A stretch of DNA of 64,000 bases from a virus (taxonomy: Duplodnaviria > Caudoviricetes). Below the pieces are notes generated by a model that was not told where the DNA came from, did no database searches, and saw only the letters and a list, made by a program, of their open reading frames with translations. Shown piece after piece: positions 1-64,000 of this stretch. Positions within the stretch are counted from its first letter, which is position 1; each line of letters opens with the position of its first letter. The translations under genes were made by a program, and so were the position numbers. The stretch covers positions 188 through 64,187 of the IMG/VR virus record IMGVR_UViG_3300042367_000066. One strand, given 5' to 3'.

Positions 1-166
1 TCGTAATGTCGCAGTTGTCAAAAACATCATTACATTTTCTAATGTCATATTTTAGTTTTGCAATTGCTTTTTCTCTTGCTTCATCTAAGCTATCCGCTTC
101 AACTTCTCCATAATCAAATGAAGTCCAAATTGTTTGTGTTGAATTACTGTAAGTGTAAAGTGCCAT
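1..166 (-). CDS. Early hypothetical protein, 5' part (runs off window start)
   Basis: ATG at 166 after A-rich leader; MALYTYSNSTQTIWTSFDYGEVEADSLDEAREKAIAKL... open to position 1; not in ORF track. Confidence 0.7.
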   Translation of the reverse strand, partial: MALYTYSNSTQTIWTSFDYGEVEADSLDEAREKAIAKLKYDIRKCNDVFDNCDIT

Positions 167-272
167 AATTTCTGTTTTTTAGTTATTAATTTGTCTACAT
201 CATATTTTCCTTTATAAGCTATCTCAAGGAGGGAACGTGTCAAACCCCTCTGAAGACCGTCATAGTGTTAAC

Positions 273-467
273 CTATCTTCTAAATCCGAATGCATCTCCT
301 AGATCGTTTACATAGTACACTGCATTCGACGTGTAACTTCCATATATAGCGCCTCCCGTTGATAGTGCTACTATTAAGAAGCAGGCTCCCGCATTTTTTC
401 TAGCCTTAACTAGTTTAGTGAAGTTTTCGTTTGTAATCTCATTTGCTTTGTTGATAATTGATGTCAT
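273..467 (-). CDS. Early hypothetical protein (64 aa)
   Basis: Track ORF 273..506 re-started at ATG 467 (MTSIINKANE...), because the longer start lies inside the hammerhead core. Confidence 0.65.
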   Translation of the reverse strand: MTSIINKANEITNENFTKLVKARKNAGACFLIVALSTGGAIYGSYTSNAVYYVNDLGDAFGFRR

Positions 468-480
468 AATAAATAGTATT

Positions 481-534
481 AAACGTTTCGCCATTCTGTG
501 GCTCATCAGTAAGGATACACATCCTTATACGTTT
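481..534 (-). ncRNA. Hammerhead ribozyme, type III
   Basis: RNA: AAACG-UA-UAAGGAU(GUGU)AUCCUUA-CUGAUGA-GCCA(CAGAA)UGGC-GAAA-CGUUU; full core, three perfect stems, GUA cleavage triplet (cut between 528 and 527). Confidence 0.93.
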
Positions 535-711
535 CTAAACCAATTACAAGACTCCCACCTTGCAATCTTTATAACACCTATTCGATGCTGTTTACATTTC
601 GCTCTTCACGGCTCCTAATCCGCTTATAACACCTGTTTGTTCAGTAGAGTGGTTATGGTTACACTTAAACCTCCGTCACTTTTTAAAACTGTGATCTCGT
701 TTTCAACACTG

Positions 712-719
712 CAAACATA
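712..719 (-). promoter_or_regulatory. Bacteroidetes sigma-70 -7 element (early leftward promoter)
   Basis: TATGTTTG on - strand matches TAnnTTTG; upstream of the early gene arm. Confidence 0.7.
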
Positions 720-806
720 CGACAACTATCAATTACAATCCTAATTTTTAACAAATATTTAACATTTGGCTCGGTTTTATTGGGCTCAGAAGGTATAGAA
801 TTTTAA

Positions 807-814
807 CAAACATA
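807..814 (-). promoter_or_regulatory. Second leftward -7 element
   Basis: TATGTTTG on - strand, 95 bp upstream of the first. Confidence 0.5.
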
Positions 815-994
815 CTAAGTTATTGATAACGTGTGAGTTATGAGATTTCTCTATTTTTTAATAATAAGTACACGCGCGTGAGGGGACTTGTTTTATTGCT
901 CGTGTGAGGATCTCTGAACACAAAAACATATAATTTCGTACTGTACGCAAGATTATGCTCTCTCAAGCCAACAAACGTGTTCAAAACGTCGGTG

Positions 995-1322
995 GAATGT
1001 AAGCAAAACCTCGGGAAGTCCCTAGAATGTAAAGGTGGCGTTAAAAATGTAAAGAAATGTAAACTTTTTTTAAACTTTACATCGCGCTAACCCTTGGTAT
1101 CATTGACTTAAGCCTCAAAAATGTAAGAATGTAAACTTTACTCCCTTCTTCACAGCGAAAAAAATATATATATTATAATAATTATCTATAGGCTGTATAT
1201 AGGGTATAAACCCGCATTTCTACATTTTACTACGTAATCGTAGTGATATCAACGGCTCACACGATGTAACGGTTCCAAATACATTACATTTGCTTTACAT
1301 TTCCTTACATTTATTCTACATC
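995..1322. repeat. Origin-like region: ATGTAA iterons (left) and TTACAT/TACAT inverted copies (right) around an AT-rich core
   Basis: aatgtaa at ~997, 1027, 1047, 1056, 1120, 1128; ttacat/tacat cluster at ~1221 and 1284-1321; AT core 1158-1185; non-coding, at the transcription divergence point. Confidence 0.6.
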
Positions 1323-1549
1323 GGAGCGCGTCATCGCCCGTAAACATGGGGCAACGTGGCGGGAATACCACCTAGTTGACGTGTGGTCTGGAGAGGTACC
1401 CACCTGGCACCCCAGGAAAAGCCTAGAAATCTGGAGGGAAATCTTGCTTTTGGTACCCCAGGGGTCTAAAAAGAATCGGTTTCCATTTTGGACGGCTCAC
1501 GCAAACTCAATATATAACCCAACACCTAAAAATTTATAATATTTTTTTA

Positions 1550-1557
1550 TATCTTTG
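1550..1557 (+). promoter_or_regulatory. -7 promoter element
   Basis: TATCTTTG, 4 nt before ATG at 1562. Confidence 0.7.
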
Positions 1558-1561
1558 TACC

Positions 1562-1699
1562 ATGGAAATAGAAATTCAAAACAGATTTAACATCGGTCCA
1601 TCTATAGGATGGGGATTCTATCCGATAGACGAAGATTATGACGACAACGAGTTGATCATTTATTTAACATTTATAAGTATACATTTCAGATGGGTATAA
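1562..1699 (+). CDS. Small hypothetical protein (45 aa), probably leaderless
   Basis: MEIEIQNRFNIGPSIGWGFYPIDEDYDDNELIIYLTFISIHFRWV; below ORF-track cutoff; overlaps next start. Confidence 0.6.
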   Translation: MEIEIQNRFNIGPSIGWGFYPIDEDYDDNELIIYLTFISIHFRWV

Positions 1700-1872
1700 A
1701 CAAGAAGATGCCAGTTCAAGAGATTGGCTTGTACAGGATGGCAAAAGAGAAAAAGGCCATGCACGAGAGAAAAGAGATTGTAGAGGAGTCTATGATGATG
1801 GCTAGCGCCATGGCAATGTCAAAGGAGATGAAGGCTCCTATGCACAACATCATAATGAAGAAGAAGAAGTAA
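1690..1872 (+). CDS. Small Met/Lys-rich hypothetical protein
   Basis: ORF in operon context, followed by terminator. Confidence 0.6.
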   Translation: MGINKKMPVQEIGLYRMAKEKKAMHERKEIVEESMMMASAMAMSKEMKAPMHNIIMKKKK

Positions 1873-1904
1873 GTTCACCTCTCATTCGAGTGGAAGAAAT
1901 CATT

Positions 1905-1937
1905 AAACGCATAGCTTAAATGTTATGCGTTTTTTTT
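1905..1937 (+). terminator. Intrinsic terminator
   Basis: AAACGCATAGC-TTAAAT-GTTATGCGTTT then T-run. Confidence 0.8.
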
Positions 1938-1938
1938 G

Positions 1939-1946
1939 TATATTTG
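1939..1946 (+). promoter_or_regulatory. -7 promoter element for sponge/chaperonin operon
   Basis: TATATTTG directly after the terminator, 25 nt before ATG 1972. Confidence 0.7.
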
Positions 1947-1971
1947 TCGCATATAATTTAAATTAAATAAA

Positions 1972-2199
1972 ATGGAATTAACATTCGGTGAAAAACTAGT
2001 TGGACTAACATTCAACCCATCAGGAGATGAAAAAGTACAAAGAGCAAAGGAGCTATGTGCTGAACTAGCAGATTTATTAAATCAAAATGCAGATCCAAAT
2101 CCTGAAAGACCTTTGTGTAGATTATTATTTGACAAAGCCATTGGAGACATTCTAGATGCACAGATGAATGTAGTTAAAGTATTAACTTTTAATTACTAA
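1972..2199 (+). CDS. Probable Acb2/Tad1-family helical-hairpin protein (cyclic-nucleotide sponge)
   Basis: 75 aa; TFGEK.VGLTFNPSGD..V...K...A.L.D...A...I..AQM.VVK..T pattern recalled for this family. Confidence 0.55.
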   Translation: MELTFGEKLVGLTFNPSGDEKVQRAKELCAELADLLNQNADPNPERPLCRLLFDKAIGDILDAQMNVVKVLTFNY

Positions 2200-2201
2200 T
2201 C

Positions 2202-3809
2202 ATGGAAGAATTTGGATACAGTCCCAAGGAACTACTGTTCGACGAGGAAGGAAGAGCAAAACTAATTACAGGCATAACTACAATTGCCAAGGCGGTTAAG
2301 AGCACGCTAGGACCAAGGGGTCGTACGGTTCTGATCGAGTCACCGAACCATACACATGGTATCACAGTTACAAAGGATGGGGTAACGGTTGCTAAGTCAA
2401 TCTTCTTGCTAGACCCAGTGGAGAACCTAGCCGTCAAGATGATGAAGGAGGCAGCAGATAGGACAGCCACCAGTGCTGGAGATGGAACCACAACAGCCAT
2501 CGTGCTTACGGAGGCAATCGTGAGACAGGGTCAGGAGCTCTTGAACGAAAAACACAACGTGACCGAGGTGATCAAGAACATCAACAGCGTTTCAAACGGT
2601 ATCATCCACAGCCTTGAGAGATCATCCAAGAAGGTGAGTGGAAAGACGCTGCACAACGTGGCATCTATCTCGGCCAACAACGACAACGAGATCGGTAAGA
2701 TCATATCAAACGCATACACGAAGGTTGGTAAGAATGGGATCGTAACGATCGAGAACTCACAGACTGCTGAGACCTACTCAGAGTTCACGAATGGGATCAA
2801 GATCGGAAGGGGTTACACCTCGAACATGTTCGTGAACGACTTCAAGAACGACGAGTGCATCATGGACGATGTGTTGGTGCTGGTTACAGACCAGGAGATA
2901 TCCAACATCCTGTCGATAGAGGGGGTTCTAAAGACGGTGATACAGGAGAACAAGAAGCTGCTCATCATAGGACCATGCAACCAGAACGTGATCAACACGC
3001 TGGCAGTCAACGTGGTGAAGAACAAGCTGAAGTTCTGTAACATTGCACCACCAGAGTTCGGTTACAAGATGAACGAGCTGATGAGCGACATCGCGCTGTC
3101 TTTGGGTGCGAAGTACTTCTCGGAGAGCACAGGAGACGACCTAAGTCTGATATCAATAGAGGATTTAGGTAGGGCAGAGAGGATCATAATAGGAAGGGAT
3201 ACTTCGTCCATCATCAAGCCAGAGAGCAAGCAGCAGGACGTAGACGACAGAGTCAGTCAGCTGTGGGTAGCTCACGAGGCTGCACAGAAGAAGCAGGACA
3301 AGGAGTTCATCAAGAGTAGGATTGCCAGCCTTACAGGTAGCATCGCTGTTATATACGTGGGAGGTAACTCTGATTTGGAGCAGAAGGAGAGAAAGGACAG
3401 GGTAGACGACGCGGTATGCGCGGTAAGGTCTGCACTAGAGGAGGGGATCCTTCCAGGAGGAGGCTTAGCCTTGTTCAACGAGTCCTACAGAATCATTGTA
3501 GACGCAGATGACATGATAGAGGACATCAGTGCGGAGCAGTACGTAGCTATGCAGATCATGGCAAGGGCTATACAGGCACCGTTGTTGCAGATCCACGAGA
3601 ACGCAGGTAACGATGGGTACGAGATCATGACTGGATGTGCATCAAACACGAACACTGGGTACGACGTTAAGAACGACGTGTACGGTAACATGTACGATAT
3701 GGGGATCATAGACCCACTGAAGGTTACGAAGAACGCGCTTAAGAACGCTGTCAGTGTGGCCACAACAATACTTAGTACTAACGCAATTATAACAATGACA
3801 CGAGCATAA
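2202..3809 (+). CDS. groEL: Phage chaperonin GroEL (Cpn60)
   Basis: STLGPRGR, VTKDGVTVAK, AGDGTTTA, EEGILPGGG, GIIDPLKV motifs; lacks C-terminal GGM tail. Confidence 0.97.
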   Translation: MEEFGYSPKELLFDEEGRAKLITGITTIAKAVKSTLGPRGRTVLIESPNHTHGITVTKDGVTVAKSIFLLDPVENLAVKMMKEAADRTATSAGDGTTTAIVLTEAIVRQGQELLNEKHNVTEVIKNINSVSNGIIHSLERSSKKVSGKTLHNVASISANNDNEIGKIISNAYTKVGKNGIVTIENSQTAETYSEFTNGIKIGRGYTSNMFVNDFKNDECIMDDVLVLVTDQEISNILSIEGVLKTVIQENKKLLIIGPCNQNVINTLAVNVVKNKLKFCNIAPPEFGYKMNELMSDIALSLGAKYFSESTGDDLSLISIEDLGRAERIIIGRDTSSIIKPESKQQDVDDRVSQLWVAHEAAQKKQDKEFIKSRIASLTGSIAVIYVGGNSDLEQKERKDRVDDAVCAVRSALEEGILPGGGLALFNESYRIIVDADDMIEDISAEQYVAMQIMARAIQAPLLQIHENAGNDGYEIMTGCASNTNTGYDVKNDVYGNMYDMGIIDPLKVTKNALKNAVSVATTILSTNAIITMTRA

Positions 3810-4051
3810 TGGGATTATATAGAAAAAAACCAGTAGTAATTGAAGCAATTCAATGGGATGGAAATACTGAACCAATGTTAGATTTTTGCAAAAGCGCTGA
3901 ATTTATAGATGGGGAGCTATACATTCAAACCTTAGAAGGTAATATGAAAGCATCAATAGGTGACTTTATAATAAAAGGAGTACAAGGAGAGTTTTACGCT
4001 TGCAAACCAGATATTTTTAACTTAACATACGAAAAAGAATTATGGAAGTAA
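3809..4051 (+). CDS. Conserved phage protein (RKKPVVIEA...TLEG...GEFY.CKPDIF family)
   Basis: Widespread phage motif pattern; function unknown. Confidence 0.75.
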   Translation: MGLYRKKPVVIEAIQWDGNTEPMLDFCKSAEFIDGELYIQTLEGNMKASIGDFIIKGVQGEFYACKPDIFNLTYEKELWK

Positions 4052-4338
4052 CAACAATCACCAACGGATCATCGCTTTATAGCGGAATAGGAACAACAAC
4101 AGGTACAACATCAGGGTTGTATATAACACCAGAAAACAAAATGAAGCAAGTAAAGGTTGCAATATTCAACGTAACAAGAGATGAGAATTACGATATAATA
4201 GACTCTACATTTGACCAAGAGGTATGGGTTTGTCAGAAGAAAGGGGTATCGCTAGAGGTCGCCACAATGAAGCAGCTAGGGTACGTAATAGATCCAGACA
4301 AGCAAGTCATAAGAGAGTTCTTATCAATAACAATATAG
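4042..4338 (+). CDS. Hypothetical protein
   Basis: ORF overlapping neighbours in operon. Confidence 0.6.
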   Translation: MEVTTITNGSSLYSGIGTTTGTTSGLYITPENKMKQVKVAIFNVTRDENYDIIDSTFDQEVWVCQKKGVSLEVATMKQLGYVIDPDKQVIREFLSITI

Positions 4339-4339
4339 T

Positions 4340-4597
4340 ATGCAGCCAATCAATAAATACTTAGTAATCAACACAATAGAGGAGCAGATGAGGACCCAGT
4401 CGGGTCTGCTGCTCACTGGAAACGAGACAGAACAGTTCAGGTACAAGAAGGGAGAGGTTGTGAAGCCTGGAACTAACGTGGACTGCGTGAAGGAGGGAGA
4501 TATAATATACTACGACAAGAACGCTGGTTACACGATGCTGGTAAACGACATCAAGTACACAGTGATCATGGAGAGAGACATCGTGGTTGTCCTCTAG
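4340..4597 (+). CDS. groES: Co-chaperonin GroES (Cpn10)
   Basis: MQPINKYLVI, mobile loop RTQSGLLL, GEVVKPG, VKEGDII, ERDIVVVL. Confidence 0.9.
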   Translation: MQPINKYLVINTIEEQMRTQSGLLLTGNETEQFRYKKGEVVKPGTNVDCVKEGDIIYYDKNAGYTMLVNDIKYTVIMERDIVVVL

Positions 4598-5058
4598 ATC
4601 TTCTGATCCTCTATATCCTTGAGCCTCTTGAGTTCCTTACGCGTACGATTCATCTTACGAATAATGGGCCTGGAGGCTCTCTCGGTATAGGAGGCGTCGG
4701 TCCTGAACATCGGGTTAGAGACTGGGTTCTCTGAGACGTGAACCTTGAGCTCTATCTTCTCGTATATGTCTGTTATAACCCTGCGAGTCTTGTAGGAGGC
4801 CTCGTACAGGGCAGCCTCACCGTTCTTGTTCGGTCTCCAGAGCGTGATCCACCCGTCGGCTATCATTCGCTTGAATCGGTCCTTCTCCCAGGTTAGTCCA
4901 GACTCGAACTCCCAGAACTGTCTGTGACGGAAGTACCCCTCGCTGTAGACGAAAAGGAGGATATCGATGTCGGAGCTGCTTAGGTTGTACTTGTGACGAA
5001 TGAGCGTCTTTATTGCCCTCCAGTACTTGAGGTAGTCTGCGTATGGCTTGTATTTCAT
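4594..5058 (-). CDS. Winged-helix (MarR-like) DNA-binding protein, possible regulator
   Basis: KYNLSSSDIDILLFVY...RFKRMIADGWIT...LYEAS pattern; only - strand gene in the + arm; has its own promoter. Confidence 0.55.
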   Translation of the reverse strand: MKYKPYADYLKYWRAIKTLIRHKYNLSSSDIDILLFVYSEGYFRHRQFWEFESGLTWEKDRFKRMIADGWITLWRPNKNGEAALYEASYKTRRVITDIYEKIELKVHVSENPVSNPMFRTDASYTERASRPIIRKMNRTRKELKRLKDIEDQKI

Positions 5059-5072
5059 TTGATTTATTATTA

Positions 5073-5090
5073 TTATCTTTGCAAAGATAA
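5073..5090. promoter_or_regulatory. Perfect 18-bp palindrome forming two overlapping divergent -7 promoters
   Basis: TTATCTTTG|CAAAGATAA: TATCTTTG on + (5074-5081) and on - (5082-5089). Confidence 0.75.
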
Positions 5091-5097
5091 AACATTT

Positions 5098-5373
5098 ATG
5101 ATGGCAAAAACAGCGGCTTGGACCAGAAAAGAAGGAAAGTCAGCATCGGGTGGGCTTAACGAGAAGGGCGTGGCCTCATACAGGAAGGAGAACCCAGGAA
5201 GTAAGTTGAAGATGGCAGTAACAAAGAAGCCATCGGAGTTGAAGGCTGGTAGCAAGGATGCCATGAGACGCAAGTCATTCTGTGCACGAATGTCAGGGAT
5301 GCCAGGACCGATGAAGAAATCAAACGGAGAGCCAACAAGAAAGAAACTAGCTTTAGACAAATGGAACTGTTAA
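5098..5373 (+). CDS. Small basic conserved phage protein (DUF6321-like), copy 1
   Basis: AWTRKEGK..GGLN.KG.ASY...RRKSFCARMSG...KW.C; start moved to ATG downstream of promoter. Confidence 0.75.
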   Translation: MMAKTAAWTRKEGKSASGGLNEKGVASYRKENPGSKLKMAVTKKPSELKAGSKDAMRRKSFCARMSGMPGPMKKSNGEPTRKKLALDKWNC

Positions 5374-5564
5374 AGAGAAAAGACGGGAGCACCTCCAAGA
5401 GAGGACTATGGGACAACATCAGAGCAAACGAAGGATCTGGAAAGAAGCCTACAAAGGCTATGTTAGAGCAAGAGAAGAAGATCAAGAAGAAAGCAAGTCA
5501 GTACGAGTCAGCGAAGTCGTTGAACGGAAAGATGTCATACCTAAAAGGAAACGTAAAAAAATAG
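5361..5564 (+). CDS. Small basic phage protein (GLWDNI type)
   Basis: [10 protein letters not shown] motif; Lys-rich; overlapping operon. Confidence 0.65.
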
Positions 5565-5568
5565 AGTC

Positions 5569-5706
5569 ATGCCATTGAAAAAGGGAAGTAGTCAGAAGGT
5601 AATATCAGCAAATATAAAGATGGAGTTGAAAAAAAATCCATCGATGAGTCAAAAACAAGCAATAGCAATCGCCTTATCTAAGGCAGGTAAAACAAAGAAA
5701 AAATGA
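5569..5706 (+). CDS. Small basic phage protein (45 aa, KQAIAIALS type)
   Basis: [16 protein letters not shown]...[13 protein letters not shown]; below track cutoff. Confidence 0.7.
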
Positions 5707-5816
5707 AAAAAGTATCAGCAAAGTGTTCGTCTAAGATGACTAAAAAAGAAGTGAAACCAGTTCAGAAAAAAGAGAAGTTTGACTTCATGAAGATGATCGC
5801 GAACAAGAAGAAGTAA
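5703..5816 (+). CDS. Small basic protein (37 aa)
   Basis: ATGA and TAATG overlaps with both neighbours. Confidence 0.55.
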
Positions 5817-6091
5817 TGCCAGGAAGGACAGCCAAATACTACGCAGCTAACCCAGAGGCTAAGAAGAAACACAACGACTACCAGAAGGAGTACAACAAGT
5901 CCCCTGATCAGGTAAAGAAGCGTGTCGAACTTAACGCTATTAACAGAAAACGTGGCACGTACGGTAACCAAGACGGACTAGATGCTAGCCACACAAAGAG
6001 TGGTGTAGTTATGAAGAGCGCGTCATCAAATCGCGGATCTAAATGTGCTATGCCTGGAGACAAGAGAGCAAGAGGAACTAAAAACAAATAA
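5816..6091 (+). CDS. Basic protein with degenerate HNH-like motif
   Basis: KKR..LN..NRK..G..DG.D.SH...S.NR resembles small podophage HNH-like proteins. Confidence 0.55.
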   Translation: MPGRTAKYYAANPEAKKKHNDYQKEYNKSPDQVKKRVELNAINRKRGTYGNQDGLDASHTKSGVVMKSASSNRGSKCAMPGDKRARGTKNK

Positions 6092-6093
6092 AA

Positions 6094-6576
6094 ATGGCAT
6101 ACAAGAGAATAGACCCTACATTTAACAAGGATCCAGAAATTAAGAAGACTACTATTCAGAATCCAGATGGTACAACAACGTATAGAGACACATGGTCTTC
6201 AAAAAAACCAGCCAGGTCGTCATCGTTTAAATCACCTGAAGCAAAACAAGGGGCAAAAACAAGTTACGTAGCTAAGAAGTCTACTCCTGCACAGACTACA
6301 TCTGGATCTAGAGAGATAACATCAATACCGTCACTAAAGCCAGTTGGTACAATGTCTAAAGAGATAACTGCTCCTGTAGATATTAAAGTTCCAGTAAAGA
6401 CTGCTACAAGAAAGGAAAGGTTTGAGAGCGATAAGTCAACTTGGCAGAAGGATCACCCTGGAAAGGTCTGGGAGGATAGATATAAAGACACTGAGACATC
6501 TAAAACTGAAAGAGAGTGGAAGGGTGGAGGAATTTTTAAAGAAAAAAAAGCAGTAAAACTTTGTAAAACTTGTTAA
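6094..6576 (+). CDS. Basic low-complexity hypothetical protein
   Basis: 160 aa Lys/Thr/Ser-rich ORF. Confidence 0.65.
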   Translation: MAYKRIDPTFNKDPEIKKTTIQNPDGTTTYRDTWSSKKPARSSSFKSPEAKQGAKTSYVAKKSTPAQTTSGSREITSIPSLKPVGTMSKEITAPVDIKVPVKTATRKERFESDKSTWQKDHPGKVWEDRYKDTETSKTEREWKGGGIFKEKKAVKLCKTC

Positions 6577-6577
6577 T

Positions 6578-6736
6578 ATGCTACTAGGAGATAGAATAGA
6601 ACAGATAACAACAGCAACTGGAGTTAAGAAGGTTGTAGAGAAGGTTGCCAAGGCAGCAAACAAGGACTGTGGATGCGCAAAGAGAAAAGAGGCGCTAAAC
6701 AATCCAGATCTATTAATTAATAAAATATTAAAGTAA
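6578..6736 (+). CDS. Small conserved phage protein (52 aa, DCGC.KRKE.LN)
   Basis: LGDRIEQITTATGVKKVV...DCGCAKRKEALN; below track cutoff. Confidence 0.7.
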   Translation: MLLGDRIEQITTATGVKKVVEKVAKAANKDCGCAKRKEALNNPDLLINKILK

Positions 6737-7002
6737 TGGCATATCAAAAATTACAGCAGACCAGAGCAAAGGCGGTAGTAAAGTCTGACACAGTAGACAT
6801 AACAACCCCAAGCTCAGAAGACGGACTATCAGTAGAACCTTGTGTACTTTACACAGGATCAGGAGGTACGATTCGTGTGCTTACAGCAGGAGGAGACGAC
6901 GTGACGTTGGCATCAGTTCCAGCAGGAGTTGTTCTACCAATACAGATAGTTCGAGTATTCTCATCAACAACAAACGCGACTGGTATGGTTGCCCTTTGGT
7001 AA
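6736..7002 (+). CDS. Head spike/fibre base protein (RcGTA Rcc01079-like)
   Basis: SDTVDI...LYTGSGG.IRV...G.DVTL..VPAG.VLPI.IVRV...T.ATG.VAL. Confidence 0.65.
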   Translation: MAYQKLQQTRAKAVVKSDTVDITTPSSEDGLSVEPCVLYTGSGGTIRVLTAGGDDVTLASVPAGVVLPIQIVRVFSSTTNATGMVALW

Positions 7003-7003
7003 G

Positions 7004-7186
7004 ATGAGCAGGGAGCAGATAGACGTAATACTGAACAAGTTTATAAGCAGAAAGCTACTAGTTTTTGCAATAGCTTGTATGGCACTATTCGCAGGTGACC
7101 TAACGTCTCAGGACTGGGTTGTTATAGCAACTGCCTATATTAGTATTCAAGGATTTACGGACATAGTAAAATCACTGAAGAGCTAA
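7004..7186 (+). CDS. Holin-like membrane protein
   Basis: FISRKLLV plus two hydrophobic segments, upstream of putative lysin. Confidence 0.6.
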   Translation: MSREQIDVILNKFISRKLLVFAIACMALFAGDLTSQDWVVIATAYISIQGFTDIVKSLKS

Positions 7187-7380
7187 TGGAATCAACTAGG
7201 CTATACATAATAAACTCGTTAACATTCTTTATTACGTTTACAAACATTGAGAATACACTGAAGATACTGTTGCTGTTATTATCTATTATATACACTGCGG
7301 TTAAAATTTACGAAATATTTAAGAGAAATGAAGATAGAAGTAAAGAGATTACACAGGACAGAGAACTCGACGATAGGTGA
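7186..7380 (+). CDS. Holin/antiholin-like membrane protein
   Basis: TM segment LKILLLLLSIIYTAVKIY, charged C-terminus. Confidence 0.55.
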   Translation: MESTRLYIINSLTFFITFTNIENTLKILLLLLSIIYTAVKIYEIFKRNEDRSKEITQDRELDDR

Positions 7381-7711
7381 GCTAACCATTGACGGAAAGT
7401 TTGAGTGCTACACCTTAGAGGATAAGGAGAGAGATGTAAAGATAAAGAGAGAGACAGCAATACCTAAGGGTACGTACAAGGTTATAATCAACCAGTCAAA
7501 CAGGTTCAAGAAGCTGCTACCATTATTAATAAACGTTCCTAACTTCGAAGGAATTCGTATACACCCTGGTAACTCGAATCACGACACAGAGGGTTGCATA
7601 CTTGTTGGAATGAATAGATCAGTTGACTACATCACAAAGTCAAGGAAGGCTTTCGACTCTTTGTTTAAAAAGATGCAAGGCGCTAAGAATATAACCATAA
7701 CCATATCATGA
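7328..7711 (+). CDS. DUF5675-family protein, probable endolysin
   Basis: STIGEL.IDGKFECYTLED, ETAIPKGTY, VPNFEGIRIHPGN...DTEGCILVG; between holins and spanin. Confidence 0.8.
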   Translation: MKIEVKRLHRTENSTIGELTIDGKFECYTLEDKERDVKIKRETAIPKGTYKVIINQSNRFKKLLPLLINVPNFEGIRIHPGNSNHDTEGCILVGMNRSVDYITKSRKAFDSLFKKMQGAKNITITIS

Positions 7712-8196
7712 CAAATCATAATAGGAACTACATATACTTCTGGATATGTATTTTAATATCAACATTGGCAGTGTTGCTAGCATCATGTTCTACTAGGAAG
7801 GTAGTGATAGATGAGGTTAAGAAGGATTCTGTGTCGCAAATATCGGTTAAAATTGCGACAAAAGAGGTTGTCGATGTCAAGAACGAGACAGATATATTTA
7901 TAGAGGAGTTCACAGTAACTCCACTAGACACGTGTAAAGACATAGTAATAGATGGTAAGGTTTACAAGAACGTTACTATTAACTATAAAAAGACAAAAGA
8001 CAAGTCTGTATATACCGAGAAAAAAATAGAGTCTAAAATCGAAGATAAACAACAAACTATAACAGTTGTTGAAAAAATAAAAAAGAAAGAGGTTGATAGG
8101 ACATCCTTAAATATTCTCTGGATAATAATAATATCACTTATAATAGTATTATGGCTAAACAAACAGTATCTATTAAGTCTGTTAAGAAGGATATAA
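7708..8196 (+). CDS. Lipoprotein with C-terminal TM: probable unimolecular spanin
   Basis: Signal peptide with lipobox LLAS-C, periplasmic segment, C-terminal ILWIIIISLIIVLWL. Confidence 0.65.
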   Translation: MTNHNRNYIYFWICILISTLAVLLASCSTRKVVIDEVKKDSVSQISVKIATKEVVDVKNETDIFIEEFTVTPLDTCKDIVIDGKVYKNVTINYKKTKDKSVYTEKKIESKIEDKQQTITVVEKIKKKEVDRTSLNILWIIIISLIIVLWLNKQYLLSLLRRI

Positions 8197-8281
8197 ATAG
8201 ACCAGGAGTACACTCTAAAAATTCATCGTCTAAATTAAAATCTAGTAAAAACTATAAAAAATCCTATAAAGGACAAGGAAG

Positions 8282-11200
8282 ATGACAAAAATAAGTGTTT
8301 ATAATATAGATGAGTACGTAACGGCAGACGACAAGTGGATAGGAACGGACGTAAACACGTATAATAAGACTAAGAACTTTACTCCAAGGAAGCTATCACA
8401 TTACTTTAACAACAACCAGGTAATAAATACTGGTGTAGATCTACTGTACAAGTACTTCACAATAACTCCTCCAGAGACAAGGCCTACTGGAACACTGTCA
8501 TTTGAGACAGAGATAGGGCCTACAGTTAATTTCTCTGCAATAAGCACGTTCCTACTTAGTAACACAACACTAAAGGGAAACTACATAGTAGAGTTCTTTG
8601 ATTTCTTGGTTGGTACAAATGTTTTAATGTACAAGGCTAAGAATATAAACCTGTTCGGAAGCTACAAGATATTGTCTGTAGAAGAGTATCTACCAGAGCC
8701 TAACTTCCTTGTTGTAAACATAGAGTTTATAGAGGGTAACGGATTTATAGAAGAGGACGAGGACTACATGATATCACTTATAGATATTAGTAGCGGAGGT
8801 GGAGGATCTCAGAATCTTCAACAGGTTACAGATGAAGGATCGACTACTACTAATCCTATAACTGCTGCGTCATTTATAAAGCAAGGCGGAACAGGAACTA
8901 ATATATTATTAGATAATGGGAACACTGTTTCCTTATCTTCTATTGGTGGTAACACAAACTTATCTACGTCTCAGACTGCAAGTAACTTTACAATTAATAG
9001 CGATACTGGTACAGACGCAAGTGTTCCTTTAGGAAATGGAACTTTAGCAGGAGCTACTTTAAATGATTATACAACTGCTGAAAAGAATAAATTAGGTGGC
9101 ATTGCACCTGGTGCAAACGTAGGTGTTGTACCAAATTCTCCTATAACTGGAGCGACAAAGACAAAGATAACATACGACTCTAAAGGACTTGTTACAGCAG
9201 GAGTAGACGCAACCACAGCAGACATAACGGACTCAACAAATAAGAGATACGTGACAGATGCAAACTTGACTGTTCTAGGAAACACAAGCGGTACAAATAC
9301 TGGTGACCAAAATTTACAACAAGTTACTAATTTAGGTGCAACTACTACTAATCCAATAACTATTACTGTTGGAGATGTAGGAGCAAATGGTATTACTTCA
9401 TATTCATCTCAAGGATATGGTGTCAGAGGAGAATCAAGCGAAAATTATGGTGTTTATGGAATTTCAACATCGACAGCAGGTGTTTATGGAACTTCAGAAA
9501 GTGGATATGGCGTTGAAGGATATTCTGAATCAGGAATAGCTGTACGTGGTTCGGCTATAACAGGATATGGCATAGAATCATATTCTTATAGTGGAAGAGC
9601 AATATCTGCAACTTCTGATATTGGAACTGGTTTATATGCTAATTCTGAATTTATTGGAGCATCTATTTATTCTAATGGAATAGGCTTACAGGTAAATGGT
9701 AATGGTACAATAGCTATTGACGTTATTTTAGGTAACTCAAATAAAGGACTTGTTATTAACAGTGGAACATCTTCAACAGGTAATTTTATAGAGTTAGCAA
9801 AAAATTCAGTTAATAAACTAACAGTAAACCAAGCAGGAGAGTTAATTGCGCAAAAATTAATAAAAGAGGGGGGATTTGATAATCAATTCCTAAAGGCCGA
9901 TGGTTCAGTTGATAATAATACATACCTAACCTCTGCTGATTTACCATCTACATTAGATCTATACGCCACAACATCACCTGACCCAGTTATACCAGGATAT
10001 ACTGCATTAGTTAGAAACATAGCCGATTCAAGATATAATACAACTGCGGTTGACGTACCAACTCCTACAATTACTGGTACTTTAGCATCTCCTACGTTTT
10101 GCGGAGCAGTAATTAGTGATCCTAGTATCTTATTAGGTAATCCTGGAGTATTTAACTTCTCAGTAATTGGTAAGATAAGAAGAACAGGCGGTTCTACATC
10201 TAGTGGTGCAGACTTCTTTTATAGCATTTATAAGAGAGATACATCAGGAGTTGAAACATTAATAGCAGATAGCGCTCCAGTTGCCGTACCTGCTAACGGA
10301 GGAATTTATATCGAGTATATTTCAATAGCATTATGGAATAATGGTATCTTCTTAAGTACGGATAGAGTAGTTTTAAAATTCTATGGAATTCAATCAGGTA
10401 CAGGTAGTGGAGCTACTTATGAGTTTCAATTTGGAGGCGCTGACCCAGTAAGGGGTACAGCGGCAATATCTTCTGCAATAATACCTAACATTTACTTAAA
10501 GGATTTAGCTGATGTTGAGAAAACCCCAGCATTGAACAATGAGGTGTTGTATTGGAATGACTCTGCTTCGCTATGGGAACACTCACTAGTTGAAAATTTA
10601 GTTCCAGATGCAAGTGCAACTCAGAAGGGATTAGTTACAACAGGAACGCAAACATTTGCTGGAGCAAAAACATTTACAGGAGCAATAGGCGCAAGTAATT
10701 TAAGTGGAACAAATACAGGTGACCAAGACTTACAGTCTGTTACAACTAAAGGAGCAAGTACTACTAATGCAATAACCGTTACTTCTTCCGTCATCGCTAT
10801 AACAGGTAATTCCACTGAGCAAATCGGCGTATATGGGACTTCTGTTTCAGGCACAGGAATAGCTGGAACTTCTATTGATGATGTGGGTGCATATGGAAGC
10901 TCTACTAACGCAGTAGGAGGAGTTTTTAATACTGTCAACGGTGCTAATATTGCTCAATTTCAAACAGGCTTTGATATAAAGGCAACAGTTAAAGCTGATG
11001 GAACTTTTGCAGGAACAGGATTAAACGCTTCAGGACAAACTATAAACACCATAGCTTCATTTGACGCTAATAAAAACGTAGTTAGTTTATCTACCGCAAC
11101 CTATCCAAGTCTTACTGAATTAGCGCTATTAAAAGGAGTTTCAGGAAGTTCTGTTCAAACACAATTAGATGGAAAACAAGCTACATTATCATCTACTGTA

Positions 11201-11743
11201 AACATTAAATCTATAAACGGAAATGATATTTTAGGAAGTGGCAATTTAACTATAACTGCAGCTCCTGAAGAATTAGCAGCTTTTAGAATGTTGGCTAATA
11301 ATTCAGCAGTAACAGCAGTCCCAACAGTACAAGTTTTTAAAGATATAGGGGAACAAGATTATATCTTGTCGCCTACATTTACTCCAATTACTGGACCTAC
11401 AAATATTATTTCAAATACATATAAATATGAACAAGTAGGTAGTTTAGTAACTGTTAGAGTAAATTTAATTTATACTACTGCTGGAAGTATTTCACAGGTT
11501 GTTATTCCATTGCCTGCAGATATGCCAACTCCATTAGCTCCAACGGGATTAGGTGCGGCATTAGATATTTTGTACTATGGCGTGGGTATGTTTAACACTT
11601 TAACAACTTCGATAGCAACTGTTGGTAGAACTTGTCTTTTAAGAAGAAATGTAACAAATACTGGATATGAGTTTGTATTAACACATTCAACGGCAGTATC
11701 ATCAAGAGTAATATCTTTAACCTTACAATACTTTACAGAATGA
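8282..11743 (+). CDS. Tail/head fibre protein (1153 aa)
   Basis: Gly/Thr/Ser-rich; GVYG.S beta repeats; recurring QNLQQVT modules; N-terminus paralogous to 12743. Confidence 0.8.
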   Translation: MTKISVYNIDEYVTADDKWIGTDVNTYNKTKNFTPRKLSHYFNNNQVINTGVDLLYKYFTITPPETRPTGTLSFETEIGPTVNFSAISTFLLSNTTLKGNYIVEFFDFLVGTNVLMYKAKNINLFGSYKILSVEEYLPEPNFLVVNIEFIEGNGFIEEDEDYMISLIDISSGGGGSQNLQQVTDEGSTTTNPITAASFIKQGGTGTNILLDNGNTVSLSSIGGNTNLSTSQTASNFTINSDTGTDASVPLGNGTLAGATLNDYTTAEKNKLGGIAPGANVGVVPNSPITGATKTKITYDSKGLVTAGVDATTADITDSTNKRYVTDANLTVLGNTSGTNTGDQNLQQVTNLGATTTNPITITVGDVGANGITSYSSQGYGVRGESSENYGVYGISTSTAGVYGTSESGYGVEGYSESGIAVRGSAITGYGIESYSYSGRAISATSDIGTGLYANSEFIGASIYSNGIGLQVNGNGTIAIDVILGNSNKGLVINSGTSSTGNFIELAKNSVNKLTVNQAGELIAQKLIKEGGFDNQFLKADGSVDNNTYLTSADLPSTLDLYATTSPDPVIPGYTALVRNIADSRYNTTAVDVPTPTITGTLASPTFCGAVISDPSILLGNPGVFNFSVIGKIRRTGGSTSSGADFFYSIYKRDTSGVETLIADSAPVAVPANGGIYIEYISIALWNNGIFLSTDRVVLKFYGIQSGTGSGATYEFQFGGADPVRGTAAISSAIIPNIYLKDLADVEKTPALNNEVLYWNDSASLWEHSLVENLVPDASATQKGLVTTGTQTFAGAKTFTGAIGASNLSGTNTGDQDLQSVTTKGASTTNAITVTSSVIAITGNSTEQIGVYGTSVSGTGIAGTSIDDVGAYGSSTNAVGGVFNTVNGANIAQFQTGFDIKATVKADGTFAGTGLNASGQTINTIASFDANKNVVSLSTATYPSLTELALLKGVSGSSVQTQLDGKQATLSSTVNIKSINGNDILGSGNLTITAAPEELAAFRMLANNSAVTAVPTVQVFKDIGEQDYILSPTFTPITGPTNIISNTYKYEQVGSLVTVRVNLIYTTAGSISQVVIPLPADMPTPLAPTGLGAALDILYYGVGMFNTLTTSIATVGRTCLLRRNVTNTGYEFVLTHSTAVSSRVISLTLQYFTE

Positions 11744-12165
11744 AACATATAAGACAAATTAATTCAGTAGGCACAAATAGCTACACGATAGTAAAATTAG
11801 ACAACTATGTAGGGGAGTTAGAAGCCCATCCAATATTAGTTGATTATTCAGATTTGTTCGAAATTTCAGAAGACGAATTACCTGCATATATACAGTATGT
11901 AAGTATACCAACTCTAACTGTTCCAGATGAGGTACAGCTATGGAGAATTAGAACTGTATTAAAACTAATGCAACTAGAAACTTCAATAGAACAAACACTA
12001 GAAACATTACCTGAACCTTCAAAGACAGCCGCAAATTACATTTGGAATTACGGAACAACAGTAGAGAGATCAAGTCAGACAGTTCTATTGCTACAGTCCG
12101 CCTTACAAATGACTAACGAACAGGTAGACGACCTATTTATACAAGCAGAAGCGATATTATTATGA
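11740..12165 (+). CDS. Fibre-associated (assembly chaperone-like) protein
   Basis: VPDEV...R..L...IW.Y..TVER...L.MT.EQVDDLF.QA pattern typical after fibre genes. Confidence 0.55.
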   Translation: MKHIRQINSVGTNSYTIVKLDNYVGELEAHPILVDYSDLFEISEDELPAYIQYVSIPTLTVPDEVQLWRIRTVLKLMQLETSIEQTLETLPEPSKTAANYIWNYGTTVERSSQTVLLLQSALQMTNEQVDDLFIQAEAILL

Positions 12166-12491
12166 TCTTATTTATAATTGCATACGTATTATTTCTACCA
12201 TTAAGTTTAATTAATTGGTTCTTTGTAAAAGATAAATGGGGTTATTTCAAAAGTTCAGCAGTTAATATAGACAAGTTCGGAAATAGAGAGTTTAGAACCC
12301 TATTTAATAAAGTTTTAATATTAAAAGACGGTTGTAAGTTCGGTGACATTGGAGAGACTATATCTAGTGTATTAGGTAAGAATCAATTAACAGGCACGCT
12401 TACAAGATTTGGTAAGGTTATCGTTTGGATATTAGATAAGATAGATAAGGATCATTGTTTTAAAAGCATAAATAAATCACTATCTTTGTAA
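12162..12491 (+). CDS. Conserved phage membrane protein
   Basis: N-terminal TM; DKFGN...ETISSVLGKN...LDKIDKDHC. Confidence 0.7.
   Translation: MILFIIAYVLFLPLSLINWFFVKDKWGYFKSSAVNIDKFGNREFRTLFNKVLILKDGCKFGDIGETISSVLGKNQLTGTLTRFGKVIVWILDKIDKDHCFKSINKSLSL
12481..12488 (+). promoter_or_regulatory. -7 promoter element
   Basis: TATCTTTG 19 nt before ATG 12508. Confidence 0.6.
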
Positions 12492-12507
12492 AAAAAAATT
12501 AAATCAA

Positions 12508-12756
12508 ATGAAAACAATAACAGAACAAGAATTAGAAGACTTAAGAAGAGTTAACTCAGAGTTTAATACGTTAAAAGGTAAAATCGCAGACGCTGAGATT
12601 GAAATCAAGAAACTTAACGTGTTTAAGGAAGACGTGTTCTCTAAATTAGAGACAGCGTCTTTAGATTTTAAAGAACAAGAAAAGAAACTATTAGAAGTTT
12701 ACGGAAACGTAAACATAAACCTACAAACAGGAGAGATCACAAATGACAAAAATTAG
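12508..12756 (+). CDS. Small coiled-coil protein
   Basis: Heptad helix ending YG.VNINLQTGEI. Confidence 0.7.
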   Translation: MKTITEQELEDLRRVNSEFNTLKGKIADAEIEIKKLNVFKEDVFSKLETASLDFKEQEKKLLEVYGNVNINLQTGEITNDKN

Positions 12757-14512
12757 CCAGTATCAAGAAGTAGCACTACCAGACGTTGATGATTTATTAA
12801 TTGGAACAGATGTTGAAAATGACAATTCAACTAAGAACTTTACTATACAAAGTATAGTTGACTTAGTTAGTGCAGCTGCTGGAGTAACTCCAACGCTTCA
12901 ACAGGTTACAATTGCAGGAAATGAAACTATTACAGACATAACTGCTAATAAGTTTAAAAAATCTGGTGGACTGTCATCTCAAATACTAGCAGCTAATGGA
13001 GATGTTATAACAGCGGGAGCTAACATAACAATATCTGGAGGTACAATATCTTCCTCTGGAGGAGGAGGCGGAGGAGGGATAACCTCTATAAACAGTCTAA
13101 GTGCAGCTGCACAATCTTTAGAGGTAGGAACCACTGGTACTAACTTCAATATAAGTTCAGTAGGAACAGTTCATACGTTTAATATACCTAGTGCCTCTGT
13201 TTCAAACAGGGGTCTATTAAGTAATACAGACTGGATTAATTTTAATTCTAAGCAGGCAGACTTAGGTTATGTACCAGTGAATAGAGCTGGAGACACAATG
13301 TCAGGACTACTAGTTCTTAGTGGTGATCCAGGAGCTGCTCTAGGTGCTGCAACAAAACAGTACGTAGACAATATCTCAGGAAATGTTGTATTTAACTCTC
13401 CTGTGTACACAGCAACAACAGGCAACCTAACAGCTACCTATAGCAACGGAACGGCAGGAGTTGGAGCCACATTGACGGCAACAACAAACGGCGCGTTACA
13501 GGTAGACGGAGAGTTTCCTTTGTACTTAGACAGGGTATTAGTTTGGCAACAGACAAGTGCACTACAAAACGGTGTGTACACTGTAGACGTTGTAGGAGAC
13601 TCTGTGACACCTTACAGATTAATTAGATCTGCAGACTCAGACAACACACCTTCAGGAGAGATTAGATATGGTGACTACACTCTTATACTGTCAGGAGATA
13701 CAAATGGAGGAAAGGGTTTCATATGTAACACTGTAGGAACAGTGGTAGTTGGTACCACTCCTATAACCTTTGTACAGTACAACGTGGCACAAGCTGTTAC
13801 ACCTGGATTTGGGTTACTTACATCATCACCAAATGTTATTGCAATAGACACCGCAATCACACAAGAAAAGATAACACTTACAACAAATGGAACTGGAGCA
13901 GCTACATTAAACCCTACTACTAATGTCTTAAATATTCCAGTTACATCTGGAGGAAGTGGAGGAATAGGAACTGTTACATCAGTAGCTGCCCTAACGCTTA
14001 CTAGTATAAGTCAAACTGACCTATCAAGCACGGTAGCGAATTCAACATCAACACCAGTTATTACATTGAACGTTCCAAACGCATCTGCTACTAATAGGGG
14101 TGTGCTAACAGCTGCAAATTGGACAACGTTTAATAATAAACAAGACGCACTTTCTAGTTTAAATATAAAAACGGTTGGAGGCACGTCTTTAATTGGACCA
14201 GGAGATGTCCCATTAATATACAGTGTGTTAGAAAAAACAGCTAACTACACATTAACTTCAGCTGATAACGGAAGGGTAATTATATTTACAGCTCCAGTGC
14301 CAGCAACTCCTTTAGTGCTAACAGTACCTTTGTCTTTGCCAGATGGGTTTGAGTGCACGTTTGTGACAATGGACTCAACGCTATTGACAGTAACTCCAGC
14401 AGTTGGGGTAACACTATATAACAACTCAGCCTTAACTATGTTTCCTAAGTTAAGTTTTACACTAAAGAGAATAGTAACTCCAAATGCATTTATAACTTCA
14501 GGAAACCTATGA
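12743..14512 (+). CDS. Fibre protein (589 aa)
   Basis: GDTMSG.L.L...[15 protein letters not shown]...QNGVY, GTVTSVA fibre motifs. Confidence 0.8.
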
Positions 14513-17500
14513 ATAGACTAGCATTCCAAACATACGGAACAAAAAAATTAAGTTTATTTCAATCTGTTTGGGATACAACCAAAACTAGCACAGTTGGAAC
14601 AGAACTAGCTAATACAGCGGCAACAACACCACTACCATCAGGGTGGAGTGGAACAAATCTTTTGCCAAATGGATACACTCATACTGCAGGAAATACAGCT
14701 GTGTTACTAGTTAATAATTTAACACCTACTGAAGGACAGAGTTATCGAATAATATGTACACTTTCAGCAGGATCAACAGGTTCAGTTACAATAAACTTTG
14801 GAGGAGTGTCCAGTGCTTCATTAACTGTTACCACTACAACAATCCTAACACCAATAAATGCAGCAATTAAGTTATCAATTACTCCATCAAATGACTTTGT
14901 TGGAACAGTGTCACTAAGTATAAAACAGAGTTCGTCAGCACTTAATCAAATACAGCTACCAATAACTCTTGCCTCTGGAAAGTCAGTATGGATAGACTGG
15001 GGAGATGGTCAGTATAGCACCATGAATAGTGTTAATTTTTATGCAAATAGAATCCACACGTATACAACACCAGGAGAGTATCCAGTAAGGGTATTTGGAG
15101 ATGACTTCAGTTTTGGATTTGGGAGTGGAGGTATTAATGATAGATTAAAAATAAAGTCTATATCTAGTTGGGGTAAACTAAAATTAGGAGCAAATTCTTT
15201 TAATGGATGTTCTAATGTGACCATGTCTGGAATAACTGATATTCCTGATTTAACTGGAGTAACTGACTTATCAAGTGCATTTTTAAGCTGTTCACTACTA
15301 ACTACTGTTGGTAGAATAAATGAATGGAATACAAGTTCAGTTACTAACATGAGCTTTATGTTTTCTTATTGTACATTATTTAATAGCAATATTGGAAATT
15401 GGAATACTTCAGAAGTTATTAACATGAGTTCTATGTTTGGATCATTTGGCTCCACAAGTAATTTTAACCAAGACATCAGTGGATGGAATGTAAATAAGGT
15501 TACTAATATGAATCAGATGTTTGATGGTGCATCAGCATTTAATCAAAATCTTAGTAACTGGGAGAGAGTATCATCACCTGATACTTCTTCTTTATCGAAA
15601 GTAATATTTATGTCCAATATGTTCCGAGGAGCGTCTAATTTTAATAATGGATTTGCATCTGGAGTAGCAAATCAATTACCATGGAATACTAGTGCATGTA
15701 CTACTATGGAAAGTATGTTTATTGGCGCAATAGCATTCAACTCTAATTTAGGAACAGGAACAACACCATGGAATGTAAGTAAGGTTACTACATTTGCAAG
15801 TATGTTTAGTGGAGCTACAGCATTTACTAATGGTGATAATTCAGCTCCTATTAATAATTGGGCTATAAACACTGTGTCTAATGTTACCATGGGTAATATG
15901 TTTAATAATGCTGATGCTTTCAATAGAGCTATTAGTAACTGGAACATGACTAAGGTAACTAATACAAGTTCTATGTTTGCTAACACTAATGTATTCAACC
16001 AATCATTATCTAATTGGGAAAGACCTGGGGCTACAATGGGTAATGTTACAGATATGAGCAGTATGTTTCAAGGTGCTTCTACCTTTAACCAAAATATAGG
16101 AGCATGGAATGTTAGTAAAGTAACAACATTTGCAAGTATGTTCAATGGAGCTACAGCATTTAACAATAACGGAAGTTCTGATATTAATAATTGGTCTATA
16201 AACACTGTGTCTAATGTTACCATGGGTAATATGTTTGTTAATGCATCTAATTTCAATATGCCTATTAGCAACTGGAATATGACTAAGGTAAACAATACAG
16301 CAGGTATGTTTAATGGAACAACACTGTTTAATCAACCTTTAGCTAACTGGGAAAGAGCTGGGTCTACAACAGGCAATATTACCAACATGCAATCTATGTT
16401 CCAAGGTGCTTCTGCATTCAATCAAAACATTGGTAACTGGAATGTAAACAAGGTAACTATTTTTCAACAAATGTTTCAATTATCAGGATTTAACAATAAT
16501 GGAAGTCCTGATATAAACAATTGGGTTATAAATACTATAGCATCTGTTAATATGTCATCTATGTTTAATAATGCTGATGCCTTTAATCAACCTATTGGGT
16601 CTTGGAATGTTAGTAAGGTTACTAATTTCCAAAGTATGTTTCAATCAACATTTGCCTTTAATCAACCTATTGGGTCTTGGAATGTGAGCAGTGTAACTAA
16701 TATGTCTTATATGTTTGGAAGCACTACTTCCTTTGACCAACCTATTGGGTCTTGGAATGTGAGTAATGTGACTAATATGGAAGGTATGTTTAATGGTGCA
16801 GCCGCCTTCAACCAACCTATCGGGTCATGGAATGTGAGTAAGGTGACTAGTATGAATGTTATGTTTCAAAATGCTCTTGCTTTCAATAGAGATATAGGTT
16901 CTTGGAACGTATCTAATGTAATAAGTTTCAATTCTTTTATGACAGGAAAAACAAATCTAAACTTCTCATCAACTAACCTAGATGCAATATATAACGGATG
17001 GATAGTAAATGGTGTTAAACCAAACATAACAATAAGTTTTGGAACAGCTAAGTATTCACAAGCTGGTAAAACAGGCAAGGATACATTATTAGCAAGTCCA
17101 AATAACTGGATAATAACAGATGGAGGAAATGAAAATGTATTAGTTCTAGATGCAGGAAATTCAGCCTCATATCCAGGAACAGGAATCACATGGACAGATT
17201 TAAGTGGTAACAACAATAATGGAACATTAGTAAATGGACCAACTTTTGATTCTGGTAATGGAGGAAGTATTGTATTTGATGGTATAAATCAATATGTAAA
17301 TTGTGGAAATGCTTCTAATTTAAAATTTACAAATAACTTCACAATTAATGTATGGGTAAAATTTAATTCATTATTGGGTCCTCAATCAATAATTTCCAAT
17401 AATGAAAATGGAGGTTATGGAATACTTGCTAATTCGGCTAGTAGTAGATTAGAAACTTTCTACTGGATAAACGGAAGTTATAGAAAGGCTGGAGAGGATA

Positions 17501-17784
17501 TGGTAAATTACAATACATCTTCATGGTTTAATATATCGGTAACTTTTAATGGAAGTAATGTTTTATTTTACAGAAATGGAAATTTAATACAAAGTGTTTC
17601 TGCAATAGGAACTGTTTCTACAACTAATCTACCGTTACTAATAGGGGGGAACCCAACCACATCTGGAAATTATGAGGATTTTTTTAATGGTAAAATTTCT
17701 CAAGCACAAGCATATAATAAAGTGTTAACACCAACAGAAGTATTAGCAAACTTTGACGCAACAAAAGGAAGATACGGACTATAA
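14509..17784 (+). CDS. Adhesin-like protein: PKD-like + BspA/DUF285-type repeats + C-terminal LamG domain
   Basis: IDWGDG..HTY..PG.Y; many FNQ.IG.WNVS.VT.M..MF repeats; LDAGN..SYPGTG..W.DLSG...FDG LamG region. Confidence 0.85.
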
Positions 17785-17796
17785 TAATCAAATCAA

Positions 17797-18024
17797 ATGA
17801 ACGATATTAGAAAGATATCTATAGGACCTAACTACAAGAGCGACGCGATGCACTTCATCGTCGGTCAGGAGGTCCTGGATAAAAGCTACACAGTGCACTC
17901 TATACTGCTAGACGACAAGTCTGGTGGTATAAAGGTTTGGATAGAGAAGAACTCAGAGGTGTTCTGCTGGAAGGAGTTTAACATTAACATGCCAGTATCG
18001 CTAGAGTACAACATAAACTTCTGA
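17797..18024 (+). CDS. Conserved hypothetical protein
   Basis: IRKISIG.NYK.DAMH..VGQ...WKEFN.NMP.S.EYNI; aatcaaatcaaATG start context. Confidence 0.7.
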   Translation: MNDIRKISIGPNYKSDAMHFIVGQEVLDKSYTVHSILLDDKSGGIKVWIEKNSEVFCWKEFNINMPVSLEYNINF

Positions 18025-18596
18025 TGAGATCCCCAGATATGTTTGTCGTCCGACCATTAGATGGTAGGCGATACGATAATATAAAAAGTATTGGAGGGGT
18101 TGACTTTATAACTAGCACGTCTAAGGAGGACCACACGGTGTCTAACAGGCTTGCAGAAGTTGTAAGTGTACCTATAACTTACGACGGAAATGTAAAAGTT
18201 AACGATATACTTCTAGTTCACCACAACGTGTTCAAGGTCTACTACGACATGAAGGGTAGAGAGAAGAGCGGAGCCAGCTTCTTTAAGGACGACCTGTTCT
18301 TTATAGACGACGAGCAGTACTTCATGTACAACCAGAACGGTGAGTGGAACACACACTCCAAGTACTGCTTTATTAAGCCACTGAAACAGATGGAATCTAC
18401 CATAAATAAGAACAGCAAGGAGGAGCCACTGATGGGTACCATTGTCTATATAAATCAAGAGTTGCTAGACCTTGGTCTAAGCATTGGAGATGAGATCTCG
18501 TTTGAGCCAGACAGTGAGTACCCATTCTATATAAACGACGAGAAGCTGTACAGGATGACCACCAAAAACATTACAATCAAATGGACCACAACATAA
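18024..18596 (+). CDS. Tandem double GroES-like protein
   Basis: Two GroES-like halves: FVVRP...AEVVSVP...VKVNDILLV and CFIKP...GTIVY...IGDEISF...LYRM. Confidence 0.55.
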   Translation: MRSPDMFVVRPLDGRRYDNIKSIGGVDFITSTSKEDHTVSNRLAEVVSVPITYDGNVKVNDILLVHHNVFKVYYDMKGREKSGASFFKDDLFFIDDEQYFMYNQNGEWNTHSKYCFIKPLKQMESTINKNSKEEPLMGTIVYINQELLDLGLSIGDEISFEPDSEYPFYINDEKLYRMTTKNITIKWTTT

Positions 18597-18853
18597 TAAA
18601 ACAGAGGATCATTGCTGCTGGATACAAGGCAGTTAATGAGTTAATAAAGGTTGCAGAGGACGAGATTATAACTGGTATGGATACAGACCTATCTGCAGAT
18701 AAGCTAAAGAACGCGGCAGCTACCAAAAGGCTTGCAATCGAAGATGCCTTCCAGATACTTAATAGGATAGAGCAAGAGAACGACAAACTAACCGAGGAGG
18801 TTAAGGTATCGGAACCTAAAATACAGGGATTTGCAGAAAAAAGATCAAAATAA
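18581..18853 (+). CDS. Probable terminase small subunit
   Basis: Small helical protein immediately before TerL. Confidence 0.5.
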   Translation: MDHNIIKQRIIAAGYKAVNELIKVAEDEIITGMDTDLSADKLKNAAATKRLAIEDAFQILNRIEQENDKLTEEVKVSEPKIQGFAEKRSK

Positions 18854-21077
18854 TCTATACACTAGGCTTAGCGACTTCCTTCCTGCTAACACCATACACA
18901 TGAAGAACAAGGCCAAGTCTTGGGCTTATGGTTATGACGAGAAGCACGACCTGGTAGTTATATCTAAGGACGGAACAATTGGTGACATATACGAGATAAA
19001 TGGTCTCAATATAGCGCTGCCATCCGTCCCAAAAATTGTGTATAAAAGGGACGAGAAGAAGGAGAACCAGTACTGGGAACCAGCTGACTATCCAAGGGAA
19101 CTATCAAACATAAAGTCTATATTCCAGTGGCACACGATGTCAAAGGAGTTCAAGGCCAAGTGGGTAGACTACATAGAGGGTGAGTTTGATCGTAGGGAGA
19201 ACGGGTTCTTCTTCAAGAACAACGGAATCGATACGTACATAACTGGCTCTCAGTACATGTACCTGCAGTGGACAAAGATTGACGTTGGACTTCCAGACTT
19301 CAGGGAGGCTAACAGGGTGTTCTTTATATTCTGGGAGGCCTGCAAGGCTGACGACAGGTGCTTCGGTATGACCTACCTGAAGATCAGACGTTCTGGGTTC
19401 TCTTTCATGGGATCAAGCGAGCTGGCCAACATAGGAACTCTTGCAAAGGACTCAAGGCTAGGAATACTGTCAAAGACTGGTAACGATGCCAAGACAATGT
19501 TTACGGACAAGGTTGTGCCCATCGTGAACAACTACCCGTTCTTCTTCAAGCCGATACAGGATGGTATGGACAAGCCTAAGACAGAGCTAGCGTTCAGAGT
19601 TCCTGCATCCAAGATTACAAAGAAGAACATGTACGAGGACGGTGAGGTTGAGATCGAGGGTCTTGACACCACAATCGACTGGAAGAACACAGGAGACAAC
19701 TCGTACGATGGTCAGAAGCTACAGCTACTAATACACGACGAGAGCGGTAAATGGCTCGCACCAGATAACATCCTGAATAACTGGAGGGTTACCAAGACCT
19801 GTCTACGATTAGGTAGCAGGATTATTGGTAAGTGTCTAATGGGGTCAACACCTAACGCTCTTGTAAAGGGAGGGTCAAACTTCAAGAGGCTGTACGAGGA
19901 CTCTAACATAAAGACAAGGAACAACAACGGACAGACTAAGTCTGGTATGTACTCGCTGTATATACCGATGGAGTGGAACTTTGAGGGTTACATAGACATC
20001 TACGGTATGCCAGTGTTCAGAGAACCAGAAAAGCCAGTTCAGAGTATAGACAAGTCTATGATAAGGACTGGTGCGGTTGACTACTGGGAGAACGAGGTGG
20101 AGTCTCTTAAGGGTGACGCTGATGCTCTTAACGAGTTCTACAGGCAGTTCTCTAGGACAGAGTCTCACGCGTTCAGGGACGAGAGTAAGTCATCCATATT
20201 CAACCTTACAAAGATATACCAGCAGATAGACTACAACGACTCGCTTATAAAGGACAGGGTTCTTACACGTGGATCGTTCAGCTGGTACGAAGGAAATAAG
20301 GACACAAGGGTTGTGTGGACTCCAGACTCAAGGGGAAGGTTTCTAGTGTCATGGATACCTAGCAACCAGATGCAGAATAATGTAATCAATAAGAACGGAA
20401 TGAGGTACCCAGGTAACGACCACATCGGTGCGTTTGGGTGTGACCCGTACGACATATCTGGGACAGTTGGCGGTGGTGGATCTAACGGATCACTTCACGG
20501 TCTGACCAAGTTCAATATGGACGACGCACCTAGCAACCACTTCTTCCTTGAGTACATAGCAAGGCCACAGACAGCAGAGATATTCTTTGAGGAGGTCCTG
20601 ATGGCTTGTGTGTTCTATGGGATGCCAATACTTGTAGAGAATAACAAGCCTAGGCTGCTGTACCACCTAAAGAACAGGGGATATAGGGGATTCTCCATGA
20701 ACAGGCCAGACAAGCACGTAACAAACCTGTCTAAGACAGAGAAAGAGCTTGGTGGTATACCTAACTCGTCTGAGGACGTTAAGCAGTCTCACGCGGCTGC
20801 AATTGAGTCGTACATAGAGAAGTACGTTGGACTTGACATGGAGGGAACGTACAGGGACTCTGACGAGATGGGCGACATGTACTTCACGAGAACGATTGAG
20901 GAGTGGGCCAAGTTTGATATAAACAATCGTACAAAGTTTGACGCTGCAATCAGCTCTGGACTAGCTATAATGGCTAACCAAAAGAATGTGTACCTTACGG
21001 CAAAAAAAGAATCGAAATTAAGCATTACCTTTGCGAAATATAATAATAACGGAAGATATAGTGAAATTATAAGATGA
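18831..21077 (+). CDS. terL: Terminase large subunit
   Basis: Walker A-like KIRRSGFS, Walker B LLIHDESGK, nuclease GCDPYD and VENN...FDAAIS; precedes portal. Confidence 0.9.
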   Translation: MQKKDQNNLYTRLSDFLPANTIHMKNKAKSWAYGYDEKHDLVVISKDGTIGDIYEINGLNIALPSVPKIVYKRDEKKENQYWEPADYPRELSNIKSIFQWHTMSKEFKAKWVDYIEGEFDRRENGFFFKNNGIDTYITGSQYMYLQWTKIDVGLPDFREANRVFFIFWEACKADDRCFGMTYLKIRRSGFSFMGSSELANIGTLAKDSRLGILSKTGNDAKTMFTDKVVPIVNNYPFFFKPIQDGMDKPKTELAFRVPASKITKKNMYEDGEVEIEGLDTTIDWKNTGDNSYDGQKLQLLIHDESGKWLAPDNILNNWRVTKTCLRLGSRIIGKCLMGSTPNALVKGGSNFKRLYEDSNIKTRNNNGQTKSGMYSLYIPMEWNFEGYIDIYGMPVFREPEKPVQSIDKSMIRTGAVDYWENEVESLKGDADALNEFYRQFSRTESHAFRDESKSSIFNLTKIYQQIDYNDSLIKDRVLTRGSFSWYEGNKDTRVVWTPDSRGRFLVSWIPSNQMQNNVINKNGMRYPGNDHIGAFGCDPYDISGTVGGGGSNGSLHGLTKFNMDDAPSNHFFLEYIARPQTAEIFFEEVLMACVFYGMPILVENNKPRLLYHLKNRGYRGFSMNRPDKHVTNLSKTEKELGGIPNSSEDVKQSHAAAIESYIEKYVGLDMEGTYRDSDEMGDMYFTRTIEEWAKFDINNRTKFDAAISSGLAIMANQKNVYLTAKKESKLSITFAKYNNNGRYSEIIR

Positions 21078-23509
21078 AGGAAGTAACTATTAAAATAAAT
21101 CCTGCCAGCTTTCCTGACCAGTTCGCGTCAGATAGAGAAAAGGAGACATATGAGTATGGACTACAGATTGGGCAATCCATTCAATATGAGTGGTTCAGGA
21201 AGGATAACAGTAACTCAAGATTTTATAATCAGTGGGGAGACTTCCATAGATTAAGACTATACGCAAGGGGTGAGCAGTCGGTGGCCAAGTACAAGAACGA
21301 GATGGCTGTTGACGGTGACCTTAGTCACCTGAACCTAGACTGGACTCCAGTACCTATTATACCAAAGTTTGTTGACGTTGTTGTTAACGGAATGAATGAC
21401 AGACTGTTCAAGGTTAAGGCATACGCACAGGACTCGATATCACTACAGAAGAAGACCAAGTATCAGGACATGATACAGGCTGACATGTTGTCAAAGGATA
21501 TTCTTACAGATATCAAGAACAACCTAGGAGTTGATGCGTTTGACACAAATCCAGAGGAGCTTCCAGAGAACGACGAGGAGCTTGCTCTATACATGGAGCT
21601 TAAGTACAAGCCAGCTATAGAGATTGCAGAGGAGGAGGCAATCAACACGATTCTAGATCAGAATAAGTACAACGAGACAAGAAAAAGAATAGACTACGAC
21701 ATTGCCACGCTAGGAATTGGTGTTGCAAAGCACATGTTCCTTCCAGGAGCAGGTGTTAAGATTGAGTACGTAGATCCAGCAAACATAGTATACAGCTACA
21801 CAGAAGATCCAAACTTTAAGGACTGCTTCTACTGGGGAGAGATAAAGACAGTTCCAATAACAGAACTTGTAAAGATAGACACTACCTTAACTAATGAACA
21901 ACTTGAAGAGATTTCTAAGTATAGTCAGTCTTGGTACAACTATAATAATTCATCCCAGTTTTATAATAACAGCCTCTTTAGTAAGGACTCTGCTACACTG
22001 TTATATTTTAACTATAAGACTACCAAGAAGATAGTATACAAGAAGAAGAATCTAGACAATGGAAACTTCAAGATAATAGACAAGGAAGACACGTTCAATC
22101 CTCCACAGGAGATGATGGACGAGGGTAACTTTGAAAAAATAGAGAAGACTATAGACGTTTGGTACGATGGTGTTATGGTTATGGGAACTAACATAATGCT
22201 TAAGTGGGAGTTATCAAGAAATATGGTAAGGCCTAAGTCCGCATCTCAGCATGCAATTCCAAACTATGTGGCTGTTGCTCCAAGGATGTACAAGGGAGCT
22301 ATAGAGTCATTAGTAAAAAGGATGATACCATTTGCTGACCTTATACAGGTTGTACACCTAAAGCTACAGCAGGTTATATCTAAGGTTGTACCTGACGGTG
22401 TATTCATTGACGCTGACGGTATTAACGAGGTAGACCTTGGTACTGGATCGGCATACACGCCAGAGGACGCACTTAGACTGTACTTCCAGACTGGTAGTGT
22501 TATTGGTAGGAGCTACACAGGAGATGGTGAGTTTAATAACGCAAGGGTTCCTATCCAGGAGCTTAACTCTAACAGTGGACAGGCCAAGATATCTAGCCTT
22601 GTAGGAAGCTACAACCACTACCTAGGAATGATTAGGGATGTAACAGGACTTAACGAGGCACGTGACGGCTCTATGCCAGATCCAAACTCTTTGGTTGGAG
22701 TACAGAAACTAGCGGCACTTAATTCGAATACAGCTACAAGACACATACTAGAGTCTAGTCTATACATAACTAAGACTCTGTCTGAGGCTATATCTTGTAG
22801 GGTTGCTGACATACTAGAGTACTCAGACTTTAAGGAGGAGTTCATCCTTCAGATAGGTAAGTACAACGTGAGTATACTAGAAGATATAAAGGACTTACAT
22901 ATACACGACTTTGGTATATTTATAGAGGTTGCACCAGACGAAGAGGAGAAGGCTCAGCTAGAGGCTAACATTCAGATGGCTCTGTCTAGGGACGCTATTT
23001 ATCTAGAGGATGCGATAGACATCAGAGAGATCAGAAACCTTAAGCTGGCTAACCAGTACCTTAAACTTCAGAGAAAGAAGAAGGAGGAGACCATTCAGAA
23101 GAACCAACAGGCTCAGCAGGAGATGCAGGGCAAAATTCAGCAGCAGTCACAACAAGCTGCAGCTCAGAACGCGTTGCAAGCAATACAGGCAGAGACACAG
23201 TCTAAGATGCAGATCAAGCAGGCAGAGGTAGGATTTGATATTGAGAAACTTAAACAAGAGGCCCAGCTTAAGATGGAATTAATGCAGATGGAGTTTAATC
23301 TACAGATGCAACTAAAGGGCGTTGAAACAGAACAGCTTAATCAGAAGGACACACTTAAGGAGAAGGCTAAGGACAAGAGAATAAGCATACAGAACACACA
23401 GCAGTCAAAGCTAATTGATCAGCGTAAGAATAATCTTCCACCAGTAAACTTTGAGTCAAACGAGGATAGCTTGGATGGATTCGATATGGCTGAATTTGAA
23501 CCAAGATAA
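21074..23509 (+). CDS. Portal protein
   Basis: 811 aa after TerL; PIIPKFVDVVVNG, IRDVTGLNEARDG, Gln-rich C-terminal coiled coil. Confidence 0.88.
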   Translation: MKEVTIKINPASFPDQFASDREKETYEYGLQIGQSIQYEWFRKDNSNSRFYNQWGDFHRLRLYARGEQSVAKYKNEMAVDGDLSHLNLDWTPVPIIPKFVDVVVNGMNDRLFKVKAYAQDSISLQKKTKYQDMIQADMLSKDILTDIKNNLGVDAFDTNPEELPENDEELALYMELKYKPAIEIAEEEAINTILDQNKYNETRKRIDYDIATLGIGVAKHMFLPGAGVKIEYVDPANIVYSYTEDPNFKDCFYWGEIKTVPITELVKIDTTLTNEQLEEISKYSQSWYNYNNSSQFYNNSLFSKDSATLLYFNYKTTKKIVYKKKNLDNGNFKIIDKEDTFNPPQEMMDEGNFEKIEKTIDVWYDGVMVMGTNIMLKWELSRNMVRPKSASQHAIPNYVAVAPRMYKGAIESLVKRMIPFADLIQVVHLKLQQVISKVVPDGVFIDADGINEVDLGTGSAYTPEDALRLYFQTGSVIGRSYTGDGEFNNARVPIQELNSNSGQAKISSLVGSYNHYLGMIRDVTGLNEARDGSMPDPNSLVGVQKLAALNSNTATRHILESSLYITKTLSEAISCRVADILEYSDFKEEFILQIGKYNVSILEDIKDLHIHDFGIFIEVAPDEEEKAQLEANIQMALSRDAIYLEDAIDIREIRNLKLANQYLKLQRKKKEETIQKNQQAQQEMQGKIQQQSQQAAAQNALQAIQAETQSKMQIKQAEVGFDIEKLKQEAQLKMELMQMEFNLQMQLKGVETEQLNQKDTLKEKAKDKRISIQNTQQSKLIDQRKNNLPPVNFESNEDSLDGFDMAEFEPR

Positions 23510-23514
23510 ATAAC

Positions 23515-23522
23515 TAACTTTG
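23515..23522 (+). promoter_or_regulatory. -7 promoter element
   Basis: TAACTTTG 8 nt before ATG 23531. Confidence 0.6.
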
Positions 23523-23530
23523 CAAAAAAA

Positions 23531-23800
23531 ATGAAGACAGCAGCCTGGACACGAAAAGAGGGTAAGTCAGAAACTGGAGGATTAAACGCTAAGGGTGTAG
23601 CATCCTATAGAAAAGAGAACCCAGGAAGTAAGTTAAAGATGGCCGTAACGAAGAAGCCATCTGAATTAAAGCCAGGAAGTAAGGACGCAAATCGTAGGAA
23701 ATCATTCTGCGCTAGAATGTCTGGAATGCCAGGACCAATGAAGAAACCAAACGGAGAACCAACAAGAAAAAAACTTGCGTTAGACAAGTGGAATTGTTAA
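23531..23800 (+). CDS. Small basic conserved phage protein (DUF6321-like), copy 2
   Basis: Near-identical protein to 5098..5373. Confidence 0.8.
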   Translation: MKTAAWTRKEGKSETGGLNAKGVASYRKENPGSKLKMAVTKKPSELKPGSKDANRRKSFCARMSGMPGPMKKPNGEPTRKKLALDKWNC

Positions 23801-23810
23801 AACAAATAAA

Positions 23811-24785
23811 ATGAGTACAGTACCATCAGGAACAAGATTTATAGGTATAGCAGAAAATGTTAACCTTACAGAAAGAAAGTCAGCAGTGTTGAATACAGAA
23901 ACACAGCCTTATACTATTCAAGATATAGCAGACACAGTTGGTGTTGGAGCACAGGGACCACAAGGAGTTCAAGGACCAGCAGGACCTCTAGGACCAGTTG
24001 GACCAGCTGGATTAAACTGGCAAGGGGCATGGGTATCAGGAACGTCTTATGTTGCAGATGATGCTGTAGGATATGGAGGAGCGTCTTACTTCTGTATACT
24101 AGCAACTTCTGGAACTACAACTCCAAATCTAGCTACAACAAACTGGGCACTGTTAGCCTCTCAAGGAGCACAAGGTATTCAAGGTGTACAAGGACCAACT
24201 GGAGCGCAGGGAGCATCTGGTGGAGCTGGAACATTACAGCAGACTGTTGATAATGGAAACGAAGTAAACGATGGTTTTGGAAACATAACTAAAATTTATA
24301 GCGGAGCAATAGAAACTATAGATATAGCTGGACGTATAACTATTGGTTCTGATGTGGATTTACAAAAAGGAATTTATACTGCTAAAATATACAACCCAGG
24401 TAATCATACAGCAAATAGAACATATACATTGCCTAATGCTTCAGGAACTGTTGCTTTAGAGGATTATAAAGTGTATTCAGCTTTGATATCTCAATCAGGA
24501 AGTTCAGCTCCAACAGCTAAGGTTCTTAAAAATACAACAGGTGCAACTTTTTCATACTCAAAACTAACCGATGGATATTACGGAATTACAGCATCATCTG
24601 ATGTTTTTACAACAGATAAGACAGCACTTGTATATAGTTTAAATTCAAGTGGAATATATCCTAGTGCAATTATGACTTTTTATAAGTCTGGACCAACATC
24701 TTTTGTAATAGAAACTTTATATTCATCAAATAATGCAGATAATATTATGAAAGATACTTTTATAGAGATAAGAGTATACAATTAA
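23811..24785 (+). CDS. Collagen-like (head) fibre protein
   Basis: G-X-Y repeats flanking W.GAW.SGT.Y...D.V.Y.G.SY module. Confidence 0.75.
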   Translation: MSTVPSGTRFIGIAENVNLTERKSAVLNTETQPYTIQDIADTVGVGAQGPQGVQGPAGPLGPVGPAGLNWQGAWVSGTSYVADDAVGYGGASYFCILATSGTTTPNLATTNWALLASQGAQGIQGVQGPTGAQGASGGAGTLQQTVDNGNEVNDGFGNITKIYSGAIETIDIAGRITIGSDVDLQKGIYTAKIYNPGNHTANRTYTLPNASGTVALEDYKVYSALISQSGSSAPTAKVLKNTTGATFSYSKLTDGYYGITASSDVFTTDKTALVYSLNSSGIYPSAIMTFYKSGPTSFVIETLYSSNNADNIMKDTFIEIRVYN

Positions 24786-24805
24786 AATTAAATAAATCAA
24801 ATCAA

Positions 24806-25891
24806 ATGGAAAATTTCACAGTTAGAGACTTAGGTGTCTCTGAGCAAAAGTCTATTCAAGAGGTAGAGCAACAGTTGTTAGATCAACACGAGGAAAAGTT
24901 TAGTCAGAATATTCAACAGGAGGATCCGATTATTACAACTGAACAAGTTGAAGAGGTAGGACTAAAGGATGAGGATGTACTGTCGTACATTAAGAACAGA
25001 TACAATAAGGAGGTAACATCAATTGATGAGTTATTTCAAAAGAGGGAGGAAACAGAGGAGTTGCCAGGCGACGTATCTGCATACTTCAAATATAAGAAAG
25101 AGACTGGACGTGGGATAGAAGACTTTGTTAAGTTAAACAGGGACTATAGCTCAATGGATTCAGACTCATTGTTGGCAGAGTACTACTCACAGACAGATGA
25201 AGATCTGGACGAGGAGGATATCGCTTATATGATTGAGGACAAGTTCTCGTACGACGAGGACCTAGACGATCCAAAGGATATCAAGAAGAAGGAACTCGCC
25301 AAGAAGAAAGAGCTTGTTAAGGCCAAGAAGTACTTTGAGGATTCAAAGGAGGCATATAAGATACCAGTTGAGTCAGCTGGAGGTCTTGTCTCTGAAGATG
25401 AGAAGGAGACTTACAACGCCTACAAGAAATATGTTCAAGATTCGCAGAGTCAACAAGAAGAAAATTACAGAAAATCTGAGTATTTTCAAAAGAAGACGGA
25501 GGAGCTTTTCTCTGATGATTTCAAAGGTTTTGATTTCGTTATAGGAGATAAGACAGTTAAGTTTTCACCTGGAGATGTTAAGGAGACTAAGAAAATTCAG
25601 TCAGATGTTTCAAACTTTATATCTAAGTATATAGATGCAAATGGAATGATATCTGATCCTGTTGGTTACCACAGATCATTAGCAGCTGCTATGAACCCAG
25701 AGAAGATGGCCACGTTCTTTTACGAACAGGGCAAGGCTGAGGCGTTATTAGATAATGCAAGAAAAATTAAGAACATTGATATGGATACTAGAAACGTACC
25801 ACAATCAATCAGCCAATCTGGTTTTAAAGTTGTAGCTACTGAAAGTGATAGCGGAAGAGGACTAAAAATAAAAAGTAATAGAAACATTTAA
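24806..25891 (+). CDS. Probable capsid scaffolding protein
   Basis: Very acidic helical protein directly upstream of MCP. Confidence 0.65.
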   Translation: MENFTVRDLGVSEQKSIQEVEQQLLDQHEEKFSQNIQQEDPIITTEQVEEVGLKDEDVLSYIKNRYNKEVTSIDELFQKREETEELPGDVSAYFKYKKETGRGIEDFVKLNRDYSSMDSDSLLAEYYSQTDEDLDEEDIAYMIEDKFSYDEDLDDPKDIKKKELAKKKELVKAKKYFEDSKEAYKIPVESAGGLVSEDEKETYNAYKKYVQDSQSQQEENYRKSEYFQKKTEELFSDDFKGFDFVIGDKTVKFSPGDVKETKKIQSDVSNFISKYIDANGMISDPVGYHRSLAAAMNPEKMATFFYEQGKAEALLDNARKIKNIDMDTRNVPQSISQSGFKVVATESDSGRGLKIKSNRNI

Positions 25892-25902
25892 AACACAAAA
25901 AC

Positions 25903-27324
25903 ATGCCAGCACAAGTAGCAAGTACCCCAGGGTTCGCATTACAGCCAAGCGCAACGAGACAAACTCTTGCGACAAATTACATCACTGACTTCAACTTCTT
26001 GAATCAGTACCTTCCAGACACGTACGAGAAAGAATTCGAGCGTTATGGAAATCGCTCAGTAGCATCTTTCTTAAGAGCTGTTGGAGCAGAGATGCCATCT
26101 ACATCAGACCTTATCAAGTGGGCTGAACAAGGGCGTCTACACACTAAGTACGTAAACTGTGCCTCTGGAGCAGCAGCTGGAGCTGATACTGCAACAATCA
26201 CAGTTTCTGACACATTGATCCCATCTTCTAACCAATCTGGTACTTCTAGAATTGCTTTTAAAGTTGGTCAAACAGTATTGATCTCTGACAACGCGTCTTC
26301 AAAATCAAACAAGGGTATCATCACAGCTGTTGCTTCTGGTGCAAACACATTCGACGTTGCATACTACGCAGCTGCAGGACAAACATTTGCATCTACAGAT
26401 ACTGTAACTTGTTTTGTTTACGGTTCTGAGTTCAGAAAAGGAACAGAAGGAATGGTTCAGTCTGTTGAGGCTTCTGACTCTATCTTCTCTAACAACCCAA
26501 TCATCATCAAAGACAAGTACGCTGTTAGTGGATCTGATATGGCTCAGATTGGATGGATTGAGGTTACAACTGAGAATGGAGCTACAGGATTCTTGTGGTA
26601 CATTAAATCAGAGCACGAGACTCGTCTACGTTTCGAGGACTACTTAGAGATGTCTATGATCGAGGCAGTTCCTGCTGAGGCAGATTCTGGAGCTAAGGCT
26701 ACTACATCTGTAGGAAACAAAGGATCTGAGGGTATGTTCTACGTTATTGGAAACAGAGGTAACGTATTCAGTGGTGGTAACCCAACAGCATTGTCTGATT
26801 TTGATGAGATCATCAAGAGACTTGACAAGCAAGGTGCTATCGAAGAGAACGTATTGTTCATCAACCGTCAGTTCTCTTTTGACATTGACGATATGTTAGC
26901 ATCTCAAAACTCTTACGGAGCAGGTGGTACATCTTATGGTTTGTTTGATAACGACAAGGAGATGGCATTGAACTTAGGGTTCACAGGTTTCCGTAGAGGT
27001 TATGACTTCTACAAGACTGACTGGAAGTACTTAAATGATGCAGCTCTTAGAGGTGGTATCGTTGGTGGTGCTATCAATGGTGTATTAGTTCCAGCTGGAT
27101 CTACTACAGTATACGATCAAGTTCTTGGTAAAAACGCTAAACGTCCATTCTTACACGTACGTTACAGAGCTTCTGAGACAGAAGACAGACGTTACAAGAC
27201 TTGGATCACAGGTTCTGCAGGTGGAGCACAAAACTCTAGCTTAGATGCAATGGAGGTTCACTTCTTATCTGAGAGAGCTTTATGTACATTAGGAGCTAAT
27301 AACTTCTTCTTGTTCACAAACTAG
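25903..27324 (+). CDS. Major capsid protein
   Basis: 473 aa, strongly biased codons, follows scaffold and precedes terminator; QYLPD.YEKEFERYGNR, W.EQGRLH motifs. Confidence 0.88.
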   Translation: MPAQVASTPGFALQPSATRQTLATNYITDFNFLNQYLPDTYEKEFERYGNRSVASFLRAVGAEMPSTSDLIKWAEQGRLHTKYVNCASGAAAGADTATITVSDTLIPSSNQSGTSRIAFKVGQTVLISDNASSKSNKGIITAVASGANTFDVAYYAAAGQTFASTDTVTCFVYGSEFRKGTEGMVQSVEASDSIFSNNPIIIKDKYAVSGSDMAQIGWIEVTTENGATGFLWYIKSEHETRLRFEDYLEMSMIEAVPAEADSGAKATTSVGNKGSEGMFYVIGNRGNVFSGGNPTALSDFDEIIKRLDKQGAIEENVLFINRQFSFDIDDMLASQNSYGAGGTSYGLFDNDKEMALNLGFTGFRRGYDFYKTDWKYLNDAALRGGIVGGAINGVLVPAGSTTVYDQVLGKNAKRPFLHVRYRASETEDRRYKTWITGSAGGAQNSSLDAMEVHFLSERALCTLGANNFFLFTN

Positions 27325-27332
27325 AATAGTTA

Positions 27333-27363
27333 GGGATGCGGCGGTAATCGCCGCATTCTTTTT
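27333..27363 (+). terminator. Intrinsic terminator after MCP
   Basis: GGGATGCGGCG-GTAAT-CGCCGCATTCT-TTTT. Confidence 0.85.
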
Positions 27364-27383
27364 AATAAATTAAATCACATCAA

Positions 27384-28124
27384 ATGAAAAATCAAGCAGT
27401 ACCAGTAGATAAGATCTACATTTTAAAGGGAGACTCAACTCCACTTACTTACATGTTGTCGTCAAGAAACACACGTAGAGCACCTCTACTTCACTTCGAT
27501 GGAACATCAAACAGGGCATTACGTTATGCCGTAAATCAAAAATCACCATTCGAGGAAGAACAGGACGGAAACTCTATACTAGAGCCAATTGTTTTTGTTG
27601 ATGGGGCACTAATTGTTCCTAAAACAAATCCAGTTCTACAACACTTCTTATCTCTACATCCAGGATATGGAGATGTATTCGAAGAGGTTAACAATGAGCA
27701 GAATGCTGCAAGCGATATCGAGTACTTTAATGCAGAACTAGATGCTCAGTTAGCAGCTAGAGACTTAAATGTTGAGATGCTAGAGGCAGTTGCTAGAGTT
27801 TTATTAGGGGCAAACATCGAGAAGATGTCTACAGCAGAGCTTAAGAGGGACGTGTTTGTTTACGCTAGGTCGTACCCATCAGACTTCTTGAGTATGCTTA
27901 ACGACCCTATGTTGAAGCTACAGAATACCTGCGCTAAGTTCTTTGAGTATAATGTGATCGTTATGAAGAATAAGGATAGAGACATTTACTTTAACTTACC
28001 ACAGAATAAAAAGAAGGTTCTAACCGTCCCATATGGGGAGGATAAAAATTATATACTGGCGTCATACCTTCAGACAGACGAAGGGATTGAGGTCCTTAAG
28101 TTATTAGAAAATAACGTAAAATAA
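27384..28124 (+). CDS. Conserved virion-module protein
   Basis: 246 aa ORF between MCP and tail ring genes. Confidence 0.7.
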   Translation: MKNQAVPVDKIYILKGDSTPLTYMLSSRNTRRAPLLHFDGTSNRALRYAVNQKSPFEEEQDGNSILEPIVFVDGALIVPKTNPVLQHFLSLHPGYGDVFEEVNNEQNAASDIEYFNAELDAQLAARDLNVEMLEAVARVLLGANIEKMSTAELKRDVFVYARSYPSDFLSMLNDPMLKLQNTCAKFFEYNVIVMKNKDRDIYFNLPQNKKKVLTVPYGEDKNYILASYLQTDEGIEVLKLLENNVK

Positions 28125-28132
28125 TTCAAACT

Positions 28133-28163
28133 AAACACTCCAAAATAAGGGGTGTTTTTTTTT
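28133..28163 (+). terminator. Intrinsic terminator
   Basis: AAACACTCC-AAAATAA-GGGGTGTTT then T-run. Confidence 0.8.
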
Positions 28164-28165
28164 GT

Positions 28166-28173
28166 TATCTTTG
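28166..28173 (+). promoter_or_regulatory. -7 promoter element for tail operon
   Basis: TATCTTTG immediately after terminator. Confidence 0.7.
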
Positions 28174-28189
28174 TAAAAAGTTTTTAATA

Positions 28190-28873
28190 ATGATAGACTC
28201 AGTAAGAAGTACTGTGCTGTCTGCTGTGAACAAGAGTAACTTTGGGTACATAACACCAGATGACTTTAATTTATTTGCTAAGCAGGCACAGATAGATATA
28301 TTTGAAGATTATTTTTACCAGTACAACACCTGGATAAATAAGATGAACAATAGACAGTCTGGTACTGGATATGCAGACATGGTCAAACTTGCTGAGGAGG
28401 TTATAGATAGCCTCTCTTCAACAGTTACACTTGCATATGATACAGATAAATTTGAACTTCCTAGTGACTACTACTACGTAAATACAATTAGATACGGTTC
28501 TAAGGAGATAGATAGGATATCACACGACAAGGTTCTGAACCTTTTATCTTCAAACCTTACGTCTCCGTCTAAGTTATACCCAGTGTATACTCAGGAGGGT
28601 AACAATATAACTGTCTATCCAGACACAATTATAAACAACGTTAAGTCTCAGTACATAAGGATTCCAAAGGATCCAAAGTGGACATACATAATGGTGAACG
28701 GATCTCCTGTATTTAATCAAAACAATGACTACCAGGACTTCGAACTTCCGTCTACAGACGAGCCGTTAATAGTAGCTAAGATACTTAAGTACGCTGGTCT
28801 GTCTATAAGAGAGGGAGATGTGTACCAGTTTGGTACTAATGAGCAGAATAGTAATAAACAAATACAGGGGTAA
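28190..28873 (+). CDS. Head-tail adaptor/tail ring protein
   Basis: NK.N.GYITP..FN.FA.QAQ; Y.R.P..P.W; DFELP; position in module. Confidence 0.7.
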   Translation: MIDSVRSTVLSAVNKSNFGYITPDDFNLFAKQAQIDIFEDYFYQYNTWINKMNNRQSGTGYADMVKLAEEVIDSLSSTVTLAYDTDKFELPSDYYYVNTIRYGSKEIDRISHDKVLNLLSSNLTSPSKLYPVYTQEGNNITVYPDTIINNVKSQYIRIPKDPKWTYIMVNGSPVFNQNNDYQDFELPSTDEPLIVAKILKYAGLSIREGDVYQFGTNEQNSNKQIQG

Positions 28874-28875
28874 TA

Positions 28876-29793
28876 ATGGCATACTTAACTGGATATCAAT
28901 ACTATGAGAACTCTGGAGGAAATCCAGAAGGTGAGAACTGGGGTTCGTATCAGTACACATCATTGGATGATATTGTGAATAACTTTATGCTGATGTACGT
29001 CGGAAATGATAAGTTAATTAATAACATATCTAGATACAATGTATTATTTCACGCAAAGAGAGGAATACAGGAGGTAAATTACGACGCGCTCAAGGAGATA
29101 AAGGTTCTTGAGATAAGCATATGTGACGACCTTAAGTTCGTACTGCCAGACAACTACGTAAACTACGTAAGGATATCCTTATACAAGGACGGGGTTCTTC
29201 GTCCACTTACAGAGAATATTCAGACAAACTATAGCAACAGTTACCTTCAGGATAACAACTGTAGGATATTATTTGATGAAGATGGAGATGTCTTAGAGGG
29301 AACATCTATAATGGATAATGATAGGATTACAAACCAACAGAGAACAATGTACCCAGGATCTGGTCCATTCAGTGGAAGAGAGGGGTTCAACTACAACGGT
29401 ATGTGGTACTTCGACTACCCTATAGGGTCTAGGTTTGGGCTTAACACTGAGACTGCTAATATAAATCCTACATATAGAATAGACAAGAAGTCTGGAGTTA
29501 TAAACTTTGGATCTGGAATGGCAGGAGAGCTGTGTATACTTGAGTATGTGTCAGACGGAATGGAAGAAGGAGACGACTCAAAGATAAGCATAAACAAGAT
29601 GGCCGAGGAGTTTCTGTACGCTCACATAAAGTACCAGATACTGTCATCTAAGCTAGGCGTGCAGGAGTACGTTGTACAGAGAGCCAAGAAAGAAAGAACA
29701 GCAATACTAAGGAATACCAGAATAAGACTCGGAAACATTCACCCAGGAAGACTTCTTATGAACATGAGAGGCAAAGATAAATGGATTAAATAG
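28876..29793 (+). CDS. Second tail ring/tubular protein
   Basis: LP.NYVNYVRIS, ILEY.SDG; position in module. Confidence 0.65.
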   Translation: MAYLTGYQYYENSGGNPEGENWGSYQYTSLDDIVNNFMLMYVGNDKLINNISRYNVLFHAKRGIQEVNYDALKEIKVLEISICDDLKFVLPDNYVNYVRISLYKDGVLRPLTENIQTNYSNSYLQDNNCRILFDEDGDVLEGTSIMDNDRITNQQRTMYPGSGPFSGREGFNYNGMWYFDYPIGSRFGLNTETANINPTYRIDKKSGVINFGSGMAGELCILEYVSDGMEEGDDSKISINKMAEEFLYAHIKYQILSSKLGVQEYVVQRAKKERTAILRNTRIRLGNIHPGRLLMNMRGKDKWIK

Positions 29794-29795
29794 GT

Positions 29796-32700
29796 ATGGC
29801 AGATGGACTAAATACAGCTGAGGCATTATTCTACGCTGGAAGAATGAACAAGGACCTTGACGAGAGATTCATAAAGGATGGTGAGTACATAGACGCCTTG
29901 AATATAAGGATCGGATCTACAGAACTAGGTGCTTCAAGCAACTCAGATCTTGGTAGTATTGGTGCTATAGAGAACTCAAAGGGAAACACTTCGTTAACAG
30001 ACATACAGTACGTAAGTAGTGACGCAAAGTGTATAGGAGCGTACGATGATAGTGCTAACGAGACTATATACTGGTTTGTAACATCTACTGATGCCGACCT
30101 TGTGCTCTCGTATAATGTAGACAATGGTGCTACAATATACCACCTAGTATCTTTGTCATTAAATCCTATTTTAAAATTCGATAAGGATTACCTTATAAAT
30201 GGTATAAATAAGATTGACGACTTATTATTTTGGACGGACAACTTGAACCCTCCAAGGAGAATTAATGTAAAAAGCAGTTACGCTACATTTGATGAGAGTG
30301 ACATATCTGTAATAGTTGCTCCACCTATGAGCGCTCCGAAAATTTCATTGTTCAATGTATTAGGAGAGGAGAACTATATGTTAGATAAGTTTCCTTCATT
30401 TTGTTATAGATACAGATACCTTGACGGAGAGTATAGTGCACTATCTCAGTTCTCAGACATAGCATTTGAGCCAGGAGAGTTTGAGTTGGACTATTCTAGA
30501 TTTGTTAATGTTGGAATGACTAACTCGTTTAATTCAGTAAATATAACTTTTAATACTGGACCAAAACAAGTTGTAGGTATAGATATATGTTTTAAATTGT
30601 CAGACTCAAATATTGTAAATGTAATAGAGAAGTTTGACAAGAAAAAAGAACAGTGGGCTAATAATAGAGAAAGGTCGTTAGTATTTACAAATAGAAAGAT
30701 ATATACAACCCTTCCTGAGAGTGAGCTACTTAGATTGTACGATAATGTACCTAGAATTGCAAAGTCTCAGACATCTATTGGTAACAGAATAATGTATGGG
30801 AACTATGTGGATGGGTATGATGTAGGTGAGATAAATTATTCATTAGACGTTATAAGCACAAATTCAGAAAATAATCTATTACCAGTTACATATACAACTG
30901 GATCTGCGTATACAATAGATCCAGGATCTACAAAGAGTGTACCTAAGTCTGTGTTAAATATAGATTTTACAGATTATTCACTAAAAAAAGATTACGTACT
31001 ATCTATAGAATTTAATATTGTAGGTGATTCATTTTCAGGAAATTCAAATTTTAATACTACTACGTCTCCTGCTCCAAACAATGACTTTTCTTTTTCTTTT
31101 TCTTTTTTATTAGAACAAGACTACGACTCAGTTTTTCAAATGGCTACAAGCCAGGAGTTTATAGATGCCATATCTACACACGAGTTGTATGCAGATTCAG
31201 CAGATGGGATATCATTAACAGACTTCTTTAATGCTGATAAGGTGGCTAAGCCAGATGATGGAACATATCCTCAGTGGAACGATATAGATAGTGGGATATT
31301 TAGTACAAATGGAGCCTTCTTAATAACTGCTATTCCAGGAAGTAATATAATTGGAATACAGTGTCCTGCCGTTAAATTTGAAACAGAGTTTCCAACAGGA
31401 ACATTTTTATACGCTTATCAATACTATAATAATTCAATTACTGACGTATTCTTTAGTAAGTTAGGAGCTAAGAGAAGTCTTCATAGTAATAGGGACTACG
31501 AGGTTGCTATTGTGTATATGGACAACTACTTAAGAAGTTCAACGGCACTTGTAGATACAGATAACACAGTTTTTATAGATGCTGTTAACTCTGATTATAC
31601 AAATAACATTAGAGCCACAATAATAAGCAAGGCTCCTAGTTGGGCTACTAAATACAAGTTTGTTCTAAAGCAGTCTGTATCTTCTTATCAAATAGTGTAT
31701 ACAAATTTATTTTTTATAGATGATCTTGGTAACACTTGGTTTAAGTTAGACGGAGATAATAGACAGAAGGTAAGTGAAAATCAAACACTTATAGTTAAGA
31801 GAGATACAAATGGAGTTGTTAAGAACTTAGTAAATACTACTGTACTTGAACTAGTTACACAGGGTGCGAATTTTATAGCTGGAAACGAAAATAGTAACAG
31901 TGAAGCTATATCAGAGCCAGCTGGTCTATATATGAGGCTTCGTCCATCTGGATTCACAGCTGAGTACGATCCTAACTCATTTAAAGATAATGGTAGTTCA
32001 GGGTCAGAAGATAGAGTCTCTTATTATTTTGATGAGTTGAATCCAGCATATATTCCAGGCCCAACTCCTGGTATTAGTGAAACAAATAGAAAGTACAGGC
32101 CATACGCAGTTCCAGCAGGAAGTCAGATATCTTTTAAGATAAGTATGGGAAGGGGAGGTACTGGTGGTAAGTGTCAAGACTTTGGATATACTTTTTCTAA
32201 GAATTATGTGTCATCAAAGGACTATAATAATATGTTCGAGTGGTTTATTGGAGATAAAGTAAATGTAACTACAGGAGAGTTTAGAGGAGCAGGAGAAGCA
32301 AATCCAGAACAAGAACAATACTATGATTTTCAAACTTGGACTAACGGTACAACTGGAAACTCTGGTAATGGAACTAGTTATTATTTTTGGCAGGCAGAGA
32401 ATGCTGCTCAAGGAGATACATTTATTGATCCATATGGATTAGATTATGAACAGGGAAGACTTAAGTTTACAGCTACAACTGGAGTTCCTTGCTGTAGGTG
32501 TGGTGGAATAAATCCAAAACGTTCTTTTGTAGATATACATGTAACAGTTCAGACAGGTTCTGGAGCACTTATATTTGAGACTCAACCAGAGCCGTCAAAT
32601 GGTGAGATATACTACGAGAACAGTCAGAGTTTTGATATAATTGACGAATACCACATGAGTGGTAATGGAGATAATGATCAGAACCAGACCGCAACACAGG

Positions 32701-35075
32701 ACGCGATTATAGACCTAGACTTCTTTAACTGCTTCTCATTTGGAAACGGTGTAGAGAGTTATAAGGTATACGACTCACTTACTGGGGTTCCTTTCTACTT
32801 AGGTAGCAGGGTTACTGCTGTGTCTCAGGAGGACTTCAAGGAAGCTAAAAGATACGCTGGTATTACCTATAGTGGTATATATAACTCAGAGACAAATCTA
32901 AACAAACTTAACGAGTTCAATCTTGCACTCGTGAACTGGAAGGACTGCGAGAAGTCGTTTGGTCCAATTAACGTGCTACACGGAAGGAAGACAGATGTGC
33001 TTGTTCTTCAAGAGGATAAGGTTTCAAATGTGTTAGTTGGTAAGAACTTACTTTCTGATGCAGCTGGTGGTGGAGCAATAACAGCTACACCAGAGGTCCT
33101 TGGAACTCAGATAGCTAGGATAGAGGAGTACGGAATAAGTAGTAACCCAGAGAGCTTTGTTGTGTATGGTTACGACTCGTACTTCACAGACACTAAGAGG
33201 AACGTGGTTCTTAATCTAAAGGGTGAGGATTTGATTCCTATATCTAACACTGGGATGAGTAGCTGGTTTAGGAATAAGTTTAAGGACAGGGTTGGATACC
33301 AGAATATTGGAGGTTACGACCCGTATATGAAGGAGTACGTACTATCTCTTAGTGATAATAAGTTACCGTCAGAACCAATAGTGTATAACTGTGGAACAAC
33401 AATATCTCAGCAAAATACATCTACACCATCATTTTTTTATGTTGAGGTTGGAAGTATAATTGGCGATGTTGATATAGACTATAACTTCTCTAGCGGAAGC
33501 TCTGCCATAATTGTTAGGTATAATGGAGCTGTGGTTGTAGACAGAACAATTACTGGGACTGGTTTCTATTCGTTCTATAAAACACTGGTAGATCCAACTA
33601 TAATAGAGGTGGAGATGTATCCTGTTGATGCTACTTATAGCATACTATTTAATTGTGCAGCATCTGAAGAGATAACAGTAGTTAGAGTTGTTTTAAACTC
33701 TGTTGATGACATAGGAAAGACCATACATAATAACTATAACTGGACACTTGGGTCTCACACAAGTATTACCAACACAGACTTTATAACAATGGAGAGCGAT
33801 ACTGTGTCTCTATACGATACGGATACAGAGATGGCTTCGTTTGGAGTTATACCTGCGTTTGGAAGTACGGTTAAGATGAGCTCTAATAAACTTACTGGAG
33901 ACACATTTGTCTTTAATAACAGTGATTTCAAGTACCTAATATCCGATACACTATACTCAGAGGGTGAGGTTGACCTATTAAAGTATGAGTTAGACGTGGC
34001 TAGTCCAGTGTTTAACCCTTCAACTGGAAACTACGAGGCTAGTTTTGACTACATCAATCCAAATAGAGAAAAGTATCTATACCTTGTGTGGGATTATATG
34101 ATAAGTACAGAGATAGACCTATGTTACGACGAGTTGTATTTTACTCAAGCATGTATTGATTGTTATACTGGATCTATCCCTAGTGTAATAACAACAAGCC
34201 TATCTAGCATAGCTAGTACTACAGCAACATCTGGTGGGACAATACTTAGTGGTGGTGGATCTAATATAACTGACAAGGGAGTTGTATGGAGTACGTCTCC
34301 AAACCCAACAACAAGCCTTCCAACGAAGACAAATGATGGAACTGGTACTGATTCATTTATTAGCTCTATTACAGGGCTTACACCTAGTGTTACATACTAC
34401 GTTAGGGCATACGCTATAAATGGAGTTGGAACTGCTTATGGAAATGAGTTATCTTTTACATCAGCGGTACCTGCGTTGCCTACGGTAAAGATTTGCGATC
34501 AGACTTGGACACTATATAATCTTGATGTTACAAAATATAGAAATGGAGATGATATTCCACAAGCAGCTACTGATGCAGATTGGTTAGATAAAGGTGCAAA
34601 TGGAATAGGAGCCTGGTGTTATCCAAACAACGATCCAGCAAATGGTCCAATATATGGTAAGTTATATAACTGGTATGCAGTGAATGACACTGCCCATGGT
34701 GGGTTAGCACCTGTAGGATACCATGTTCCATCAGATGCAGAATGGACTACATTAACCAATAATTGTTTAGGTGGAGAAAGTGTAGCAGGTGGTAAAATGA
34801 AATCAACAGGTACAGTAGAAGCAGGTACTGGTTTGTGGTATAGCCCTAACACAGGCGCTACAAATTCTAGTGGTTTTACAGGTATTCCTGCAGGTAATCG
34901 AAGTTCAGTTGGAGCGTTCCTAACAGCATTTAGAGGGGGTGGGGCTTGGTGGAGTTCTTCAGAGTACAATGAATTCCAAGCCTTTTGGCGCTACATGATT
35001 TACAATACAGATAATGTTACTAGTTTCAACGCTAATAAAAGAAATGGTTTATCAGTAAGACTAATAAAAGATTAA
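29796..35075 (+). CDS. Tail nozzle/stabilisation protein (N-terminal part) fused to FN3 and FISUMP (Fib_succ_major) domains
   Basis: GRMNKDLDER...GEYIDALNI; LLFWTDNLNPPRRIN; GGYDPY; C-terminal GL.P..TYYVRAYA.N and NL.VT.YRNGD...YGKLYNWYAV...GLSVRLIKD. Confidence 0.8.
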   Translation: MADGLNTAEALFYAGRMNKDLDERFIKDGEYIDALNIRIGSTELGASSNSDLGSIGAIENSKGNTSLTDIQYVSSDAKCIGAYDDSANETIYWFVTSTDADLVLSYNVDNGATIYHLVSLSLNPILKFDKDYLINGINKIDDLLFWTDNLNPPRRINVKSSYATFDESDISVIVAPPMSAPKISLFNVLGEENYMLDKFPSFCYRYRYLDGEYSALSQFSDIAFEPGEFELDYSRFVNVGMTNSFNSVNITFNTGPKQVVGIDICFKLSDSNIVNVIEKFDKKKEQWANNRERSLVFTNRKIYTTLPESELLRLYDNVPRIAKSQTSIGNRIMYGNYVDGYDVGEINYSLDVISTNSENNLLPVTYTTGSAYTIDPGSTKSVPKSVLNIDFTDYSLKKDYVLSIEFNIVGDSFSGNSNFNTTTSPAPNNDFSFSFSFLLEQDYDSVFQMATSQEFIDAISTHELYADSADGISLTDFFNADKVAKPDDGTYPQWNDIDSGIFSTNGAFLITAIPGSNIIGIQCPAVKFETEFPTGTFLYAYQYYNNSITDVFFSKLGAKRSLHSNRDYEVAIVYMDNYLRSSTALVDTDNTVFIDAVNSDYTNNIRATIISKAPSWATKYKFVLKQSVSSYQIVYTNLFFIDDLGNTWFKLDGDNRQKVSENQTLIVKRDTNGVVKNLVNTTVLELVTQGANFIAGNENSNSEAISEPAGLYMRLRPSGFTAEYDPNSFKDNGSSGSEDRVSYYFDELNPAYIPGPTPGISETNRKYRPYAVPAGSQISFKISMGRGGTGGKCQDFGYTFSKNYVSSKDYNNMFEWFIGDKVNVTTGEFRGAGEANPEQEQYYDFQTWTNGTTGNSGNGTSYYFWQAENAAQGDTFIDPYGLDYEQGRLKFTATTGVPCCRCGGINPKRSFVDIHVTVQTGSGALIFETQPEPSNGEIYYENSQSFDIIDEYHMSGNGDNDQNQTATQDAIIDLDFFNCFSFGNGVESYKVYDSLTGVPFYLGSRVTAVSQEDFKEAKRYAGITYSGIYNSETNLNKLNEFNLALVNWKDCEKSFGPINVLHGRKTDVLVLQEDKVSNVLVGKNLLSDAAGGGAITATPEVLGTQIARIEEYGISSNPESFVVYGYDSYFTDTKRNVVLNLKGEDLIPISNTGMSSWFRNKFKDRVGYQNIGGYDPYMKEYVLSLSDNKLPSEPIVYNCGTTISQQNTSTPSFFYVEVGSIIGDVDIDYNFSSGSSAIIVRYNGAVVVDRTITGTGFYSFYKTLVDPTIIEVEMYPVDATYSILFNCAASEEITVVRVVLNSVDDIGKTIHNNYNWTLGSHTSITNTDFITMESDTVSLYDTDTEMASFGVIPAFGSTVKMSSNKLTGDTFVFNNSDFKYLISDTLYSEGEVDLLKYELDVASPVFNPSTGNYEASFDYINPNREKYLYLVWDYMISTEIDLCYDELYFTQACIDCYTGSIPSVITTSLSSIASTTATSGGTILSGGGSNITDKGVVWSTSPNPTTSLPTKTNDGTGTDSFISSITGLTPSVTYYVRAYAINGVGTAYGNELSFTSAVPALPTVKICDQTWTLYNLDVTKYRNGDDIPQAATDADWLDKGANGIGAWCYPNNDPANGPIYGKLYNWYAVNDTAHGGLAPVGYHVPSDAEWTTLTNNCLGGESVAGGKMKSTGTVEAGTGLWYSPNTGATNSSGFTGIPAGNRSSVGAFLTAFRGGGAWWSSSEYNEFQAFWRYMIYNTDNVTSFNANKRNGLSVRLIKD

Positions 35076-35077
35076 AT

Positions 35078-36019
35078 ATGATTGTATATATAAACTCGGC
35101 AAGTTTTTCAAACGCAACGTCAGTGTTCCTAAACGAGTTGCTAACTATTATAGCTCCAGACGGGTTTTACTCAGATGGACTGTACTACAGACAACAAATA
35201 AATGGTAACTTAATAGATCTGCTTCCTTGCGTTGGTATAGACACTGTATCTATAACCAATATAGCTGAAACCACAGCAACATTTAATGGTGACTTTGTAA
35301 ACAACGGAGGTGATGTCAACGCTATAAGAGGATTCGTCTATGGCACAAGTACTAACCCTACTACAGCAAATAGCGTTATAACAGACACTGTAAGGGGTCA
35401 GGGAGTGTACTCGTTAAATGTTACTGGACTAACATCTGGAGTTACCTACTACGTAAGGGCTTACGCTATAGTGTTTGGAGAGACTCTATATGGGGATCAG
35501 TTAACATTTACAACCGTTATTATTGATCCTTGTGCTGCGTATACAATAGGTCAATTAGCATTAGGTGGTATCATTGCATATATTTTACAACCAGGTGATC
35601 CTGGATATAACGCAGGAGTTTGTCATGGGCTTGTTGCAACTGAAGCAGATTTTCCATTTCCTGCACCATGGGGATGTAGTGGAACATTACTTATAGGAGC
35701 AGATGGAACAGCAATAGGAACAGGAGAGCAAAATACTGTTGATATTACATCAGGGTGTTTAACACCAGGTATTGCTGCAAAAGTATGTCTTGATTTAGTA
35801 GAAAATACTTACAATGATTGGTATTTACCAAGTAAGGATGAATTAAATAAATTATACTTAAATAGAGTTGCAATTGGAGGTTTCTCTACTACAGTTTATT
35901 GGAGTTCTAGTGAAGTTAGTCTAGATTATGCATGGTCTAAAGATTTTACTAGTGGAGTAGATATAAATAGTATATTTAAAATGAATTCTATGCCTATTCG
36001 TCCTATAAGATCTTTTTAA
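35078..36019 (+). CDS. FN3 + DUF1566 (Lcl C-terminal, CLec-fold) adhesin-like protein
   Basis: TYYVRAYA; YNDWYLPSKDELNKLY; YWSSSE...AW; IRPIRSF end. Confidence 0.8.
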   Translation: MIVYINSASFSNATSVFLNELLTIIAPDGFYSDGLYYRQQINGNLIDLLPCVGIDTVSITNIAETTATFNGDFVNNGGDVNAIRGFVYGTSTNPTTANSVITDTVRGQGVYSLNVTGLTSGVTYYVRAYAIVFGETLYGDQLTFTTVIIDPCAAYTIGQLALGGIIAYILQPGDPGYNAGVCHGLVATEADFPFPAPWGCSGTLLIGADGTAIGTGEQNTVDITSGCLTPGIAAKVCLDLVENTYNDWYLPSKDELNKLYLNRVAIGGFSTTVYWSSSEVSLDYAWSKDFTSGVDINSIFKMNSMPIRPIRSF

Positions 36020-36032
36020 TAATAATAACAAT

Positions 36033-36800
36033 ATGGCAAACACACTAGTATACAGCGAGGCTTCAAAGGGTTGGCCGTCATTCTTCTCTTACGAACCAGA
36101 GAAGATGATTGGGATGAACAGCTACTTCTACACATTTAAGGGTGGCAATCTGTGGAGACACAACGTAAACGAGACAAGGAACAAATTCTATGACGCACCG
36201 CCACCATATATATCAAAGGTAGCTGGGGTATTCAACGTGCAACCAAATGTTGTGAAGAACTTCAACACGTTTGTTACAAACAACGACACACCTTGGGACT
36301 GTACGTTCTACACGGATCTTTCTAAGGGTACTGCCTCTAAATCTCAATTTACTGAGAAGGAGGGAGGATACTTTGCGTATATACGTGGGGCTTCAAATAG
36401 TAACGACCCTAAGCTGAGGTCTAACCACGGTATTGGTGTGCCAACATCTGTTGATACGTCTAATCCAACTGAAGTTGTTGTAACATTTGCAGGAGATATA
36501 GGGAGTATTATAAGCACAGGTAGTGACGTATACGCTGGAGAGATAGTATCTGATGCAGTGCCGTCAACACGGTTAATAGGACCTGTTATGTCAAGAACAA
36601 ACAACTCTATAACAATAGACTGCACGGTTTTTGGTGGAAGTCTTCCGCTTGTAACTGACATGGTGATATGCTCTAAGAACCTACAGGCTGAGTCTTATGG
36701 ACTGAGGGGGTACTTCATGCAGTTTGAGTTAGAGAATACCGCAACCAGTAGGGTACAGTTGTACAATGTGCAGTCAAGTATTTTCAAAAGTAATCCTTAA
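36033..36800 (+). CDS. Tail nozzle C-terminal part as a separate gene
   Basis: TL.YSE..KGWPSFFSY.PE.MIGMN.YFYTFKGG.LW.HN; EKEG..FAYI; GLRGY.M. Confidence 0.6.
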   Translation: MANTLVYSEASKGWPSFFSYEPEKMIGMNSYFYTFKGGNLWRHNVNETRNKFYDAPPPYISKVAGVFNVQPNVVKNFNTFVTNNDTPWDCTFYTDLSKGTASKSQFTEKEGGYFAYIRGASNSNDPKLRSNHGIGVPTSVDTSNPTEVVVTFAGDIGSIISTGSDVYAGEIVSDAVPSTRLIGPVMSRTNNSITIDCTVFGGSLPLVTDMVICSKNLQAESYGLRGYFMQFELENTATSRVQLYNVQSSIFKSNP

Positions 36801-36808
36801 AAATTCAC

Positions 36809-36816
36809 TACCTTTG
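36809..36816 (+). promoter_or_regulatory. -7 promoter element (leaderless start at 36821)
   Basis: TACCTTTG 4 nt before ATG. Confidence 0.65.
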
Positions 36817-36820
36817 CAGT

Positions 36821-37225
36821 ATGTATATACGAAAGTTAGAGCATAGCGACTACGACGAGATACTTACAAAGTGGTGGAAGGACTGGAGATGGTCGGCACC
36901 TCCAAGGGATTTTCTTCCAGAGGATGCAACAGGAGGTCTAATTATATACGACGAAGAGGTTCCAGTTTGCGCTGGATTTGTCTACATGACAAACTCTAAG
37001 GTTGGATGGGTTGAGTTCGTGGTTTCAAATATAGAGTACAAGGACAAGGAGAACAGGAAGTTGTACCTGTCAACTCTTGTTAACTCGCTAGGGAATATAC
37101 TAAAGAACGTAGGGGCAAAGTACACGTACGTGTCTCTAAAGAACGAGAGTCTAATAAAAATATACGAGGAACTTGGGTACGTTAAGGGATCCAAGGGATG
37201 TTTTGAAATGATAAAACAATTATAG
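36821..37225 (+). CDS. GNAT-fold acetyltransferase-like virion morphogenesis protein
   Basis: MYIRKL...PVCAGFVY...LIKIYEELGY; position before ejection genes like T7 gp13-type proteins. Confidence 0.55.
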   Translation: MYIRKLEHSDYDEILTKWWKDWRWSAPPRDFLPEDATGGLIIYDEEVPVCAGFVYMTNSKVGWVEFVVSNIEYKDKENRKLYLSTLVNSLGNILKNVGAKYTYVSLKNESLIKIYEELGYVKGSKGCFEMIKQL

Positions 37226-37226
37226 A

Positions 37227-37970
37227 ATGGCAGTAGTAACAGGATTAGCTATAGCAGCAGTAGGAACAGCAGCGTCAATAGGGATGAACCTATCGGCAGC
37301 GGCAAAGCAGTCAAAGGCTCAGTCTGCGGCAGAGCAGGCAGCTGGTGAGGCTGCAGCAAAGGCAGAGGCAGAGTACCAGAAGGAGTTTGCAGGTGGAGTA
37401 CAGCTACCTATGGAGGCCTACCAGCAGGCTGGAAGAGAGAACACAGCACAGCAGATGCAGTCGTTACAGGCACTACAGGAGGCAGACACACGGTCACTTG
37501 CCGCTGGAGTTGGTAAGGTTCAGGCAGCAGCCACAGAGGCTCAGGCTGGAATAACAGATAAGATGAGGGAAGACCTGTTTTCATTAGAGTCTACTCAGAT
37601 GAAGGAGAAGATGGCAAACAGGGACCAGATAGCTAGAATGAATGAGGAACGTGCTAAGGGAGCACAGATAGCTGCGGCAAATGCAGAGGCAGCTAAGATG
37701 AAAGCCTATGGAGGGATAGCGTCTAGCTTATCTGGATTAGGACAAACGGCATTACAGTCAGCTCCTTTGTATGGGACTTCAACTCCACCAACTGCTGGTT
37801 CTTTTTCTAGTAATCCAGCAAATCAGTTACCAACTAGTTTAAGTGGGTTTACAAATAGTACGCCTAGTGCATTTAATCCACCTCAGGTACCAGGTCTTAC
37901 ATCTCCATCTGTTTTAGCTAGTGGGTATGACTTTAATAAGCCGTTATATACTTTTAATAACATAAAATAA
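37227..37970 (+). CDS. Internal virion/ejection protein
   Basis: Hydrophobic Ala/Gly N-terminus, Ala/Gln-rich helix. Confidence 0.65.
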   Translation: MAVVTGLAIAAVGTAASIGMNLSAAAKQSKAQSAAEQAAGEAAAKAEAEYQKEFAGGVQLPMEAYQQAGRENTAQQMQSLQALQEADTRSLAAGVGKVQAAATEAQAGITDKMREDLFSLESTQMKEKMANRDQIARMNEERAKGAQIAAANAEAAKMKAYGGIASSLSGLGQTALQSAPLYGTSTPPTAGSFSSNPANQLPTSLSGFTNSTPSAFNPPQVPGLTSPSVLASGYDFNKPLYTFNNIK

Positions 37971-39452
37971 ATGGAATACTACGGATATAAGGACAGAGGT
38001 GAGGCAGGTAACCCTATAGTTGACTGGGGTAAGATTGCAAGTGACCTTACACAGAATCTAACAAAGATTGAAGAGGGTAGGGAGGCAAAGCGTAAGGAGA
38101 TCGATGAGGTAACTCAGGGCTTTGTTGACGAGATAGGCAAGGTTGACTTTGGTCACAGCCAGTCTATGGGCACATTCATTCAAGACTCTGCCAACTCTAC
38201 CAAGCAGTACACACTACTACAACAGAAGTTACTCAAGCAGGGTAAGATAGATCCTAACCAGTACAAGATGAACCTTCAGAATCAGAAGGACTCCTGGAAT
38301 TCATTCACCAATGTAACAAAGAACTGGAACTCTAACTACGACAGGTTTGTGGATATGCAGGCCAAGGGACTAGTTGGACAGCAGGCCGCTGACCAGATGG
38401 AGTTGCTAGGTAACATGCAGAACTTCCAGAACAAGAAGTCATTCATTGATCCAGCTAGTGGTAACCTATACGTTGCTGAGTATGACAAGGAGGGTAAGAT
38501 AGATACAACAAAGTTTCAGCCACAGAGCGCAACTGGTATGTTTAAGATTATGGGAGATATTCCTACAAAAGTAAATATTACAGCTGAGGTTGCTAAGAAT
38601 AGTAAGATAGCAGAGTTCAAGAAGATGACTGCTGGAATGATGGTATCAGATCCAACAGCAAGACCAGAGTACACAAAAATGGCAGATCAGGTTGCTAACA
38701 GCGTACTGTCTTCAGACAGAGCTATTGGAAGCGTTCTTATGGACACTGTGGGTGGATATACGACAACATACCAGCCAGATCCTAGTAAGTATACAGACGA
38801 AGAGAAGACAGCCGCTAAGGCAGGAAAACTGATCGTATACAAGAGAGACGGAACTGGAAACTATAACCCAGCTGACTTTACACAAGCACAGATGGAAGAG
38901 GCTAGAAAGGCTGTTAAGGACAACCTAAGATCACAGCTTGGATACGAGGCAGAGCCTATTAAGACTACAAGTAGTGGACGTGGTGGATCTGATAAAGGAC
39001 TTACAGAAGCACAAAGATTAGCTCAGGAGGCTAAGCAGCCTATATTTGGTGATCCAACTCCAGATAAAGGAATGAAAGGAAAGACTGTTGTAGACGTTAG
39101 AAACGCTGCAATATCAATAGGAAAGAGTGGTGACGTTCAAAATATTACCGAGATAGGATACTCTCCAAAAAGGGGAGGTTTGTATTTATTGTATGATAAG
39201 TATACTGGAGTAAAGGATGAGTTTGATTTTGCTTCAGGTAAGAAAATGAATACAGTAGTTGTAAATGAAGGAGACGCTTCGTTTAGTTCTATATTAAAGC
39301 AACTAGGAGTTAATAAAAGTGAGTTTCAATACTTAAAACAAGGTGCTAAAACTGCTTCAGGTACACAGTCTGATTTTAATTCAAAGTGGGCTAAATTAAA
39401 GAAAGGTCAATCATTGGTAGGTCCTGATGGGAATACATACACAAAAAAATAA
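37971..39452 (+). CDS. Internal virion/ejection protein
   Basis: 493 aa helical protein in ejection module. Confidence 0.6.
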   Translation: MEYYGYKDRGEAGNPIVDWGKIASDLTQNLTKIEEGREAKRKEIDEVTQGFVDEIGKVDFGHSQSMGTFIQDSANSTKQYTLLQQKLLKQGKIDPNQYKMNLQNQKDSWNSFTNVTKNWNSNYDRFVDMQAKGLVGQQAADQMELLGNMQNFQNKKSFIDPASGNLYVAEYDKEGKIDTTKFQPQSATGMFKIMGDIPTKVNITAEVAKNSKIAEFKKMTAGMMVSDPTARPEYTKMADQVANSVLSSDRAIGSVLMDTVGGYTTTYQPDPSKYTDEEKTAAKAGKLIVYKRDGTGNYNPADFTQAQMEEARKAVKDNLRSQLGYEAEPIKTTSSGRGGSDKGLTEAQRLAQEAKQPIFGDPTPDKGMKGKTVVDVRNAAISIGKSGDVQNITEIGYSPKRGGLYLLYDKYTGVKDEFDFASGKKMNTVVVNEGDASFSSILKQLGVNKSEFQYLKQGAKTASGTQSDFNSKWAKLKKGQSLVGPDGNTYTKK

Positions 39453-39455
39453 TAA

Positions 39456-42400
39456 ATGGAAGAAAATAATTTCGTACCGCCATCTGACGCAGTTGTAACT
39501 AAGTCTAAAAAAAGTAACTTTGTTCCTCCAACAGACGCTATATTAAAAAAAAAAGTAGATTCAAAGCCTCGTTCTCAAGAGGAACTGTGGGGATCAGACT
39601 CACAACCTCAAGATTTGTATACTTCTTTGGCTACAGGCGCACAGGAACCTCAACAGGAATCGGATGGTTTAGGTGGGCCGCCTAGTCCACCTGTAAAGAA
39701 GAAGCCTTCTGTACTATTTCCAGAGACTCCAATGGGACGTCCTGCATCTTCTGTTATGTATGAAACTAAACAGCCTGTACTAGTTGAGTCAACTCCATTT
39801 GAGACAAAACCTAATAAGTACTACAGAATGGTTTCTGACGAGAAGAAGGCGGTTGAGCAACAACTATCTGACCTTGAAGAAAGAAACACTAGACTAGGAA
39901 GAAGACCTGAGGACCTAACTACAGAGGGTACGTACCAGGCACTACAAAAACAGAAGGCTCAACTTGACCAAGAGTTCGAGCCAGCTCAGACAGCTATTAA
40001 GCAAATACAAAGGCAGGCTGCAGAAACTAACCAACCATTTGAAAGAATTGTTTACGGAGCTACAGATGGAAAGTATTCGTACTTCACGACTGATATAATA
40101 AATCTAAATAAAGACGTAGAGGATAAAATTATAGATAGATTTGATGACGCTCCAGAAGAGACTAAAAAAAAGTGGTACAAGGGAGCTCTTCCTGTTGAAG
40201 CCAAGGAGGCAATAATAAATTCAGCAAAGAATGAAGTACTTACTGACAAGTACAATATATTAAAAAAAGATGCAGATAACTACATTAAGAACATAAAGGA
40301 TAATCCAGCTATTCCACTTGAAGAAAAGTTAAAATTTCAGAAGGAGTTTAAAGATAGTAGTGATGCATTTAATTCTCAGATAGCTTTAGATTACTCTGGT
40401 AAATTATTAAAGAATAACTTTAAGATAACAGACGCTAATAAGGGTATGGATGAGGCTATACTTAGCAAGTATAAAGGGTTTATACCAGATACAGTAGATG
40501 TATTATCTACTTTTGTAGAGGGTATGGGTCAGGTTGGTGCTAAGGTAGCAACTGGTATTCCTAGTCTAGCTTTAATTGGAGCTGAAAGATTTAATCAGTT
40601 AACTGGAATATCTAAACCAGATGACTACACAGCGATAGAGGCTACAGAAGACTGGATAAACGACACTACAAATCTTAACTTTCTTCCTAGCTCTCAGACA
40701 AAAAGAGGAAACATTGTAGTTGATGGAGAATTTAATCCGAGTTATTATAGCATGACTAAAACTCTTGCAAAAACACTTCCGTTTACATTAAAGATAATGA
40801 GTGATGTAAAGAAGGGAAGAATAGACGGTACGCCTCAGTCAATGATATCTCAGTTAGTAAATCCAAAGTATAGTAAGGACTTTGCAGATAAGTTAAGGGT
40901 TGTTGAGACTGCGTACAAGGGCACTATTTCAGATAATTATAGAGAAGCTAAAGAGATGGGTATGGACGACTCTAAGTCATTCCTTTACGCCAATACTATG
41001 TCTTTGGCAGAGGGTGTTTCTGAGAATATTATGCCTGACTATAAGTACTTCGACTCTTTAACAGGATCAGCACTAAAGTCTGCGTTCAAGGGTAACTTAA
41101 AACAGGCAGTCACAAAGCAGGCGGCAAAGAATGTAACAAAGGACTTTTTTAAGAATTTTGTTCTAGAGACTGGAGAAGAAGAGGTTATACTAGCAACTGA
41201 GGATGCCCTTAAGTACTCACTACTACTAAACCACAAGAACTCTGAGTTCTTTAACATGAGTAGACAGAAGGAGTTAGTAGCTACAACTGCACTATTATCT
41301 GGAGCCTTGGGTACTGTTTCTACAAATCAAAAGTTTAAACAAAACAAGAAGGACTTATACAATAGCATCCATAGTAATATATACGATCTACAGGACGCTT
41401 TTCTTGATGAGATAGACTCTCCTTTAAACGATCAGAAGGCTAAGGAGGCCCTTATAACTGCATACAAGTTTGCTAATGACGTTTCAGTTGCAGTGTCTAA
41501 CGCTCCAGAGAATGTAACCGCTGATCAGATAGACTTGCTAGTTCAAAAGAAGAACTTAGAGGAGAAGAAGAAGACCATAGATACAGCGTTCCATCCAGAT
41601 ATAAACGAGGAGATTACCGCTATAGACACTAAGATTAGAGAGTTGGCTAAGATTCCAGTTGCAGTAGAGGAAGTAACTCCTGCTGAAGTTGTAGTAGAAG
41701 AACCTGCAGTAGAAGAAGTAAAACCTACTGAAATAAAACCATCAGGGCAGAAGGTAACAGACGTTATAAACAGACCTGCCACGCTTGAGTCACAGGCTGG
41801 TGTCAAGTTAGAGACTCCTATCGAGGGGGACGTGTACCAGGAGGGTCAGAGGGTTATATTCGAGGACAAGAACAAGAAGGTATACGACCTTGGAAATATC
41901 GATGAGATATCTGACAAGACCGTAGAGGAACTAGGAATTAAGCCACAGGAGGAGATGGTAAGCGTCACTCTAGAGGGTAAGGTTAAGGTAGGAGAGAACG
42001 AATGGAACATGCAGTCTGATTTACCTAACTATGGTATCGAGTACGACAAGGATGGGAATGTAAAAGCTATATCACTAAAAGATGACGCTGGAAAGACCGT
42101 CATGTACGAGGGACAGGTTGCAGAGGACGCTGCGTATCAGGTTCTACTAAAGCAGACAGAGACACCAGAACAGAGACAAGCTATAAACGAAATATTAGAA
42201 AACGATGAAGAACTCAATCGACAACTTAGAGAGGCTGAAGAAGCTACCCAAGCAGCAGCAGCTGAAGTTACTGAGCCAGGTGCTCCAAAAACTCAAGCAG
42301 AACAGTACTCCGAAGAGCTAGACAAGACCAAGGAGTCTGATCCAGAGGCCTACTGGTCCGTAAGTCCAGTGTCAGCTGCAGATGCTGCCAAGGGAACCAT

Positions 42401-45400
42401 TATAGACACACCTGATGGTGCCGCTATAGTTAAGCCTGATGGTGACATCGCTGGCCTATTCAAGAAGGCCACATCAAAGGCCAAGGGTGTTGCACAGGAC
42501 CTACTAAAGAGAGCTATAGCTGCTGGAGGTAAGAAGCTGGACAACTTTGACACGTACCTTACGCCACAGTACATTAAGGCTGGATTCAGAGTAGTATCTA
42601 GAACTCCGTTCAATGAGGAGTACGCTCCTCCAGGATGGAACAAGGAACTACACGGAACACCAGATGTTGTTGCCATGGTCTACGACCCAGAGGGTAAGCT
42701 AGATATAGAGGAGAAGACGTTCGACGACTACGACGAGGCTATGGCTTACAGAGACTCTCTCCTTGAGCCTTCAGTTGAAACGGAGCTTGAGGGCCTAGCA
42801 AAACTATTTGATGAGAGTGACAAGGGCTTTAGAATGTCACAGGTTGACAAGGCCAAGGAGGCTCTAAAGGGAATCCTTCCTGGTGTCAAGTTTATTGTTC
42901 ACGAGACTAACGATGCTTATAAGAATGCTACAGGAGAGTCAGGTTCTGGTGGTATGTATATATACAGTGCAGGAGGAGACAAGGTAATCCATATAAACAA
43001 ACAGAAGGCAAACGGTAGGACTGTTGCTCACGAGGTGTTCCACGCTGTGATCCTAGACAAGATAAAGGGCGACAAGGCCGTTCAGGAGATAACCGCACGT
43101 ATGGTTGACGCTGTCTACAAGACTGCAAGTCCAGAGTTAAGGGCTGAGCTGGACGCGTTCGCTGCAAGGTACTCAGACAAGACAATACGTGATGAGGAGA
43201 GACTGGCAGAACTTATCGGTATAATAGCTGACGGGTACCCAAAGATGTCTCCAGCTAACAAGAGTATAGTTAAGAGATGGTTAGACGCGTTGGCTAAGAC
43301 ATTTGGACTTAAGCCGTTCACAGACAACGAGGTTATAGATTTGCTCAACACACTAGCTGGAAAGATATCCACTGGTGAGGTTATTAGTGCGGAGGATGTT
43401 GCTATGTTTGATGAAGAAGGATCTGGTGGATTTGCTGGAGTATTTAAAATATCAAGACAACAAAAGGGAATTGAGGCTCCTAAAGCAAAAGATGATTCTA
43501 GAAGTTTTGTTAAGAATCTTGTTGAGGATGTAGATATTAGAGAATTCAATGGAGAGAAGTTTATTACTAATATGTATGACTATACAAATGCTGGAAAAAC
43601 TGACTTAGGAAATGGATTTGAAATAAATCTTTTTGGAGGCAAAGGATATGTTCCATATATGATGGAATTAAATAATAAAAAGATAGGTGATGTTTCTAAT
43701 CTAGCTGCATTTAACACTCAAGCTCAAGCAGAAACATTTATTAGAAACGCTGAAAAATCAGGCGCTAAATTATTTGCACCACACTCTGGAACAAAAGATC
43801 AGTCTTGGCAATTTCAACAACATACATTTGCAGAACTTGTTAATGTAGCTTTAGATAAGAATATACTTACAAATAAAGAATTGATAGATACGTTTAATAA
43901 TTCAATAAAAGGTAGTAAGGCTCTTAAAGAAACTTTTTCTAAATTTTCAGATAGATATGGTAAAAAAATAAAAGATTTTAGTTCTTTTAAATCAGATCCT
44001 AAAAAAATAGTAGATCTATTAGATATTAAAAATAATCTTTCTCCAGACTTAAGAAAGGCACTTAATAATAGCATAGCATCAAATAAGAAATTTCAAGAAG
44101 CTATAGGTATTAAAAATAAAGAACAGTTTTTTAATAAAATAATGGACCCTTTAAATAACGGTGTTACTGGTGGAGAAATTATGGGTGTAGTAAAATTTGA
44201 TCCTAATACATTTGAAGTAGTTGAAACAAAACCAGATGCAATAGATCATCATCCATCTTTTGGATATACATTGTTAGCTAAGATAAATGGTATATATCAA
44301 CCAACTGAGTTTTATAAATCATATGATGTTACTGAGTCTTATACTAAATATAATACTAATGAAACAAAGGTATCTATAAAATCAGAAGACATTAAGTTTA
44401 ATGAAAAAAATGTAACTAGTAGTGCAGGAGCAATTCCAAAAGTAGCTGAGTTTAAAATAAAACGCTCACAGGAAGTAACTAAAAAACTACAGCAGACTAA
44501 TGACATTAACGAGATTGTTAGAATAGCCAAGGAGGCCAAGTACTCTGACGCTGCTATATCCACATTCCTTAAGGCTAAGGGGTTCTCTGATGCAGAGATA
44601 ACTAGTGCGCTTGCTACTGATAGACCATCTGTAAATAAGATATACGAGGACAGTAAGAAGGCTATAGATGACAAGAAAAAAAGAGTATCTATAAAGGACC
44701 TTACTCCGTTCCTCAGGAAGTCACTTCTTGACAGACAGGCTTACATAAAGAGAGTAATAAACAGGATAGATAACAAGTCTGCTAAGAAGACTTATGACTT
44801 ACTTGTAACAAAGGCTGGGGCGTCTGCACTTGCATCTGAAAGATTTAAGCGTGCAGAGAAGAAGATATACGGAGGACTAAGCTCTGAAGATGTGAGCACA
44901 CTTGACAAGATTATATATGCCAAGAGGATGGTTGCAGTTAACGAGAGCAGAGCAAAGCTGGGTCTTGAACCATACAAGGGTATGGACGGGTACTCGATAG
45001 ATGATGCCAATAGAGATCTTGCAGACTTTAAGAACTCACTAGGTGATAAGAAATTCAATGATCTGAGTAACAGAGCTACGGAATACTTTGATGTGTTTAA
45101 GTTAAACCTTAAGAAGTTGTACGAGTCTGGTAGGATCAGTGAGGAGACCTATGAGTCTCTAAAGGATACCGAGTACTCTCCAATAAAGACCATCAAGTAC
45201 ATCATAGGTGACAACCTAAGCGTTGATGAGATAGACACCCAGGCAAAGTCCTTGGGTATATCTAGAAACGATATAATGAAGTTGTCTGATAACAATGAGA
45301 ACGAAATAATATTGGACTCTAAGTGGCTTCTTGCTATGAGTATAAATAGCGTAGAGGGTAGAGCATTTGAGAACAACATGCTGAGAGAGTTTGACAAGGC

Positions 45401-47453
45401 CATAAAGGAAGCAACTCCAGAAGAGAAGAATGCATTTGAGGATATAATACTTGACAACCCAGTTGTAGGAACCAAGAAGGACGGTGGTTTGAAGTATAAG
45501 TACGACGACACTAGGTTGCCAGTTGGATACACTAAGGTGTCATACTTCAATGATGGGAACAAGGTGGAGATTGTACTTAAGGATCAGTACGCAAAGCAAC
45601 TCCTTGACGTAAAGAACAAGAACAAGGCACTAGAGACACTAGGTAAACTAACTGGAACTAAGATACTTAGGTTCTTTGCTACTGGTGGTAACCCGTTGTT
45701 TATTATTGGTAACACGGCTGTCGATTTCCAGAACATCGCGTTCTTCTCTGACGTTTACTCTAAGTTCAAGCCTATGGCCACAGCTCAGTTAGCCAGAGAC
45801 TATACCAAGAACTTTGTAAAGAAACTGTTTGTCTCTAACGAGTACAACAAGGTATTTAACGAGTACATAAACCACGGTGGTGCTTTAGACTATATGGCTA
45901 GTGATGGTCTTAGATCTCTAGAGTCAATGAACCCAGTTAAGGGTGTTACAAAGGCAGTTCAGAAGGGACTTGTTGCGTACGGAAGGGCTATGTCATTACT
46001 TGGTGAGACATCAGAGGTTGCGTTCAGACTTTCTGTTTTCCAGAAGGTTAAGGAGGACTCTATTAAAGAGTTTAATAAAGAGAACAACAGAGAGCCAAAC
46101 GCGCAGGAGCTTGATGACATCATGTGGAATGCTGGAAGACAGTCTAGAGAGACTATGGACTTTAGCCAGGGAGGCGATGTGGCCAAGAACATAGACGCTG
46201 TGTTCCCTTACTTTAACGCCGCACTTCAGGGTATAAGAAGACCAATAGACTTCGCTAAGAATGATCCTGTTGGGTTCTCAAGCAGCGTGCTTCAGTACAC
46301 GGTTATGGCCTCAAGTTTAGCAGCTGGTTCGTTCGCAATGCTTATAAATGCAGTAGGTGGTGATGATGACGAGGACAGAGCTAAAAAGATAATGGACGCT
46401 ATGAACTCTTTGAGTGAGTACGAGAAGGCCAACTATCACATCATGTTCACTGGTGAGAAAAATAAGGATGGTGAGTACGAGTACTATAGAGTTAAAAAAC
46501 TTCCAGTACTATCTGTTATCAGTACAGTTGCAGAGCAGTTAATATATAAGGAGTTCTTTAATTCTAAGGGTATAGATTACGACATGGACTCTAAGGTTAT
46601 GCTAGAGGCAGTCAACAAATCAAATCCTTTACCAGTAACTGTTCAGGAGGTAGCTGGTAAGAACCCTGTAGCGTCTGGTCTTGTTAGCTACTGGGCAAAC
46701 AAGGACACGTTCACTGGAGATAAGATCTTCAGAGAGCCTGACAACAAAAAAATATTACCAGAGGCAGAGGGGATGTTTGATGACAGAGTTGATCAGATAT
46801 ACAAGGACCTGGCTCCTGGATTTGGATTGTCACCAGCCAGAACTAAGGTTATGGTAGAGAAGGTTATAACAAGCGCGAACACTAACCCTACAATTCCTTT
46901 GATATACTCTGCGTACGATGGACTGTTCAATAAGAGTGACGGACTAGGTTCTGAGGTTAAGGAGGCTATGTCAGGTGTCGGTGATGCCTTCGGAAAGAAG
47001 GTTGTAAGGTATACTGACAAGAAAATCATAAGGTACAAGGATCAAGATGAGAAAGAGTACCAAGAGAGCTTACTAGAGACTAAGGTATGGAATAGCGAGC
47101 AGAAGGTGTACAACGAGATAAAGAAGAAGTACGATGGAGGAGGTAATCTAACAAAGAAGGAACTTATTGATCTTGTAAAAGAAAACTTCGAGCCTATGGA
47201 CTATATGAAGTATGCTAAAAAATATAACGCATACATACACAATATGAACATAGACAAGTCTGTTTTAGACATTATATTCGAAGATGTTCCAGAGGTTCAG
47301 GCCATGAAGTTAAATCAGAGGTACGGACCTAACTTAGAGGGTGAAGAGTTGAAGGAGTTGGGAAGAGCCATGAACTCAGCTGGTAAGAGGATAAATAATA
47401 AGTCTATCTATATATACAATAAAAAATATAAGAACAGAAATAAAGCCCAGTAA
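39456..47453 (+). CDS. Giant polyvalent ejection protein (2665 aa) with GNAT-like, zincin HExxH and LPD38-like regions
   Basis: DGDIAGLF...GGKKLDNFD..L...Y...GFRVV; TVAHEVFHAV...EE.LAE; DFSQGG...PYFNAALQG. Confidence 0.75.
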   Translation: MEENNFVPPSDAVVTKSKKSNFVPPTDAILKKKVDSKPRSQEELWGSDSQPQDLYTSLATGAQEPQQESDGLGGPPSPPVKKKPSVLFPETPMGRPASSVMYETKQPVLVESTPFETKPNKYYRMVSDEKKAVEQQLSDLEERNTRLGRRPEDLTTEGTYQALQKQKAQLDQEFEPAQTAIKQIQRQAAETNQPFERIVYGATDGKYSYFTTDIINLNKDVEDKIIDRFDDAPEETKKKWYKGALPVEAKEAIINSAKNEVLTDKYNILKKDADNYIKNIKDNPAIPLEEKLKFQKEFKDSSDAFNSQIALDYSGKLLKNNFKITDANKGMDEAILSKYKGFIPDTVDVLSTFVEGMGQVGAKVATGIPSLALIGAERFNQLTGISKPDDYTAIEATEDWINDTTNLNFLPSSQTKRGNIVVDGEFNPSYYSMTKTLAKTLPFTLKIMSDVKKGRIDGTPQSMISQLVNPKYSKDFADKLRVVETAYKGTISDNYREAKEMGMDDSKSFLYANTMSLAEGVSENIMPDYKYFDSLTGSALKSAFKGNLKQAVTKQAAKNVTKDFFKNFVLETGEEEVILATEDALKYSLLLNHKNSEFFNMSRQKELVATTALLSGALGTVSTNQKFKQNKKDLYNSIHSNIYDLQDAFLDEIDSPLNDQKAKEALITAYKFANDVSVAVSNAPENVTADQIDLLVQKKNLEEKKKTIDTAFHPDINEEITAIDTKIRELAKIPVAVEEVTPAEVVVEEPAVEEVKPTEIKPSGQKVTDVINRPATLESQAGVKLETPIEGDVYQEGQRVIFEDKNKKVYDLGNIDEISDKTVEELGIKPQEEMVSVTLEGKVKVGENEWNMQSDLPNYGIEYDKDGNVKAISLKDDAGKTVMYEGQVAEDAAYQVLLKQTETPEQRQAINEILENDEELNRQLREAEEATQAAAAEVTEPGAPKTQAEQYSEELDKTKESDPEAYWSVSPVSAADAAKGTIIDTPDGAAIVKPDGDIAGLFKKATSKAKGVAQDLLKRAIAAGGKKLDNFDTYLTPQYIKAGFRVVSRTPFNEEYAPPGWNKELHGTPDVVAMVYDPEGKLDIEEKTFDDYDEAMAYRDSLLEPSVETELEGLAKLFDESDKGFRMSQVDKAKEALKGILPGVKFIVHETNDAYKNATGESGSGGMYIYSAGGDKVIHINKQKANGRTVAHEVFHAVILDKIKGDKAVQEITARMVDAVYKTASPELRAELDAFAARYSDKTIRDEERLAELIGIIADGYPKMSPANKSIVKRWLDALAKTFGLKPFTDNEVIDLLNTLAGKISTGEVISAEDVAMFDEEGSGGFAGVFKISRQQKGIEAPKAKDDSRSFVKNLVEDVDIREFNGEKFITNMYDYTNAGKTDLGNGFEINLFGGKGYVPYMMELNNKKIGDVSNLAAFNTQAQAETFIRNAEKSGAKLFAPHSGTKDQSWQFQQHTFAELVNVALDKNILTNKELIDTFNNSIKGSKALKETFSKFSDRYGKKIKDFSSFKSDPKKIVDLLDIKNNLSPDLRKALNNSIASNKKFQEAIGIKNKEQFFNKIMDPLNNGVTGGEIMGVVKFDPNTFEVVETKPDAIDHHPSFGYTLLAKINGIYQPTEFYKSYDVTESYTKYNTNETKVSIKSEDIKFNEKNVTSSAGAIPKVAEFKIKRSQEVTKKLQQTNDINEIVRIAKEAKYSDAAISTFLKAKGFSDAEITSALATDRPSVNKIYEDSKKAIDDKKKRVSIKDLTPFLRKSLLDRQAYIKRVINRIDNKSAKKTYDLLVTKAGASALASERFKRAEKKIYGGLSSEDVSTLDKIIYAKRMVAVNESRAKLGLEPYKGMDGYSIDDANRDLADFKNSLGDKKFNDLSNRATEYFDVFKLNLKKLYESGRISEETYESLKDTEYSPIKTIKYIIGDNLSVDEIDTQAKSLGISRNDIMKLSDNNENEIILDSKWLLAMSINSVEGRAFENNMLREFDKAIKEATPEEKNAFEDIILDNPVVGTKKDGGLKYKYDDTRLPVGYTKVSYFNDGNKVEIVLKDQYAKQLLDVKNKNKALETLGKLTGTKILRFFATGGNPLFIIGNTAVDFQNIAFFSDVYSKFKPMATAQLARDYTKNFVKKLFVSNEYNKVFNEYINHGGALDYMASDGLRSLESMNPVKGVTKAVQKGLVAYGRAMSLLGETSEVAFRLSVFQKVKEDSIKEFNKENNREPNAQELDDIMWNAGRQSRETMDFSQGGDVAKNIDAVFPYFNAALQGIRRPIDFAKNDPVGFSSSVLQYTVMASSLAAGSFAMLINAVGGDDDEDRAKKIMDAMNSLSEYEKANYHIMFTGEKNKDGEYEYYRVKKLPVLSVISTVAEQLIYKEFFNSKGIDYDMDSKVMLEAVNKSNPLPVTVQEVAGKNPVASGLVSYWANKDTFTGDKIFREPDNKKILPEAEGMFDDRVDQIYKDLAPGFGLSPARTKVMVEKVITSANTNPTIPLIYSAYDGLFNKSDGLGSEVKEAMSGVGDAFGKKVVRYTDKKIIRYKDQDEKEYQESLLETKVWNSEQKVYNEIKKKYDGGGNLTKKELIDLVKENFEPMDYMKYAKKYNAYIHNMNIDKSVLDIIFEDVPEVQAMKLNQRYGPNLEGEELKELGRAMNSAGKRINNKSIYIYNKKYKNRNKAQ

Positions 47454-47464
47454 CCCTGGGCTTA
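47442..47464. terminator. Hairpin at convergence of the two arms (probable bidirectional terminator)
   Basis: AAGCCCAG-TAACC-CTGGGCTT. Confidence 0.6.
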
Positions 47465-47470
47465 ATGTCT

Positions 47471-47746
47471 TTAAAGTGGTGTCTTGCTTGAGATCTCGTA
47501 CTTCGCTGGATCTATTATCAGCTTCAGAAGGATGAACAGCTGCTCTGCCTCAGAGTAGTCAATCCTGCCCTTCTCGTTGAACCTGACAACAAGTCCGTTG
47601 CCGTCGTCTTCAATCTTTAGTGCCACCTCTCCCCTCACGTGGTCAGACCACTGTGAGGCGTAGCTCCTGCTTAGTGTGTGCACGTTGTCGTTTACTACCT
47701 CGTAGTCGTAGTCGTAGTTATCATCTACAAATATCTGCTTTTTCAT
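47471..47746 (-). CDS. Hypothetical protein
   Basis: ORF in tight - strand operon. Confidence 0.65.
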   Translation of the reverse strand: MKKQIFVDDNYDYDYEVVNDNVHTLSRSYASQWSDHVRGEVALKIEDDGNGLVVRFNEKGRIDYSEAEQLFILLKLIIDPAKYEISSKTPL

Positions 47747-48077
47747 ATAATTCGTATATTGAGTTTGTTGTTTTGAATTTAATATAATCTTCTCTTTGTT
47801 CTATAATCTCTTTTATGTCTGTAGTCTGCCAGGTAAAGAACTGACTGAATGGAGACATCAGTAGGCTTCTTCCTACAGCTATGTCCTTGTGCTTTGCTTT
47901 GAACTTTCCGTTCTCATCAAACTCTAGCCACATAACATCCTTGGATTGTTTTGTTAGGCCGTCTTCTCGAACTAGCTTGTAGTTATGTACAAAGATCTCT
48001 TCAAACCTCTTGTCTAGTTCTAAATTACCATCCTCATTCTGAGTTAGTAACACCTTTGGTTGCGCTCCTCCTATCAT
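47721..48077 (-). CDS. Conserved hypothetical protein
   Basis: GRSLLMSPF...FTWQTT.I.EI......KFKT.NS.YEL. Confidence 0.65.
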   Translation of the reverse strand: MIGGAQPKVLLTQNEDGNLELDKRFEEIFVHNYKLVREDGLTKQSKDVMWLEFDENGKFKAKHKDIAVGRSLLMSPFSQFFTWQTTDIKEIIEQREDYIKFKTTNSIYELYEKADICR

Positions 48078-48373
48078 TTCCCAAAGTATTTAAAGTGGTT
48101 AAGACAAGCAAAGAATGTTTCTAGTTCGTCTGTATGTAGCTCAATTCTTTTATTCTCCCACCTTCCTTTACTTACTTCACTTTCGAAACTTACATCATAG
48201 CCCTCTCCATTTGCCCACTGAGTTAGTTTGCAGAAGGACTTTTTCATTCCATCAATCTCGTACTCAACGGTCTTTCCTTCTCCAAATAGCTTTGGCATGT
48301 AGTACTCTTCCTCTATGGCCTCTTCATTTTGTTTTATAAGAAACCTACCGATCTTACTTAATAATTTTTTCAT
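48074..48373 (-). CDS. Hypothetical protein
   Basis: ATGA overlaps; W.NGEGYDV motif. Confidence 0.65.
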   Translation of the reverse strand: MKKLLSKIGRFLIKQNEEAIEEEYYMPKLFGEGKTVEYEIDGMKKSFCKLTQWANGEGYDVSFESEVSKGRWENKRIELHTDELETFFACLNHFKYFGK

Positions 48374-48612
48374 TCTATCAGTTTATCAATGTTAATGTTG
48401 TGTTCCTCAAGTATCTCTCCAATTCCATTAGCCATGAACTGGATGCCGTCAAATATGTCAGCGGTGTTATAGGCTATGTTCTCGCACTGTCTCTCTACCT
48501 TCTTACGAAGTTGTAGTATGTCAAACAATGCACAGGCCATATCAAATGACTTTATAGATCTGTAGAACTCCATCTGTTGTTCTGGTAGTTTAAACTCTAG
48601 CTTTGCTTTCAT
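48370..48612 (-). CDS. Hypothetical protein
   Basis: MKA.LEF.LPE pattern; overlaps. Confidence 0.65.
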   Translation of the reverse strand: MKAKLEFKLPEQQMEFYRSIKSFDMACALFDILQLRKKVERQCENIAYNTADIFDGIQFMANGIGEILEEHNINIDKLIE

Positions 48613-48758
48613 CTTATTTTTTTAAATTGAACTAATCCGTCATTTGATGTTCTTTTTAGGATAATTCCACTTAGTTCACCTGTACTATAAGTTAAATCTT
48701 GTATGTGCTCCCAGTTACCCCATTTTCTATTCCACCACTTTTTAATTGAATCTTTCAT
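48609..48758 (-). CDS. Small hypothetical protein
   Basis: Re-started at MKDSIKKWW; AT-rich. Confidence 0.5.
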   Translation of the reverse strand: MKDSIKKWWNRKWGNWEHIQDLTYSTGELSGIILKRTSNDGLVQFKKIR

Positions 48759-48759
48759 C

Positions 48760-48939
48760 TTATTTCTTTTTAAATTGTTCAAACCATTCTTCAAATGTTA
48801 CGCTATTGATATTAAAACCATTAGTGAAACCACTTTGAAAAGCATCTTTTAAATCTTCCTCACTATAACTTCTTTCTTGCTCAGGTCCACAATCACAAGT
48901 TGTAGTATGACCACAATAACATTTTATCAAATCTTTCAT
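48760..48939 (-). CDS. Small Cys/His-containing protein (59 aa)
   Basis: MKDLIKCYCGHTTTCDC...YSEED...FEEWFEQFKKK; below track cutoff. Confidence 0.6.
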   Translation of the reverse strand: MKDLIKCYCGHTTTCDCGPEQERSYSEEDLKDAFQSGFTNGFNINSVTFEEWFEQFKKK

Positions 48940-49027
48940 TCTCCTTGTCCTTTTTTAATTAAATAATACCATAGCCAAATCAACTTCGACCTTATAAACT
49001 CGTATGCCATTAGAACTAGTAGATACT

Positions 49028-50593
49028 TCATAACGTGGTGTACTTATTATTAATTATGTGTACGTGCTGTGACTTTCCGTTAGGGTAGATCACCACGTTG
49101 GTATTCATCCAGCTCGATGCACCCTTGTTGTATCCAACCCTTAGGTGGGTCAATGTTCCAACCGAAGAGTGGCCGTCTTCCCTACACGGACTATGAGTGT
49201 GACCAGTGATGTTCTTGGTGTTCAAGTTCTTAAATTGAATAACTCCACCACGACTGCCGTTGGCTCCTATGTGCCCGTGCACTCCACACTCTATGTTAGC
49301 AACCCTGAAGCTGTCGTTTATACCTAGGCAGTTAACGTTTGTAACTTGGTACTTGTTCAGTATAGCAGGGATGATACCCTTGCCAATGGTGTCATTCTTA
49401 AGCACATGCGCCAGCTCAAGGTAGGTACTCTTGTTGGTACTCTTTCTCCAGTCCACGTCGTTAAGCCACCTATCCAAGAACTCGTCGTGGTTACTCCTGA
49501 CCATCACAAAGTTAAAGTCTGAGTACCTGTCAAAGAACGCGGCCATGTTGTTTAGCTCCAGCATAAGGTCACCAGAGCCGTCCTCCTCCCTGGCCATCAC
49601 CTGGAACGGTTGGTTACGCTCGTGGTGTGATATGGAGTGCCCGTTGAACACGTCGTGTAGTACTATATCCTCACAGTTCAGGTCCTCAGCCATCCTGAAA
49701 GACACGTCAAGAACATCGTCGTTTGTCTCACCAAGGTGTAGGTCACCAAACACCATAACGGTCTTGCTTGTCTCACGTATGGATCCAGCTATTACATTGT
49801 AGTGCAGGTCATAGAACGACCCGTCCTCGTCAGCAGTAACCTGTCTGATGTGGAAGTCATCCTCGTCCAGCTCTATGATAACAAAACCTAGCGTGTGGTG
49901 GAACTCACCCTTCTTACCAGACTTGGTGTCTGTGTAGTTCTGTAACGATATGGCTCCTGTAGTCACCAACAGCTTGTGAGGATAGCCGTCAAGTATTGGT
50001 AGTGACTTAAGGTGTACCCTAGGGTGCCCAACGACGCAACTTTCAAGCCCTGTGAGTCCGTTAATCCCAGAAAGGGGAGTAGATGCTGTCGGCTGAATTT
50101 TAAGGTCTGATAGGATGCACAGGTGCTTGTGTACCTTGTGCCTGTTTGCGTCTAGGTACCTCTCTACCCTTGGCGACCATGAGTTCCTCTCCTCCTTCTC
50201 CTTTACCCTCTTGCTTGAGTTAAGTGATGTAGGGTTCTTGTACCTGCCAGCTATGATGGATATCTCTGCATCTATCTCGTTGGCGTACGCCTCTATGTTT
50301 GTAAGGAACTGCTCGTGTATCTCTGTGTCAGACTGACACCAGGATACTATGAACCTCTGCTTAGTCTTGTCAAGCTCCCTCTTCTGGGCCTCTAGGAACA
50401 TGTCCGACTCTGGAAGTTCTTTGTTGTCAGTTACTCCAGTTCTCTCTAGGTGCTTAGACATTGTCCTGCGAACCTGATCCTCGTAAGGGATACCGAACTC
50501 AATGCACGCCATCTTTGTGGCGTGTGTAATGTTGTGACCCATAGCTAGTGCTAGTCCTATGTACGCCTTAAACTCTTCTGAATACTTTCCCAT
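49028..50593 (-). CDS. T5 A1-like protein with metallophosphoesterase domain
   Basis: GHPRVHL, TTGA....NY...K.GKK.EFHH.LG; GDLH, HD.F.G, SNHD, HGH, GHTH motifs. Confidence 0.75.
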   Translation of the reverse strand: MGKYSEEFKAYIGLALAMGHNITHATKMACIEFGIPYEDQVRRTMSKHLERTGVTDNKELPESDMFLEAQKRELDKTKQRFIVSWCQSDTEIHEQFLTNIEAYANEIDAEISIIAGRYKNPTSLNSSKRVKEKEERNSWSPRVERYLDANRHKVHKHLCILSDLKIQPTASTPLSGINGLTGLESCVVGHPRVHLKSLPILDGYPHKLLVTTGAISLQNYTDTKSGKKGEFHHTLGFVIIELDEDDFHIRQVTADEDGSFYDLHYNVIAGSIRETSKTVMVFGDLHLGETNDDVLDVSFRMAEDLNCEDIVLHDVFNGHSISHHERNQPFQVMAREEDGSGDLMLELNNMAAFFDRYSDFNFVMVRSNHDEFLDRWLNDVDWRKSTNKSTYLELAHVLKNDTIGKGIIPAILNKYQVTNVNCLGINDSFRVANIECGVHGHIGANGSRGGVIQFKNLNTKNITGHTHSPCREDGHSSVGTLTHLRVGYNKGASSWMNTNVVIYPNGKSQHVHIINNKYTTL

Positions 50594-51144
50594 TATATCT
50601 TTGTGTAAAATGTTACTAAAACTTTTCTTATTCCCTCAGTGATCTCTGATGGATACTTTGAGTGGAAGTAATCTGCATCATACGTCAGCATCCTGTTCGG
50701 ACTTGACGATATGTAGTCCTTCTTTAACCAACTGGATCTGTTATCGGCATCCTCAAGTAGTATATTATCAAAATCTGCATCTGTACAATCTTTTGATAAT
50801 TTCTTTCCGTATATGTAGTGATTCCAGAACGCTGTTCCATTTGGAGTGACTCCTTCCTCGTCGTTGATATACAGCACAGAGGCTATGTCTATCTTCTTTC
50901 CCTGCACTATGTTGTCAGCGTGGATCCACAGGCTTGTGTCGAACCCCTTGTAGGCACTCCTAACAAACGACAGCACCATCTCGTACCCGTCCATGTGCAG
51001 GTAATTGTATATGCTACTTGGTGGAGTCAGGACTGAGAACGACTTTCCTGGAAAGTTAACTATCTCAAACAGGTTGTTGTCGCAGTACTCCTGCAACGAC
51101 TTGAACTCATCCTCTGGTAGGAAGTTGTCTACTACACTAATCAT
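50593..51144 (-). CDS. 2OG-Fe(II) oxygenase-superfamily protein
   Basis: VVDNFL, IHAD, VLY, GTAFW, NR.L.Y....FHS, R..LV.F. Confidence 0.75.
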   Translation of the reverse strand: MISVVDNFLPEDEFKSLQEYCDNNLFEIVNFPGKSFSVLTPPSSIYNYLHMDGYEMVLSFVRSAYKGFDTSLWIHADNIVQGKKIDIASVLYINDEEGVTPNGTAFWNHYIYGKKLSKDCTDADFDNILLEDADNRSSWLKKDYISSSPNRMLTYDADYFHSKYPSEITEGIRKVLVTFYTKI

Positions 51145-51265
51145 TAGCCTTGCAGATTATCTTCCTGTACACCTCGTTCACAGACTCCTTGTTTGCCCCA
51201 CGTGAGTACAGGTACTTCATCACTATGAGTATCCTCTGCTTCTTACTTATCTTGTGCTCTTTCAT
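51137..51265 (-). CDS. Small basic protein (42 aa)
   Basis: Fills gap with overlaps; RG.NKESVN.VYR. Confidence 0.5.
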   Translation of the reverse strand: MKEHKISKKQRILIVMKYLYSRGANKESVNEVYRKIICKAND

Positions 51266-51653
51266 TCTTTATCTTTTTTCTAAGTTCAACCATTTTAAAT
51301 TCATAATAATCTTCTAAATACTTTATAGATATGTCTGGCTTATTTAATAGTATGTATTCTTCTGCTACATTTAGTGATGTGAAGTATTTTACATAATTTC
51401 TATCGTAAGAATATGCTGATGCAATGTACGGCTCCCAACATTTAAAACTAGTTTCTTCTTTAGTAAAAACTAAATAATATACATTAGCAACTTCTTCCCA
51501 GTACTCTGGATTATCTTCTACATGATTATTAATAACTACGGTACTACTATTTTCTATTTGATAAAAACTAGAACTGGATTCTTTAAATTTTTCAACAATC
51601 GTATTTAATACTGGACTTCCAGGATACTCTTTAATTAACTTATATCTTTTCAT
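51243..51653 (-). CDS. Hypothetical protein (AT-rich)
   Basis: YKLIKEYPGSP...PEYWEEV. Confidence 0.65.
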   Translation of the reverse strand: MKRYKLIKEYPGSPVLNTIVEKFKESSSSFYQIENSSTVVINNHVEDNPEYWEEVANVYYLVFTKEETSFKCWEPYIASAYSYDRNYVKYFTSLNVAEEYILLNKPDISIKYLEDYYEFKMVELRKKIKNERAQDK

Positions 51654-51885
51654 TTCTCTCGATTTCGATTATACTTCTCTTTAAATAGTTTGCCTGGTCT
51701 AGGCACTCCTCGTATGCGTGCTGTAGCCACCCCTTCAGGTCTATGTCTGTCCTGTCCAGCGTGTTGTTGTACTTGTCTATTCCTAGCTCTGACCTGTCTA
51801 GCAAGTCCTGTCTTACAGCCCTAACCACCGTGTCGACGGTTGGGTTGATTATCTTGTGGCCGTTCACCACTATGTCATTTATCAT
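51640..51885 (-). CDS. Small helical phage protein, possibly MazG-like fold
   Basis: RS..GI.KY..TL.R.D...WLQHA.EE.LD.A.Y. Confidence 0.55.
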   Translation of the reverse strand: MINDIVVNGHKIINPTVDTVVRAVRQDLLDRSELGIDKYNNTLDRTDIDLKGWLQHAYEECLDQANYLKRSIIEIERNEKI

Positions 51886-52249
51886 CTCTGTAGTCTATTT
51901 CTTTTTTGATTAAATTTATGTGCCACTCTGGGCCTCCGTAGTCAAGTATGGCATACAGCCAGTCCTCGTCCATGTCCTTCAACTTCACCCATGTAAGTGG
52001 CTCTGTCCCGTCCTTACCGCGTCCACCCCTCTCGGCGTACTCTCGTACCTCCTCGTATGGATCGTCATCGTGAACCAGGAATGGCTTCACCTTCTTTAGG
52101 TCTATCCCACCGTACCTTGAGTACGCTGTTCCTCCGTCAACCATGGTCTGGTTCTCGCAACCACACGTCTTGTAGTCGTGCCTGTGGTGTGACACCAGCA
52201 CCTCATTACAACTGAGGCACGTAACTGAGTTGTACACTAGCTGTCTCAC
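51875..52249 (-). CDS. Zn-binding conserved phage protein
   Basis: C..C...S.HRHDY.TC.C....VDGG. Confidence 0.7.
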   Translation of the reverse strand: MRQLVYNSVTCLSCNEVLVSHHRHDYKTCGCENQTMVDGGTAYSRYGGIDLKKVKPFLVHDDDPYEEVREYAERGGRGKDGTEPLTWVKLKDMDEDWLYAILDYGGPEWHINLIKKEIDYRDDK

Positions 52250-52404
52250 AGTTCAGTCTTCATTGAGGTTTGGATCTCCTTTAACAGTGCAACTAGCTCA
52301 GCTATTGTCTTGTTTAGCGCAACATAGTCCCTGTCCGCTAGGTTCTCGTATATGTCATCCGTTAGATTATTAATAGATAACATTGTCTTATTCACATATT
52401 CCAT
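52246..52404 (-). CDS. Small helical protein (52 aa)
   Basis: ATG 13 nt after a -7 element; overlaps next start. Confidence 0.55.
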   Translation of the reverse strand: MEYVNKTMLSINNLTDDIYENLADRDYVALNKTIAELVALLKEIQTSMKTEL

Positions 52405-52417
52405 ATTGTTTTTTTAT

Positions 52418-52425
52418 CAAATGTA
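52418..52425 (-). promoter_or_regulatory. -7 promoter element
   Basis: TACATTTG on - strand in intergenic gap. Confidence 0.6.
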
Positions 52426-52444
52426 TAAATTAACGTACTTACTA

Positions 52445-52801
52445 TTAAAAAAAGTTATCAACATTCATCCTCGATGCAACTACCACACACCCTGTATCGA
52501 GGTACTCGTTGAGTGCTGTGTTAACGTTTGTCACGCTTATATCCATTGCACTTGCGATCTCTGACTGTGTGTTGTACCTGTGCGTGAGGTAGAAGTCTAC
52601 TATACTTATCTTCTTCTTAGAGTACCTGAAGTAGTTCGTGGACATCGTCCTCTTGTACTTCTGTATGGCATCTATCTGTTTGTCGTTCCACATGAACACG
52701 CCAGACTCTCTCCTTGCCACAAGGCCAATTAATTTAGCCCTCTTTCTGAACGCGTCTGGCTTCATGTCTATCTCCTTGCAGGCCTCTACTGTTGTGTACA
52801 C
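52445..52801 (-). CDS. Double HTH DNA-binding protein
   Basis: YTTVEACKEIDM...FRKR and TQSEIASAMDISVTNV. Confidence 0.6.
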   Translation of the reverse strand: MYTTVEACKEIDMKPDAFRKRAKLIGLVARRESGVFMWNDKQIDAIQKYKRTMSTNYFRYSKKKISIVDFYLTHRYNTQSEIASAMDISVTNVNTALNEYLDTGCVVVASRMNVDNFF

Positions 52802-53064
52802 TCTGGATATATCTGCCCCTTGGTTGCGTGGAGGCAGTAAGCCTCGAAACCTCTGGATATTAGGTCATCTATTCTGTACTCCTGTAGTGGCTTAAGCGTG
52901 TCACCGTCCTCCTTGCACTCTATGAAGACTGCCTTTCCGTCCTTAAGACAGATCAGGTCTGGGTAACCGCTCTCGCTCAGCTTGATTGTGTTCAGCACGA
53001 TCCATCCGTCGGACTTGAACCTTGTTATTGTCTTTGTTTGAAATCTACTAGCCATTGCTTCCAA
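52786..53064 (-). CDS. VRR-NUC nuclease
   Basis: GYPDLICL.DG..VFIECK....L.PLQ.Y....L...GF. Confidence 0.85.
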   Translation of the reverse strand: MEAMASRFQTKTITRFKSDGWIVLNTIKLSESGYPDLICLKDGKAVFIECKEDGDTLKPLQEYRIDDLISRGFEAYCLHATKGQIYPECTQQ

Positions 53065-53136
53065 AATTGTTTTAAGTTGTTAGGTATTGTCTCCCACGTG
53101 TACAAAGGTACATCTTTCTCTTGTCCCTCGTTCATT

Positions 53137-54372
53137 TTATTTATTATTTTTTGTTTCATTTTTAAAGTGTGATAATGTGAAATTCTTTTTCTTAAGCACC
53201 TGCTTGTATATGTCTTGCTCTATTCCTCCCTTGGAGAATACCCAGTACACCTTATTGAACTTGCGCTCCATCGTGGTCATACGATCCCTTGCCTGCCAGT
53301 AACTCGTGGCCGAGAAGTCTATGTTGTAGAACACGATGAACTCAGCATTCCTAAGACTTATCCCCTCCCTACCAGATACGATCTGTAGCGCTATGGATTT
53401 GTCTGTTGTGTTGAACTCCTCTAGGTCTGTTGTCAAAGTATCCGAGCTGTACGCTGTGCGCAGTGCGTCCAACTCTGCAACAAACTTGTAGAATATACCT
53501 ATCTTCTTACCCTTAAACTTCTCCATTATGTAGAGAGCCTTTGAGTAATCTATAACCATCCTACTGCCAGACTCGAACTTGATCGTGCCTGAGTAGATCT
53601 GGTGTAGCTTCTGCATCAACTTGACCCCCGTGTCTGCCAGTATGACCTCCTCCTTACCCTGTACCACGAGGTCTCTCTTGAGCCTGTTCGCTAGGTTGTA
53701 GGTTGACTGCTTCATGTCCACGGTCAGAACCTCCTCCTCAATCTCTGATACAAAGCCTGCCTGCTCCTGCGTGTACGTTAGAACGTACGTCTCTATCACA
53801 CTCATGACTAGGTCGATCTTGGCGTTGGAGTAGTCTGGCGCAGGCCCGTAGCTCGTGTACTTGGTTCCAGGTATCACGTAGTCCTTAGCCCACTTGTAGA
53901 AGTTCACGTAGTTCTTGAACGGGCTACTGTGCGATACCCAGTACTGATGAAACAGCTGGCTGTAGTTCTCTGGGCTCGGGGTACCCGACAGGAACACCAT
54001 CGGCAGGTGGCCGAACATCTTCTTGAACGTCTTGGTGGCCTTTCCAGGCTTAGGTATCGCTCCGAATCTGTGGTGCTCGTCGTGTATCACAAGGTCGTAC
54101 TTGCCGACACACTTGTGCATAGACTCGTCGTTCATGATCTCTATCGAGAAGTCGAACCCGAAGTCTAGGTAGTCGCTGAGTATGTCGCTCATTGCCTTCT
54201 TCTTGGTAAGGAACAGGACGCTCTTGGCTCCGTACAACTTGGCTATCTGCATTGACGTGGCGGTCTTGCCCGTCCTAACGCTCATGCACAGGTAGACTAG
54301 ACCCCTGTCCCTTAGTATCTTGACCCCCTTACTTGCTAGGTCTGACTGATAATCCCTTAGTGTTTTCTTCAT
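53137..54372 (-). CDS. SF2 (SNF2-like) helicase
   Basis: LRDYQ, VRTGKT, DEHH, LSGTP, SGREGISL, QARDR; start moved to MKKTLRDYQ. Confidence 0.85.
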   Translation of the reverse strand: MKKTLRDYQSDLASKGVKILRDRGLVYLCMSVRTGKTATSMQIAKLYGAKSVLFLTKKKAMSDILSDYLDFGFDFSIEIMNDESMHKCVGKYDLVIHDEHHRFGAIPKPGKATKTFKKMFGHLPMVFLSGTPSPENYSQLFHQYWVSHSSPFKNYVNFYKWAKDYVIPGTKYTSYGPAPDYSNAKIDLVMSVIETYVLTYTQEQAGFVSEIEEEVLTVDMKQSTYNLANRLKRDLVVQGKEEVILADTGVKLMQKLHQIYSGTIKFESGSRMVIDYSKALYIMEKFKGKKIGIFYKFVAELDALRTAYSSDTLTTDLEEFNTTDKSIALQIVSGREGISLRNAEFIVFYNIDFSATSYWQARDRMTTMERKFNKVYWVFSKGGIEQDIYKQVLKKKNFTLSHFKNETKNNK

Positions 54373-54628
54373 ATAGGTACTTATAAACATCGTGTAACTT
54401 TGCTGACGCCATGTCAACACTCTTGTATCTAACCGAGCCTGTCCTCTCGTTACTGTAGTACTCCATCCCCGTATCTCTGTCGTAGTGGAAGTCCTTGCCG
54501 TTTGATGTGATGCCACCCTTACGGATCGCTATCTTAAAGTAATAACTCTCAGGCTTGATGTAAACCTGAAAGTCATTCTCTATGCACCACCTAAAATAAT
54601 AAGCTGTCCTCGGACTCATCCTTACCAA
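54329..54628 (-). CDS. Hypothetical protein
   Basis: WCIEND..VY.KP; overlaps neighbours. Confidence 0.6.
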   Translation of the reverse strand: MVRMSPRTAYYFRWCIENDFQVYIKPESYYFKIAIRKGGITSNGKDFHYDRDTGMEYYSNERTGSVRYKSVDMASAKLHDVYKYLYEENTKGLSVRPSK

Positions 54629-56993
54629 CGAATTTAATCCACATTCCTGTACTGCTCCTGCCCTCTATAGGCTTGACACCTGATATGTATATACCGTAGG
54701 AGATCAGCCAGTTATAGAACTCTGTCCTAGAGATAGTCCTCTTAGCCTTGGGCTGGAAGTCTGGGTTGTCCTGAATGAAGTCTATGTACAGATCCTGCTT
54801 GTATATCACCTCACCTAGCACCAGCTTGTCGCTGTGTGCCTCACCGTTGATAAGGCCACACCAGTCGATAAACTCGTGGCATGTGTCTGCAGATAGCTTA
54901 CGTATCTTAAGGTTCACGAACTCGCTCTTGAGTAGCCCTGATGTGAGGTACCTCTGAAGGCTCTTTATCATGTAGTTGTCGAACCTGCACCACTCCTGCT
55001 CGTCCCACTCCGTGAACAGTAGCCTGCCGAACTCGACCTGTGGAGTGAACTCCTTGGTGTAGAACTGCTTGAACTCCAACTCCCACTTACGTCTCTCGAA
55101 CGAGTTACCCTTACCCTTGATGGCGTAGTTGGTCGTGATGATGATCTTTGGCGACTTGTTGAATGGTATGTGCATGGCCTGTTGGTTCTTCCTCTCTAGG
55201 GTGATACCCTCTGTGATGATCGAGAAAAGCCTCTCGAAGTTGAAGTGCTTCTTAACGTCATCAAACGCTAGCACCTGAGTATCAACCGATACCGTCTGAA
55301 ACGGGAAACCACTGTCAAAGTTGATACTCTTTCCATCTATGAATGCTAGCTTCTTCATCTGCGATATCGCGTTGGTGAACAGTCCCTTTCCTGTTCCTCC
55401 CTCTGGGTTGTCTGTTATGACCTCGTCATTTAGAATGACCGCAGGACAGTAAGATAGATTCTTATATCCGTGCAGAAGGAACCCAATAGTACTCTCAACC
55501 GAGTTAATCCTAACTGTATCATCGTCCGATATGTTTGAAATGAATGTCTTGAAGTCGCAGTCCTCTACCTCGCACAGGTCGAACTCCCTGTCTATCACCT
55601 GATCCTTCCATATGTAACCGCCCAGGTCTAGGTAGTCTATAATACTTATGGTGTCCTTGGTGATGTTTACCGCACAGTTCGTGTAGTAAAGGTACGCGTT
55701 GTTCTTGTTGTCCTCCATGAAGTGCACGTCAACCGATGACAGCAGAGACAGGAAGTCCTCCTTGAAGAACCTTGTCTTGTCAGCGAAGAAGTTGTACACA
55801 GAGAGGTCGTCCACATTCTGTAGGTAGTTGAGCACGAAGTCCTTGATCTCGTCCTCTGACGTGTGGTCTATCAGGTTGTTTGTGACACGTACGAATATAA
55901 AACTCTTGTTACCAACGGGCATGTACTTGTAGAACCCGTTGTCCTCCAAGAAGTCCCTGAACATGTAGTGCACGATGCTTATGGATCCCTTGTCCGACTT
56001 GCTCCAGAACTTGTTGACCGACTCGTCCTTGTCTATAGAGTCTATCACCGAGTCTATCGTGAAGCTAGGCAGGTTGGTCTCTGACAGGTCTGACTTGATC
56101 TCCTTCTTGGACACCCCTCGCTTGATCTTCTGACGAACCTGATTGATCATGTCGTCATCCTCGAAGTACTTGGAACCGAACGACCCCGTGTTCTTGTAGG
56201 CTGAGTTTATGATCGTCTGTATCTCTGACATCGGGTGCTTCTGACTCACGAACTGACTCATCACGTACTCCGACAGTGACTTGTTAACACCGTAATCGTT
56301 TAAGGCTGAGGCTAGTATGAACATGTTGTTGTTTCTCTTGCCGTCAACCATCGGGTAATTCTTTGACCACCACCTCATCAGGATCTCGACCACCTTGTTG
56401 TCGTTCGTTATCGGTATCGTTGTGACACTGCTAGACCTGTCTAGTTCAACGTACTCTGCCTCCTCCAACCTGTCCCATAGCGTAGAGTCCACATTTATAT
56501 ATATCTCTGGGTCGTACGACTCGTAGCACACCCTAGATATGTTCTTGGACGTGGTGTCGAAGTACTTGGAGTCGAAGTGCTTCTCTAGTGAGTTGAAGTA
56601 GTTCTTGTGGTTGTCTATGTCCTTAGGTATCTTCACGATCACCTTTAGGCCGTTACCTGACGGAGACACGAACACTGAGTAGCTATGAGCGTCCTCTGAC
56701 AGCCTTACCTTGTCTGCTAGTAGGTCATCCTCGGTCTCGTATCCGTCGAAGTCAAGGCATATAAAACCACTGTGGTCTACGATGGCCTTGTCCTCACGCT
56801 TGTTGAATGTACCTGAGAAGCAGACCGAAGGCAGATCCCTCTTGAGCAGGTTCCTCCTCTCCTTGTCTGACTCGGTTCGGATGGCCTCGACCTTGTCCCT
56901 TGAGGATCCGTCCTTGATCCTCTGTAGAACCACACCTATACCCCTGAAGAATGGTGTGTCTGTGCTCTTTATGTTTGAAAATATTGTTATCAT
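54591..56993 (-). CDS. Primase-helicase: VirE-N/BT4734-like primase + PriCT + SF3-type helicase
   Basis: LPSVCFSGTF, HSGFICLDFD, FVSPSGNGLK, SYDP; G.RNN..F.LA; GGTGKG, FDDV, ITTN. Confidence 0.85.
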   Translation of the reverse strand: MITIFSNIKSTDTPFFRGIGVVLQRIKDGSSRDKVEAIRTESDKERRNLLKRDLPSVCFSGTFNKREDKAIVDHSGFICLDFDGYETEDDLLADKVRLSEDAHSYSVFVSPSGNGLKVIVKIPKDIDNHKNYFNSLEKHFDSKYFDTTSKNISRVCYESYDPEIYINVDSTLWDRLEEAEYVELDRSSSVTTIPITNDNKVVEILMRWWSKNYPMVDGKRNNNMFILASALNDYGVNKSLSEYVMSQFVSQKHPMSEIQTIINSAYKNTGSFGSKYFEDDDMINQVRQKIKRGVSKKEIKSDLSETNLPSFTIDSVIDSIDKDESVNKFWSKSDKGSISIVHYMFRDFLEDNGFYKYMPVGNKSFIFVRVTNNLIDHTSEDEIKDFVLNYLQNVDDLSVYNFFADKTRFFKEDFLSLLSSVDVHFMEDNKNNAYLYYTNCAVNITKDTISIIDYLDLGGYIWKDQVIDREFDLCEVEDCDFKTFISNISDDDTVRINSVESTIGFLLHGYKNLSYCPAVILNDEVITDNPEGGTGKGLFTNAISQMKKLAFIDGKSINFDSGFPFQTVSVDTQVLAFDDVKKHFNFERLFSIITEGITLERKNQQAMHIPFNKSPKIIITTNYAIKGKGNSFERRKWELEFKQFYTKEFTPQVEFGRLLFTEWDEQEWCRFDNYMIKSLQRYLTSGLLKSEFVNLKIRKLSADTCHEFIDWCGLINGEAHSDKLVLGEVIYKQDLYIDFIQDNPDFQPKAKRTISRTEFYNWLISYGIYISGVKPIEGRSSTGMWIKFVGKDESEDSLLF

Positions 56994-57136
56994 AGTTCAT
57001 TTTTTATCGATGTTCATTGTTAATGAACGTTACCTTTTACTGAACAATAGACCCTATAAGTTGGGGTCTATCCTACCACACAAAGTAAAGTCCAGCCTGT
57101 GTAGACTGGACTAATTACTGGGACAGTTCCCTTAAT

Positions 57137-57469
57137 CTAGAATGGCAGATCTGGAGTGAAGTCCTGTTGTACAGGCTCTGCTATAACCTGTGGCTTTTTA
57201 TCATCCCAATAGGATGTGAAACCCTCTCCGATGTAGACTGTGTCGGCCTTGGCCTCTCTCTCTTCCTTGGTCTGGATCACACACGCGAAGTGCGTCTTAA
57301 CAATTCTCATCGTGTCCTTAGCAAAGATCTGCTTAGGTTCCTTAACCTCAACCAACTCAAACTTAACCTCTTGTACATTTACATTTGTACCGTCCTTGCT
57401 CTCGTAACTTCTTGTAGAGATCAGGTTTCTTAACTTTGACGCGTCTAACGTCACTTGAATTTTCGCCAT
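57137..57469 (-). CDS. Probable single-stranded DNA-binding protein
   Basis: Q.KEEREAK...YIG.G and acidic C-terminal DLPF. Confidence 0.65.
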   Translation of the reverse strand: MAKIQVTLDASKLRNLISTRSYESKDGTNVNVQEVKFELVEVKEPKQIFAKDTMRIVKTHFACVIQTKEEREAKADTVYIGEGFTSYWDDKKPQVIAEPVQQDFTPDLPF

Positions 57470-57522
57470 TTTATTAAATTTAATTTTGCCTACCTATTTA
57501 TTCTGTTGTCGGCTTTTCAGTT

Positions 57523-57589
57523 TGGTCAAGGGGTTGGAATCGAACCAACGACTTTCTTTCGACCCTCTAACCAATGAGGTACCCTTGAC
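57523..57589 (-). ncRNA. tRNA-like RNA with vestigial anticodon arm (67 nt)
   Basis: GUCAAGGG/CCCUUGAC acceptor, D arm CCUC-AUUGGUUA-GAGG, T arm GUUGG-UUCGAUU-CCAAC, ends ...GACCA; anticodon arm only UC-GAAA-GA. Confidence 0.75.
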
Positions 57590-57727
57590 TTTGTTGAGAT
57601 TGGAGCTTTGGATACCCTACTTCCCTATAAGTACTCAACTCCTTCTATGCGCTGATAGGACTTAACATTCGTGGTATGCAAACTACCCAATGTCTGTTAC
57701 TGTACTATTTGCGTCAAGTAACTGCTG

Positions 57728-57820
57728 ATCTTGTGGCAGGATTCGAACCTGCACCACCCCGTACCTGCCGAGATATTACTGATTGATTACAGTAAGTGCT
57801 AACCATTACACCACACAACA
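57728..57820 (-). tRNA. Atypical tRNA/pseudo-tRNA with 8-nt anticodon loop and long variable arm
   Basis: D arm GUGU-AAUGGUUA-GCAC; UUACUG-UAAUCAAU-CAGUAA; variable UAUCUCG/CGGGGUG; T arm GCAGG-UUCGAAU-CCUGC; acceptor has a G:G mismatch; identity unassignable. Confidence 0.65.
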
Positions 57821-57848
57821 AACCGACCAGGGACACCCTAATCCGCAA

Positions 57849-57856
57849 CAAATATA
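57849..57856 (-). promoter_or_regulatory. -7 promoter element for tRNA-like cluster/SSB
   Basis: TATATTTG 28 nt upstream of the first tRNA-like element. Confidence 0.7.
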
Positions 57857-57867
57857 CAACAAATTTG

Positions 57868-58590
57868 TTACAAATCTTCCCTTATGAAGAAATTATTTAT
57901 GTCCTCCTTAGGACTGTCTCCAAAGAACTTCTCGTAGACCTCAACCGCACGTAGCACCTTCTCTCTACCTCCTAGTAGGAACTCTGCACTAGGCTCGAAC
58001 ACACCCAACTCATGACTTGTCTTGTCTATTACATAGAATATCAATGGCTTATCAAAAAATTGCTGATACAAATATGACTGCGAGTCGTAGTTGTACTTCT
58101 TTGCAGACCACCTGAAGTCAGAGATCTTTGACGTGGTCTTTATGTCAATAATAATCTCGTCTGTCACAATGTCTGCCTTGCCCTTGAACTTGTGGCCGAA
58201 CAACTCCATGATGGCGGGTTCCTCGTACACGTTACCGTCCTTGTAGATGTTCTCGTAAAAGAAGAAGTTCGACTTGATCACGCGAACCATCTCGTCTAGG
58301 TTGTCACACTCATTCCTTAGCAGGAGCAGGTTTCCCTTGGACGCGTCCTTGTATATGTTTGTGTTACGCGTACTCGCCTCCACTATCTCAAAGTTGGCCA
58401 ACTTCTCAGGCTCCAATATGGCCGTGTGGAAGTAGCTACCCTGTAGCATAGGAACCGTCGGCTCCTGCTTCACCTTAAACATCTTAGGGTTACTTAATAG
58501 TACACCCACTGCGCTATTACTTAGGAACTGCGATCCGTAGTCCCCGTAGTAGTCTTTGTCATTTCTTAGTCTATCCAACATATTTCCCAA
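57868..58590 (-). CDS. PD-(D/E)XK exonuclease (RecE/ExoVIII, DUF3799-like)
   Basis: GSYFHTAILEP, KGKADI, IDIKTT, YNY..Q..LY. Confidence 0.85.
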   Translation of the reverse strand: MGNMLDRLRNDKDYYGDYGSQFLSNSAVGVLLSNPKMFKVKQEPTVPMLQGSYFHTAILEPEKLANFEIVEASTRNTNIYKDASKGNLLLLRNECDNLDEMVRVIKSNFFFYENIYKDGNVYEEPAIMELFGHKFKGKADIVTDEIIIDIKTTSKISDFRWSAKKYNYDSQSYLYQQFFDKPLIFYVIDKTSHELGVFEPSAEFLLGGREKVLRAVEVYEKFFGDSPKEDINNFFIREDL

Positions 58591-59140
58591 GTTCTTTTTT
58601 GATTACGGTTGAAATTTTATACTTCGTCTCAAGGTTCTTGACTATCGTGGCCAAGCCAAGGTGCTTGTTGTCTTTGATGTACTTGATTACCTTATCCCAA
58701 TTCGCGTCACCTATGGTCAACTCTAGAGGGCCTGAAGGCTTCTCTACCTTGGTAGTTGTTACTAGGTCTTCACCACTCCAGAGACTAAGACCAAGTCCTT
58801 GCATTGCGATTGCCTTAACCGTGCTCCTCTGTATGGTCTTGTTCACGTCCATCGATGTGATGGCGTCAATACCTATAGACTTGTTACGGAAATCCATAAC
58901 AGGCAGATAATCAATGTGTTCCAATCCTTCTATTACAATTCCAACCTTTACATAACACGTTCTTCCATCTGTAAAATAATTTAATCCTGTTGAAGGATCC
59001 TCATAAACTACCCTCTGTACTGTTGGAAACTCGCTCTTAACGATTCCCCATGCGTTACTCCACGATAGGTACTCGACGTTACCCTTCTTCTCAATCTTTG
59101 CCTTCACGTTGATGGCTGACAACTTCTTAAATACTTCCAT
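58571..59140 (-). CDS. Sak/Rad52-like single-strand annealing protein (DUF1071)
   Basis: YLSW..AW, LPVMDFRNK, DVNK.IQR..VKAIA..GLGL.L..GED. Confidence 0.85.
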   Translation of the reverse strand: MEVFKKLSAINVKAKIEKKGNVEYLSWSNAWGIVKSEFPTVQRVVYEDPSTGLNYFTDGRTCYVKVGIVIEGLEHIDYLPVMDFRNKSIGIDAITSMDVNKTIQRSTVKAIAMQGLGLSLWSGEDLVTTTKVEKPSGPLELTIGDANWDKVIKYIKDNKHLGLATIVKNLETKYKISTVIKKELGKYVG

Positions 59141-59519
59141 TATACTTGATTTTTAAAACATTAGTGTACTTCTCCATTAGGTTTGTTCTCATTGTCTTCA
59201 GATACTGGTAGTGCTTCTGATTGTTTCGACTTCCTATCTCATCACGTATGCTACGGATGATTGTATTCAGCGACATCCTATAATTCGCTAGGCACATCTC
59301 GTAGCATCCCTGCTCAAATCCTAGCCTATAGAACATCCTGTACTCCTCCTTCGATACCTCCTGGTAGAAGTCCCCGTTTAACTTTGTGTTCAGGATCTTT
59401 ATGTCCCCGTCCGTGTTCTCGATCTTGATACCCTTGAATATTCTTGACTTCGAGTACGGTGTGTCAAGCCTCGTGGACTTGTGGAACCATGTCGCGTCCC
59501 TCCAAATTTCATTCTTCAT
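59127..59519 (-). CDS. Hypothetical protein
   Basis: ORF in operon. Confidence 0.65.
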   Translation of the reverse strand: MKNEIWRDATWFHKSTRLDTPYSKSRIFKGIKIENTDGDIKILNTKLNGDFYQEVSKEEYRMFYRLGFEQGCYEMCLANYRMSLNTIIRSIRDEIGSRNNQKHYQYLKTMRTNLMEKYTNVLKIKYNGSI

Positions 59520-59754
59520 AGTTCTTTCTTATTAGTGTGTCAATCTTCTTACTCAACTCTTGGAAGTACGTACCCCTCTGTATCACGTTGGTGTCTGCCA
59601 CCTCGTTGTTCAACTCCTCGCAGAAGCCTATCAGGTCGTCCCTGAACTTCAGCATCCTTGGTGTGGTCGGTTCCAACTCGTCTAGACACTCTAGCAGTAG
59701 ACTGCACAGGCAGTACATCAACTGCGCCTTTACCTTCTTACGCTTATTCATCAT
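59509..59754 (-). CDS. Hypothetical protein
   Basis: ORF in operon. Confidence 0.6.
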   Translation of the reverse strand: MMNKRKKVKAQLMYCLCSLLLECLDELEPTTPRMLKFRDDLIGFCEELNNEVADTNVIQRGTYFQELSKKIDTLIRKNYEE

Positions 59755-59884
59755 CCGTCAAAGTTTTTCTTACGTCGTACCAATACTTTGCTCCCGTCTC
59801 ACGTATCAACTCGTTAATACATCTCAATGCGAATACATAGTCTCCATTGAATAAATCTAAAATTCTTTGTGCTTCTTCTTTCAT
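59744..59884 (-). CDS. Small hypothetical protein (46 aa)
   Basis: A.RCINELI....KYWYDV; overlaps both neighbours. Confidence 0.55.
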   Translation of the reverse strand: MKEEAQRILDLFNGDYVFALRCINELIRETGAKYWYDVRKTLTDDE

Positions 59885-60072
59885 TTTACTATTGTTTTTA
59901 TTGTTGTTATTGGCGTGGTATCCTTACCAAGCATCTGCTCTTCTATACTTTTAATCGCTAGAGTTAATATTCCAATCAACTCTATTGGACTGAACCCGTC
60001 ATTGATTCTAGACATGGTCAGGGTCTCATCGTCCCATTGTATCCCGTATTTTTTTAATTTGTTAGTAACCAT
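59881..60072 (-). CDS. Hypothetical protein
   Basis: R.NDGF.P.ELIG.L. Confidence 0.55.
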   Translation of the reverse strand: MVTNKLKKYGIQWDDETLTMSRINDGFSPIELIGILTLAIKSIEEQMLGKDTTPITTIKTIVK

Positions 60073-60296
60073 CCCATCTTGTTTTGTTGTTGATACTCCT
60101 CATACGTGCAACGTCTCATAGACCCGTAGTCAGGCCTTAACTTCACGTGCGTCGGGTACTCCTTCTCGTGTTTCTTACTCTCTCTTATAACCTTTGCGTA
60201 GGCCTCGCGCTTACTTCTTGCCCACACATCGTTAAAACCACCACCTACCCAATTAAATAGGTACAAATACTCTCCACTTATACTTCTGTATTTCAT
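60054..60296 (-). CDS. Hypothetical protein
   Basis: Re-started at MKYRS; YLFNW.GGGFN.VWA. Confidence 0.6.
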   Translation of the reverse strand: MKYRSISGEYLYLFNWVGGGFNDVWARSKREAYAKVIRESKKHEKEYPTHVKLRPDYGSMRRCTYEEYQQQNKMGWLLTN

Positions 60297-60441
60297 ATGT
60301 TTAGTTTTTAAAAAATGATGTCTCTCCATCAGTCAAGAATATCTGTGTTTGTAGGACTATGAACTCATTGCCACCTGATTCCTACTTTGACTCACGCACA
60401 CAGACGGCCTACATTGTATCTTTTACAAGGACTGTATTTAA

Positions 60442-60732
60442 TCAGATGGCGTTTATTTCTTCCAAGACCTCTACCTCTCTCGGCTTCAGTCTTCTGAACC
60501 TCGATATCTTAAACATCGGCTCTATTGTTTTGTCTATGAGCCTGAAGTACCTAGGCTCGTTCCTTATCTCCTCCAACAACACGCCAACGGCTCCGAAGTC
60601 GTGCTCTTGTATCTCTCTTATCGTGTACTGACTGCCATCGACCACCCAATTGGGCACGTCTACAGACAACTCGTCGCACGTGTGTGGTAGCTTACTAGCG
60701 TCCACGCACACAACCCTCTCTCCGACTAAAAT
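60442..60732 (-). CDS. Hypothetical protein (start uncertain: GTG 60711 or ATT 60732)
   Basis: VGERVVCVDAS...G..YTIR.I...GVLLEEI.N...F...RFR. Confidence 0.6.
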   Translation of the reverse strand: MLVGERVVCVDASKLPHTCDELSVDVPNWVVDGSQYTIREIQEHDFGAVGVLLEEIRNEPRYFRLIDKTIEPMFKISRFRRLKPREVEVLEEINAI

Positions 60733-60956
60733 AGTTGTGCTATCTGCTTGTTACTCATCCCCAACACGCAGTTCAGCGCGTCGTCAACTAACTCGTCCGT
60801 GTCCAATATCCTGAACAAGACTTGAACCTTGCTATGCGTTAGTTCGCGTCCACGTGCAAACTCTTTCACTCTCACAAGTCTGTCCGTGAAGTCTTGGTTG
60901 TCTGCCACCGTGAGCGCGTCTCCATTGCGCGTCCACCTTCCGTTTTTAATTTCCAT
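60726..60956 (-). CDS. Hypothetical protein
   Basis: MEIKNGRW; overlaps. Confidence 0.6.
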   Translation of the reverse strand: MEIKNGRWTRNGDALTVADNQDFTDRLVRVKEFARGRELTHSKVQVLFRILDTDELVDDALNCVLGMSNKQIAQLF

Positions 60957-61248
60957 GTAGTCTATGTTTTTTAGTTAGTAAGTCTGTCTCGTACGTGCTA
61001 GGCACACAACAATTTGAAGGACACACTGACGCACACTGTGGTGCACCGTAGAAGCCGACACACTCTGTGCACTTCTCCTCCACGATGTAGAACACGTCGC
61101 TTGAACGTGGTGCCTGAGGTGTATCATCCGTCAGGCTAGTGCCGTCGCTCCATCTCCAATCCGTGTCAGGCTCGTATATCGCGTTGTTCGGACACACGGG
61201 CTCACACAGTCCGCAGTTGATGCAGTCGTCTGTTATCTTTATTGCCAT
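60946..61248 (-). CDS. YfhL-family 2x[4Fe-4S] ferredoxin (host-like)
   Basis: MAIKITDDCINCGLCEPVCPNNAI...KCTECVGFY..PQCASVCP. Confidence 0.92.
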   Translation of the reverse strand: MAIKITDDCINCGLCEPVCPNNAIYEPDTDWRWSDGTSLTDDTPQAPRSSDVFYIVEEKCTECVGFYGAPQCASVCPSNCCVPSTYETDLLTKKHRLHGN

Positions 61249-61460
61249 GTCTTTATTAGTTTATTATTTACATCATATAATGATGTAAGGTTATACTCTT
61301 TATCTATTCTCTCTAAAACCTGATCTAGGTTAGCCGTCTGAAATACCATGTGGAAGTCCTGAAGGGGGATGTCTTTACCGCCCTTGCTTCTGTAGTACTT
61401 GTGGAACCACTCTATGTTATACTGCCCACTGTTACGCATTCTGATATACTCTTGTATCAT
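61239..61460 (-). CDS. Hypothetical protein
   Basis: ORF in operon. Confidence 0.6.
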   Translation of the reverse strand: MIQEYIRMRNSGQYNIEWFHKYYRSKGGKDIPLQDFHMVFQTANLDQVLERIDKEYNLTSLYDVNNKLIKTWQ

Positions 61461-61462
61461 GT

Positions 61463-61735
61463 CTAATAATTTAAGTCAGGGAAGTCGCAAGGGTCACTAC
61501 TGAATCCGCAGTCAGGACACGTTATGGTCTCGTCTGCTATTCTGTGTAGTAGTGTGCTCCCGCAGTCTCCACATGTTACTATGTTAATACCTGTCTTTTT
61601 AGCCACCTCAATCTGAAGGTCTAGTTGTGTCTCCCTTGGCTTTACTCTTATGGTCGTAGTGCCGTCTCCTACATTAACCCACTTGTCTGTGAACTTGTTG
61701 AAGAACTCTAACTCGTCTGATTTAAAATGTGTCAT
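61463..61735 (-). CDS. Zinc-ribbon protein
   Basis: INIVTCGDCG..LLH...ITCPDC...CDFPDL. Confidence 0.7.
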   Translation of the reverse strand: MTHFKSDELEFFNKFTDKWVNVGDGTTTIRVKPRETQLDLQIEVAKKTGINIVTCGDCGSTLLHRIADETITCPDCGFSSDPCDFPDLNY

Positions 61736-61740
61736 GTCTT

Positions 61741-62064
61741 TTAGTTGTTATACCAATTAATAAATTTTACTACGGCATCGTACACGTGCTCTATCTTATG
61801 CTCAAAGGATATGTCTGCACTATTATCTACAATGACCTCTCCTCCCGTTCTCCATTCGTATATCCTTGTTCCGTTGGTTAGAATGTTCACGTCTATAGAA
61901 TCAATGTGCTCAATCTTTTCTACTGCCTCTATTAAGTCATTCCAATTATTTTCGAAATCAAACTTTTTATAGATAAATTTTGTACCTGTTTTCTTTCTAT
62001 AACTATTTAATTCTTGACTGTCTAAAGTCCATCCTAAAAACTCTGCGATTAATTTATTGTTCAT
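61741..62064 (-). CDS. Hypothetical protein
   Basis: NNKLIAEF.G...W..L..AVEKIE...VY.AVV.FI.WYN. Confidence 0.7.
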   Translation of the reverse strand: MNNKLIAEFLGWTLDSQELNSYRKKTGTKFIYKKFDFENNWNDLIEAVEKIEHIDSIDVNILTNGTRIYEWRTGGEVIVDNSADISFEHKIEHVYDAVVKFINWYNN

Positions 62065-62073
62065 CTTGTTTAG

Positions 62074-62364
62074 TTATTGTGCACACAAACCCCACGCCTC
62101 TATGCGCTTGAAGTTGTGTCCGTTAATGTTTAGTTGTTTGCATATGAACCTTGCCAATATGCGGTTGCCCTTCGTGTCGTTGTCTATCTCTCGGGTGCCT
62201 ATCCTGAACACCACCTCTGACGGATCCATACCGAGCACCCTCTTGCAGAACTTTCCGTCCTGACCTAGGTAGAACCTTTGGTGGTGCTTCTTTGTCTCTA
62301 ATACCAAACACCAATCGTGACCGATGCTATATGCACCCCTACTTACTATTACCTTTGCTTTCAT
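62074..62364 (-). CDS. Hypothetical protein
   Basis: FYLGQD.KFC.RVLGM. Confidence 0.65.
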   Translation of the reverse strand: MKAKVIVSRGAYSIGHDWCLVLETKKHHQRFYLGQDGKFCKRVLGMDPSEVVFRIGTREIDNDTKGNRILARFICKQLNINGHNFKRIEAWGLCAQ

Positions 62365-62629
62365 TCTGAATTAGTTTTAAGATTAATTTCCACGCCTCTA
62401 GGTCGCGCTCTATACTATTTATTATTATGCTCATGTGACCCTCATCGTACATCTGTCTGTCGATTTGTTGTAACTCGTCCTCTAGGCTCATGACCTTGAC
62501 CATCGCCTTTATTAGTGCTCTCTCTACTACTGAATCCATGACAACTCCCTTCTCATTAGTCCAAACCTGATTGAATTCTTTACTGACTGCTTTGCTTCGT
62601 GCCATGTCAGTTGTGGGTTGTCCTTGCAC
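62339..62629 (-). CDS. Hypothetical protein (start uncertain)
   Basis: Helical C-terminal half; overlaps 62527..62715 in another frame, true start may be MDSVVE. Confidence 0.5.
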   Translation of the reverse strand: MQGQPTTDMARSKAVSKEFNQVWTNEKGVVMDSVVERALIKAMVKVMSLEDELQQIDRQMYDEGHMSIIINSIERDLEAWKLILKLIQNESKGNSK

Positions 62630-62715
62630 TCGTACTTTACAAGTGCCGTGAACTTCTGCTCACGCTCCCTGATTGACCGTATGGTCTGATTAACTAGTGT
62701 TATCCTTGGTCGCAT
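62527..62715 (-). CDS. Hypothetical protein
   Basis: ORF in operon. Confidence 0.5.
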   Translation of the reverse strand: MRPRITLVNQTIRSIREREQKFTALVKYECKDNPQLTWHEAKQSVKNSIRFGLMRRELSWIQ

Positions 62716-62924
62716 AGTCTCTCTATTAATAAGTTAGTACTGAACTCTATCTCTTCTATGGTCTGCTTGTGCTTGTCTAGGAACCACTGTGGGAACTCAA
62801 TCGCCACTAGTTCAGGACTCACATCCTTGTGCTCAAATGACGATGGCACAAAGAAGGGTTTACTTCCGTGTGCCAACGTGATTGAGTCATGACCTAACTG
62901 CCTTCTATATTTTTGTAGTATCAT
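62700..62924 (-). CDS. Hypothetical protein
   Basis: ORF in operon. Confidence 0.55.
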   Translation of the reverse strand: MILQKYRRQLGHDSITLAHGSKPFFVPSSFEHKDVSPELVAIEFPQWFLDKHKQTIEEIEFSTNLLIERLCDQG

Positions 62925-63102
62925 CTATCTCTTGAAATATTTGTTCTGTAATCCAATCACTATTCAATACTTGCTCTAGTATGTCATAAGCCTCGTCGTC
63001 TGTGCACTCGTGATATTGTTTAACATCTTTTATGTGCCAAAGGCTACCCGTACAGTAACCCGCTTCCTTAAGTATAGCCTTCGCTTGTTTTATTTTGTCC
63101 AT
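62905..63102 (-). CDS. Hypothetical protein
   Basis: AK..L..AGY...LW...DV...CTDDEA..IL. Confidence 0.65.
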   Translation of the reverse strand: MDKIKQAKAILKEAGYCTGSLWHIKDVKQYHECTDDEAYDILEQVLNSDWITEQIFQEIDDTTKI

Positions 63103-63275
63103 GATGTGATAAAGTTTTTATAGTCGTTATAAATATAAAACACCGTCTGCTCAAACGTGCAGTCAGGTTGATAGATGTTTGGAGCATACTCCTTAATGAT
63201 GGCGGTCACTTGCTCCAATGTTGGAACCTCGTCCTTGTACGTGTCAGCGATGTGCTGATAGATTGATTTCTTCAT
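63090..63275 (-). CDS. Hypothetical protein (61 aa)
   Basis: Re-started at MKKSIYQ; the longer track ORF runs through the ribozyme. Confidence 0.6.
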   Translation of the reverse strand: MKKSIYQHIADTYKDEVPTLEQVTAIIKEYAPNIYQPDCTFEQTVFYIYNDYKNFITSWTK

Positions 63276-63349
63276 AGTATTGATTTTATAATTAGTACCC
63301 ATACTGATATGCAGATTAATATTAATACTGCCCATACAATTCCTTTCAT
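63272..63349 (-). CDS. 25-aa membrane peptide
   Basis: MKGIVWAVLILICISVWVLIIKSIL; ATG just after hammerhead A; ATGA overlap with next gene. Confidence 0.55.
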   Translation of the reverse strand: MKGIVWAVLILICISVWVLIIKSIL

Positions 63350-63365
63350 AATAAATATATTTAAT

Positions 63366-63418
63366 GGTTAAGACACCCACTTGGGGTGTTTCGATCATTT
63401 AGATCTCGTCAGTTAACC
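63366..63418 (-). ncRNA. Hammerhead ribozyme, type I (A)
   Basis: GGUUAA-CUGACGA-GAUC(UAAAU)GAUC-GAAA-CACCC(CAAGU)GGGUG-UC-UUAACC; cut between 63372 and 63371. Confidence 0.93.
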
Positions 63419-63604
63419 TTGGCTCTCAATCCAACGTCTAAACGCAATAGCCACGTCTCCATCACTCCAATTAACTTCGTCTGCCTTGTCGCATACATCG
63501 TCATAACAAAATTGAGTTATGTCGTCAATATTGCTTGGAATATCGATATTTATTCTATCAAATATATCGATAATTAAACCTTGAATTTCATTTTTTTTGT
63601 CCAT
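63413..63604 (-). CDS. Acidic early protein (63 aa)
   Basis: Between hammerheads B and A; its TAA lies in stem I of A. Confidence 0.7.
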   Translation of the reverse strand: MDKKNEIQGLIIDIFDRINIDIPSNIDDITQFCYDDVCDKADEVNWSDGDVAIAFRRWIESQG

Positions 63605-63622
63605 GATAAATATTTTTTAATT

Positions 63623-63677
63623 GGTTAATACACCCCGTAGTGGGGTGTTTCGGATACTTAATCCTCATCAGTTAACC
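63623..63677 (-). ncRNA. Hammerhead ribozyme, type I (B)
   Basis: GGUUAA-CUGAUGA-GGAU(UAAGU)AUCC-GAAA-CACCCC(ACUAC)GGGGUG-UA-UUAACC; compensatory changes relative to A. Confidence 0.93.
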
Positions 63678-63754
63678 TAGATTATTGATATTAAAGTTAG
63701 AAATACTGCCCATAGTACTAGGGCAAGTCCGATGTCTTTTAGGTTCTTATCCAT
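63677..63754 (-). CDS. 25-aa membrane peptide
   Basis: MDKNLKDIGLALVLWAVFLTLISII; TAG overlaps first base of hammerhead B. Confidence 0.5.
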   Translation of the reverse strand: MDKNLKDIGLALVLWAVFLTLISII

Positions 63755-63872
63755 AGATTCCAAATGTTAGGTGGGAGCACTCTCCCGTTACTAATCCTAC
63801 TACTACTCTTAAAAATCCTGCCACGAATAACGTGGTCAAAGATGCTACAAAAACTTTTTCAAATGTGTTCAT
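63747..63872 (-). CDS. 41-aa membrane peptide
   Basis: MNTFEKVFVASLTTLFVAGFLRVVVGLVTGECSHLTFGIYG; ATG just after hammerhead C. Confidence 0.55.
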   Translation of the reverse strand: MNTFEKVFVASLTTLFVAGFLRVVVGLVTGECSHLTFGIYG

Positions 63873-63888
63873 GATAAATATATTTAAT

Positions 63889-63941
63889 GGTTAAGACACC
63901 CACTTGGGGTGTTTCGATCATTTAGATCTCGTCAGTTAACC
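63889..63941 (-). ncRNA. Hammerhead ribozyme, type I (C), identical to A
   Basis: Same sequence as 63366-63418; cut between 63895 and 63894. Confidence 0.93.
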
Positions 63942-64000
63942 TTTTGTACTATTTTTTTAATTCTACTTCTGTTTGGCTATAATCCATATCAATTGTCAAT

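Follow-up and report, generated by a model that had tools for sequence, protein, structure and literature searches.

The engineered insulator RiboJ is a type III hammerhead ribozyme that separates the translation start from a promoter or 5′ leader that may vary.

In the early transcript of the haloviruses HF1 and HF2, 13 nt separate a hammerhead from the first ORF, which lies downstream of it (Perreault et al. 2011, PMC3088659), and the early 5′ end was mapped within 3 nt of the cleavage site (PMC3088659). In prophages, hammerheads cluster around single genes and all copies cleave in vitro; the processing of long phage transcripts was proposed as the role of such clusters (PMC3088659). Phage operons punctuated by hammerheads are thus already known (PMC3088659). 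A review published in 2019 describes the roles of bacterial and phage hammerheads as "largely elusive" (PMC6765202).

According to a paper of 2026, ribozymes in the 5′ UTR of RNA viruses are needed for translation (PMC13725137). The hammerheads of fungal and plant RNA viruses cleave themselves just upstream of an ORF, a position shared by the ribozyme described below, but they serve eukaryotic cap-independent translation in RNA genomes and are mostly of type I (PMC13725137).

Genomic setting of the locus

The locus belongs to a 64,000-nt stretch of viral DNA, hereafter the window, which covers positions 188..64187 of a 64,187-nt record (IMGVR_UViG_3300042367_000066). The last 127 nt of the window are identical to record positions 57–183, a mis-join via a repeated type I hammerhead unit accounts for the first 56 nt of the record, and the genome is circular or terminally redundant. 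Because of this circularity, three type I hammerheads located at 63.4–63.9 kb lie on the transcription unit of the type III hammerhead considered here. This minus-strand unit runs from about position 707, passes position 1, re-enters at 64000 and continues downward. It consists, in order, of a leader, the type III hammerhead, ORF1, ORF2, and then a type I hammerhead, an ORF, a type I hammerhead, an ORF and a last type I hammerhead.

ORF1 (273..467, minus strand), the first early ORF of the ORF listing, encodes 64 amino acids and matches no family in a family search. ORF2 (2..166, minus strand), the second small ORF, crosses the record junction and stops just ahead of the first type I hammerhead. 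In the spacer between them (272–167), no ribozyme is detected by Rfam with E values up to 10; the spacer opens with GGUUAAC, as type I units do. After the last type I hammerhead come more small ORFs and then the genes of a Sak-like annealing protein, an exonuclease, a primase/helicase and a helicase, all on the minus strand; the early operon is about 16 kb long. The plus strand carries the genes of GroEL, the terminase, the portal and the virion proteins. An earlier note on this DNA had called the product of the minus-strand unit the first early transcript; the label is fair, since this strand holds the small genes and, after them, those of recombination and replication, with the genes of terminase, portal and virion on the other strand.

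The first type I hammerhead (63889..63941, minus strand) scores 25.2 bits against RF00163, for which the cut-off is 34, and its stems can be parsed. The second (63623..63677, minus strand) is a CUGAUGAG variant recognized by its core pattern and parsed stems, and the third (63366..63418, minus strand), detected by Rfam and likewise parsed, is identical to the first. A BLAST search of the type I unit against named phages returned crAssphage matches at chance level only.

The terminase of the window shares 45% identity with its counterpart in Flavobacterium podoviruses (Elemovirus) and 35–37% with those of Cellulophaga phages. The host very probably belongs to the Flavobacteriia, and the phage itself is taken to be a lytic podovirus of Flavobacteriia rather than a prophage. 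A megablast search of window positions 1–6000 against named phages gave no match.

The locus resembles that of HF1 and HF2 in the 13-nt gap, the first ORF that follows it and the early polycistronic transcript. The two haloviruses differ in that they infect archaea and have a structural-variant ribozyme that needs very high Mg2+ (PMC3088659). In addition, the account of HF1 and HF2 in PMC3088659, as far as it goes, includes neither a conserved structured leader nor a series of type I ribozymes nor cassette mosaicism. Several ribozymes between variable single genes, as found here, also characterize the ardA region of Agrobacterium tumefaciens and prophages of Azorhizobium and Clostridium scindens (PMC3088659, PMC6765202). 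Unlike these prophages, the window has a fixed order from type III to type I and uniform start regions of the Bacteroidota type, its first "cassette" is a non-coding leader, and the setting is that of lytic podoviruses of Flavobacteriia.

The type III hammerhead and its conservation

A complete type III hammerhead ending 13 nt before the AUG at 467 had been proposed in the earlier note, and direct reading, Rfam, the MFE fold and covariation all agree with it. From 534 to 481 (481..534, minus strand) the sequence reads AAACGU-A-UAAGGAU-GUGU-AUCCUUA-CUGAUGA-GCCA-CAGAA-UGGC-GAAA-CGUUU. Stem III (534–529/486–481, 6 bp) has an open end, while stem I (527–521/516–510, 7 bp) and stem II (502–499/493–490, 4 bp) are closed by loops. 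The catalytic core is complete, with CUGAUGA at 509–503, GAAA at 489–486, U529, and A528 at position H17; the cleavage triplet is GUA, and the predicted cut falls between A528 and U527. The MFE fold consists of exactly these three stems. Two defining features of RF00008 (Hammerhead_3) are thus present, namely the core (C3-U4-G5-A6-N7-G8-A9, G12-A13-A14, the A15.1-U16.1 pair and an H17 other than G) and three helices of which I and II are looped and III is open.

The RF00008 model gives 43.2 bits (E of 4.1e-6 on the whole window and 3.9e-8 on 601 nt). This is lower than the gathering score of 48.5 bits, so that a default Rfam scan misses the ribozyme; the shortfall results from a stem II loop that is shorter, and a stem I that is longer, than in the seed consensus. 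Indeed, the scan of the window at default thresholds returned one tRNA only, and the hammerheads surface only with E-value thresholds. The statistics of the single sequence are weak: the MFE z-score of the ribozyme is −1.61, which is not significant alone, and the bare core pattern matches the window twice, against 1.41 matches expected, which is chance level. The case for a genuine hammerhead therefore rests chiefly on comparative data.

A search with the exact 26-nt core returned 11 viral contigs, and a pattern that allowed either base at one stem II pair added 14 viral and 56 metagenome contigs, which brings the number of loci carrying the core to 82, window included. The tested stem II pair is C-G in 54 loci and U-A in 28; it is mispaired in none of the 82, though the pattern permitted mispairs. 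A covariance model of our own (R1), seeded from 17 sequences, has 71 matches across 64 sources and gives the window ribozyme 79.8 bits. In the alignment fitted to this model, which contains mutually related sequences retrieved via the exact core and the stem II match, 96.4% of the cells of 61 distinct rows are standard pairs, compared to 69.1% after shuffling and 28–36% when the partners are slid. Twelve of the 17 pairs, distributed over all three stems, vary on both sides (280 such cells), and none of 500 shuffles reaches the covariation score. Among the 71 family matches, CUGAUGA is constant (71/71), GAAA nearly so (70/71), and H17 varies between A (41), C (29) and U (one) but is never G.

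Comparison of these sequences indicates that the hammerhead at 534..481 is genuine, conserved and selected for its RNA fold. Conservation in relatives was a point on which the earlier note had made its reading depend, and about 80 viral and metagenomic contigs share the type III hammerhead. The scan of 185,579 bacterial and archaeal species genomes for the ribozyme core gave no match.

Hammerhead cleavage produces a 5′-OH end and a 2′,3′-cyclic phosphate end (PMC6765202). The removal of the 5′-triphosphate from the mRNA, another element of the earlier reading, follows from this chemistry for the predicted cut (PMC6765202). The type III ribozyme was also said to be unrelated to the type I copies in topology and sequence, and comparison of the two confirms it; it is plausible that at least two separate ribozyme acquisitions occurred in this genome.

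Predicted promoter and transcript start

The word TATGTTTG, taken as the promoter in the earlier note, is read directly at 719..712 (712..719, minus strand). It is a −7-type box that fits the Bacteroidota consensus TANNTTTG. The sigma-A promoters of Bacteroidota have TTTG at −33 and TANNTTTG at −7, with no G at −10 or −9, and the −7 box of Flavobacterium johnsoniae is T−12 A−11 .. T−8 T−7 T−6 G−5, where G at −9 is almost absent (PMC6847099). From the consensus spacing alone, with G712 as G−5, the transcript would start at G707. The window box has a G at −9, and 16 nt upstream of it there is a TTG only; boxes of relatives, such as TATATTTG in Elemovirus and TACATTTG in L195, fit the −7 consensus fully. 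The sigma-70 promoter scan is inapplicable to Bacteroidota.

TATGTTTG occurs 16 times in the window, compared to 3.4 times expected, mostly inside genes, and the word alone is therefore no promoter marker. A 15-nt promoter pattern has at least 120 matches in viral contigs; among the matches listed, most belong to unrelated phages and about six to new relatives. The 15-mer TATGTTTGCAGTGTT is retained in nine relatives despite the different leaders that follow it.

A second TATGTTTG is located at 814–807. Transcription from this box, or from further upstream, would release a longer fragment that differs from the 180-nt RNA. The occurrence of the second box, the tandem promoter-like boxes of L082 and L171 and the strong conservation of positions 720–800 would fit such a start. 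However, the upstream box is not kept as TANNTTTG in L007, L008 and L011, whereas the proximal box and GCAGUGUU are retained in most relatives, and in L082 and L152 the leader core begins 4 nt past the proximal box and GCAGUGUU motif. We consider a start other than G707 to be unlikely.

The RNA evidence comes from two runs with small shares (0.07 and 0.05), both in the form of assembled contigs in which transcript ends are invisible. In a metatranscriptome, a 486-nt contig of a relative (depth 101) reaches from the leader over the uncut site into the next gene. A similar depth is found for contigs located upstream of the promoter, and these data demonstrate neither transcription nor ends nor cleavage.

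The leader RNA

The predicted leader (528..707, minus strand) is a 180-nt non-coding RNA of type B, defined from Rfam, the ORF scan and the relatives; it would be the 5′ product of cleavage, from a 5′-triphosphate to GUA with a cyclic phosphate. The earlier note had described about 180 nt without a credible ORF, in keeping with the ORF listing, which shows none. The sole minus-strand ORF of the leader (624..725, 33 aa, TTG start) begins upstream of the predicted +1. A leader-encoded peptide was considered and rejected, as no ORF is conserved. The 4227 models of Rfam 15, run on window positions 300–900 with E values up to 10, give no credible match to the leader, and at the loci of 11 relatives (E up to 1) Rfam detects hammerheads only. 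The MFE z-score of the leader is +0.13, which is no thermodynamic signal.

Behind the conserved proximal promoter word, relatives have at least three leader families, A/A′, B and C, of which type A/A′ is the commonest. Type B is found in the window, L004, L171, L136, L177 and L191, and type C in L006, L007, L120, L132, L180 and L188. Compared to the window leader, that of L004 is 100% identical, and those of L177, L191, L136 and L171 are 86–97% identical. Overall the type B leaders are about 94% identical, whereas the flanks of the same phages are 77–88% identical, and a core of 78 nt is almost invariant. The changes that do occur are compensatory or wobble-compatible in four hairpins: P1, P2, a hairpin with an RAAUA loop and a terminal hairpin. 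The 5′ part of the leader varies from 4 to more than 100 nt among relatives.

Hairpin P1 (676..694, minus strand) has the arms UCAC ... GUGA, and compensatory variants AUCAC/GUGAC, ACUAC/GUAGC and ACCAC/GUGGC are found in A4 and type A leaders. Hairpin P2 (657..671, minus strand), GGUU-UAAGUGU-AACC followed by AUAA, is also defined by compensatory variants: GGUU/AACC alternates with GGUG/CACC, and the type A equivalents are AGUG/CACU, AGUC/GACU and CUG/CAG. A third hairpin (608..623, minus strand), GCGG-loop-CCGU between AUAA and GAAG, is a module that type A leaders also possess; the homologous helix of A3 has four pairs, which are 100% paired and include one exchange of A-U to G-C.

Two further hairpins lie closer to the ribozyme. 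In AGCAUC-GAAUA-GGUGUU (573..589, minus strand), recognized by comparison of leaders, the loop is an RAAUA pentaloop, and U.G is replaced by U-A in L136. Hairpins with an RAAUA loop and a stem of at least 3 bp are present in 30 of 34 distinct leaders, in all three types, compared to 1.0 of 34 in shuffles and 152 of 5000 (3%) random windows from the same loci. The terminal hairpin GAUUGCAAG-GUGGGAGU-CUUGUAAUU (542..567, minus strand) is part of the MFE fold, and its arms, GAUUGCAAG at 567..559 and CUUGUAAUU at 550..542, are located as previously claimed. It shows a change of C-G to U-A in L136 and wobble-compatible changes in L171, L177 and L191.

The earlier note had also pointed out an 11-nt direct repeat and suggested that the leader might act as a protein sponge. 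The repeat AGGUGUUAUAA is indeed read directly, as copy 1 at 634..624 (624..634) and copy 2 at 579..569 (569..579, within the RAAUA hairpin), both on the minus strand; the two copies occupy different helices and form no obvious sponge array. Copy 1 is constant in five of five type B leaders, and there are faint indications that it pairs with AUAACCAC (656–649) around a CUG-AACAAA-CAG hairpin (644–633). In L136, one co-variation is suggestive of alternative pairings of the repeat, although an isolated event is no proof.

For the type A core, a structure was drawn by eye with helices P3, P3b, P4, P5 and P6, of which P5 abuts stem III of the hammerhead. In 18 distinct sequences, 95.7% of the cells are paired, compared to 83.6% after shuffling and 28–39% after sliding, and 11 of the 20 pairs vary on both sides, a number that none of 500 shuffles equals, but the support is not independent, since the structure was derived from the tested sequences. 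A motif search for type A leaders gave ten viral matches, and all ten have the ribozyme downstream.

These comparisons show the leader to be a selected, structured RNA. Absent from Rfam, the leader families are candidates for new RNA classes.

These properties raise the possibility that the leader is an RNA gene, and that the ribozyme mainly sets the 3′ end of a stable trans-acting early sRNA, for instance an anti-defence RNA, a decoy or a sponge; a functional sRNA had been suggested in the earlier note. The slot is occupied by three or more unrelated leader families, each with covariation of its own, the type B core is near-invariant over 78 nt between diverged flanks, the RAAUA hairpin recurs in nearly all leaders, and an exact 11-nt repeat lies inside 180 nt. 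The type III topology also leaves the leader almost clear of ribozyme sequence. On the other hand, the 3′ end of the leader has no protective fold, its z-score gives no sign of stability, and the length of its 5′ part is far from fixed. An sRNA of this kind therefore seems a possible but doubtful main function. In a broader form of the idea, the slot between promoter and hammerhead would be a locus of interchangeable phage RNA genes, of three or more unrelated families swapped by recombination, matured at the 3′ end by the ribozyme and acting in trans from the first minutes of infection, for example as decoys of a host defence or RNA-binding protein that recognizes the RAAUA hairpin; this we put forward still more tentatively. 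If true, it would mean that Bacteroidota phages possess a ribozyme-matured, cassette-encoded early sRNA system.

Structured leader RNAs are also found downstream of the early promoters of other phages, as in lambda nut (boxB) and HK022 put. A lambda-type nut site comprises boxA, a boxB hairpin with a GNRA-like pentaloop, an arginine-rich protein of the N type and terminators downstream. The leader could likewise be a cis-acting transcription element, nut/boxB-like or put-like, for processive antitermination, which would bind RNA polymerase or load a factor onto it and which the hammerhead would remove afterwards. It stands right after the promoter of an operon of about 16 kb rich in stable ribozyme hairpins, and it shares with lambda boxB a small hairpin with a purine-rich pentaloop, G/AAAUA resembling the GAANA of boxB. 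However, the pentaloops mostly start with A rather than G, and the leader of the cultured Elemovirus has no RAAUA hairpin. Informal inspection revealed neither a boxA-like element nor an arginine-rich N-like protein. Unlike lambda nut and HK022 put, the element would be severed by a ribozyme, and cutting the tether between element and polymerase is expected to weaken a cis mechanism; moreover, terminator prediction for positions 1..2300 gives no intrinsic terminator on the minus strand. Antitermination is accordingly an improbable function for this leader.

Cassette mosaicism

As their distribution among relatives shows, the leader, the ribozyme and the first gene recombine independently. In L004 the leader and ribozyme are 100% identical to those of the window and ORF1 is unrelated. 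Conversely, ORF1 of L002 and L164 is 88% identical to that of the window at the DNA level, but their leaders share only 43 of 179 positions with it. In L003, L006, L008 and L012, the ribozyme is 100% identical, whereas the leader and the ORF are different. The ribozyme sits exactly at the mosaic breakpoints.

This position would also be that of a catalytically dead relic, kept as a recombination linker at the DNA level, and the identical type I units even misled the assembly. Nevertheless, selection acts on RNA pairing and not on DNA identity, as seen from the 280 cells changed on both sides, and the catalytic core is invariant in 71 of 71 matches with H17 never G. A dead relic is thus very hard to reconcile with the data, and we regard it as highly improbable.

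Order of the ribozymes and start regions

The type III ribozyme was found in 68 distinct contexts, 66 of which could be parsed. In 63 of these 66, an AUG located 8–34 nt downstream (mode 13) opens an ORF. A second hammerhead within 3 kb upstream on the same strand is found in none of them. More hammerheads lie downstream in 36 of the 66, and in the window through the circle; they are type I copies or, in other cases, a second type III copy with type I copies behind it. As many loci are short, the lack of downstream hammerheads is uninformative. The rule "type III first, type I after", as read from these contexts, points to a functional cause of the topology, beyond history alone.

Baez et al. 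reported that Flavobacterium johnsoniae has no Shine-Dalgarno sequences, and that little structure between −20 and +20, together with A at positions −3, −6, −12 and −13, promotes initiation (PMC6847099). The spacer between ribozyme and ORF1 (468..480, minus strand), AAUACUAUUUAUU, is 13 nt long and A/U-rich; tallied against these determinants (PMC6847099), it has A at −3, −12 and −13. Among the relatives, position −3 is A in 55 of 63 contexts of type III and in all 45 of type I; the corresponding counts are 47 of 63 and 39 of 45 at −13, and 39 of 63 and 39 of 45 at −12. An A/U-rich spacer with the F. johnsoniae determinants thus places a host-optimised start region behind each ribozyme. A Shine-Dalgarno-like decoy was considered as well and rejected, because the GGAGGUG of the window is not kept in relatives.

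Proposed role of the ribozyme

Mosaicism and a uniform spacer make it probable that the type III hammerhead serves as a natural insulator and as a processing site where the early operon has its first cassette boundary. The host RNA polymerase would initiate near G707 and transcribe the non-coding, structured leader (about 180 nt), after which the ribozyme would fold and cut after GUA, at 528/527, and stem III, which is short (6 bp) and A/U-rich, would melt after the cut. The leader would depart with its 5′-triphosphate, a 2′,3′-cyclic phosphate and only 7 nt of the ribozyme. The mRNA would start with a 5′-OH, followed by the two ribozyme hairpins, the A-rich 13-nt spacer and the AUG. The start region, partly paired in stem III before the cut, would become single-stranded, and expression of the first gene would be uncoupled from whichever leader cassette sits upstream.

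Together, the type III cut and the type I cuts downstream would divide the early polycistron into mRNAs of one gene each, all with a uniform start region. After type III cleavage, the downstream mRNA would retain the ribozyme fold as a 5′ structure. After type I cleavage, it is the upstream mRNA that would retain the fold, as a 3′ structure, and the 5′ end of the downstream mRNA would be short, unstructured and A-rich. That the two types leave the fold on opposite products would explain why the topology depends on position, without the need for a trans-acting leader.

The proposed product resembles that of RiboJ in that all mRNAs have an identical beginning and a hairpin at the 5′ end. Unlike RiboJ, the arrangement is natural and occurs in about 80 contigs, and the leader that is removed is itself conserved and structured.

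Cultured relatives and significance

The unit is present, with 88% identity, in all 68 records of the cultured Flavobacterium phage vB_FspP_elemo (Elemovirus), where it occupies a spacer that bears no annotation; the host of these phages is known and harmless. MT497017.1 has, in order, a promoter TATATTTGCAGUGUU, a leader, the hammerhead, 13 nt and an annotated CDS. Its leader contains P1, P2 and a AAUAAGCGG...CCGUGAAG module, and its hammerhead scores 71.9 bits with R1 and 36.3 bits with RF00008. The literature searched contained no paper linking Elemovirus, the elemo phages or Flavobacterium phages to hammerheads.

When the Rfam hammerhead families were run on five named relatives, Elemovirus alone had a type III score. 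Cellulophaga phage phi18:3 has one weak type I candidate (18.9 bits), and phi38:1, Tenacibaculum phage Gundel_1 and MW202828.1 have no hammerhead detected by these families. MW202828.1, which lacks the ribozyme, is the closest complete relative by terminase (72% identity). Since neither this phage nor the Cellulophaga and Tenacibaculum relatives have such a ribozyme, the type III ribozyme is patchy and dispensable in this phage group.

As far as the literature searches go, the new elements are the order rule, the exchangeable families of structured leaders, the host-matched start region and the occurrence in cultured phages. The locus offers a clean natural design, with one promoter, an exchangeable leader, the type III ribozyme first, type I ribozymes later and uniform start regions. 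It yields testable predictions on insulation, on the end chemistry and stability of the mRNAs, and on topology versus position. Its occurrence in Elemovirus makes the role of a phage hammerhead directly testable in a tractable cultured system.

Record ends and plus-strand genes

Comparison of positions 1-187 of the source record (L001) with 63295-64000 of the window shows that the public record opens with 56 nt joined to the wrong copy of a type I hammerhead unit of about 66 nt that occurs in identical copies. This join is an assembly artefact. It masks the 127-nt overlap between the ends, and the record was therefore classed as "linear".

The plus-strand operon is headed by a phage-encoded GroEL chaperonin gene (2202-3809, +; PHROG 5725, E 9e-134). 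An ORF of 2665 codons (39456-47453, +) has almost no family matches. Its 2665-aa product and a virion protein of 1759 aa (29796-35075) hint at large virion proteins that are internal or ejected, like those of other Bacteroidota podoviruses.

tRNA-like sequences and the divergent intergenic region

A tRNA-like gene of 94 nt with a long insertion lies at 57727-57820 (-) (Rfam tRNA, 33.7 bits; also found by ARAGORN). Its isotype could not be assigned because ARAGORN proposes a four-base anticodon (atca). A second, weak match, to the tRNA-Sec model (57525-57589, -; 29.4 bits, under the cut-off), is located 140 nt downstream of this gene.

The divergent early and late operons are separated by a 1.5-kb non-coding stretch, in which the motif AATGTAA(A), read on the minus strand as TTTACATT, occurs about ten times between 988 and 1321. 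These repeats resemble iterons or operator sites. The region 720-1000 of the window is strongly conserved in relatives.

Small ORFs, hammerheads and the promoter word

The spacer between ORF1 and ORF2 (167-272, -) starts with GGUUAAC, as the type I hammerheads do, and contains a G/C-rich hairpin. It lacks a hammerhead core, and a search against Rfam returned no match for it. In L002, a relative with a homologous ORF1, the position of this spacer is occupied by a type I hammerhead. The spacer of the window may be a decayed or replaced type I unit.

Other arrangements are found elsewhere. In the loci of another phage group (L128, L129, L135, L140, L160 and L187), a pair of type III hammerheads, spaced by about 285 nt, opens the operon; a small ORF follows each of the two, and type I copies are found farther along. 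In two loci of an unrelated phage group (L047 and L067), small ORFs lie directly behind the same promoter word as in the window, and the type I hammerheads between these ORFs differ in sequence.

In the locus L073 (-), the same promoter word is followed by the first 12 nt of a leader resembling type A, the commonest leader family of the relatives, and then by a sequence that includes the tRNA T-arm-like GGUUCAAAUCC; the hammerhead is absent. The promoter of L073 possibly drives another RNA cargo.

Follow-up and report, generated by a model that had tools for sequence, protein, structure and literature searches.

The 64,000-nt window (the whole stretch of phage DNA analysed) contains four complete hammerhead ribozyme motifs according to a strict-core scan, all of them on the minus strand. 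Three are type I hammerheads, here called A (63941..63889), B (63677..63623) and C (63418..63366), with cuts predicted after C63895, A63629 and C63372; the fourth is a type III hammerhead (534..481, predicted cut after A528). On the circular contig, the type III copy sits upstream of A across the junction, so that the four copies span 1,173 nt across it, co-directional with the phage genes. The source is a circular freshwater phage of ~64.0 kb, probably with a Bacteroidota host. An earlier, sequence-only reading had called three complete type I hammerheads on this strand, each between a stop and a start codon; all three are present with intact cores, but its total of three was one short. It had also missed the type III copy that heads the array, a hammerhead stump and the shuffling of cassettes at the DNA level.

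Gene order around the four hammerheads

On the minus strand, the array is preceded by a putative Bacteroidota -7 promoter element at 712..719, where a conserved TATGTTTG box is followed by GCAGTGTT, and by a second putative -7-type box at 814..807. In 19 of 26 loci, a TAnnTTTG box precedes the type III hammerhead by 118-221 nt; the G at its fourth position is atypical of F. johnsoniae promoters. The strict pattern TTTG-N17-23-TAnnTTTG gave three matches where 2.2 were expected, all of them away from the array. Scans of the array for sigma-70 promoters and for terminators returned no signal over shuffle expectation, and the one -7-like box that the array holds lies within a gene. From the putative start site to the type III hammerhead runs an untranslated leader of ~170 nt (535..705), in which no conserved ORF and no Rfam match were found and whose single-sequence fold z-score is 0.52; among relatives, blocks of it are conserved and its hairpins show compensatory changes.

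The first cargo gene, an ORF of 64 aa (273..467), begins at an AUG 13 nt past the type III ribozyme, and the sole homologue found is in the related locus L025, at 89% nucleotide identity. The final base of its UAG stop is the first G of a hammerhead stump, GGTTAAC (267..273), consisting of the 5' strand of stem I plus C3. A 100-nt spacer (266..167) follows; tested as a candidate for another ribozyme, it gave no Rfam match and no fold signal (z 0.34). The 73-aa cargo gene behind the spacer crosses the circular junction, with its 5' part at 1..166, its 3' end at 64000..63948 and 4 nt absent from the window between them. Its UAG stop (63950..63948) lies 6 nt ahead of stem I of A, and a homologue was found in none of the compared loci.

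After A come a 22-nt leader (63894..63873) and a gene for a 41-aa hydrophobic peptide (63747..63872) with a homologue in L025, its stop overlapped by a gene for a 25-aa hydrophobic peptide (63677..63754) that recurs at 94-96% nucleotide identity in L002, L004 and L006 and at 84% in L010. The UAG of this 25-aa gene overlaps hammerhead B by one base. B is followed by a 24-nt leader (63628..63605) and a 63-aa acidic cargo gene (63413..63604) with no homologue in the compared loci, whose UAA stop (63415..63413) falls within stem I of C. Behind C, a 22-nt leader (63371..63350) precedes another gene for a 25-aa hydrophobic peptide (63272..63349), the same start of which follows a hammerhead in L150. 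The variable cassette region stops at the first conserved backbone gene (61 aa, MKKSIYQ..., 63090..63275), with homologues in L002, L004, L006, L010, L011 and L025. All of these genes lie on the minus strand. The 5' ends predicted by the sequence-only reading (63894, 63628 and 63371), its leader lengths of 22, 24 and 22 nt, and the UAG overlapping B agree with this map; the UAA that it placed in stem I of A belongs to C. The cargo consists of tiny ORFans, and none of the eight small proteins tested against Pfam and PHROG, the 64-aa and 63-aa products included, had a match, which leaves the earlier label of "host-takeover peptides" unsupported.

Catalytic core, folding and detection

The core (C3 U4 G5 A6 N7 G8 A9, G12 A13 A14, A15.1-U16.1 and H17), for which the criteria listed by Perreault et al. 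2011 (PMC3088659) were applied, is matched exactly in all four elements, with C at H17 in A and C, and A in B and in the type III copy. Stems I/II/III measure 6/4/6 bp in A and C, 6/4/7 in B and 7/4/6 in the type III hammerhead, and the core-adjacent pairs are intact in the three helices of each. The minimum free energy structure is the hammerhead fold (B was folded one base short, so its stem I is absent from the drawing). The stem I duplex was calculated at -4.1 kcal/mol, the 3' product hairpins at -12.1 and -16.1, and the leaders at -0.4 to -3.7. A and C are identical and lie within a perfect 70-nt repeat (63874-63943 = 63351-63420), whereas B differs from them in stem II (GGAU/AUCC), in its 7-bp stem III, in U7 and in GUA, as had been described from the sequence alone. 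In 100 simulations of 64 kb, the strict core was matched on average 0.03 times (97 runs without a match, 3 with one), against four observed; the hammerhead set in the window is not a product of chance.

Rfam returned no hammerhead in the window at the gathering threshold, which is a curation cut-off and not a property of the RNA. Run in E-value mode, Hammerhead_1 (RF00163) scored A and C at 25.2 bits against a cut-off of 34 and left B unmatched, so that the check with Rfam models proposed earlier came out for two of the three type I copies, below threshold, and failed for the third. Hammerhead_3 (RF00008) scored the type III copy at 43.2 bits (E 4e-6) against 48.5, and a match to RAGATH-1-hammerhead (RF03152) reached 31.1 against 56.3. 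These alignments cover the full length of the models, and the phage copies have the catalytic core and the three-stem junction in common with the Rfam hammerhead families; the upstream hairpin of RAGATH-1 has no convincing counterpart at the phage hammerheads. Homologues are likewise below threshold, with nine hammerhead matches in seven loci, all under the cut-off. A family-specific covariance model, R1, scored the type I copies at 68.8-70.2 bits (A 68.8, E 3e-14; B 70.2, E 1e-14), and its next unrelated match reached 12.8 bits. Searches for twister, pistol, hatchet and HDV-like ribozymes, accepting E values as high as 1, found nothing in the window or in the seven loci. Routine Rfam annotation overlooks a whole subfamily of phage ribozymes.

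Conserved units and exchanged cassettes among relatives

Relatives in IMG/VR number at least 120 contigs, and the layout, for which the sequence-only reading had proposed to survey related phages, recurs in them with swapped cargo. Across 128 records, 118 carry a total of 212 hammerheads, and no record has them on both strands. Gaps between neighbouring hammerheads are below 1 kb in 86 of 94 cases, five relatives at least 97% complete confine one to four type I copies to 1.7 kb or less, and the order of types is fixed across loci, with type III leading and type I following. With its four copies and variable cargo, the array in the window has the features of the clustered phage arrays of Perreault et al. 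2011, namely at least two hammerheads inside a few kilobases that run in the direction of phage genes and flank them. Among GenBank phages, megablast with 61000-64000 gave no match, blastn with hammerhead B plus its leader gave six chance-level matches (E 0.06-0.2), and no cultured phage carrying the stop/hammerhead/leader unit was found. The nearest GenBank relative, MW202828.1 (L001; primase 61% identical), has an early region without a hammerhead, which shows that phages of this type can do without the elements.

The structure of the RNA is under selection, as had been proposed from the compensatory changes in B. In 56 type I sequences, 99.6% of cells are paired against 76.5% after shuffling (25-41% in slid controls), and double-change cells number 182 against 46, a value reached in 0 of 500 shuffles. 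The 25 type III sequences behave alike: 96.2% paired against 77.0%, with 83 double-change cells against 22 (0 of 500 shuffles as high). When 148 distinct matches were collected by primary sequence, with pairing not required, 91% had the helices (stem II at least 4 bp, stem III at least 5 bp), compared with 8.3% and 0.6% of shuffled inserts. Compensatory change is heavy in type I stems II and III, which vary freely. Stem I shows little (four of six pairs have some), because it is largely invariant: in loci ascertained through the type III motif alone, 13 of 16 type I copies read GGUUAA/UUAACC. In hammerhead ribozymes, a tertiary contact between loop II and stem I gives fast cleavage at cellular Mg2+. 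Here, an A borders the 6-bp stem I in 98-99%, and loop II follows U-N-A-N-U (U1 and U5 in 142/142, A3 in 131/142), a sequence pattern that shows apparent constraint on loop II and the stem I flanks beyond that on a minimal hammerhead. A pseudoknot between loop II and the flanks was considered and rejected, the mutual information being weak; no pairing partner for loop II emerged, and the best z, 6.3, belonged to one column pair without pairing logic.

Around this ribozyme the relatives repeat a single order: an upstream stop in or touching the ribozyme, the A-flanked 6-bp stem I, a G-poor leader, and an AUG. The upstream ORF stops inside the ribozyme in 97 of 173 cases, using the stem I UAA in 55, a UGA in the core in 32 and loop II in 10, and a further 24 overlap it by one base. 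Leaders, with 5% G, are 18-24 nt long in 132 of 162 and carry A at -3 in 73% and A at -11 to -13 in 72-86%, matching the translation-start signature of Bacteroidia, A(-3) and A(-11 to -13), described by Baez et al. 2019 (PMC6847099). A tetramer resembling a Shine-Dalgarno (SD) sequence appears in 18 of 145, with a clear GGAG in L008/L009. The layout is unusually regular in the source phage and is common to many uncultured relatives.

Homology between the window and its relatives breaks at the hammerheads: cargo genes differ among close relatives, and the hammerhead-leader units are held in common. At the position of the stump (273..267), L025 has a complete type I hammerhead; homology to L025 ends exactly past GGTTAAC, and a direct repeat of GGTTAAC brackets a 331-nt insert there. 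A contig from run X3 has 189 other letters in place of 63280-63865. The head of the contig joins the flank of C to the flank of A via the 70-nt repeat, a deletion-type junction; because contigs break at this repeat, DNA contigs neither confirm nor exclude a deletion variant that lacks the 523-bp segment from A to C. These observations suggest that ribozyme units may serve as boundaries of gene-cassette exchange. Insertions, deletions and replacements bounded by a repeated motif between close relatives, around small ORFan early genes, are likewise features of the PeSL cassettes of T4-type phages (PMC2839356, PMC4122927). The PeSL motif, as described there, is a promoter plus a terminator stem-loop, whereas the repeat here couples a ribozyme to a translation leader and has no early promoter and terminator stem-loop above shuffle expectation; the comparison is a functional analogy only.

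Proposed processing of the early transcript and its alternatives

We put at about 70% the probability that the region is a minus-strand early transcription unit punctuated by self-cleaving hammerheads. Transcription would probably start ~170 nt upstream of the type III hammerhead, which would remove the conserved untranslated leader and remain attached to the first mRNA at its 5' end. Type I copies A, B and C, each following one to three tiny genes, would cut 22-24 nt ahead of the next AUG; the upstream RNA would therefore end in two ribozyme hairpins and a 2',3'-cyclic phosphate, and the downstream RNA would begin with a 5'-OH and a short, unstructured, G-poor leader with A(-3) and A(-11 to -13). 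The 6-bp stem I may be weak enough to let the cleavage products part. Because over half of the upstream stops lie in the ribozyme, terminating ribosomes should unfold it, so constitutive cleavage is not assured. The ~70-nt hammerhead-plus-leader unit, as the sole sequence common to unrelated cargo, would have a second role as a stretch of homology by which cassettes are gained, lost and exchanged. Of the punctuation system proposed in the sequence-only reading, the anatomy stands, with co-directional genes, placement from stop to start and no terminator or promoter signal between. The motifs, their covariation, their placement and the mosaicism are observed; that the unit is transcribed into a single RNA and cleaved in vivo is inferred, as is any effect on mRNA stability or translation. 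The weak promoter call (strict -33/-7 pattern not enriched, G in the box) weighs against this reading, as do the Rfam scores below threshold and the hammerhead-free early region of MW202828.1.

In early mRNA of phage T7, RNase III, a host protein that leaves a 5'-phosphate and a 3'-OH, cuts between early genes, and each product has a stem-loop at its 3' end. The array resembles that system in that a long transcript is predicted to be cut between its early genes, leaving stem-loops at the 3' ends; it differs in that the RNA is predicted to cut itself, with 5'-OH and 2',3'-cyclic phosphate ends. A closer precedent is Perreault et al. 2011 (PMC3088659), who reported hammerheads clustered around single prophage genes, proposed that long phage transcripts are processed into single-gene mRNAs, and reported cleavage of three arrays in vitro and of one in vivo in E. 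coli. Ribozyme processing of polycistronic phage RNA is thus not a new proposal, and members of the present subfamily may already stand in the supplementary alignments of that paper. Both sets have hammerheads of mixed type close together on the coding strand around variable single genes or short blocks. As far as the published description extends, the present arrays differ in belonging to a lytic-type group of Bacteroidota phages known solely from metagenomes, in their fixed order of type III then type I, in a near-invariant stem I with A on both sides, and in the fusion of the ribozyme to a Bacteroidia-type translation start; cleavage here is predicted from sequence. Among the papers listed by a search on Flavobacterium, Cellulophaga or Bacteroidetes phages, none mentions a hammerhead.

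Cutting might matter mainly for translation, freeing a 5' end ~22 nt before the AUG, stripping adjoining structure and so switching on an otherwise poorly initiated internal cistron for Bacteroidia ribosomes, which ignore Shine-Dalgarno sequences. The tight distance from cut to AUG, set against host leaders that average 33 nt, and the G-poor leaders with their A(-3), A(-11 to -13) signature speak for this, as do type I hammerheads in the 5' UTR of RNA mycoviruses, which lie just upstream of a viral ORF and are needed for translation initiation, with self-cleavage linked to translation (PMC13725137). That precedent, however, is eukaryotic and cap-independent and the link there is experimental, whereas here internal cistrons of a DNA phage are read from sequence alone; SD-like tetramers place the unit also in leaders that could recruit ribosomes through an SD sequence, and 5'-end-dependent loading onto such leaders is without a demonstrated bacterial precedent. 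We hold this only as a tentative possibility. A different use of the overlapping stops would be a switch gated by translation, in which translation of the upstream ORF, with its stop in stem I or the core, keeps the ribozyme from folding, so that cleavage is not constitutive but reports translational status or timing. The 121 of 173 upstream ORFs that end in the ribozyme or share one base with it fit such a switch, and Perreault et al. raised regulated cleavage for phage hammerheads (PMC3088659), but stops packed tightly onto downstream elements are common in phages and the overlap may merely reflect a portable three-frame stop; we consider the switch improbable.

The units could instead be primarily DNA recombination linkers, or selfish mobile regulatory cassettes that persist by moving cargo, RNA cleavage being incidental. 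The variable cargo between shared hammerhead-leader units, the stump with its repeat around the insert, the perfect A/C repeat with the deletion-type junction, the alternative cargo in X3 and the PeSL analogy all accord with this, but a pure DNA patch predicts neither helix-preserving compensatory changes nor an invariant catalytic core, and as a full account we judge it unlikely. Recombination and RNA cleavage are compatible roles and do not exclude each other. Finally, excised segments might be ligated or circularised, as in retrozymes and viroid-like RNAs, either by self-ligation of a rebuilt hammerhead or when 5'-OH and 2',3'-cyclic-phosphate ends meet RtcB. Hammerhead cleavage chemistry leaves ligatable ends, and type I units share one stem I, conserved against freely varying stems II and III, so that the UUAACC with which a fragment begins could base-pair with the GGUUAA close to its 3' terminus. 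We regard this as very improbable: stem I is just 6 bp at -4.1 kcal/mol, its conservation can also be put down to the stops that it provides and to DNA recombination, and Perreault et al. sought spliced or circular products in their own arrays and, in the results cited (PMC3088659), found none.

In a more far-reaching reading, the stop/hammerhead/leader unit would be a portable adaptor for gene expression in phages whose Bacteroidia hosts are blind to Shine-Dalgarno sequences. Self-cleavage would be required to switch on translation of each downstream cassette, via a free 5' end ~22 nt before the AUG; the ~70-nt unit would be a recombination handle that plugs in ORFans and supplies stops in three frames; and the leading type III copy would release a conserved, structured leader RNA that has its own function. 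That all three parts hold jointly seems to us rather unlikely.

The role of hammerheads in bacteria and phages is described as largely elusive in the account of PMC6765202, in which the benefit of cutting to a phage is nowhere shown in print. The present phage group is an unusually clean case for testing that role: its architecture of stop, ribozyme, 18-24 nt leader and AUG is rigid, its order of type III then type I is fixed, more than 100 natural variants with swapped cargo exist, and its host phylum, which includes the genetically tractable F. johnsoniae with its reporter assays (PMC6847099), has an unusual translation initiation.

Hammerheads of the window and their relatives

A strict scanner, set to require an exact hammerhead core and stems of a minimum length, detects four matches in the 64-kb window, every one on the minus strand; in 100 Markov-simulated 64-kb sequences the mean is 0.03 matches per sequence, and 97 of the 100 have none. 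Three are the type I hammerheads (open at stem I) described in the sequence-only reading: A (63941..63889), B (63677..63623) and C (63418..63366), each with a complete core and three helices, with predicted cuts after 63895, 63629 and 63372, respectively. The array proves larger than these three. A type III hammerhead lies at 534..481 (-), its own AUG 13 nt downstream, and a GGTTAAC stump at 273..267 (-), after the first gene (467..273), is all that is left of a further type I copy. The assembly is a single contig of 64,187 bases (the window being bases 188-64187), and window positions 63944-64000 recur at contig bases 127-183, from which four further bases reach window position 1. This overlap makes the genome circular, at about 64,004 bp, four bases of which are absent from the window. 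Minus-strand reading passes from position 1 to position 64000, with the type III hammerhead upstream across the junction, and the four ribozymes plus the stump occupy 1,173 nt.

A has the same sequence as C, and both sit inside a perfect 70-nt repeat (63874-63943 = 63351-63420). B departs from them through compensatory changes in stem II (GGAU/AUCC versus GAUC/GAUC), a stem III one pair longer, a U in place of C at position 7 of the core, which is free, and an A in place of C as cleavage nucleotide. These relationships agree with the original description, as do predicted leaders from cut to AUG of 22 nt (A), 24 nt (B) and 22 nt (C). The stop codon it placed within stem I of A must be reassigned: the stem-I UAA (63415..63413) belongs to C, and the ORF preceding A stops 6 nt upstream of A. 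The suggested Rfam check leaves the elements unannotated, with no hammerhead in the window at gathering score; E-value mode gives sub-cut-off matches: 43.2 bits (E 4e-6) for the type III copy against Hammerhead_3 (cut-off 48.5), 25.2 bits for A and C against Hammerhead_1 (cut-off 34), and 31.1 bits for A against RAGATH-1-hammerhead (cut-off 56.3). B was not detected in this mode. A family covariance model, R1, built from 56 homologues, gives the three type I copies 68.8-70.2 bits (E about 1e-14); the best other, unrelated match in the window reaches 12.8 bits.

Three pattern scans of IMG/VR supplied 10, at least 120, and 25 loci; because relative loci were picked for containing a pattern match, hammerhead counts describe the family rather than its frequency. 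In the window plus 127 loci (1.28 Mb), 118 records contain, among the matches listed, 212 hammerheads by the strict scanner, of which 197 are type I and 15 are type III. Among the same matches, 56 records carry two to six copies each, none of the 118 has copies on opposite strands, and neighbors lie less than 1 kb apart in 86 of 94 gaps (median 348 nt). Five relatives at least 97% complete (61-65 kb) have one to four type I copies by model, on a single strand and within 1.7 kb. The type III copy is the first element in all 16 loci found through the type III motif alone, and in 13 of them it is followed by one or two type I copies. When one genome per prokaryote species was scanned, the type I pattern appeared in only seven contigs, all MAG-derived, four of them from Bacteroidota.

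Structure is conserved across the family. Among 148 distinct primary-sequence matches collected with no pairing requirement, 91% form at least 4 bp in stem II and at least 5 bp in stem III, versus 8.3% and 0.6%, respectively, in a shuffled-insert control. For 56 aligned type I sequences, 99.6% of cells are paired versus 76.5% after shuffling (25-41% in slid controls), and double-sided changes occupy 182 cells versus 46, a value matched by none of 500 shuffles. The 25 type III sequences behave similarly (96.2% versus 77.0% paired; 83 double-sided changes versus 22, matched by 0 of 500).

A stereotyped unit with exchangeable cargo

The 175 unique type I copies among the matches listed have a 4-bp stem II in 157 cases and a 6-bp stem I in 168, with C (137) or A (38) as cleavage nucleotide. 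In the same matches loop II has the consensus U-N-A-N-U, its two U residues invariant across 142 sequences and its A present in 131 of these, and an A stands on either side of stem I in 98-99%. Stem I itself is GGUUAA/UUAACC in 13 of 16 type I copies from loci not ascertained on stem I. Among the matches listed, 173 upstream ORFs include 55 that end at the stem-I UAA, 32 at a core UGA and 10 within loop II; another 24 stop at a UAG that overlaps the first G. The ribozyme thereby provides stops in all three frames. The leader from cut to AUG, again among these matches, is 18-24 nt in 132 of 162 cases and contains 5% G; A occupies position -3 in 73% and positions -11 to -13 in 72-86%. The same G-poor, A(-3)/A(-11 to -13) signature was measured for translation starts of Flavobacterium johnsoniae, whose ribosomes are reported not to use Shine-Dalgarno pairing (PMC6847099). 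A sister unit in two other loci (L008, 9524..9254; L009, 6755-7025) has AUCUUAA/UUAAGAU as stem I and a clear GGAG Shine-Dalgarno in its leader; the design is therefore not limited to hosts lacking Shine-Dalgarno recognition.

First ORFs after hammerheads (187 distinct, among the matches listed) have a median length of 73 aa, and 140 are no longer than 100 aa; a few very short ones are probable false starts. The window's cargo comprises proteins of 64, 73 and 63 aa, the last acidic, and hydrophobic peptides of 41, 25 and 25 aa. None of eight small proteins tested matched Pfam or PHROG. In close relatives the upstream leader and the type III copy recur, as do the hammerhead-leader units and, starting with the 61-aa gene at 63275, the backbone; the sequence in between differs. 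This is the layout with swapped cargo that the suggested survey of relatives was to look for. In relative L010, the 25-aa peptide is followed by one hammerhead and then directly by the backbone gene; the window has the 63-aa gene, hammerhead C and another peptide in addition. Three pieces of the window's cargo have no homolog in any examined locus: the 73-aa gene together with its spacer, the 63-aa gene, and the final peptide.

Three junctions bear on how cargo changes. In relative L025, the homolog of the first gene (89% identical) is followed by a complete hammerhead at the stump position; homology to the window stops directly after GGTTAAC. At the stump, GGTTAAC stands at both ends of a 331-nt insert. 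The contig head (bases 1-183, outside the window) duplicates sequence from the far end (compared with window 63295-63420 and 63944-64000), but runs from the C flank through the 70-nt repeat into the A flank. A variant with a 523-bp deletion would show this junction, as would an assembly that crossed between copies of the repeat. A contig from sequencing run X3 has 189 other letters in place of 63280-63865. As sequence comparisons, these three cases point to exchange through hammerhead units.

Phage identity, probable early region and leader

Large ORFs have matches to a GroEL-type chaperonin, a BT4734-like/PriCT primase, DUF285 repeats and a Fib_succ_major domain. The primase is nearest to those of uncultured phages and of Flavobacterium, Nonlabens, Polaribacter and Cellulophaga phages (23 records), with MW202828.1 the best match at 61%. 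The phage-encoded chaperonin lies at 2202-3809 (+; Cpn60_TCP1, E 2e-61); MW202828.1 likewise has groEL, plus a 10-kDa co-chaperonin. Phage DNA occurs in freshwater and lake metagenome runs, three of which contain at least 90% of sampled words. Since replication genes share the minus strand with the array and the large plus-strand block looks structural, the "early operon" label is reasonable, and we infer an early region from this layout.

Upstream of the type III copy, by 118-221 nt, 19 of 26 loci have a TAnnTTTG-type box, TATGTTTG-GCAGTGTT. Between box and type III hammerhead lies a conserved, modular untranslated leader (705..535, -) of about 110-180 nt, with homologs in L002, L004, L010, L011, L025, L104, L137, L138, L144, L146 and L149 and no Rfam match. 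Its hairpins, in few sequences, stay paired through double changes (for example CAUG/CAUG, CACG/CGUG and CGCG/CGCG at the base of an AAUAG-loop hairpin).

Elsewhere, a 94-nt tRNA-like gene at 57727-57820 (-) scores 33.7 bits against Rfam tRNA with a 35-nt insertion; ARAGORN made no assignment, giving a four-base anticodon, atca. A UCA reading would make it a UGA suppressor. Another tRNA-like match, at 57525-57589, is weak. The motif AATGTAA(A)/TTTACATT occurs at least eight times, facing either way, within 988-1321, in a gene-free stretch of about 1 kb between the divergent transcription units; the copies resemble iterons or operator sites, possibly at a replication origin.

Predicted processing and its significance

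A hammerhead with a complete core cuts after the nucleotide H17, leaving a 2',3'-cyclic phosphate and a 5'-OH. Observed here are the motifs, their conservation, their placement and their mosaicism. One early transcript would start near the conserved TATGTTTG-GCAGTGTT box, where promoter calls are weak. The type III ribozyme would then cut off a leader of about 170 nt, freed as a separate RNA, and itself stay on the first mRNA. After cleavage by a type I ribozyme, the upstream mRNA would keep that ribozyme at its 3' end in the form of two stable hairpins (computed energies -12 and -16 kcal/mol), and the following cistron would be freed with a leader that is both short and unstructured (-0.4 to -3.7 kcal/mol); with a 6-bp stem I at -4.1 kcal/mol, the products could separate. 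We put the probability that processing of polycistronic RNA is the main role at about 0.7. Candidate benefits to the phage are separate decay rates, translation activation, or the shielding of newly acquired genes from neighboring ones.

The anatomy behind the proposed ribozyme punctuation is confirmed, but the interpretation is not new: a 2011 report (PMC3088659) describes phage hammerhead arrays and interprets them as processing polycistronic RNA, and comparable arrays self-cleave in vitro and in E. coli according to the same source. A 2019 review calls hammerhead function still elusive (PMC6765202). Literature searches found no link between hammerheads and Flavobacterium, Cellulophaga or Bacteroidetes phages, although the 2011 supplementary alignments may already include such sequences, and nucleotide searches of the window array against GenBank phages found no cultured phage with the unit. 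A recent paper reports that translation in RNA mycoviruses requires the type I hammerheads of their UTRs (PMC13725137), so the translation-activation reading deserves a direct test. In contrast to the 2011 arrays, the window family has a fixed type III-first order, a near-invariant, stop-supplying stem I, a ribozyme joined to a Bacteroidia translation start (the host assignment being indirect), and a unit that may serve as a cassette boundary. Together these features make the family a good system for tests of hammerhead function.

Follow-up and report, generated by a model that had tools for sequence, protein, structure and literature searches.

Clustered hammerhead ribozymes in phage genomes were described by Perreault et al. 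(2011; PMC3088659), who proposed that they process long transcripts into gene-length mRNAs. The same paper points out that cleavage combined with ligation could give spliced or circular products, and its text reports, as data not shown, that both were sought from three arrays (Clostridium scindens, Azorhizobium and Agrobacterium) and neither was detected. A 2019 review treats the processing of polycistronic transcripts as a suggestion and regards the role of phage hammerheads as still unresolved. The locus described here resembles the 2011 arrays in having several hammerheads on one strand among small phage genes of varying identity, and differs from them in combining a type I array with one type III hammerhead; the phage that carries it is uncultivated, from freshwater and a relative of Flavobacterium podophages. 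The array layout as such has been known since that paper, and what is added here, a rule of ~23 nt between cut and start codon and the position of cassette breakpoints, is modest.

A second point of comparison is provided by the metazoan non-LTR retrozymes, in which type I hammerheads flank a unit of 170–400 nt and the two termini of a monomer are able to rebuild the ribozyme and to be joined by a ligase of the RtcB type (Cervera and de la Pena, 2020; PMC7229834). In the description given there, a retrozyme consists of a single non-coding, highly self-paired unit repeated in tandem, and circles have been observed. In contrast, the present locus carries different protein-coding cassettes (ORFs c, d and e, below) in a DNA phage; only a hammerhead with its leader is repeated (70 nt, at HHR1 and HHR3), and the predicted pieces are not strongly self-paired. 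Set against retrozymes and viroid-like RNAs, it has ends that can re-pair, and it lacks both tandem identical units and a non-coding rod-like RNA.

Synthetic insulators of the RiboJ type place a hammerhead just upstream of a translation start, where it trims off upstream RNA and renders expression independent of context. These insulators are engineered, and the ribozyme stays on the downstream RNA together with a helper hairpin, whereas the natural type I ribozymes considered here would stay on the upstream RNA and may have an insulating effect. Word searches of an open-access subset of the literature, which are weak evidence of absence, found neither a report of circular RNAs made by phage hammerhead arrays nor one of a constant distance between cut and start codon in phages.

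The window, by which we mean the whole stretch of 64,000 nucleotides that was analysed, covers bases 188–64187 of a 64,187-base IMG/VR record. It encodes a crAss-type muzzle-protein domain, a BT4734-like primase, GroEL and GroES, as well as a Sak-type annealing protein and a PDDEXK nuclease. Among named phages, those nearest to it by the primase are a spring-water podovirus (60.8% identity) and the Flavobacterium Elemovirus phages. The phage context follows from the muzzle domain, the primase and the Flavobacterium phage relatives, and the genome is probably of ~64 kb. Given these relatives of the primase, the host is probably a member of the Flavobacteriia, with which A/U-rich leaders without a Shine-Dalgarno sequence would also fit.

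The array belongs to a series of small genes read leftward on the minus strand and occupies part of the last 650 bases of the window, and a fourth hammerhead is found in the leader of the same operon, close to the window's first base:

63889–63941, minus strand: HHR1, type I hammerhead; predicted cut between 63895 and 63894 (GUC before the cut, U after it); core and three stems read directly and matched by the descriptor
63623–63677, minus strand: HHR2, type I hammerhead; predicted cut between 63629 and 63628 (GUA before the cut, U after it); read directly and matched by the descriptor
63366–63418, minus strand: HHR3, type I hammerhead; predicted cut between 63372 and 63371, after GUC; identical to HHR1
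480–535, minus strand: type III hammerhead, leader of the same leftward operon; predicted cut between 528 and 527; identified with RF00008

HHR1–3 share one layout, in which GGUUAA is followed by CUGA(C/U)GA, stem II with its loop, GAAA, stem III, a U, and a C or A that precedes the cut, after which comes UUAACC. All three contain the conserved hammerhead core (C3 U4 G5 A6 N7 G8 A9, G12 A13 A14, the pair A15.1-U16.1, and an H17 that is not G), and the pairs adjacent to the core are standard in each (G-C at 10.1-11.1, A-U at 15.1-16.1 and U-A at 1.1-2.1). Stem I has 6 bp, stem II has 4 bp and a loop of 5 nt, and stem III has 6–7 bp; stem I is open and stems II and III are closed by loops, which is the type I topology. 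A descriptor demanding the core, at least 4 bp in stem I, at least 2 bp in stem II and at least 3 bp in stem III matched exactly HHR1, HHR2 and HHR3 on the two strands of the window, against a chance expectation of 0.03 sites per window (3 of 100 dinucleotide shuffles had one site). The coordinates and cut sites given in the initial annotation, together with the 266- and 257-nt pieces that follow from them, all check, as does its observation that the stem I GGUUAA/UUAACC is common to the three ribozymes. Its further statement that stems II and III vary holds solely for HHR2 against the other two, because HHR1 and HHR3 lie within an exact 70-nt repeat and are identical throughout, and even stem III is nearly the same (ACACCC versus ACACCCC).

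An Rfam search of the window at gathering scores returned only a tRNA. The type III hammerhead scored 43.2 bits with RF00008 (gathering score 48.5; E 4.1e-6), and its minimum free energy (MFE) structure is the hammerhead fold (z −2.02). HHR1 and HHR3 each scored 25.2 bits with the Hammerhead_1 model (RF00163, clan CL00010), under its gathering score of 34, and HHR2 was not listed by this model even when the search was restricted to 181 nt. The type I ribozymes have the catalytic core, three-way junction and open stem I of RF00163, but differ from it as a phage subclass with a 6-bp stem I that has no internal loop and a 4-bp stem II that carries a UNANU loop. A covariance model of this subclass, R1, was made from 71 type I hammerheads taken from other viral contigs only; these were selected from the 108 distinct hammerheads of a first collection scan by a 13-nt stem-loop II architecture and a length of no more than 62 nt, which left out 37. 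R1 scored HHR1 at 68.3 bits (E 7.6e-23), HHR3 at 68.3 bits and HHR2 at 67.2 bits (E 2e-22). Because the subclass model gives 67–68 bits, we read the sub-threshold Rfam score as a limit of the Rfam seed. In the alignment of the 71 hammerheads, 14 of the 16 pairs had changed on both sides, 99.0% of the cells were paired, and the covariation score was 0.692 compared with 0.170 in shuffles (0/500 shuffles reached 0.692), values that apply to sequences chosen by a descriptor which itself demands pairing. Across all lineages, both sides had changed in 6/6 pairs of stem I.

Cleavage at the predicted sites would divide the transcript into gene-sized pieces, two of which are bounded by type I hammerheads at each end:

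63629–63894, minus strand: module 1, predicted cleavage product of 266 nt; 22-nt leader, ORF c, ORF d, and HHR2 as far as its cut
63372–63628, minus strand: module 2, predicted cleavage product of 257 nt; 24-nt leader, ORF e, and HHR3 as far as its cut
467–273, minus strand: ORF a, upstream of ORF b and preceded by the type III hammerhead
63949–64000, minus strand: 3' end of ORF b (~75 aa), the gene upstream of HHR1
63872–63747, minus strand: ORF c, 41 aa, hydrophobic (GRAVY 1.08)
63754–63677, minus strand: ORF d, 25 aa, hydrophobic (GRAVY 1.46); its start overlaps the ORF c stop
63604–63413, minus strand: ORF e, 63 aa, acidic (pI 4.05); stop codon within stem I of HHR3 (GGUUAA)
63272–63349, minus strand: ORF f, 25 aa, hydrophobic; first gene after HHR3, with its start 22 nt from the cut
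63090–63275, minus strand: ORF g, 61 aa; first gene in common with syntenic relatives

ORF b starts at window position 166 and reads across the ends of the record, its frame running uninterrupted through the junction if the copy at the record start is used. Three type I hammerheads and one type III hammerhead thus stand on the minus strand between ORFs a to f, as in a clustered phage array. The cargo is as first annotated, with two membrane peptides in module 1 and a 63-aa acidic protein in module 2. No family was found for ORFs a and c–m in searches of Pfam (83 ORFs, ~95% of the window) and PHROGs (19 ORFs), and blastn with 63340–63945 found nothing among GenBank phages at E ≤ 0.01. The fold of module 1 has a z-score of −0.41 and that of module 2 a z-score of −2.66, with the leader of the latter paired to an internal site.

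The distance from the predicted cut to the next ATG is 22, 24 and 22 nt for HHR1, HHR2 and HHR3, respectively. The 3' end of the type III hammerhead is likewise placed ~14 nt before the ATG of ORF a, which is the same placement as in the type I units. This spacing extends well beyond the window. In 245 hammerhead-plus-leader units from other viral contigs (distinct and evaluated, from both of the collection scans described below, among the matches listed, and with an ATG counted if it opened at least 25 codons), the median distance was 23 nt with quartiles of 20 and 26 nt, and 209/245 units had their ATG within 15–35 nt of the cut compared with 164/975 random positions in the same loci. Leaders are alike within an array and differ between lineages, some having GGAGG and others not. 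A distance that stays fixed over many phage lineages, whatever their type of leader, speaks for selection on function, and an approximately 23-nt spacing is what a processing or insulating element would show; the ribozyme would give the downstream message a 5' terminus close to the upstream limit of the stretch covered by a ribosome. With this geometry, the 3' strand of stem I falls at −22 to −17 relative to the next start codon, and the 5' strand holds the stop codon of the upstream ORF. Since both strands lie where ribosomes act, translation should compete with any re-pairing of the ends.

The position of the ribozyme is a stronger regularity than the shared stem I. The IMG/VR collection was scanned twice, once with a pattern blind to stem I (95 stretches, with the descriptor then run on each locus) and once with a pattern seeded on GGUUAA, for which counts are among the matches listed. 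Arrays of type I hammerheads are common in the scanned loci, at spacings of 141–1928 nt. In 52 distinct neighbouring pairs from the stem-I-blind sample, 16 had an identical stem I, 10 an identical stem II and 10 an identical stem III, and the difference per pair was 0.196, 0.365 and 0.404, respectively. The comparison of helices proposed in the initial annotation therefore comes out in favour of stem I as the one best kept. Neighbours are, however, often not compatible: the 3' strand of the upstream ribozyme fully pairs with the 5' strand of the downstream one in 29/52, and in 13/52 there is a mismatch at pair 1.1, which adjoins the ligation site (for example between GGUACA and GGUACU or GCACUU and GCACUA neighbours).

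The GGUUAA/UUAACC stem itself was found in at least 151 hammerheads (at least 125 distinct) from at least 110 viral loci, combined with at least 91 stem-loops II, at least 109 stem-loops III and quite different types of leader; within this lineage, 37/44 neighbouring pairs are cross-compatible among the matches listed. Because the same stem occurs in so many hammerheads of very different phages, its identity between neighbours here is a trait of a large ribozyme subclass and not an adaptation of this array. The subclass stem allows ends to pair everywhere in the subclass, and is not evidence of an adaptation to circles in this phage. The stop codon provided by GGUUAA may contribute to keeping stem I frozen in each lineage. 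All three reading frames are closed by a stop before the cut in 94/136 distinct hammerheads of the GGUUAA lineage, among the matches listed, a fraction of 0.69 compared with 0.22 after shuffling of the letters and with 22/91 hammerheads outside the lineage.

At the level of DNA, the array contains one long direct repeat:

63874–63943, minus strand: 70-nt exact direct repeat, copy 1; HHR1 and the first 17 nt of its leader
63351–63420, minus strand: 70-nt exact direct repeat, copy 2; HHR3 and leader

Six of the loci fetched for comparison are syntenic relatives by tblastn and blastn (L008, L030, L040, L070, L078 and L115; the blastn comparison took in nine loci chosen by protein matches or likeness of leader). 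The genes in common are ORF d and ORFs g–m, with ORF c in L115 only; ORF e and ORF f are absent from all six. Blocks of homology with the relatives start or stop at hammerhead-plus-leader units, and in L008 and L070 ORF g comes immediately behind the hammerhead after ORF d. Twenty other viral contigs carry a homolog of ORF e (48–73% identity), in no case (0/20) with a type I hammerhead within 2.5 kb, from which it follows that the ribozyme is dispensable for expressing ORF e and that the cargo moves between contexts.

The ends of the record suggest a rearrangement of the same kind. On the minus strand, an exact 127-nt copy of the record's first 127 bases opens the final stretch of 183, and the 56 nt after this overlap are the sequence that follows HHR3 and not that which follows HHR1. 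The path so described runs from gene b through a hammerhead to ORF f and skips 523 bp, that is, both modules. Given that the overlap, whose 127 nt are a common assembler word size, exceeds the 70-nt repeat, real reads should be required for such a path. A search for sequencing runs that contain window positions 62000–64000 listed no RNA run, and the four runs compared, X1–X4, consist of DNA contigs. The 70-nt repeat forms a separate contig of about double depth in the DNA contigs of runs X1 and X2. In run X2 the depths (70.7 for the module contig, 85.4 downstream and 167.5 for the repeat) fit a minority of genomes without the modules, and in run X1 there is no deficit over the modules (7.08 vs 6.0). 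Runs X3 and X4 have loose ends exactly at hammerhead borders, and X3 has one weak joint (63279 to 63866) with just 29 letters on one side. The contigs of X1–X4 all break at the 70-nt repeat, and they neither confirm nor exclude a path with the 523-bp deletion or any joint at that place. A given stem-loop II is also seen with different stem-loops III and the reverse: stem III of HHR2 recurs in L070 with another stem II, and among the matches listed, comprising 178 GGUUAA/GAUUAA hammerheads, 25 variants of stem-loop II and 12 of stem-loop III have more than one partner, with no pair showing all four combinations in a four-gamete test for reassortment of stem-loops II and III. The whole-cassette differences, the breakpoints at hammerhead-plus-leader units and the skip path in the assembly support, short of proof, the suggestion in the initial annotation that the repeats act as recombination cassettes in DNA. 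The Sak-type annealing protein and the PDDEXK nuclease of the phage count in its favour as well.

We consider it reasonably probable that the hammerheads are elements which process mRNA, through the predicted cleavage, and mark the boundaries of cassettes in a leftward operon of early genes. According to this model, the three type I hammerheads and the type III hammerhead upstream would serve as co-transcriptional processing sites between small early genes. Each ribozyme would fold once transcribed and cut 22–24 nt before the next start codon, leaving an upstream piece that ends in the compact hairpins of stems II and III with a 2',3'-cyclic phosphate, and a downstream piece opening with 5'-OH-UUAACC, its leader short, A/U-rich and lacking a Shine-Dalgarno sequence. 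Stem I, weak at 6 bp, would then come apart and leave the leader single-stranded. The outcome would be linear, gene-sized messages with translation start regions independent of upstream sequence and, in the DNA, a portable boundary of hammerhead plus leader at which accessory genes could be gained, lost and exchanged among related phages. The motifs, their membership of the subclass, the constant spacing of cut and start codon and the way relatives differ in their cassettes are direct observations; from them we infer cleavage in vivo and an effect on translation or stability. The better conservation of stem I than of stems II and III within arrays is left unexplained by the processing model and counts against it, as do the sub-threshold Rfam scores, the ORF e homologs that lack a nearby type I hammerhead, the even depth over the modules in run X1 and the negative four-gamete test.

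The initial annotation had favoured a different fate for the modules, in which the 5' UUAACC of each module pairs with the 3' GGUUAA of the same molecule and the module is sealed, by the reverse reaction or by a host RtcB-type ligase, giving useful amounts of exonuclease-resistant circles. The geometry is correct, since each predicted piece starts with UUAACC and ends with GGUUAA and the rest of the ribozyme, and in a nearest-neighbour model stem I closes with a probability of ~0.2 (0.20–0.21), with a free-energy penalty of +1.6 to +1.7 kcal/mol relative to the MFE; taken by itself, the stem I duplex contributes only −4.1 kcal/mol. The status of stem I as the best conserved helix within arrays and the compatibility of most GGUUAA-lineage neighbours point the same way, as does the occurrence of RtcB in Bacteroidota (the control, Bacteroides thetaiotaomicron, was above the cut-off), an enzyme that closes 30–80% of metazoan type I retrozyme monomers in vitro (PMC7229834). 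However, that account also puts self-ligation by hammerheads at 1–3% circles even in retrozymes, and a circle that retained an intact ribozyme would re-cut itself. The spread of GGUUAA/UUAACC over very different phages and the neighbours that clash at pair 1.1 in the stem-I-blind sample, where only 29/52 are compatible, speak against a stem selected for circles, and translation should hold stem I open at the upstream stop codon and the next start zone. Judged by their fold z-scores the modules are not rod-like but ordinary coding RNA, and the leader of module 2 prefers its internal partner; a six-frame search found no RtcB or RNA ligase in the phage, and the circle search of 2011 was negative. 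Nor would there be an endless reading frame, since neither 266 nor 257 is divisible by 3 and the ORFs end in stop codons. Circular mRNAs would be striking if true, but the claim is unsupported here and we regard it as very unlikely. A variant in which the lineage-wide stem I is a universal RNA adaptor, so that any 5'-OH cassette end docks with the 3' domain of any hammerhead and a Flavobacteriia RtcB-type ligase turns single cassettes into translatable circular mRNAs or links cassettes in a new order, would account for a stem I that is frozen while stems II and III drift, and strikes us as more improbable still.

Two further readings were considered. The hammerheads might mainly tune the decay or timing of mRNA, giving each segment its own half-life (as in a rapid loss of early membrane-peptide messages, with cleavage that is possibly condition-dependent) without any benefit for initiation or any part in cassette exchange. 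RNA ends with 5'-OH and cyclic phosphate alter nuclease access, which counts for this reading. Differing stabilities of processed segments are a published suggestion, made in the 2019 review, and regulated cleavage in phages is discussed by Perreault et al. (2011; PMC3088659). Neither the tight spacing of 20–26 nt to the start codon nor homology breakpoints at hammerhead-plus-leader units are predicted by it, however, and although we judge it unlikely as the main role, it overlaps with processing at cassette boundaries and does not exclude it. Alternatively, the hammerhead-plus-leader units could be selfish or neutral repeats that spread by duplication and recombination, with cleavage incidental. 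HHR1 and HHR3 are after all an exact 70-nt duplicate, homologs of ORF e manage without hammerheads, and hammerheads are common in selfish elements according to the 2011 paper (PMC3088659). Incidental cleavage is, though, hard to square with intact cores, with compensatory changes that keep all three helices in 71 diverged copies, and with a fixed distance to the start codon in many lineages with different leader types, and we hold this to be the least probable of the readings considered. The start distance and the breakpoints point to natural insulators, each providing a standard leader for swappable accessory genes; they bear on the role of many phage hammerheads and suggest one that is concrete and testable.

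A laboratory entry point may be offered by the cultured Flavobacterium phage vB_FspP_elemoE_10-3D (MT497078.1), which has one related hammerhead, a single R1 match of 38 bits at 27095–27152. The match lies between two minus-strand genes and beneath an annotated plus-strand ORF, which is probably spurious.

Two other candidate features were dropped. A pseudoknot between loop II and the leader, sought by eye, was inconsistent among lineages, and the stretch 280–168, which starts with GGUUAAC as the hammerheads do, is without the core and has an ordinary fold (z −0.40). Loop II of the subclass has the form U-N-A-N-U, and its first U is invariant in 71/71 sequences.

The operon that carries the three type I hammerheads HHR1 to HHR3 is transcribed leftwards, and its leader, which precedes the small gene ORF a, holds a further ribozyme match that belongs to a different type.

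Hammerhead matches in the window and in a cultured phage
Window 480-535, minus strand: type III hammerhead (43.2 bits with RF00008, against a gathering score of 48.5; E 4.1e-6)
MT497078.1, within 27080-27187 (positions 781-888 of comparison locus L251), minus strand: hammerhead (38 bits with R1, the covariance model built from 71 viral-contig hammerheads)

The predicted cut of the type III hammerhead falls at 528|527. Since it lies in the leader of the operon that contains HHR1 to HHR3, the array is a mix of types III and I.

In phage type I hammerheads with stem I GGUUAA/UUAACC, both those at window 63366-63941 and those of the scan loci, all three reading frames are closed by internal stop codons: stem I supplies UAA, the core UGA, and the beginning of loop II either of the two. 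Among the scan matches listed, this closure was seen in 94 of the 136 distinct hammerheads of the lineage, against 0.22 after shuffling. Keeping stops in three frames is a possible reason for the retention of the GGUUAA stem I. In the alignment of 71 hammerheads from other viral contigs, loop II has the consensus U-N-A-N-U, with an invariant first U and with the A and the last U at least 90% conserved; this conservation suggests a tertiary contact.

The two ends of the phage record share an exact overlap of 127 nt (record bases 1-187, which lie outside the window, and window 63874-64000). A circular genome, or one with terminal redundancy, is probable. Beyond the overlap, one record end continues along the sequence downstream of HHR3, and the assembly path there is without the 523-bp segment that holds both modules. 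A deletion variant lacking this segment is probably present in the phage population.

The match in MT497078.1, the cultured Flavobacterium phage vB_FspP_elemoE_10-3D, is flanked by two minus-strand genes and overlain by an annotated plus-strand ORF, phanotate41, which is probably spurious. A much bigger array than that of the window was seen in a single IMG/VR contig (L033/L034; 22,483 bp), where at least ten type I hammerheads, most with stem I GUAAUA, lie on a single strand at spacings of 294-1928 nt, each followed by a GGAGG leader and then ATG. Homologs of ORF e, the 63-residue acidic protein, also occur without hammerheads nearby, in other phages (L229-L233, L236, L238 and L242); there the small genes are set apart by a repeated leader, TTAAACCAAAACAAAG-ATG, whose opening letters are similar to TTAACC, the 3' strand of stem I.

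In a stretch without genes that lies upstream of this phage's operon leader (window 990-1100, minus strand), the word TTTACATT occurs four times, one copy reading CTTACATT; these repeats may be promoter or operator sites. The phage also encodes its own chaperonins.

Other features of the window
2202-3809, plus strand: GroEL-like chaperonin (Cpn60; E 2.3e-61)
4340-4597, plus strand: GroES-like chaperonin (Cpn10; E 3.9e-11)
57728-57820, minus strand: tRNA match (33.7 bits, above gathering score), with an insertion of 35 nt where the model expects 17
57525-57589, minus strand: weak tRNA-Sec-like match near the preceding one (29.4 bits, under threshold)
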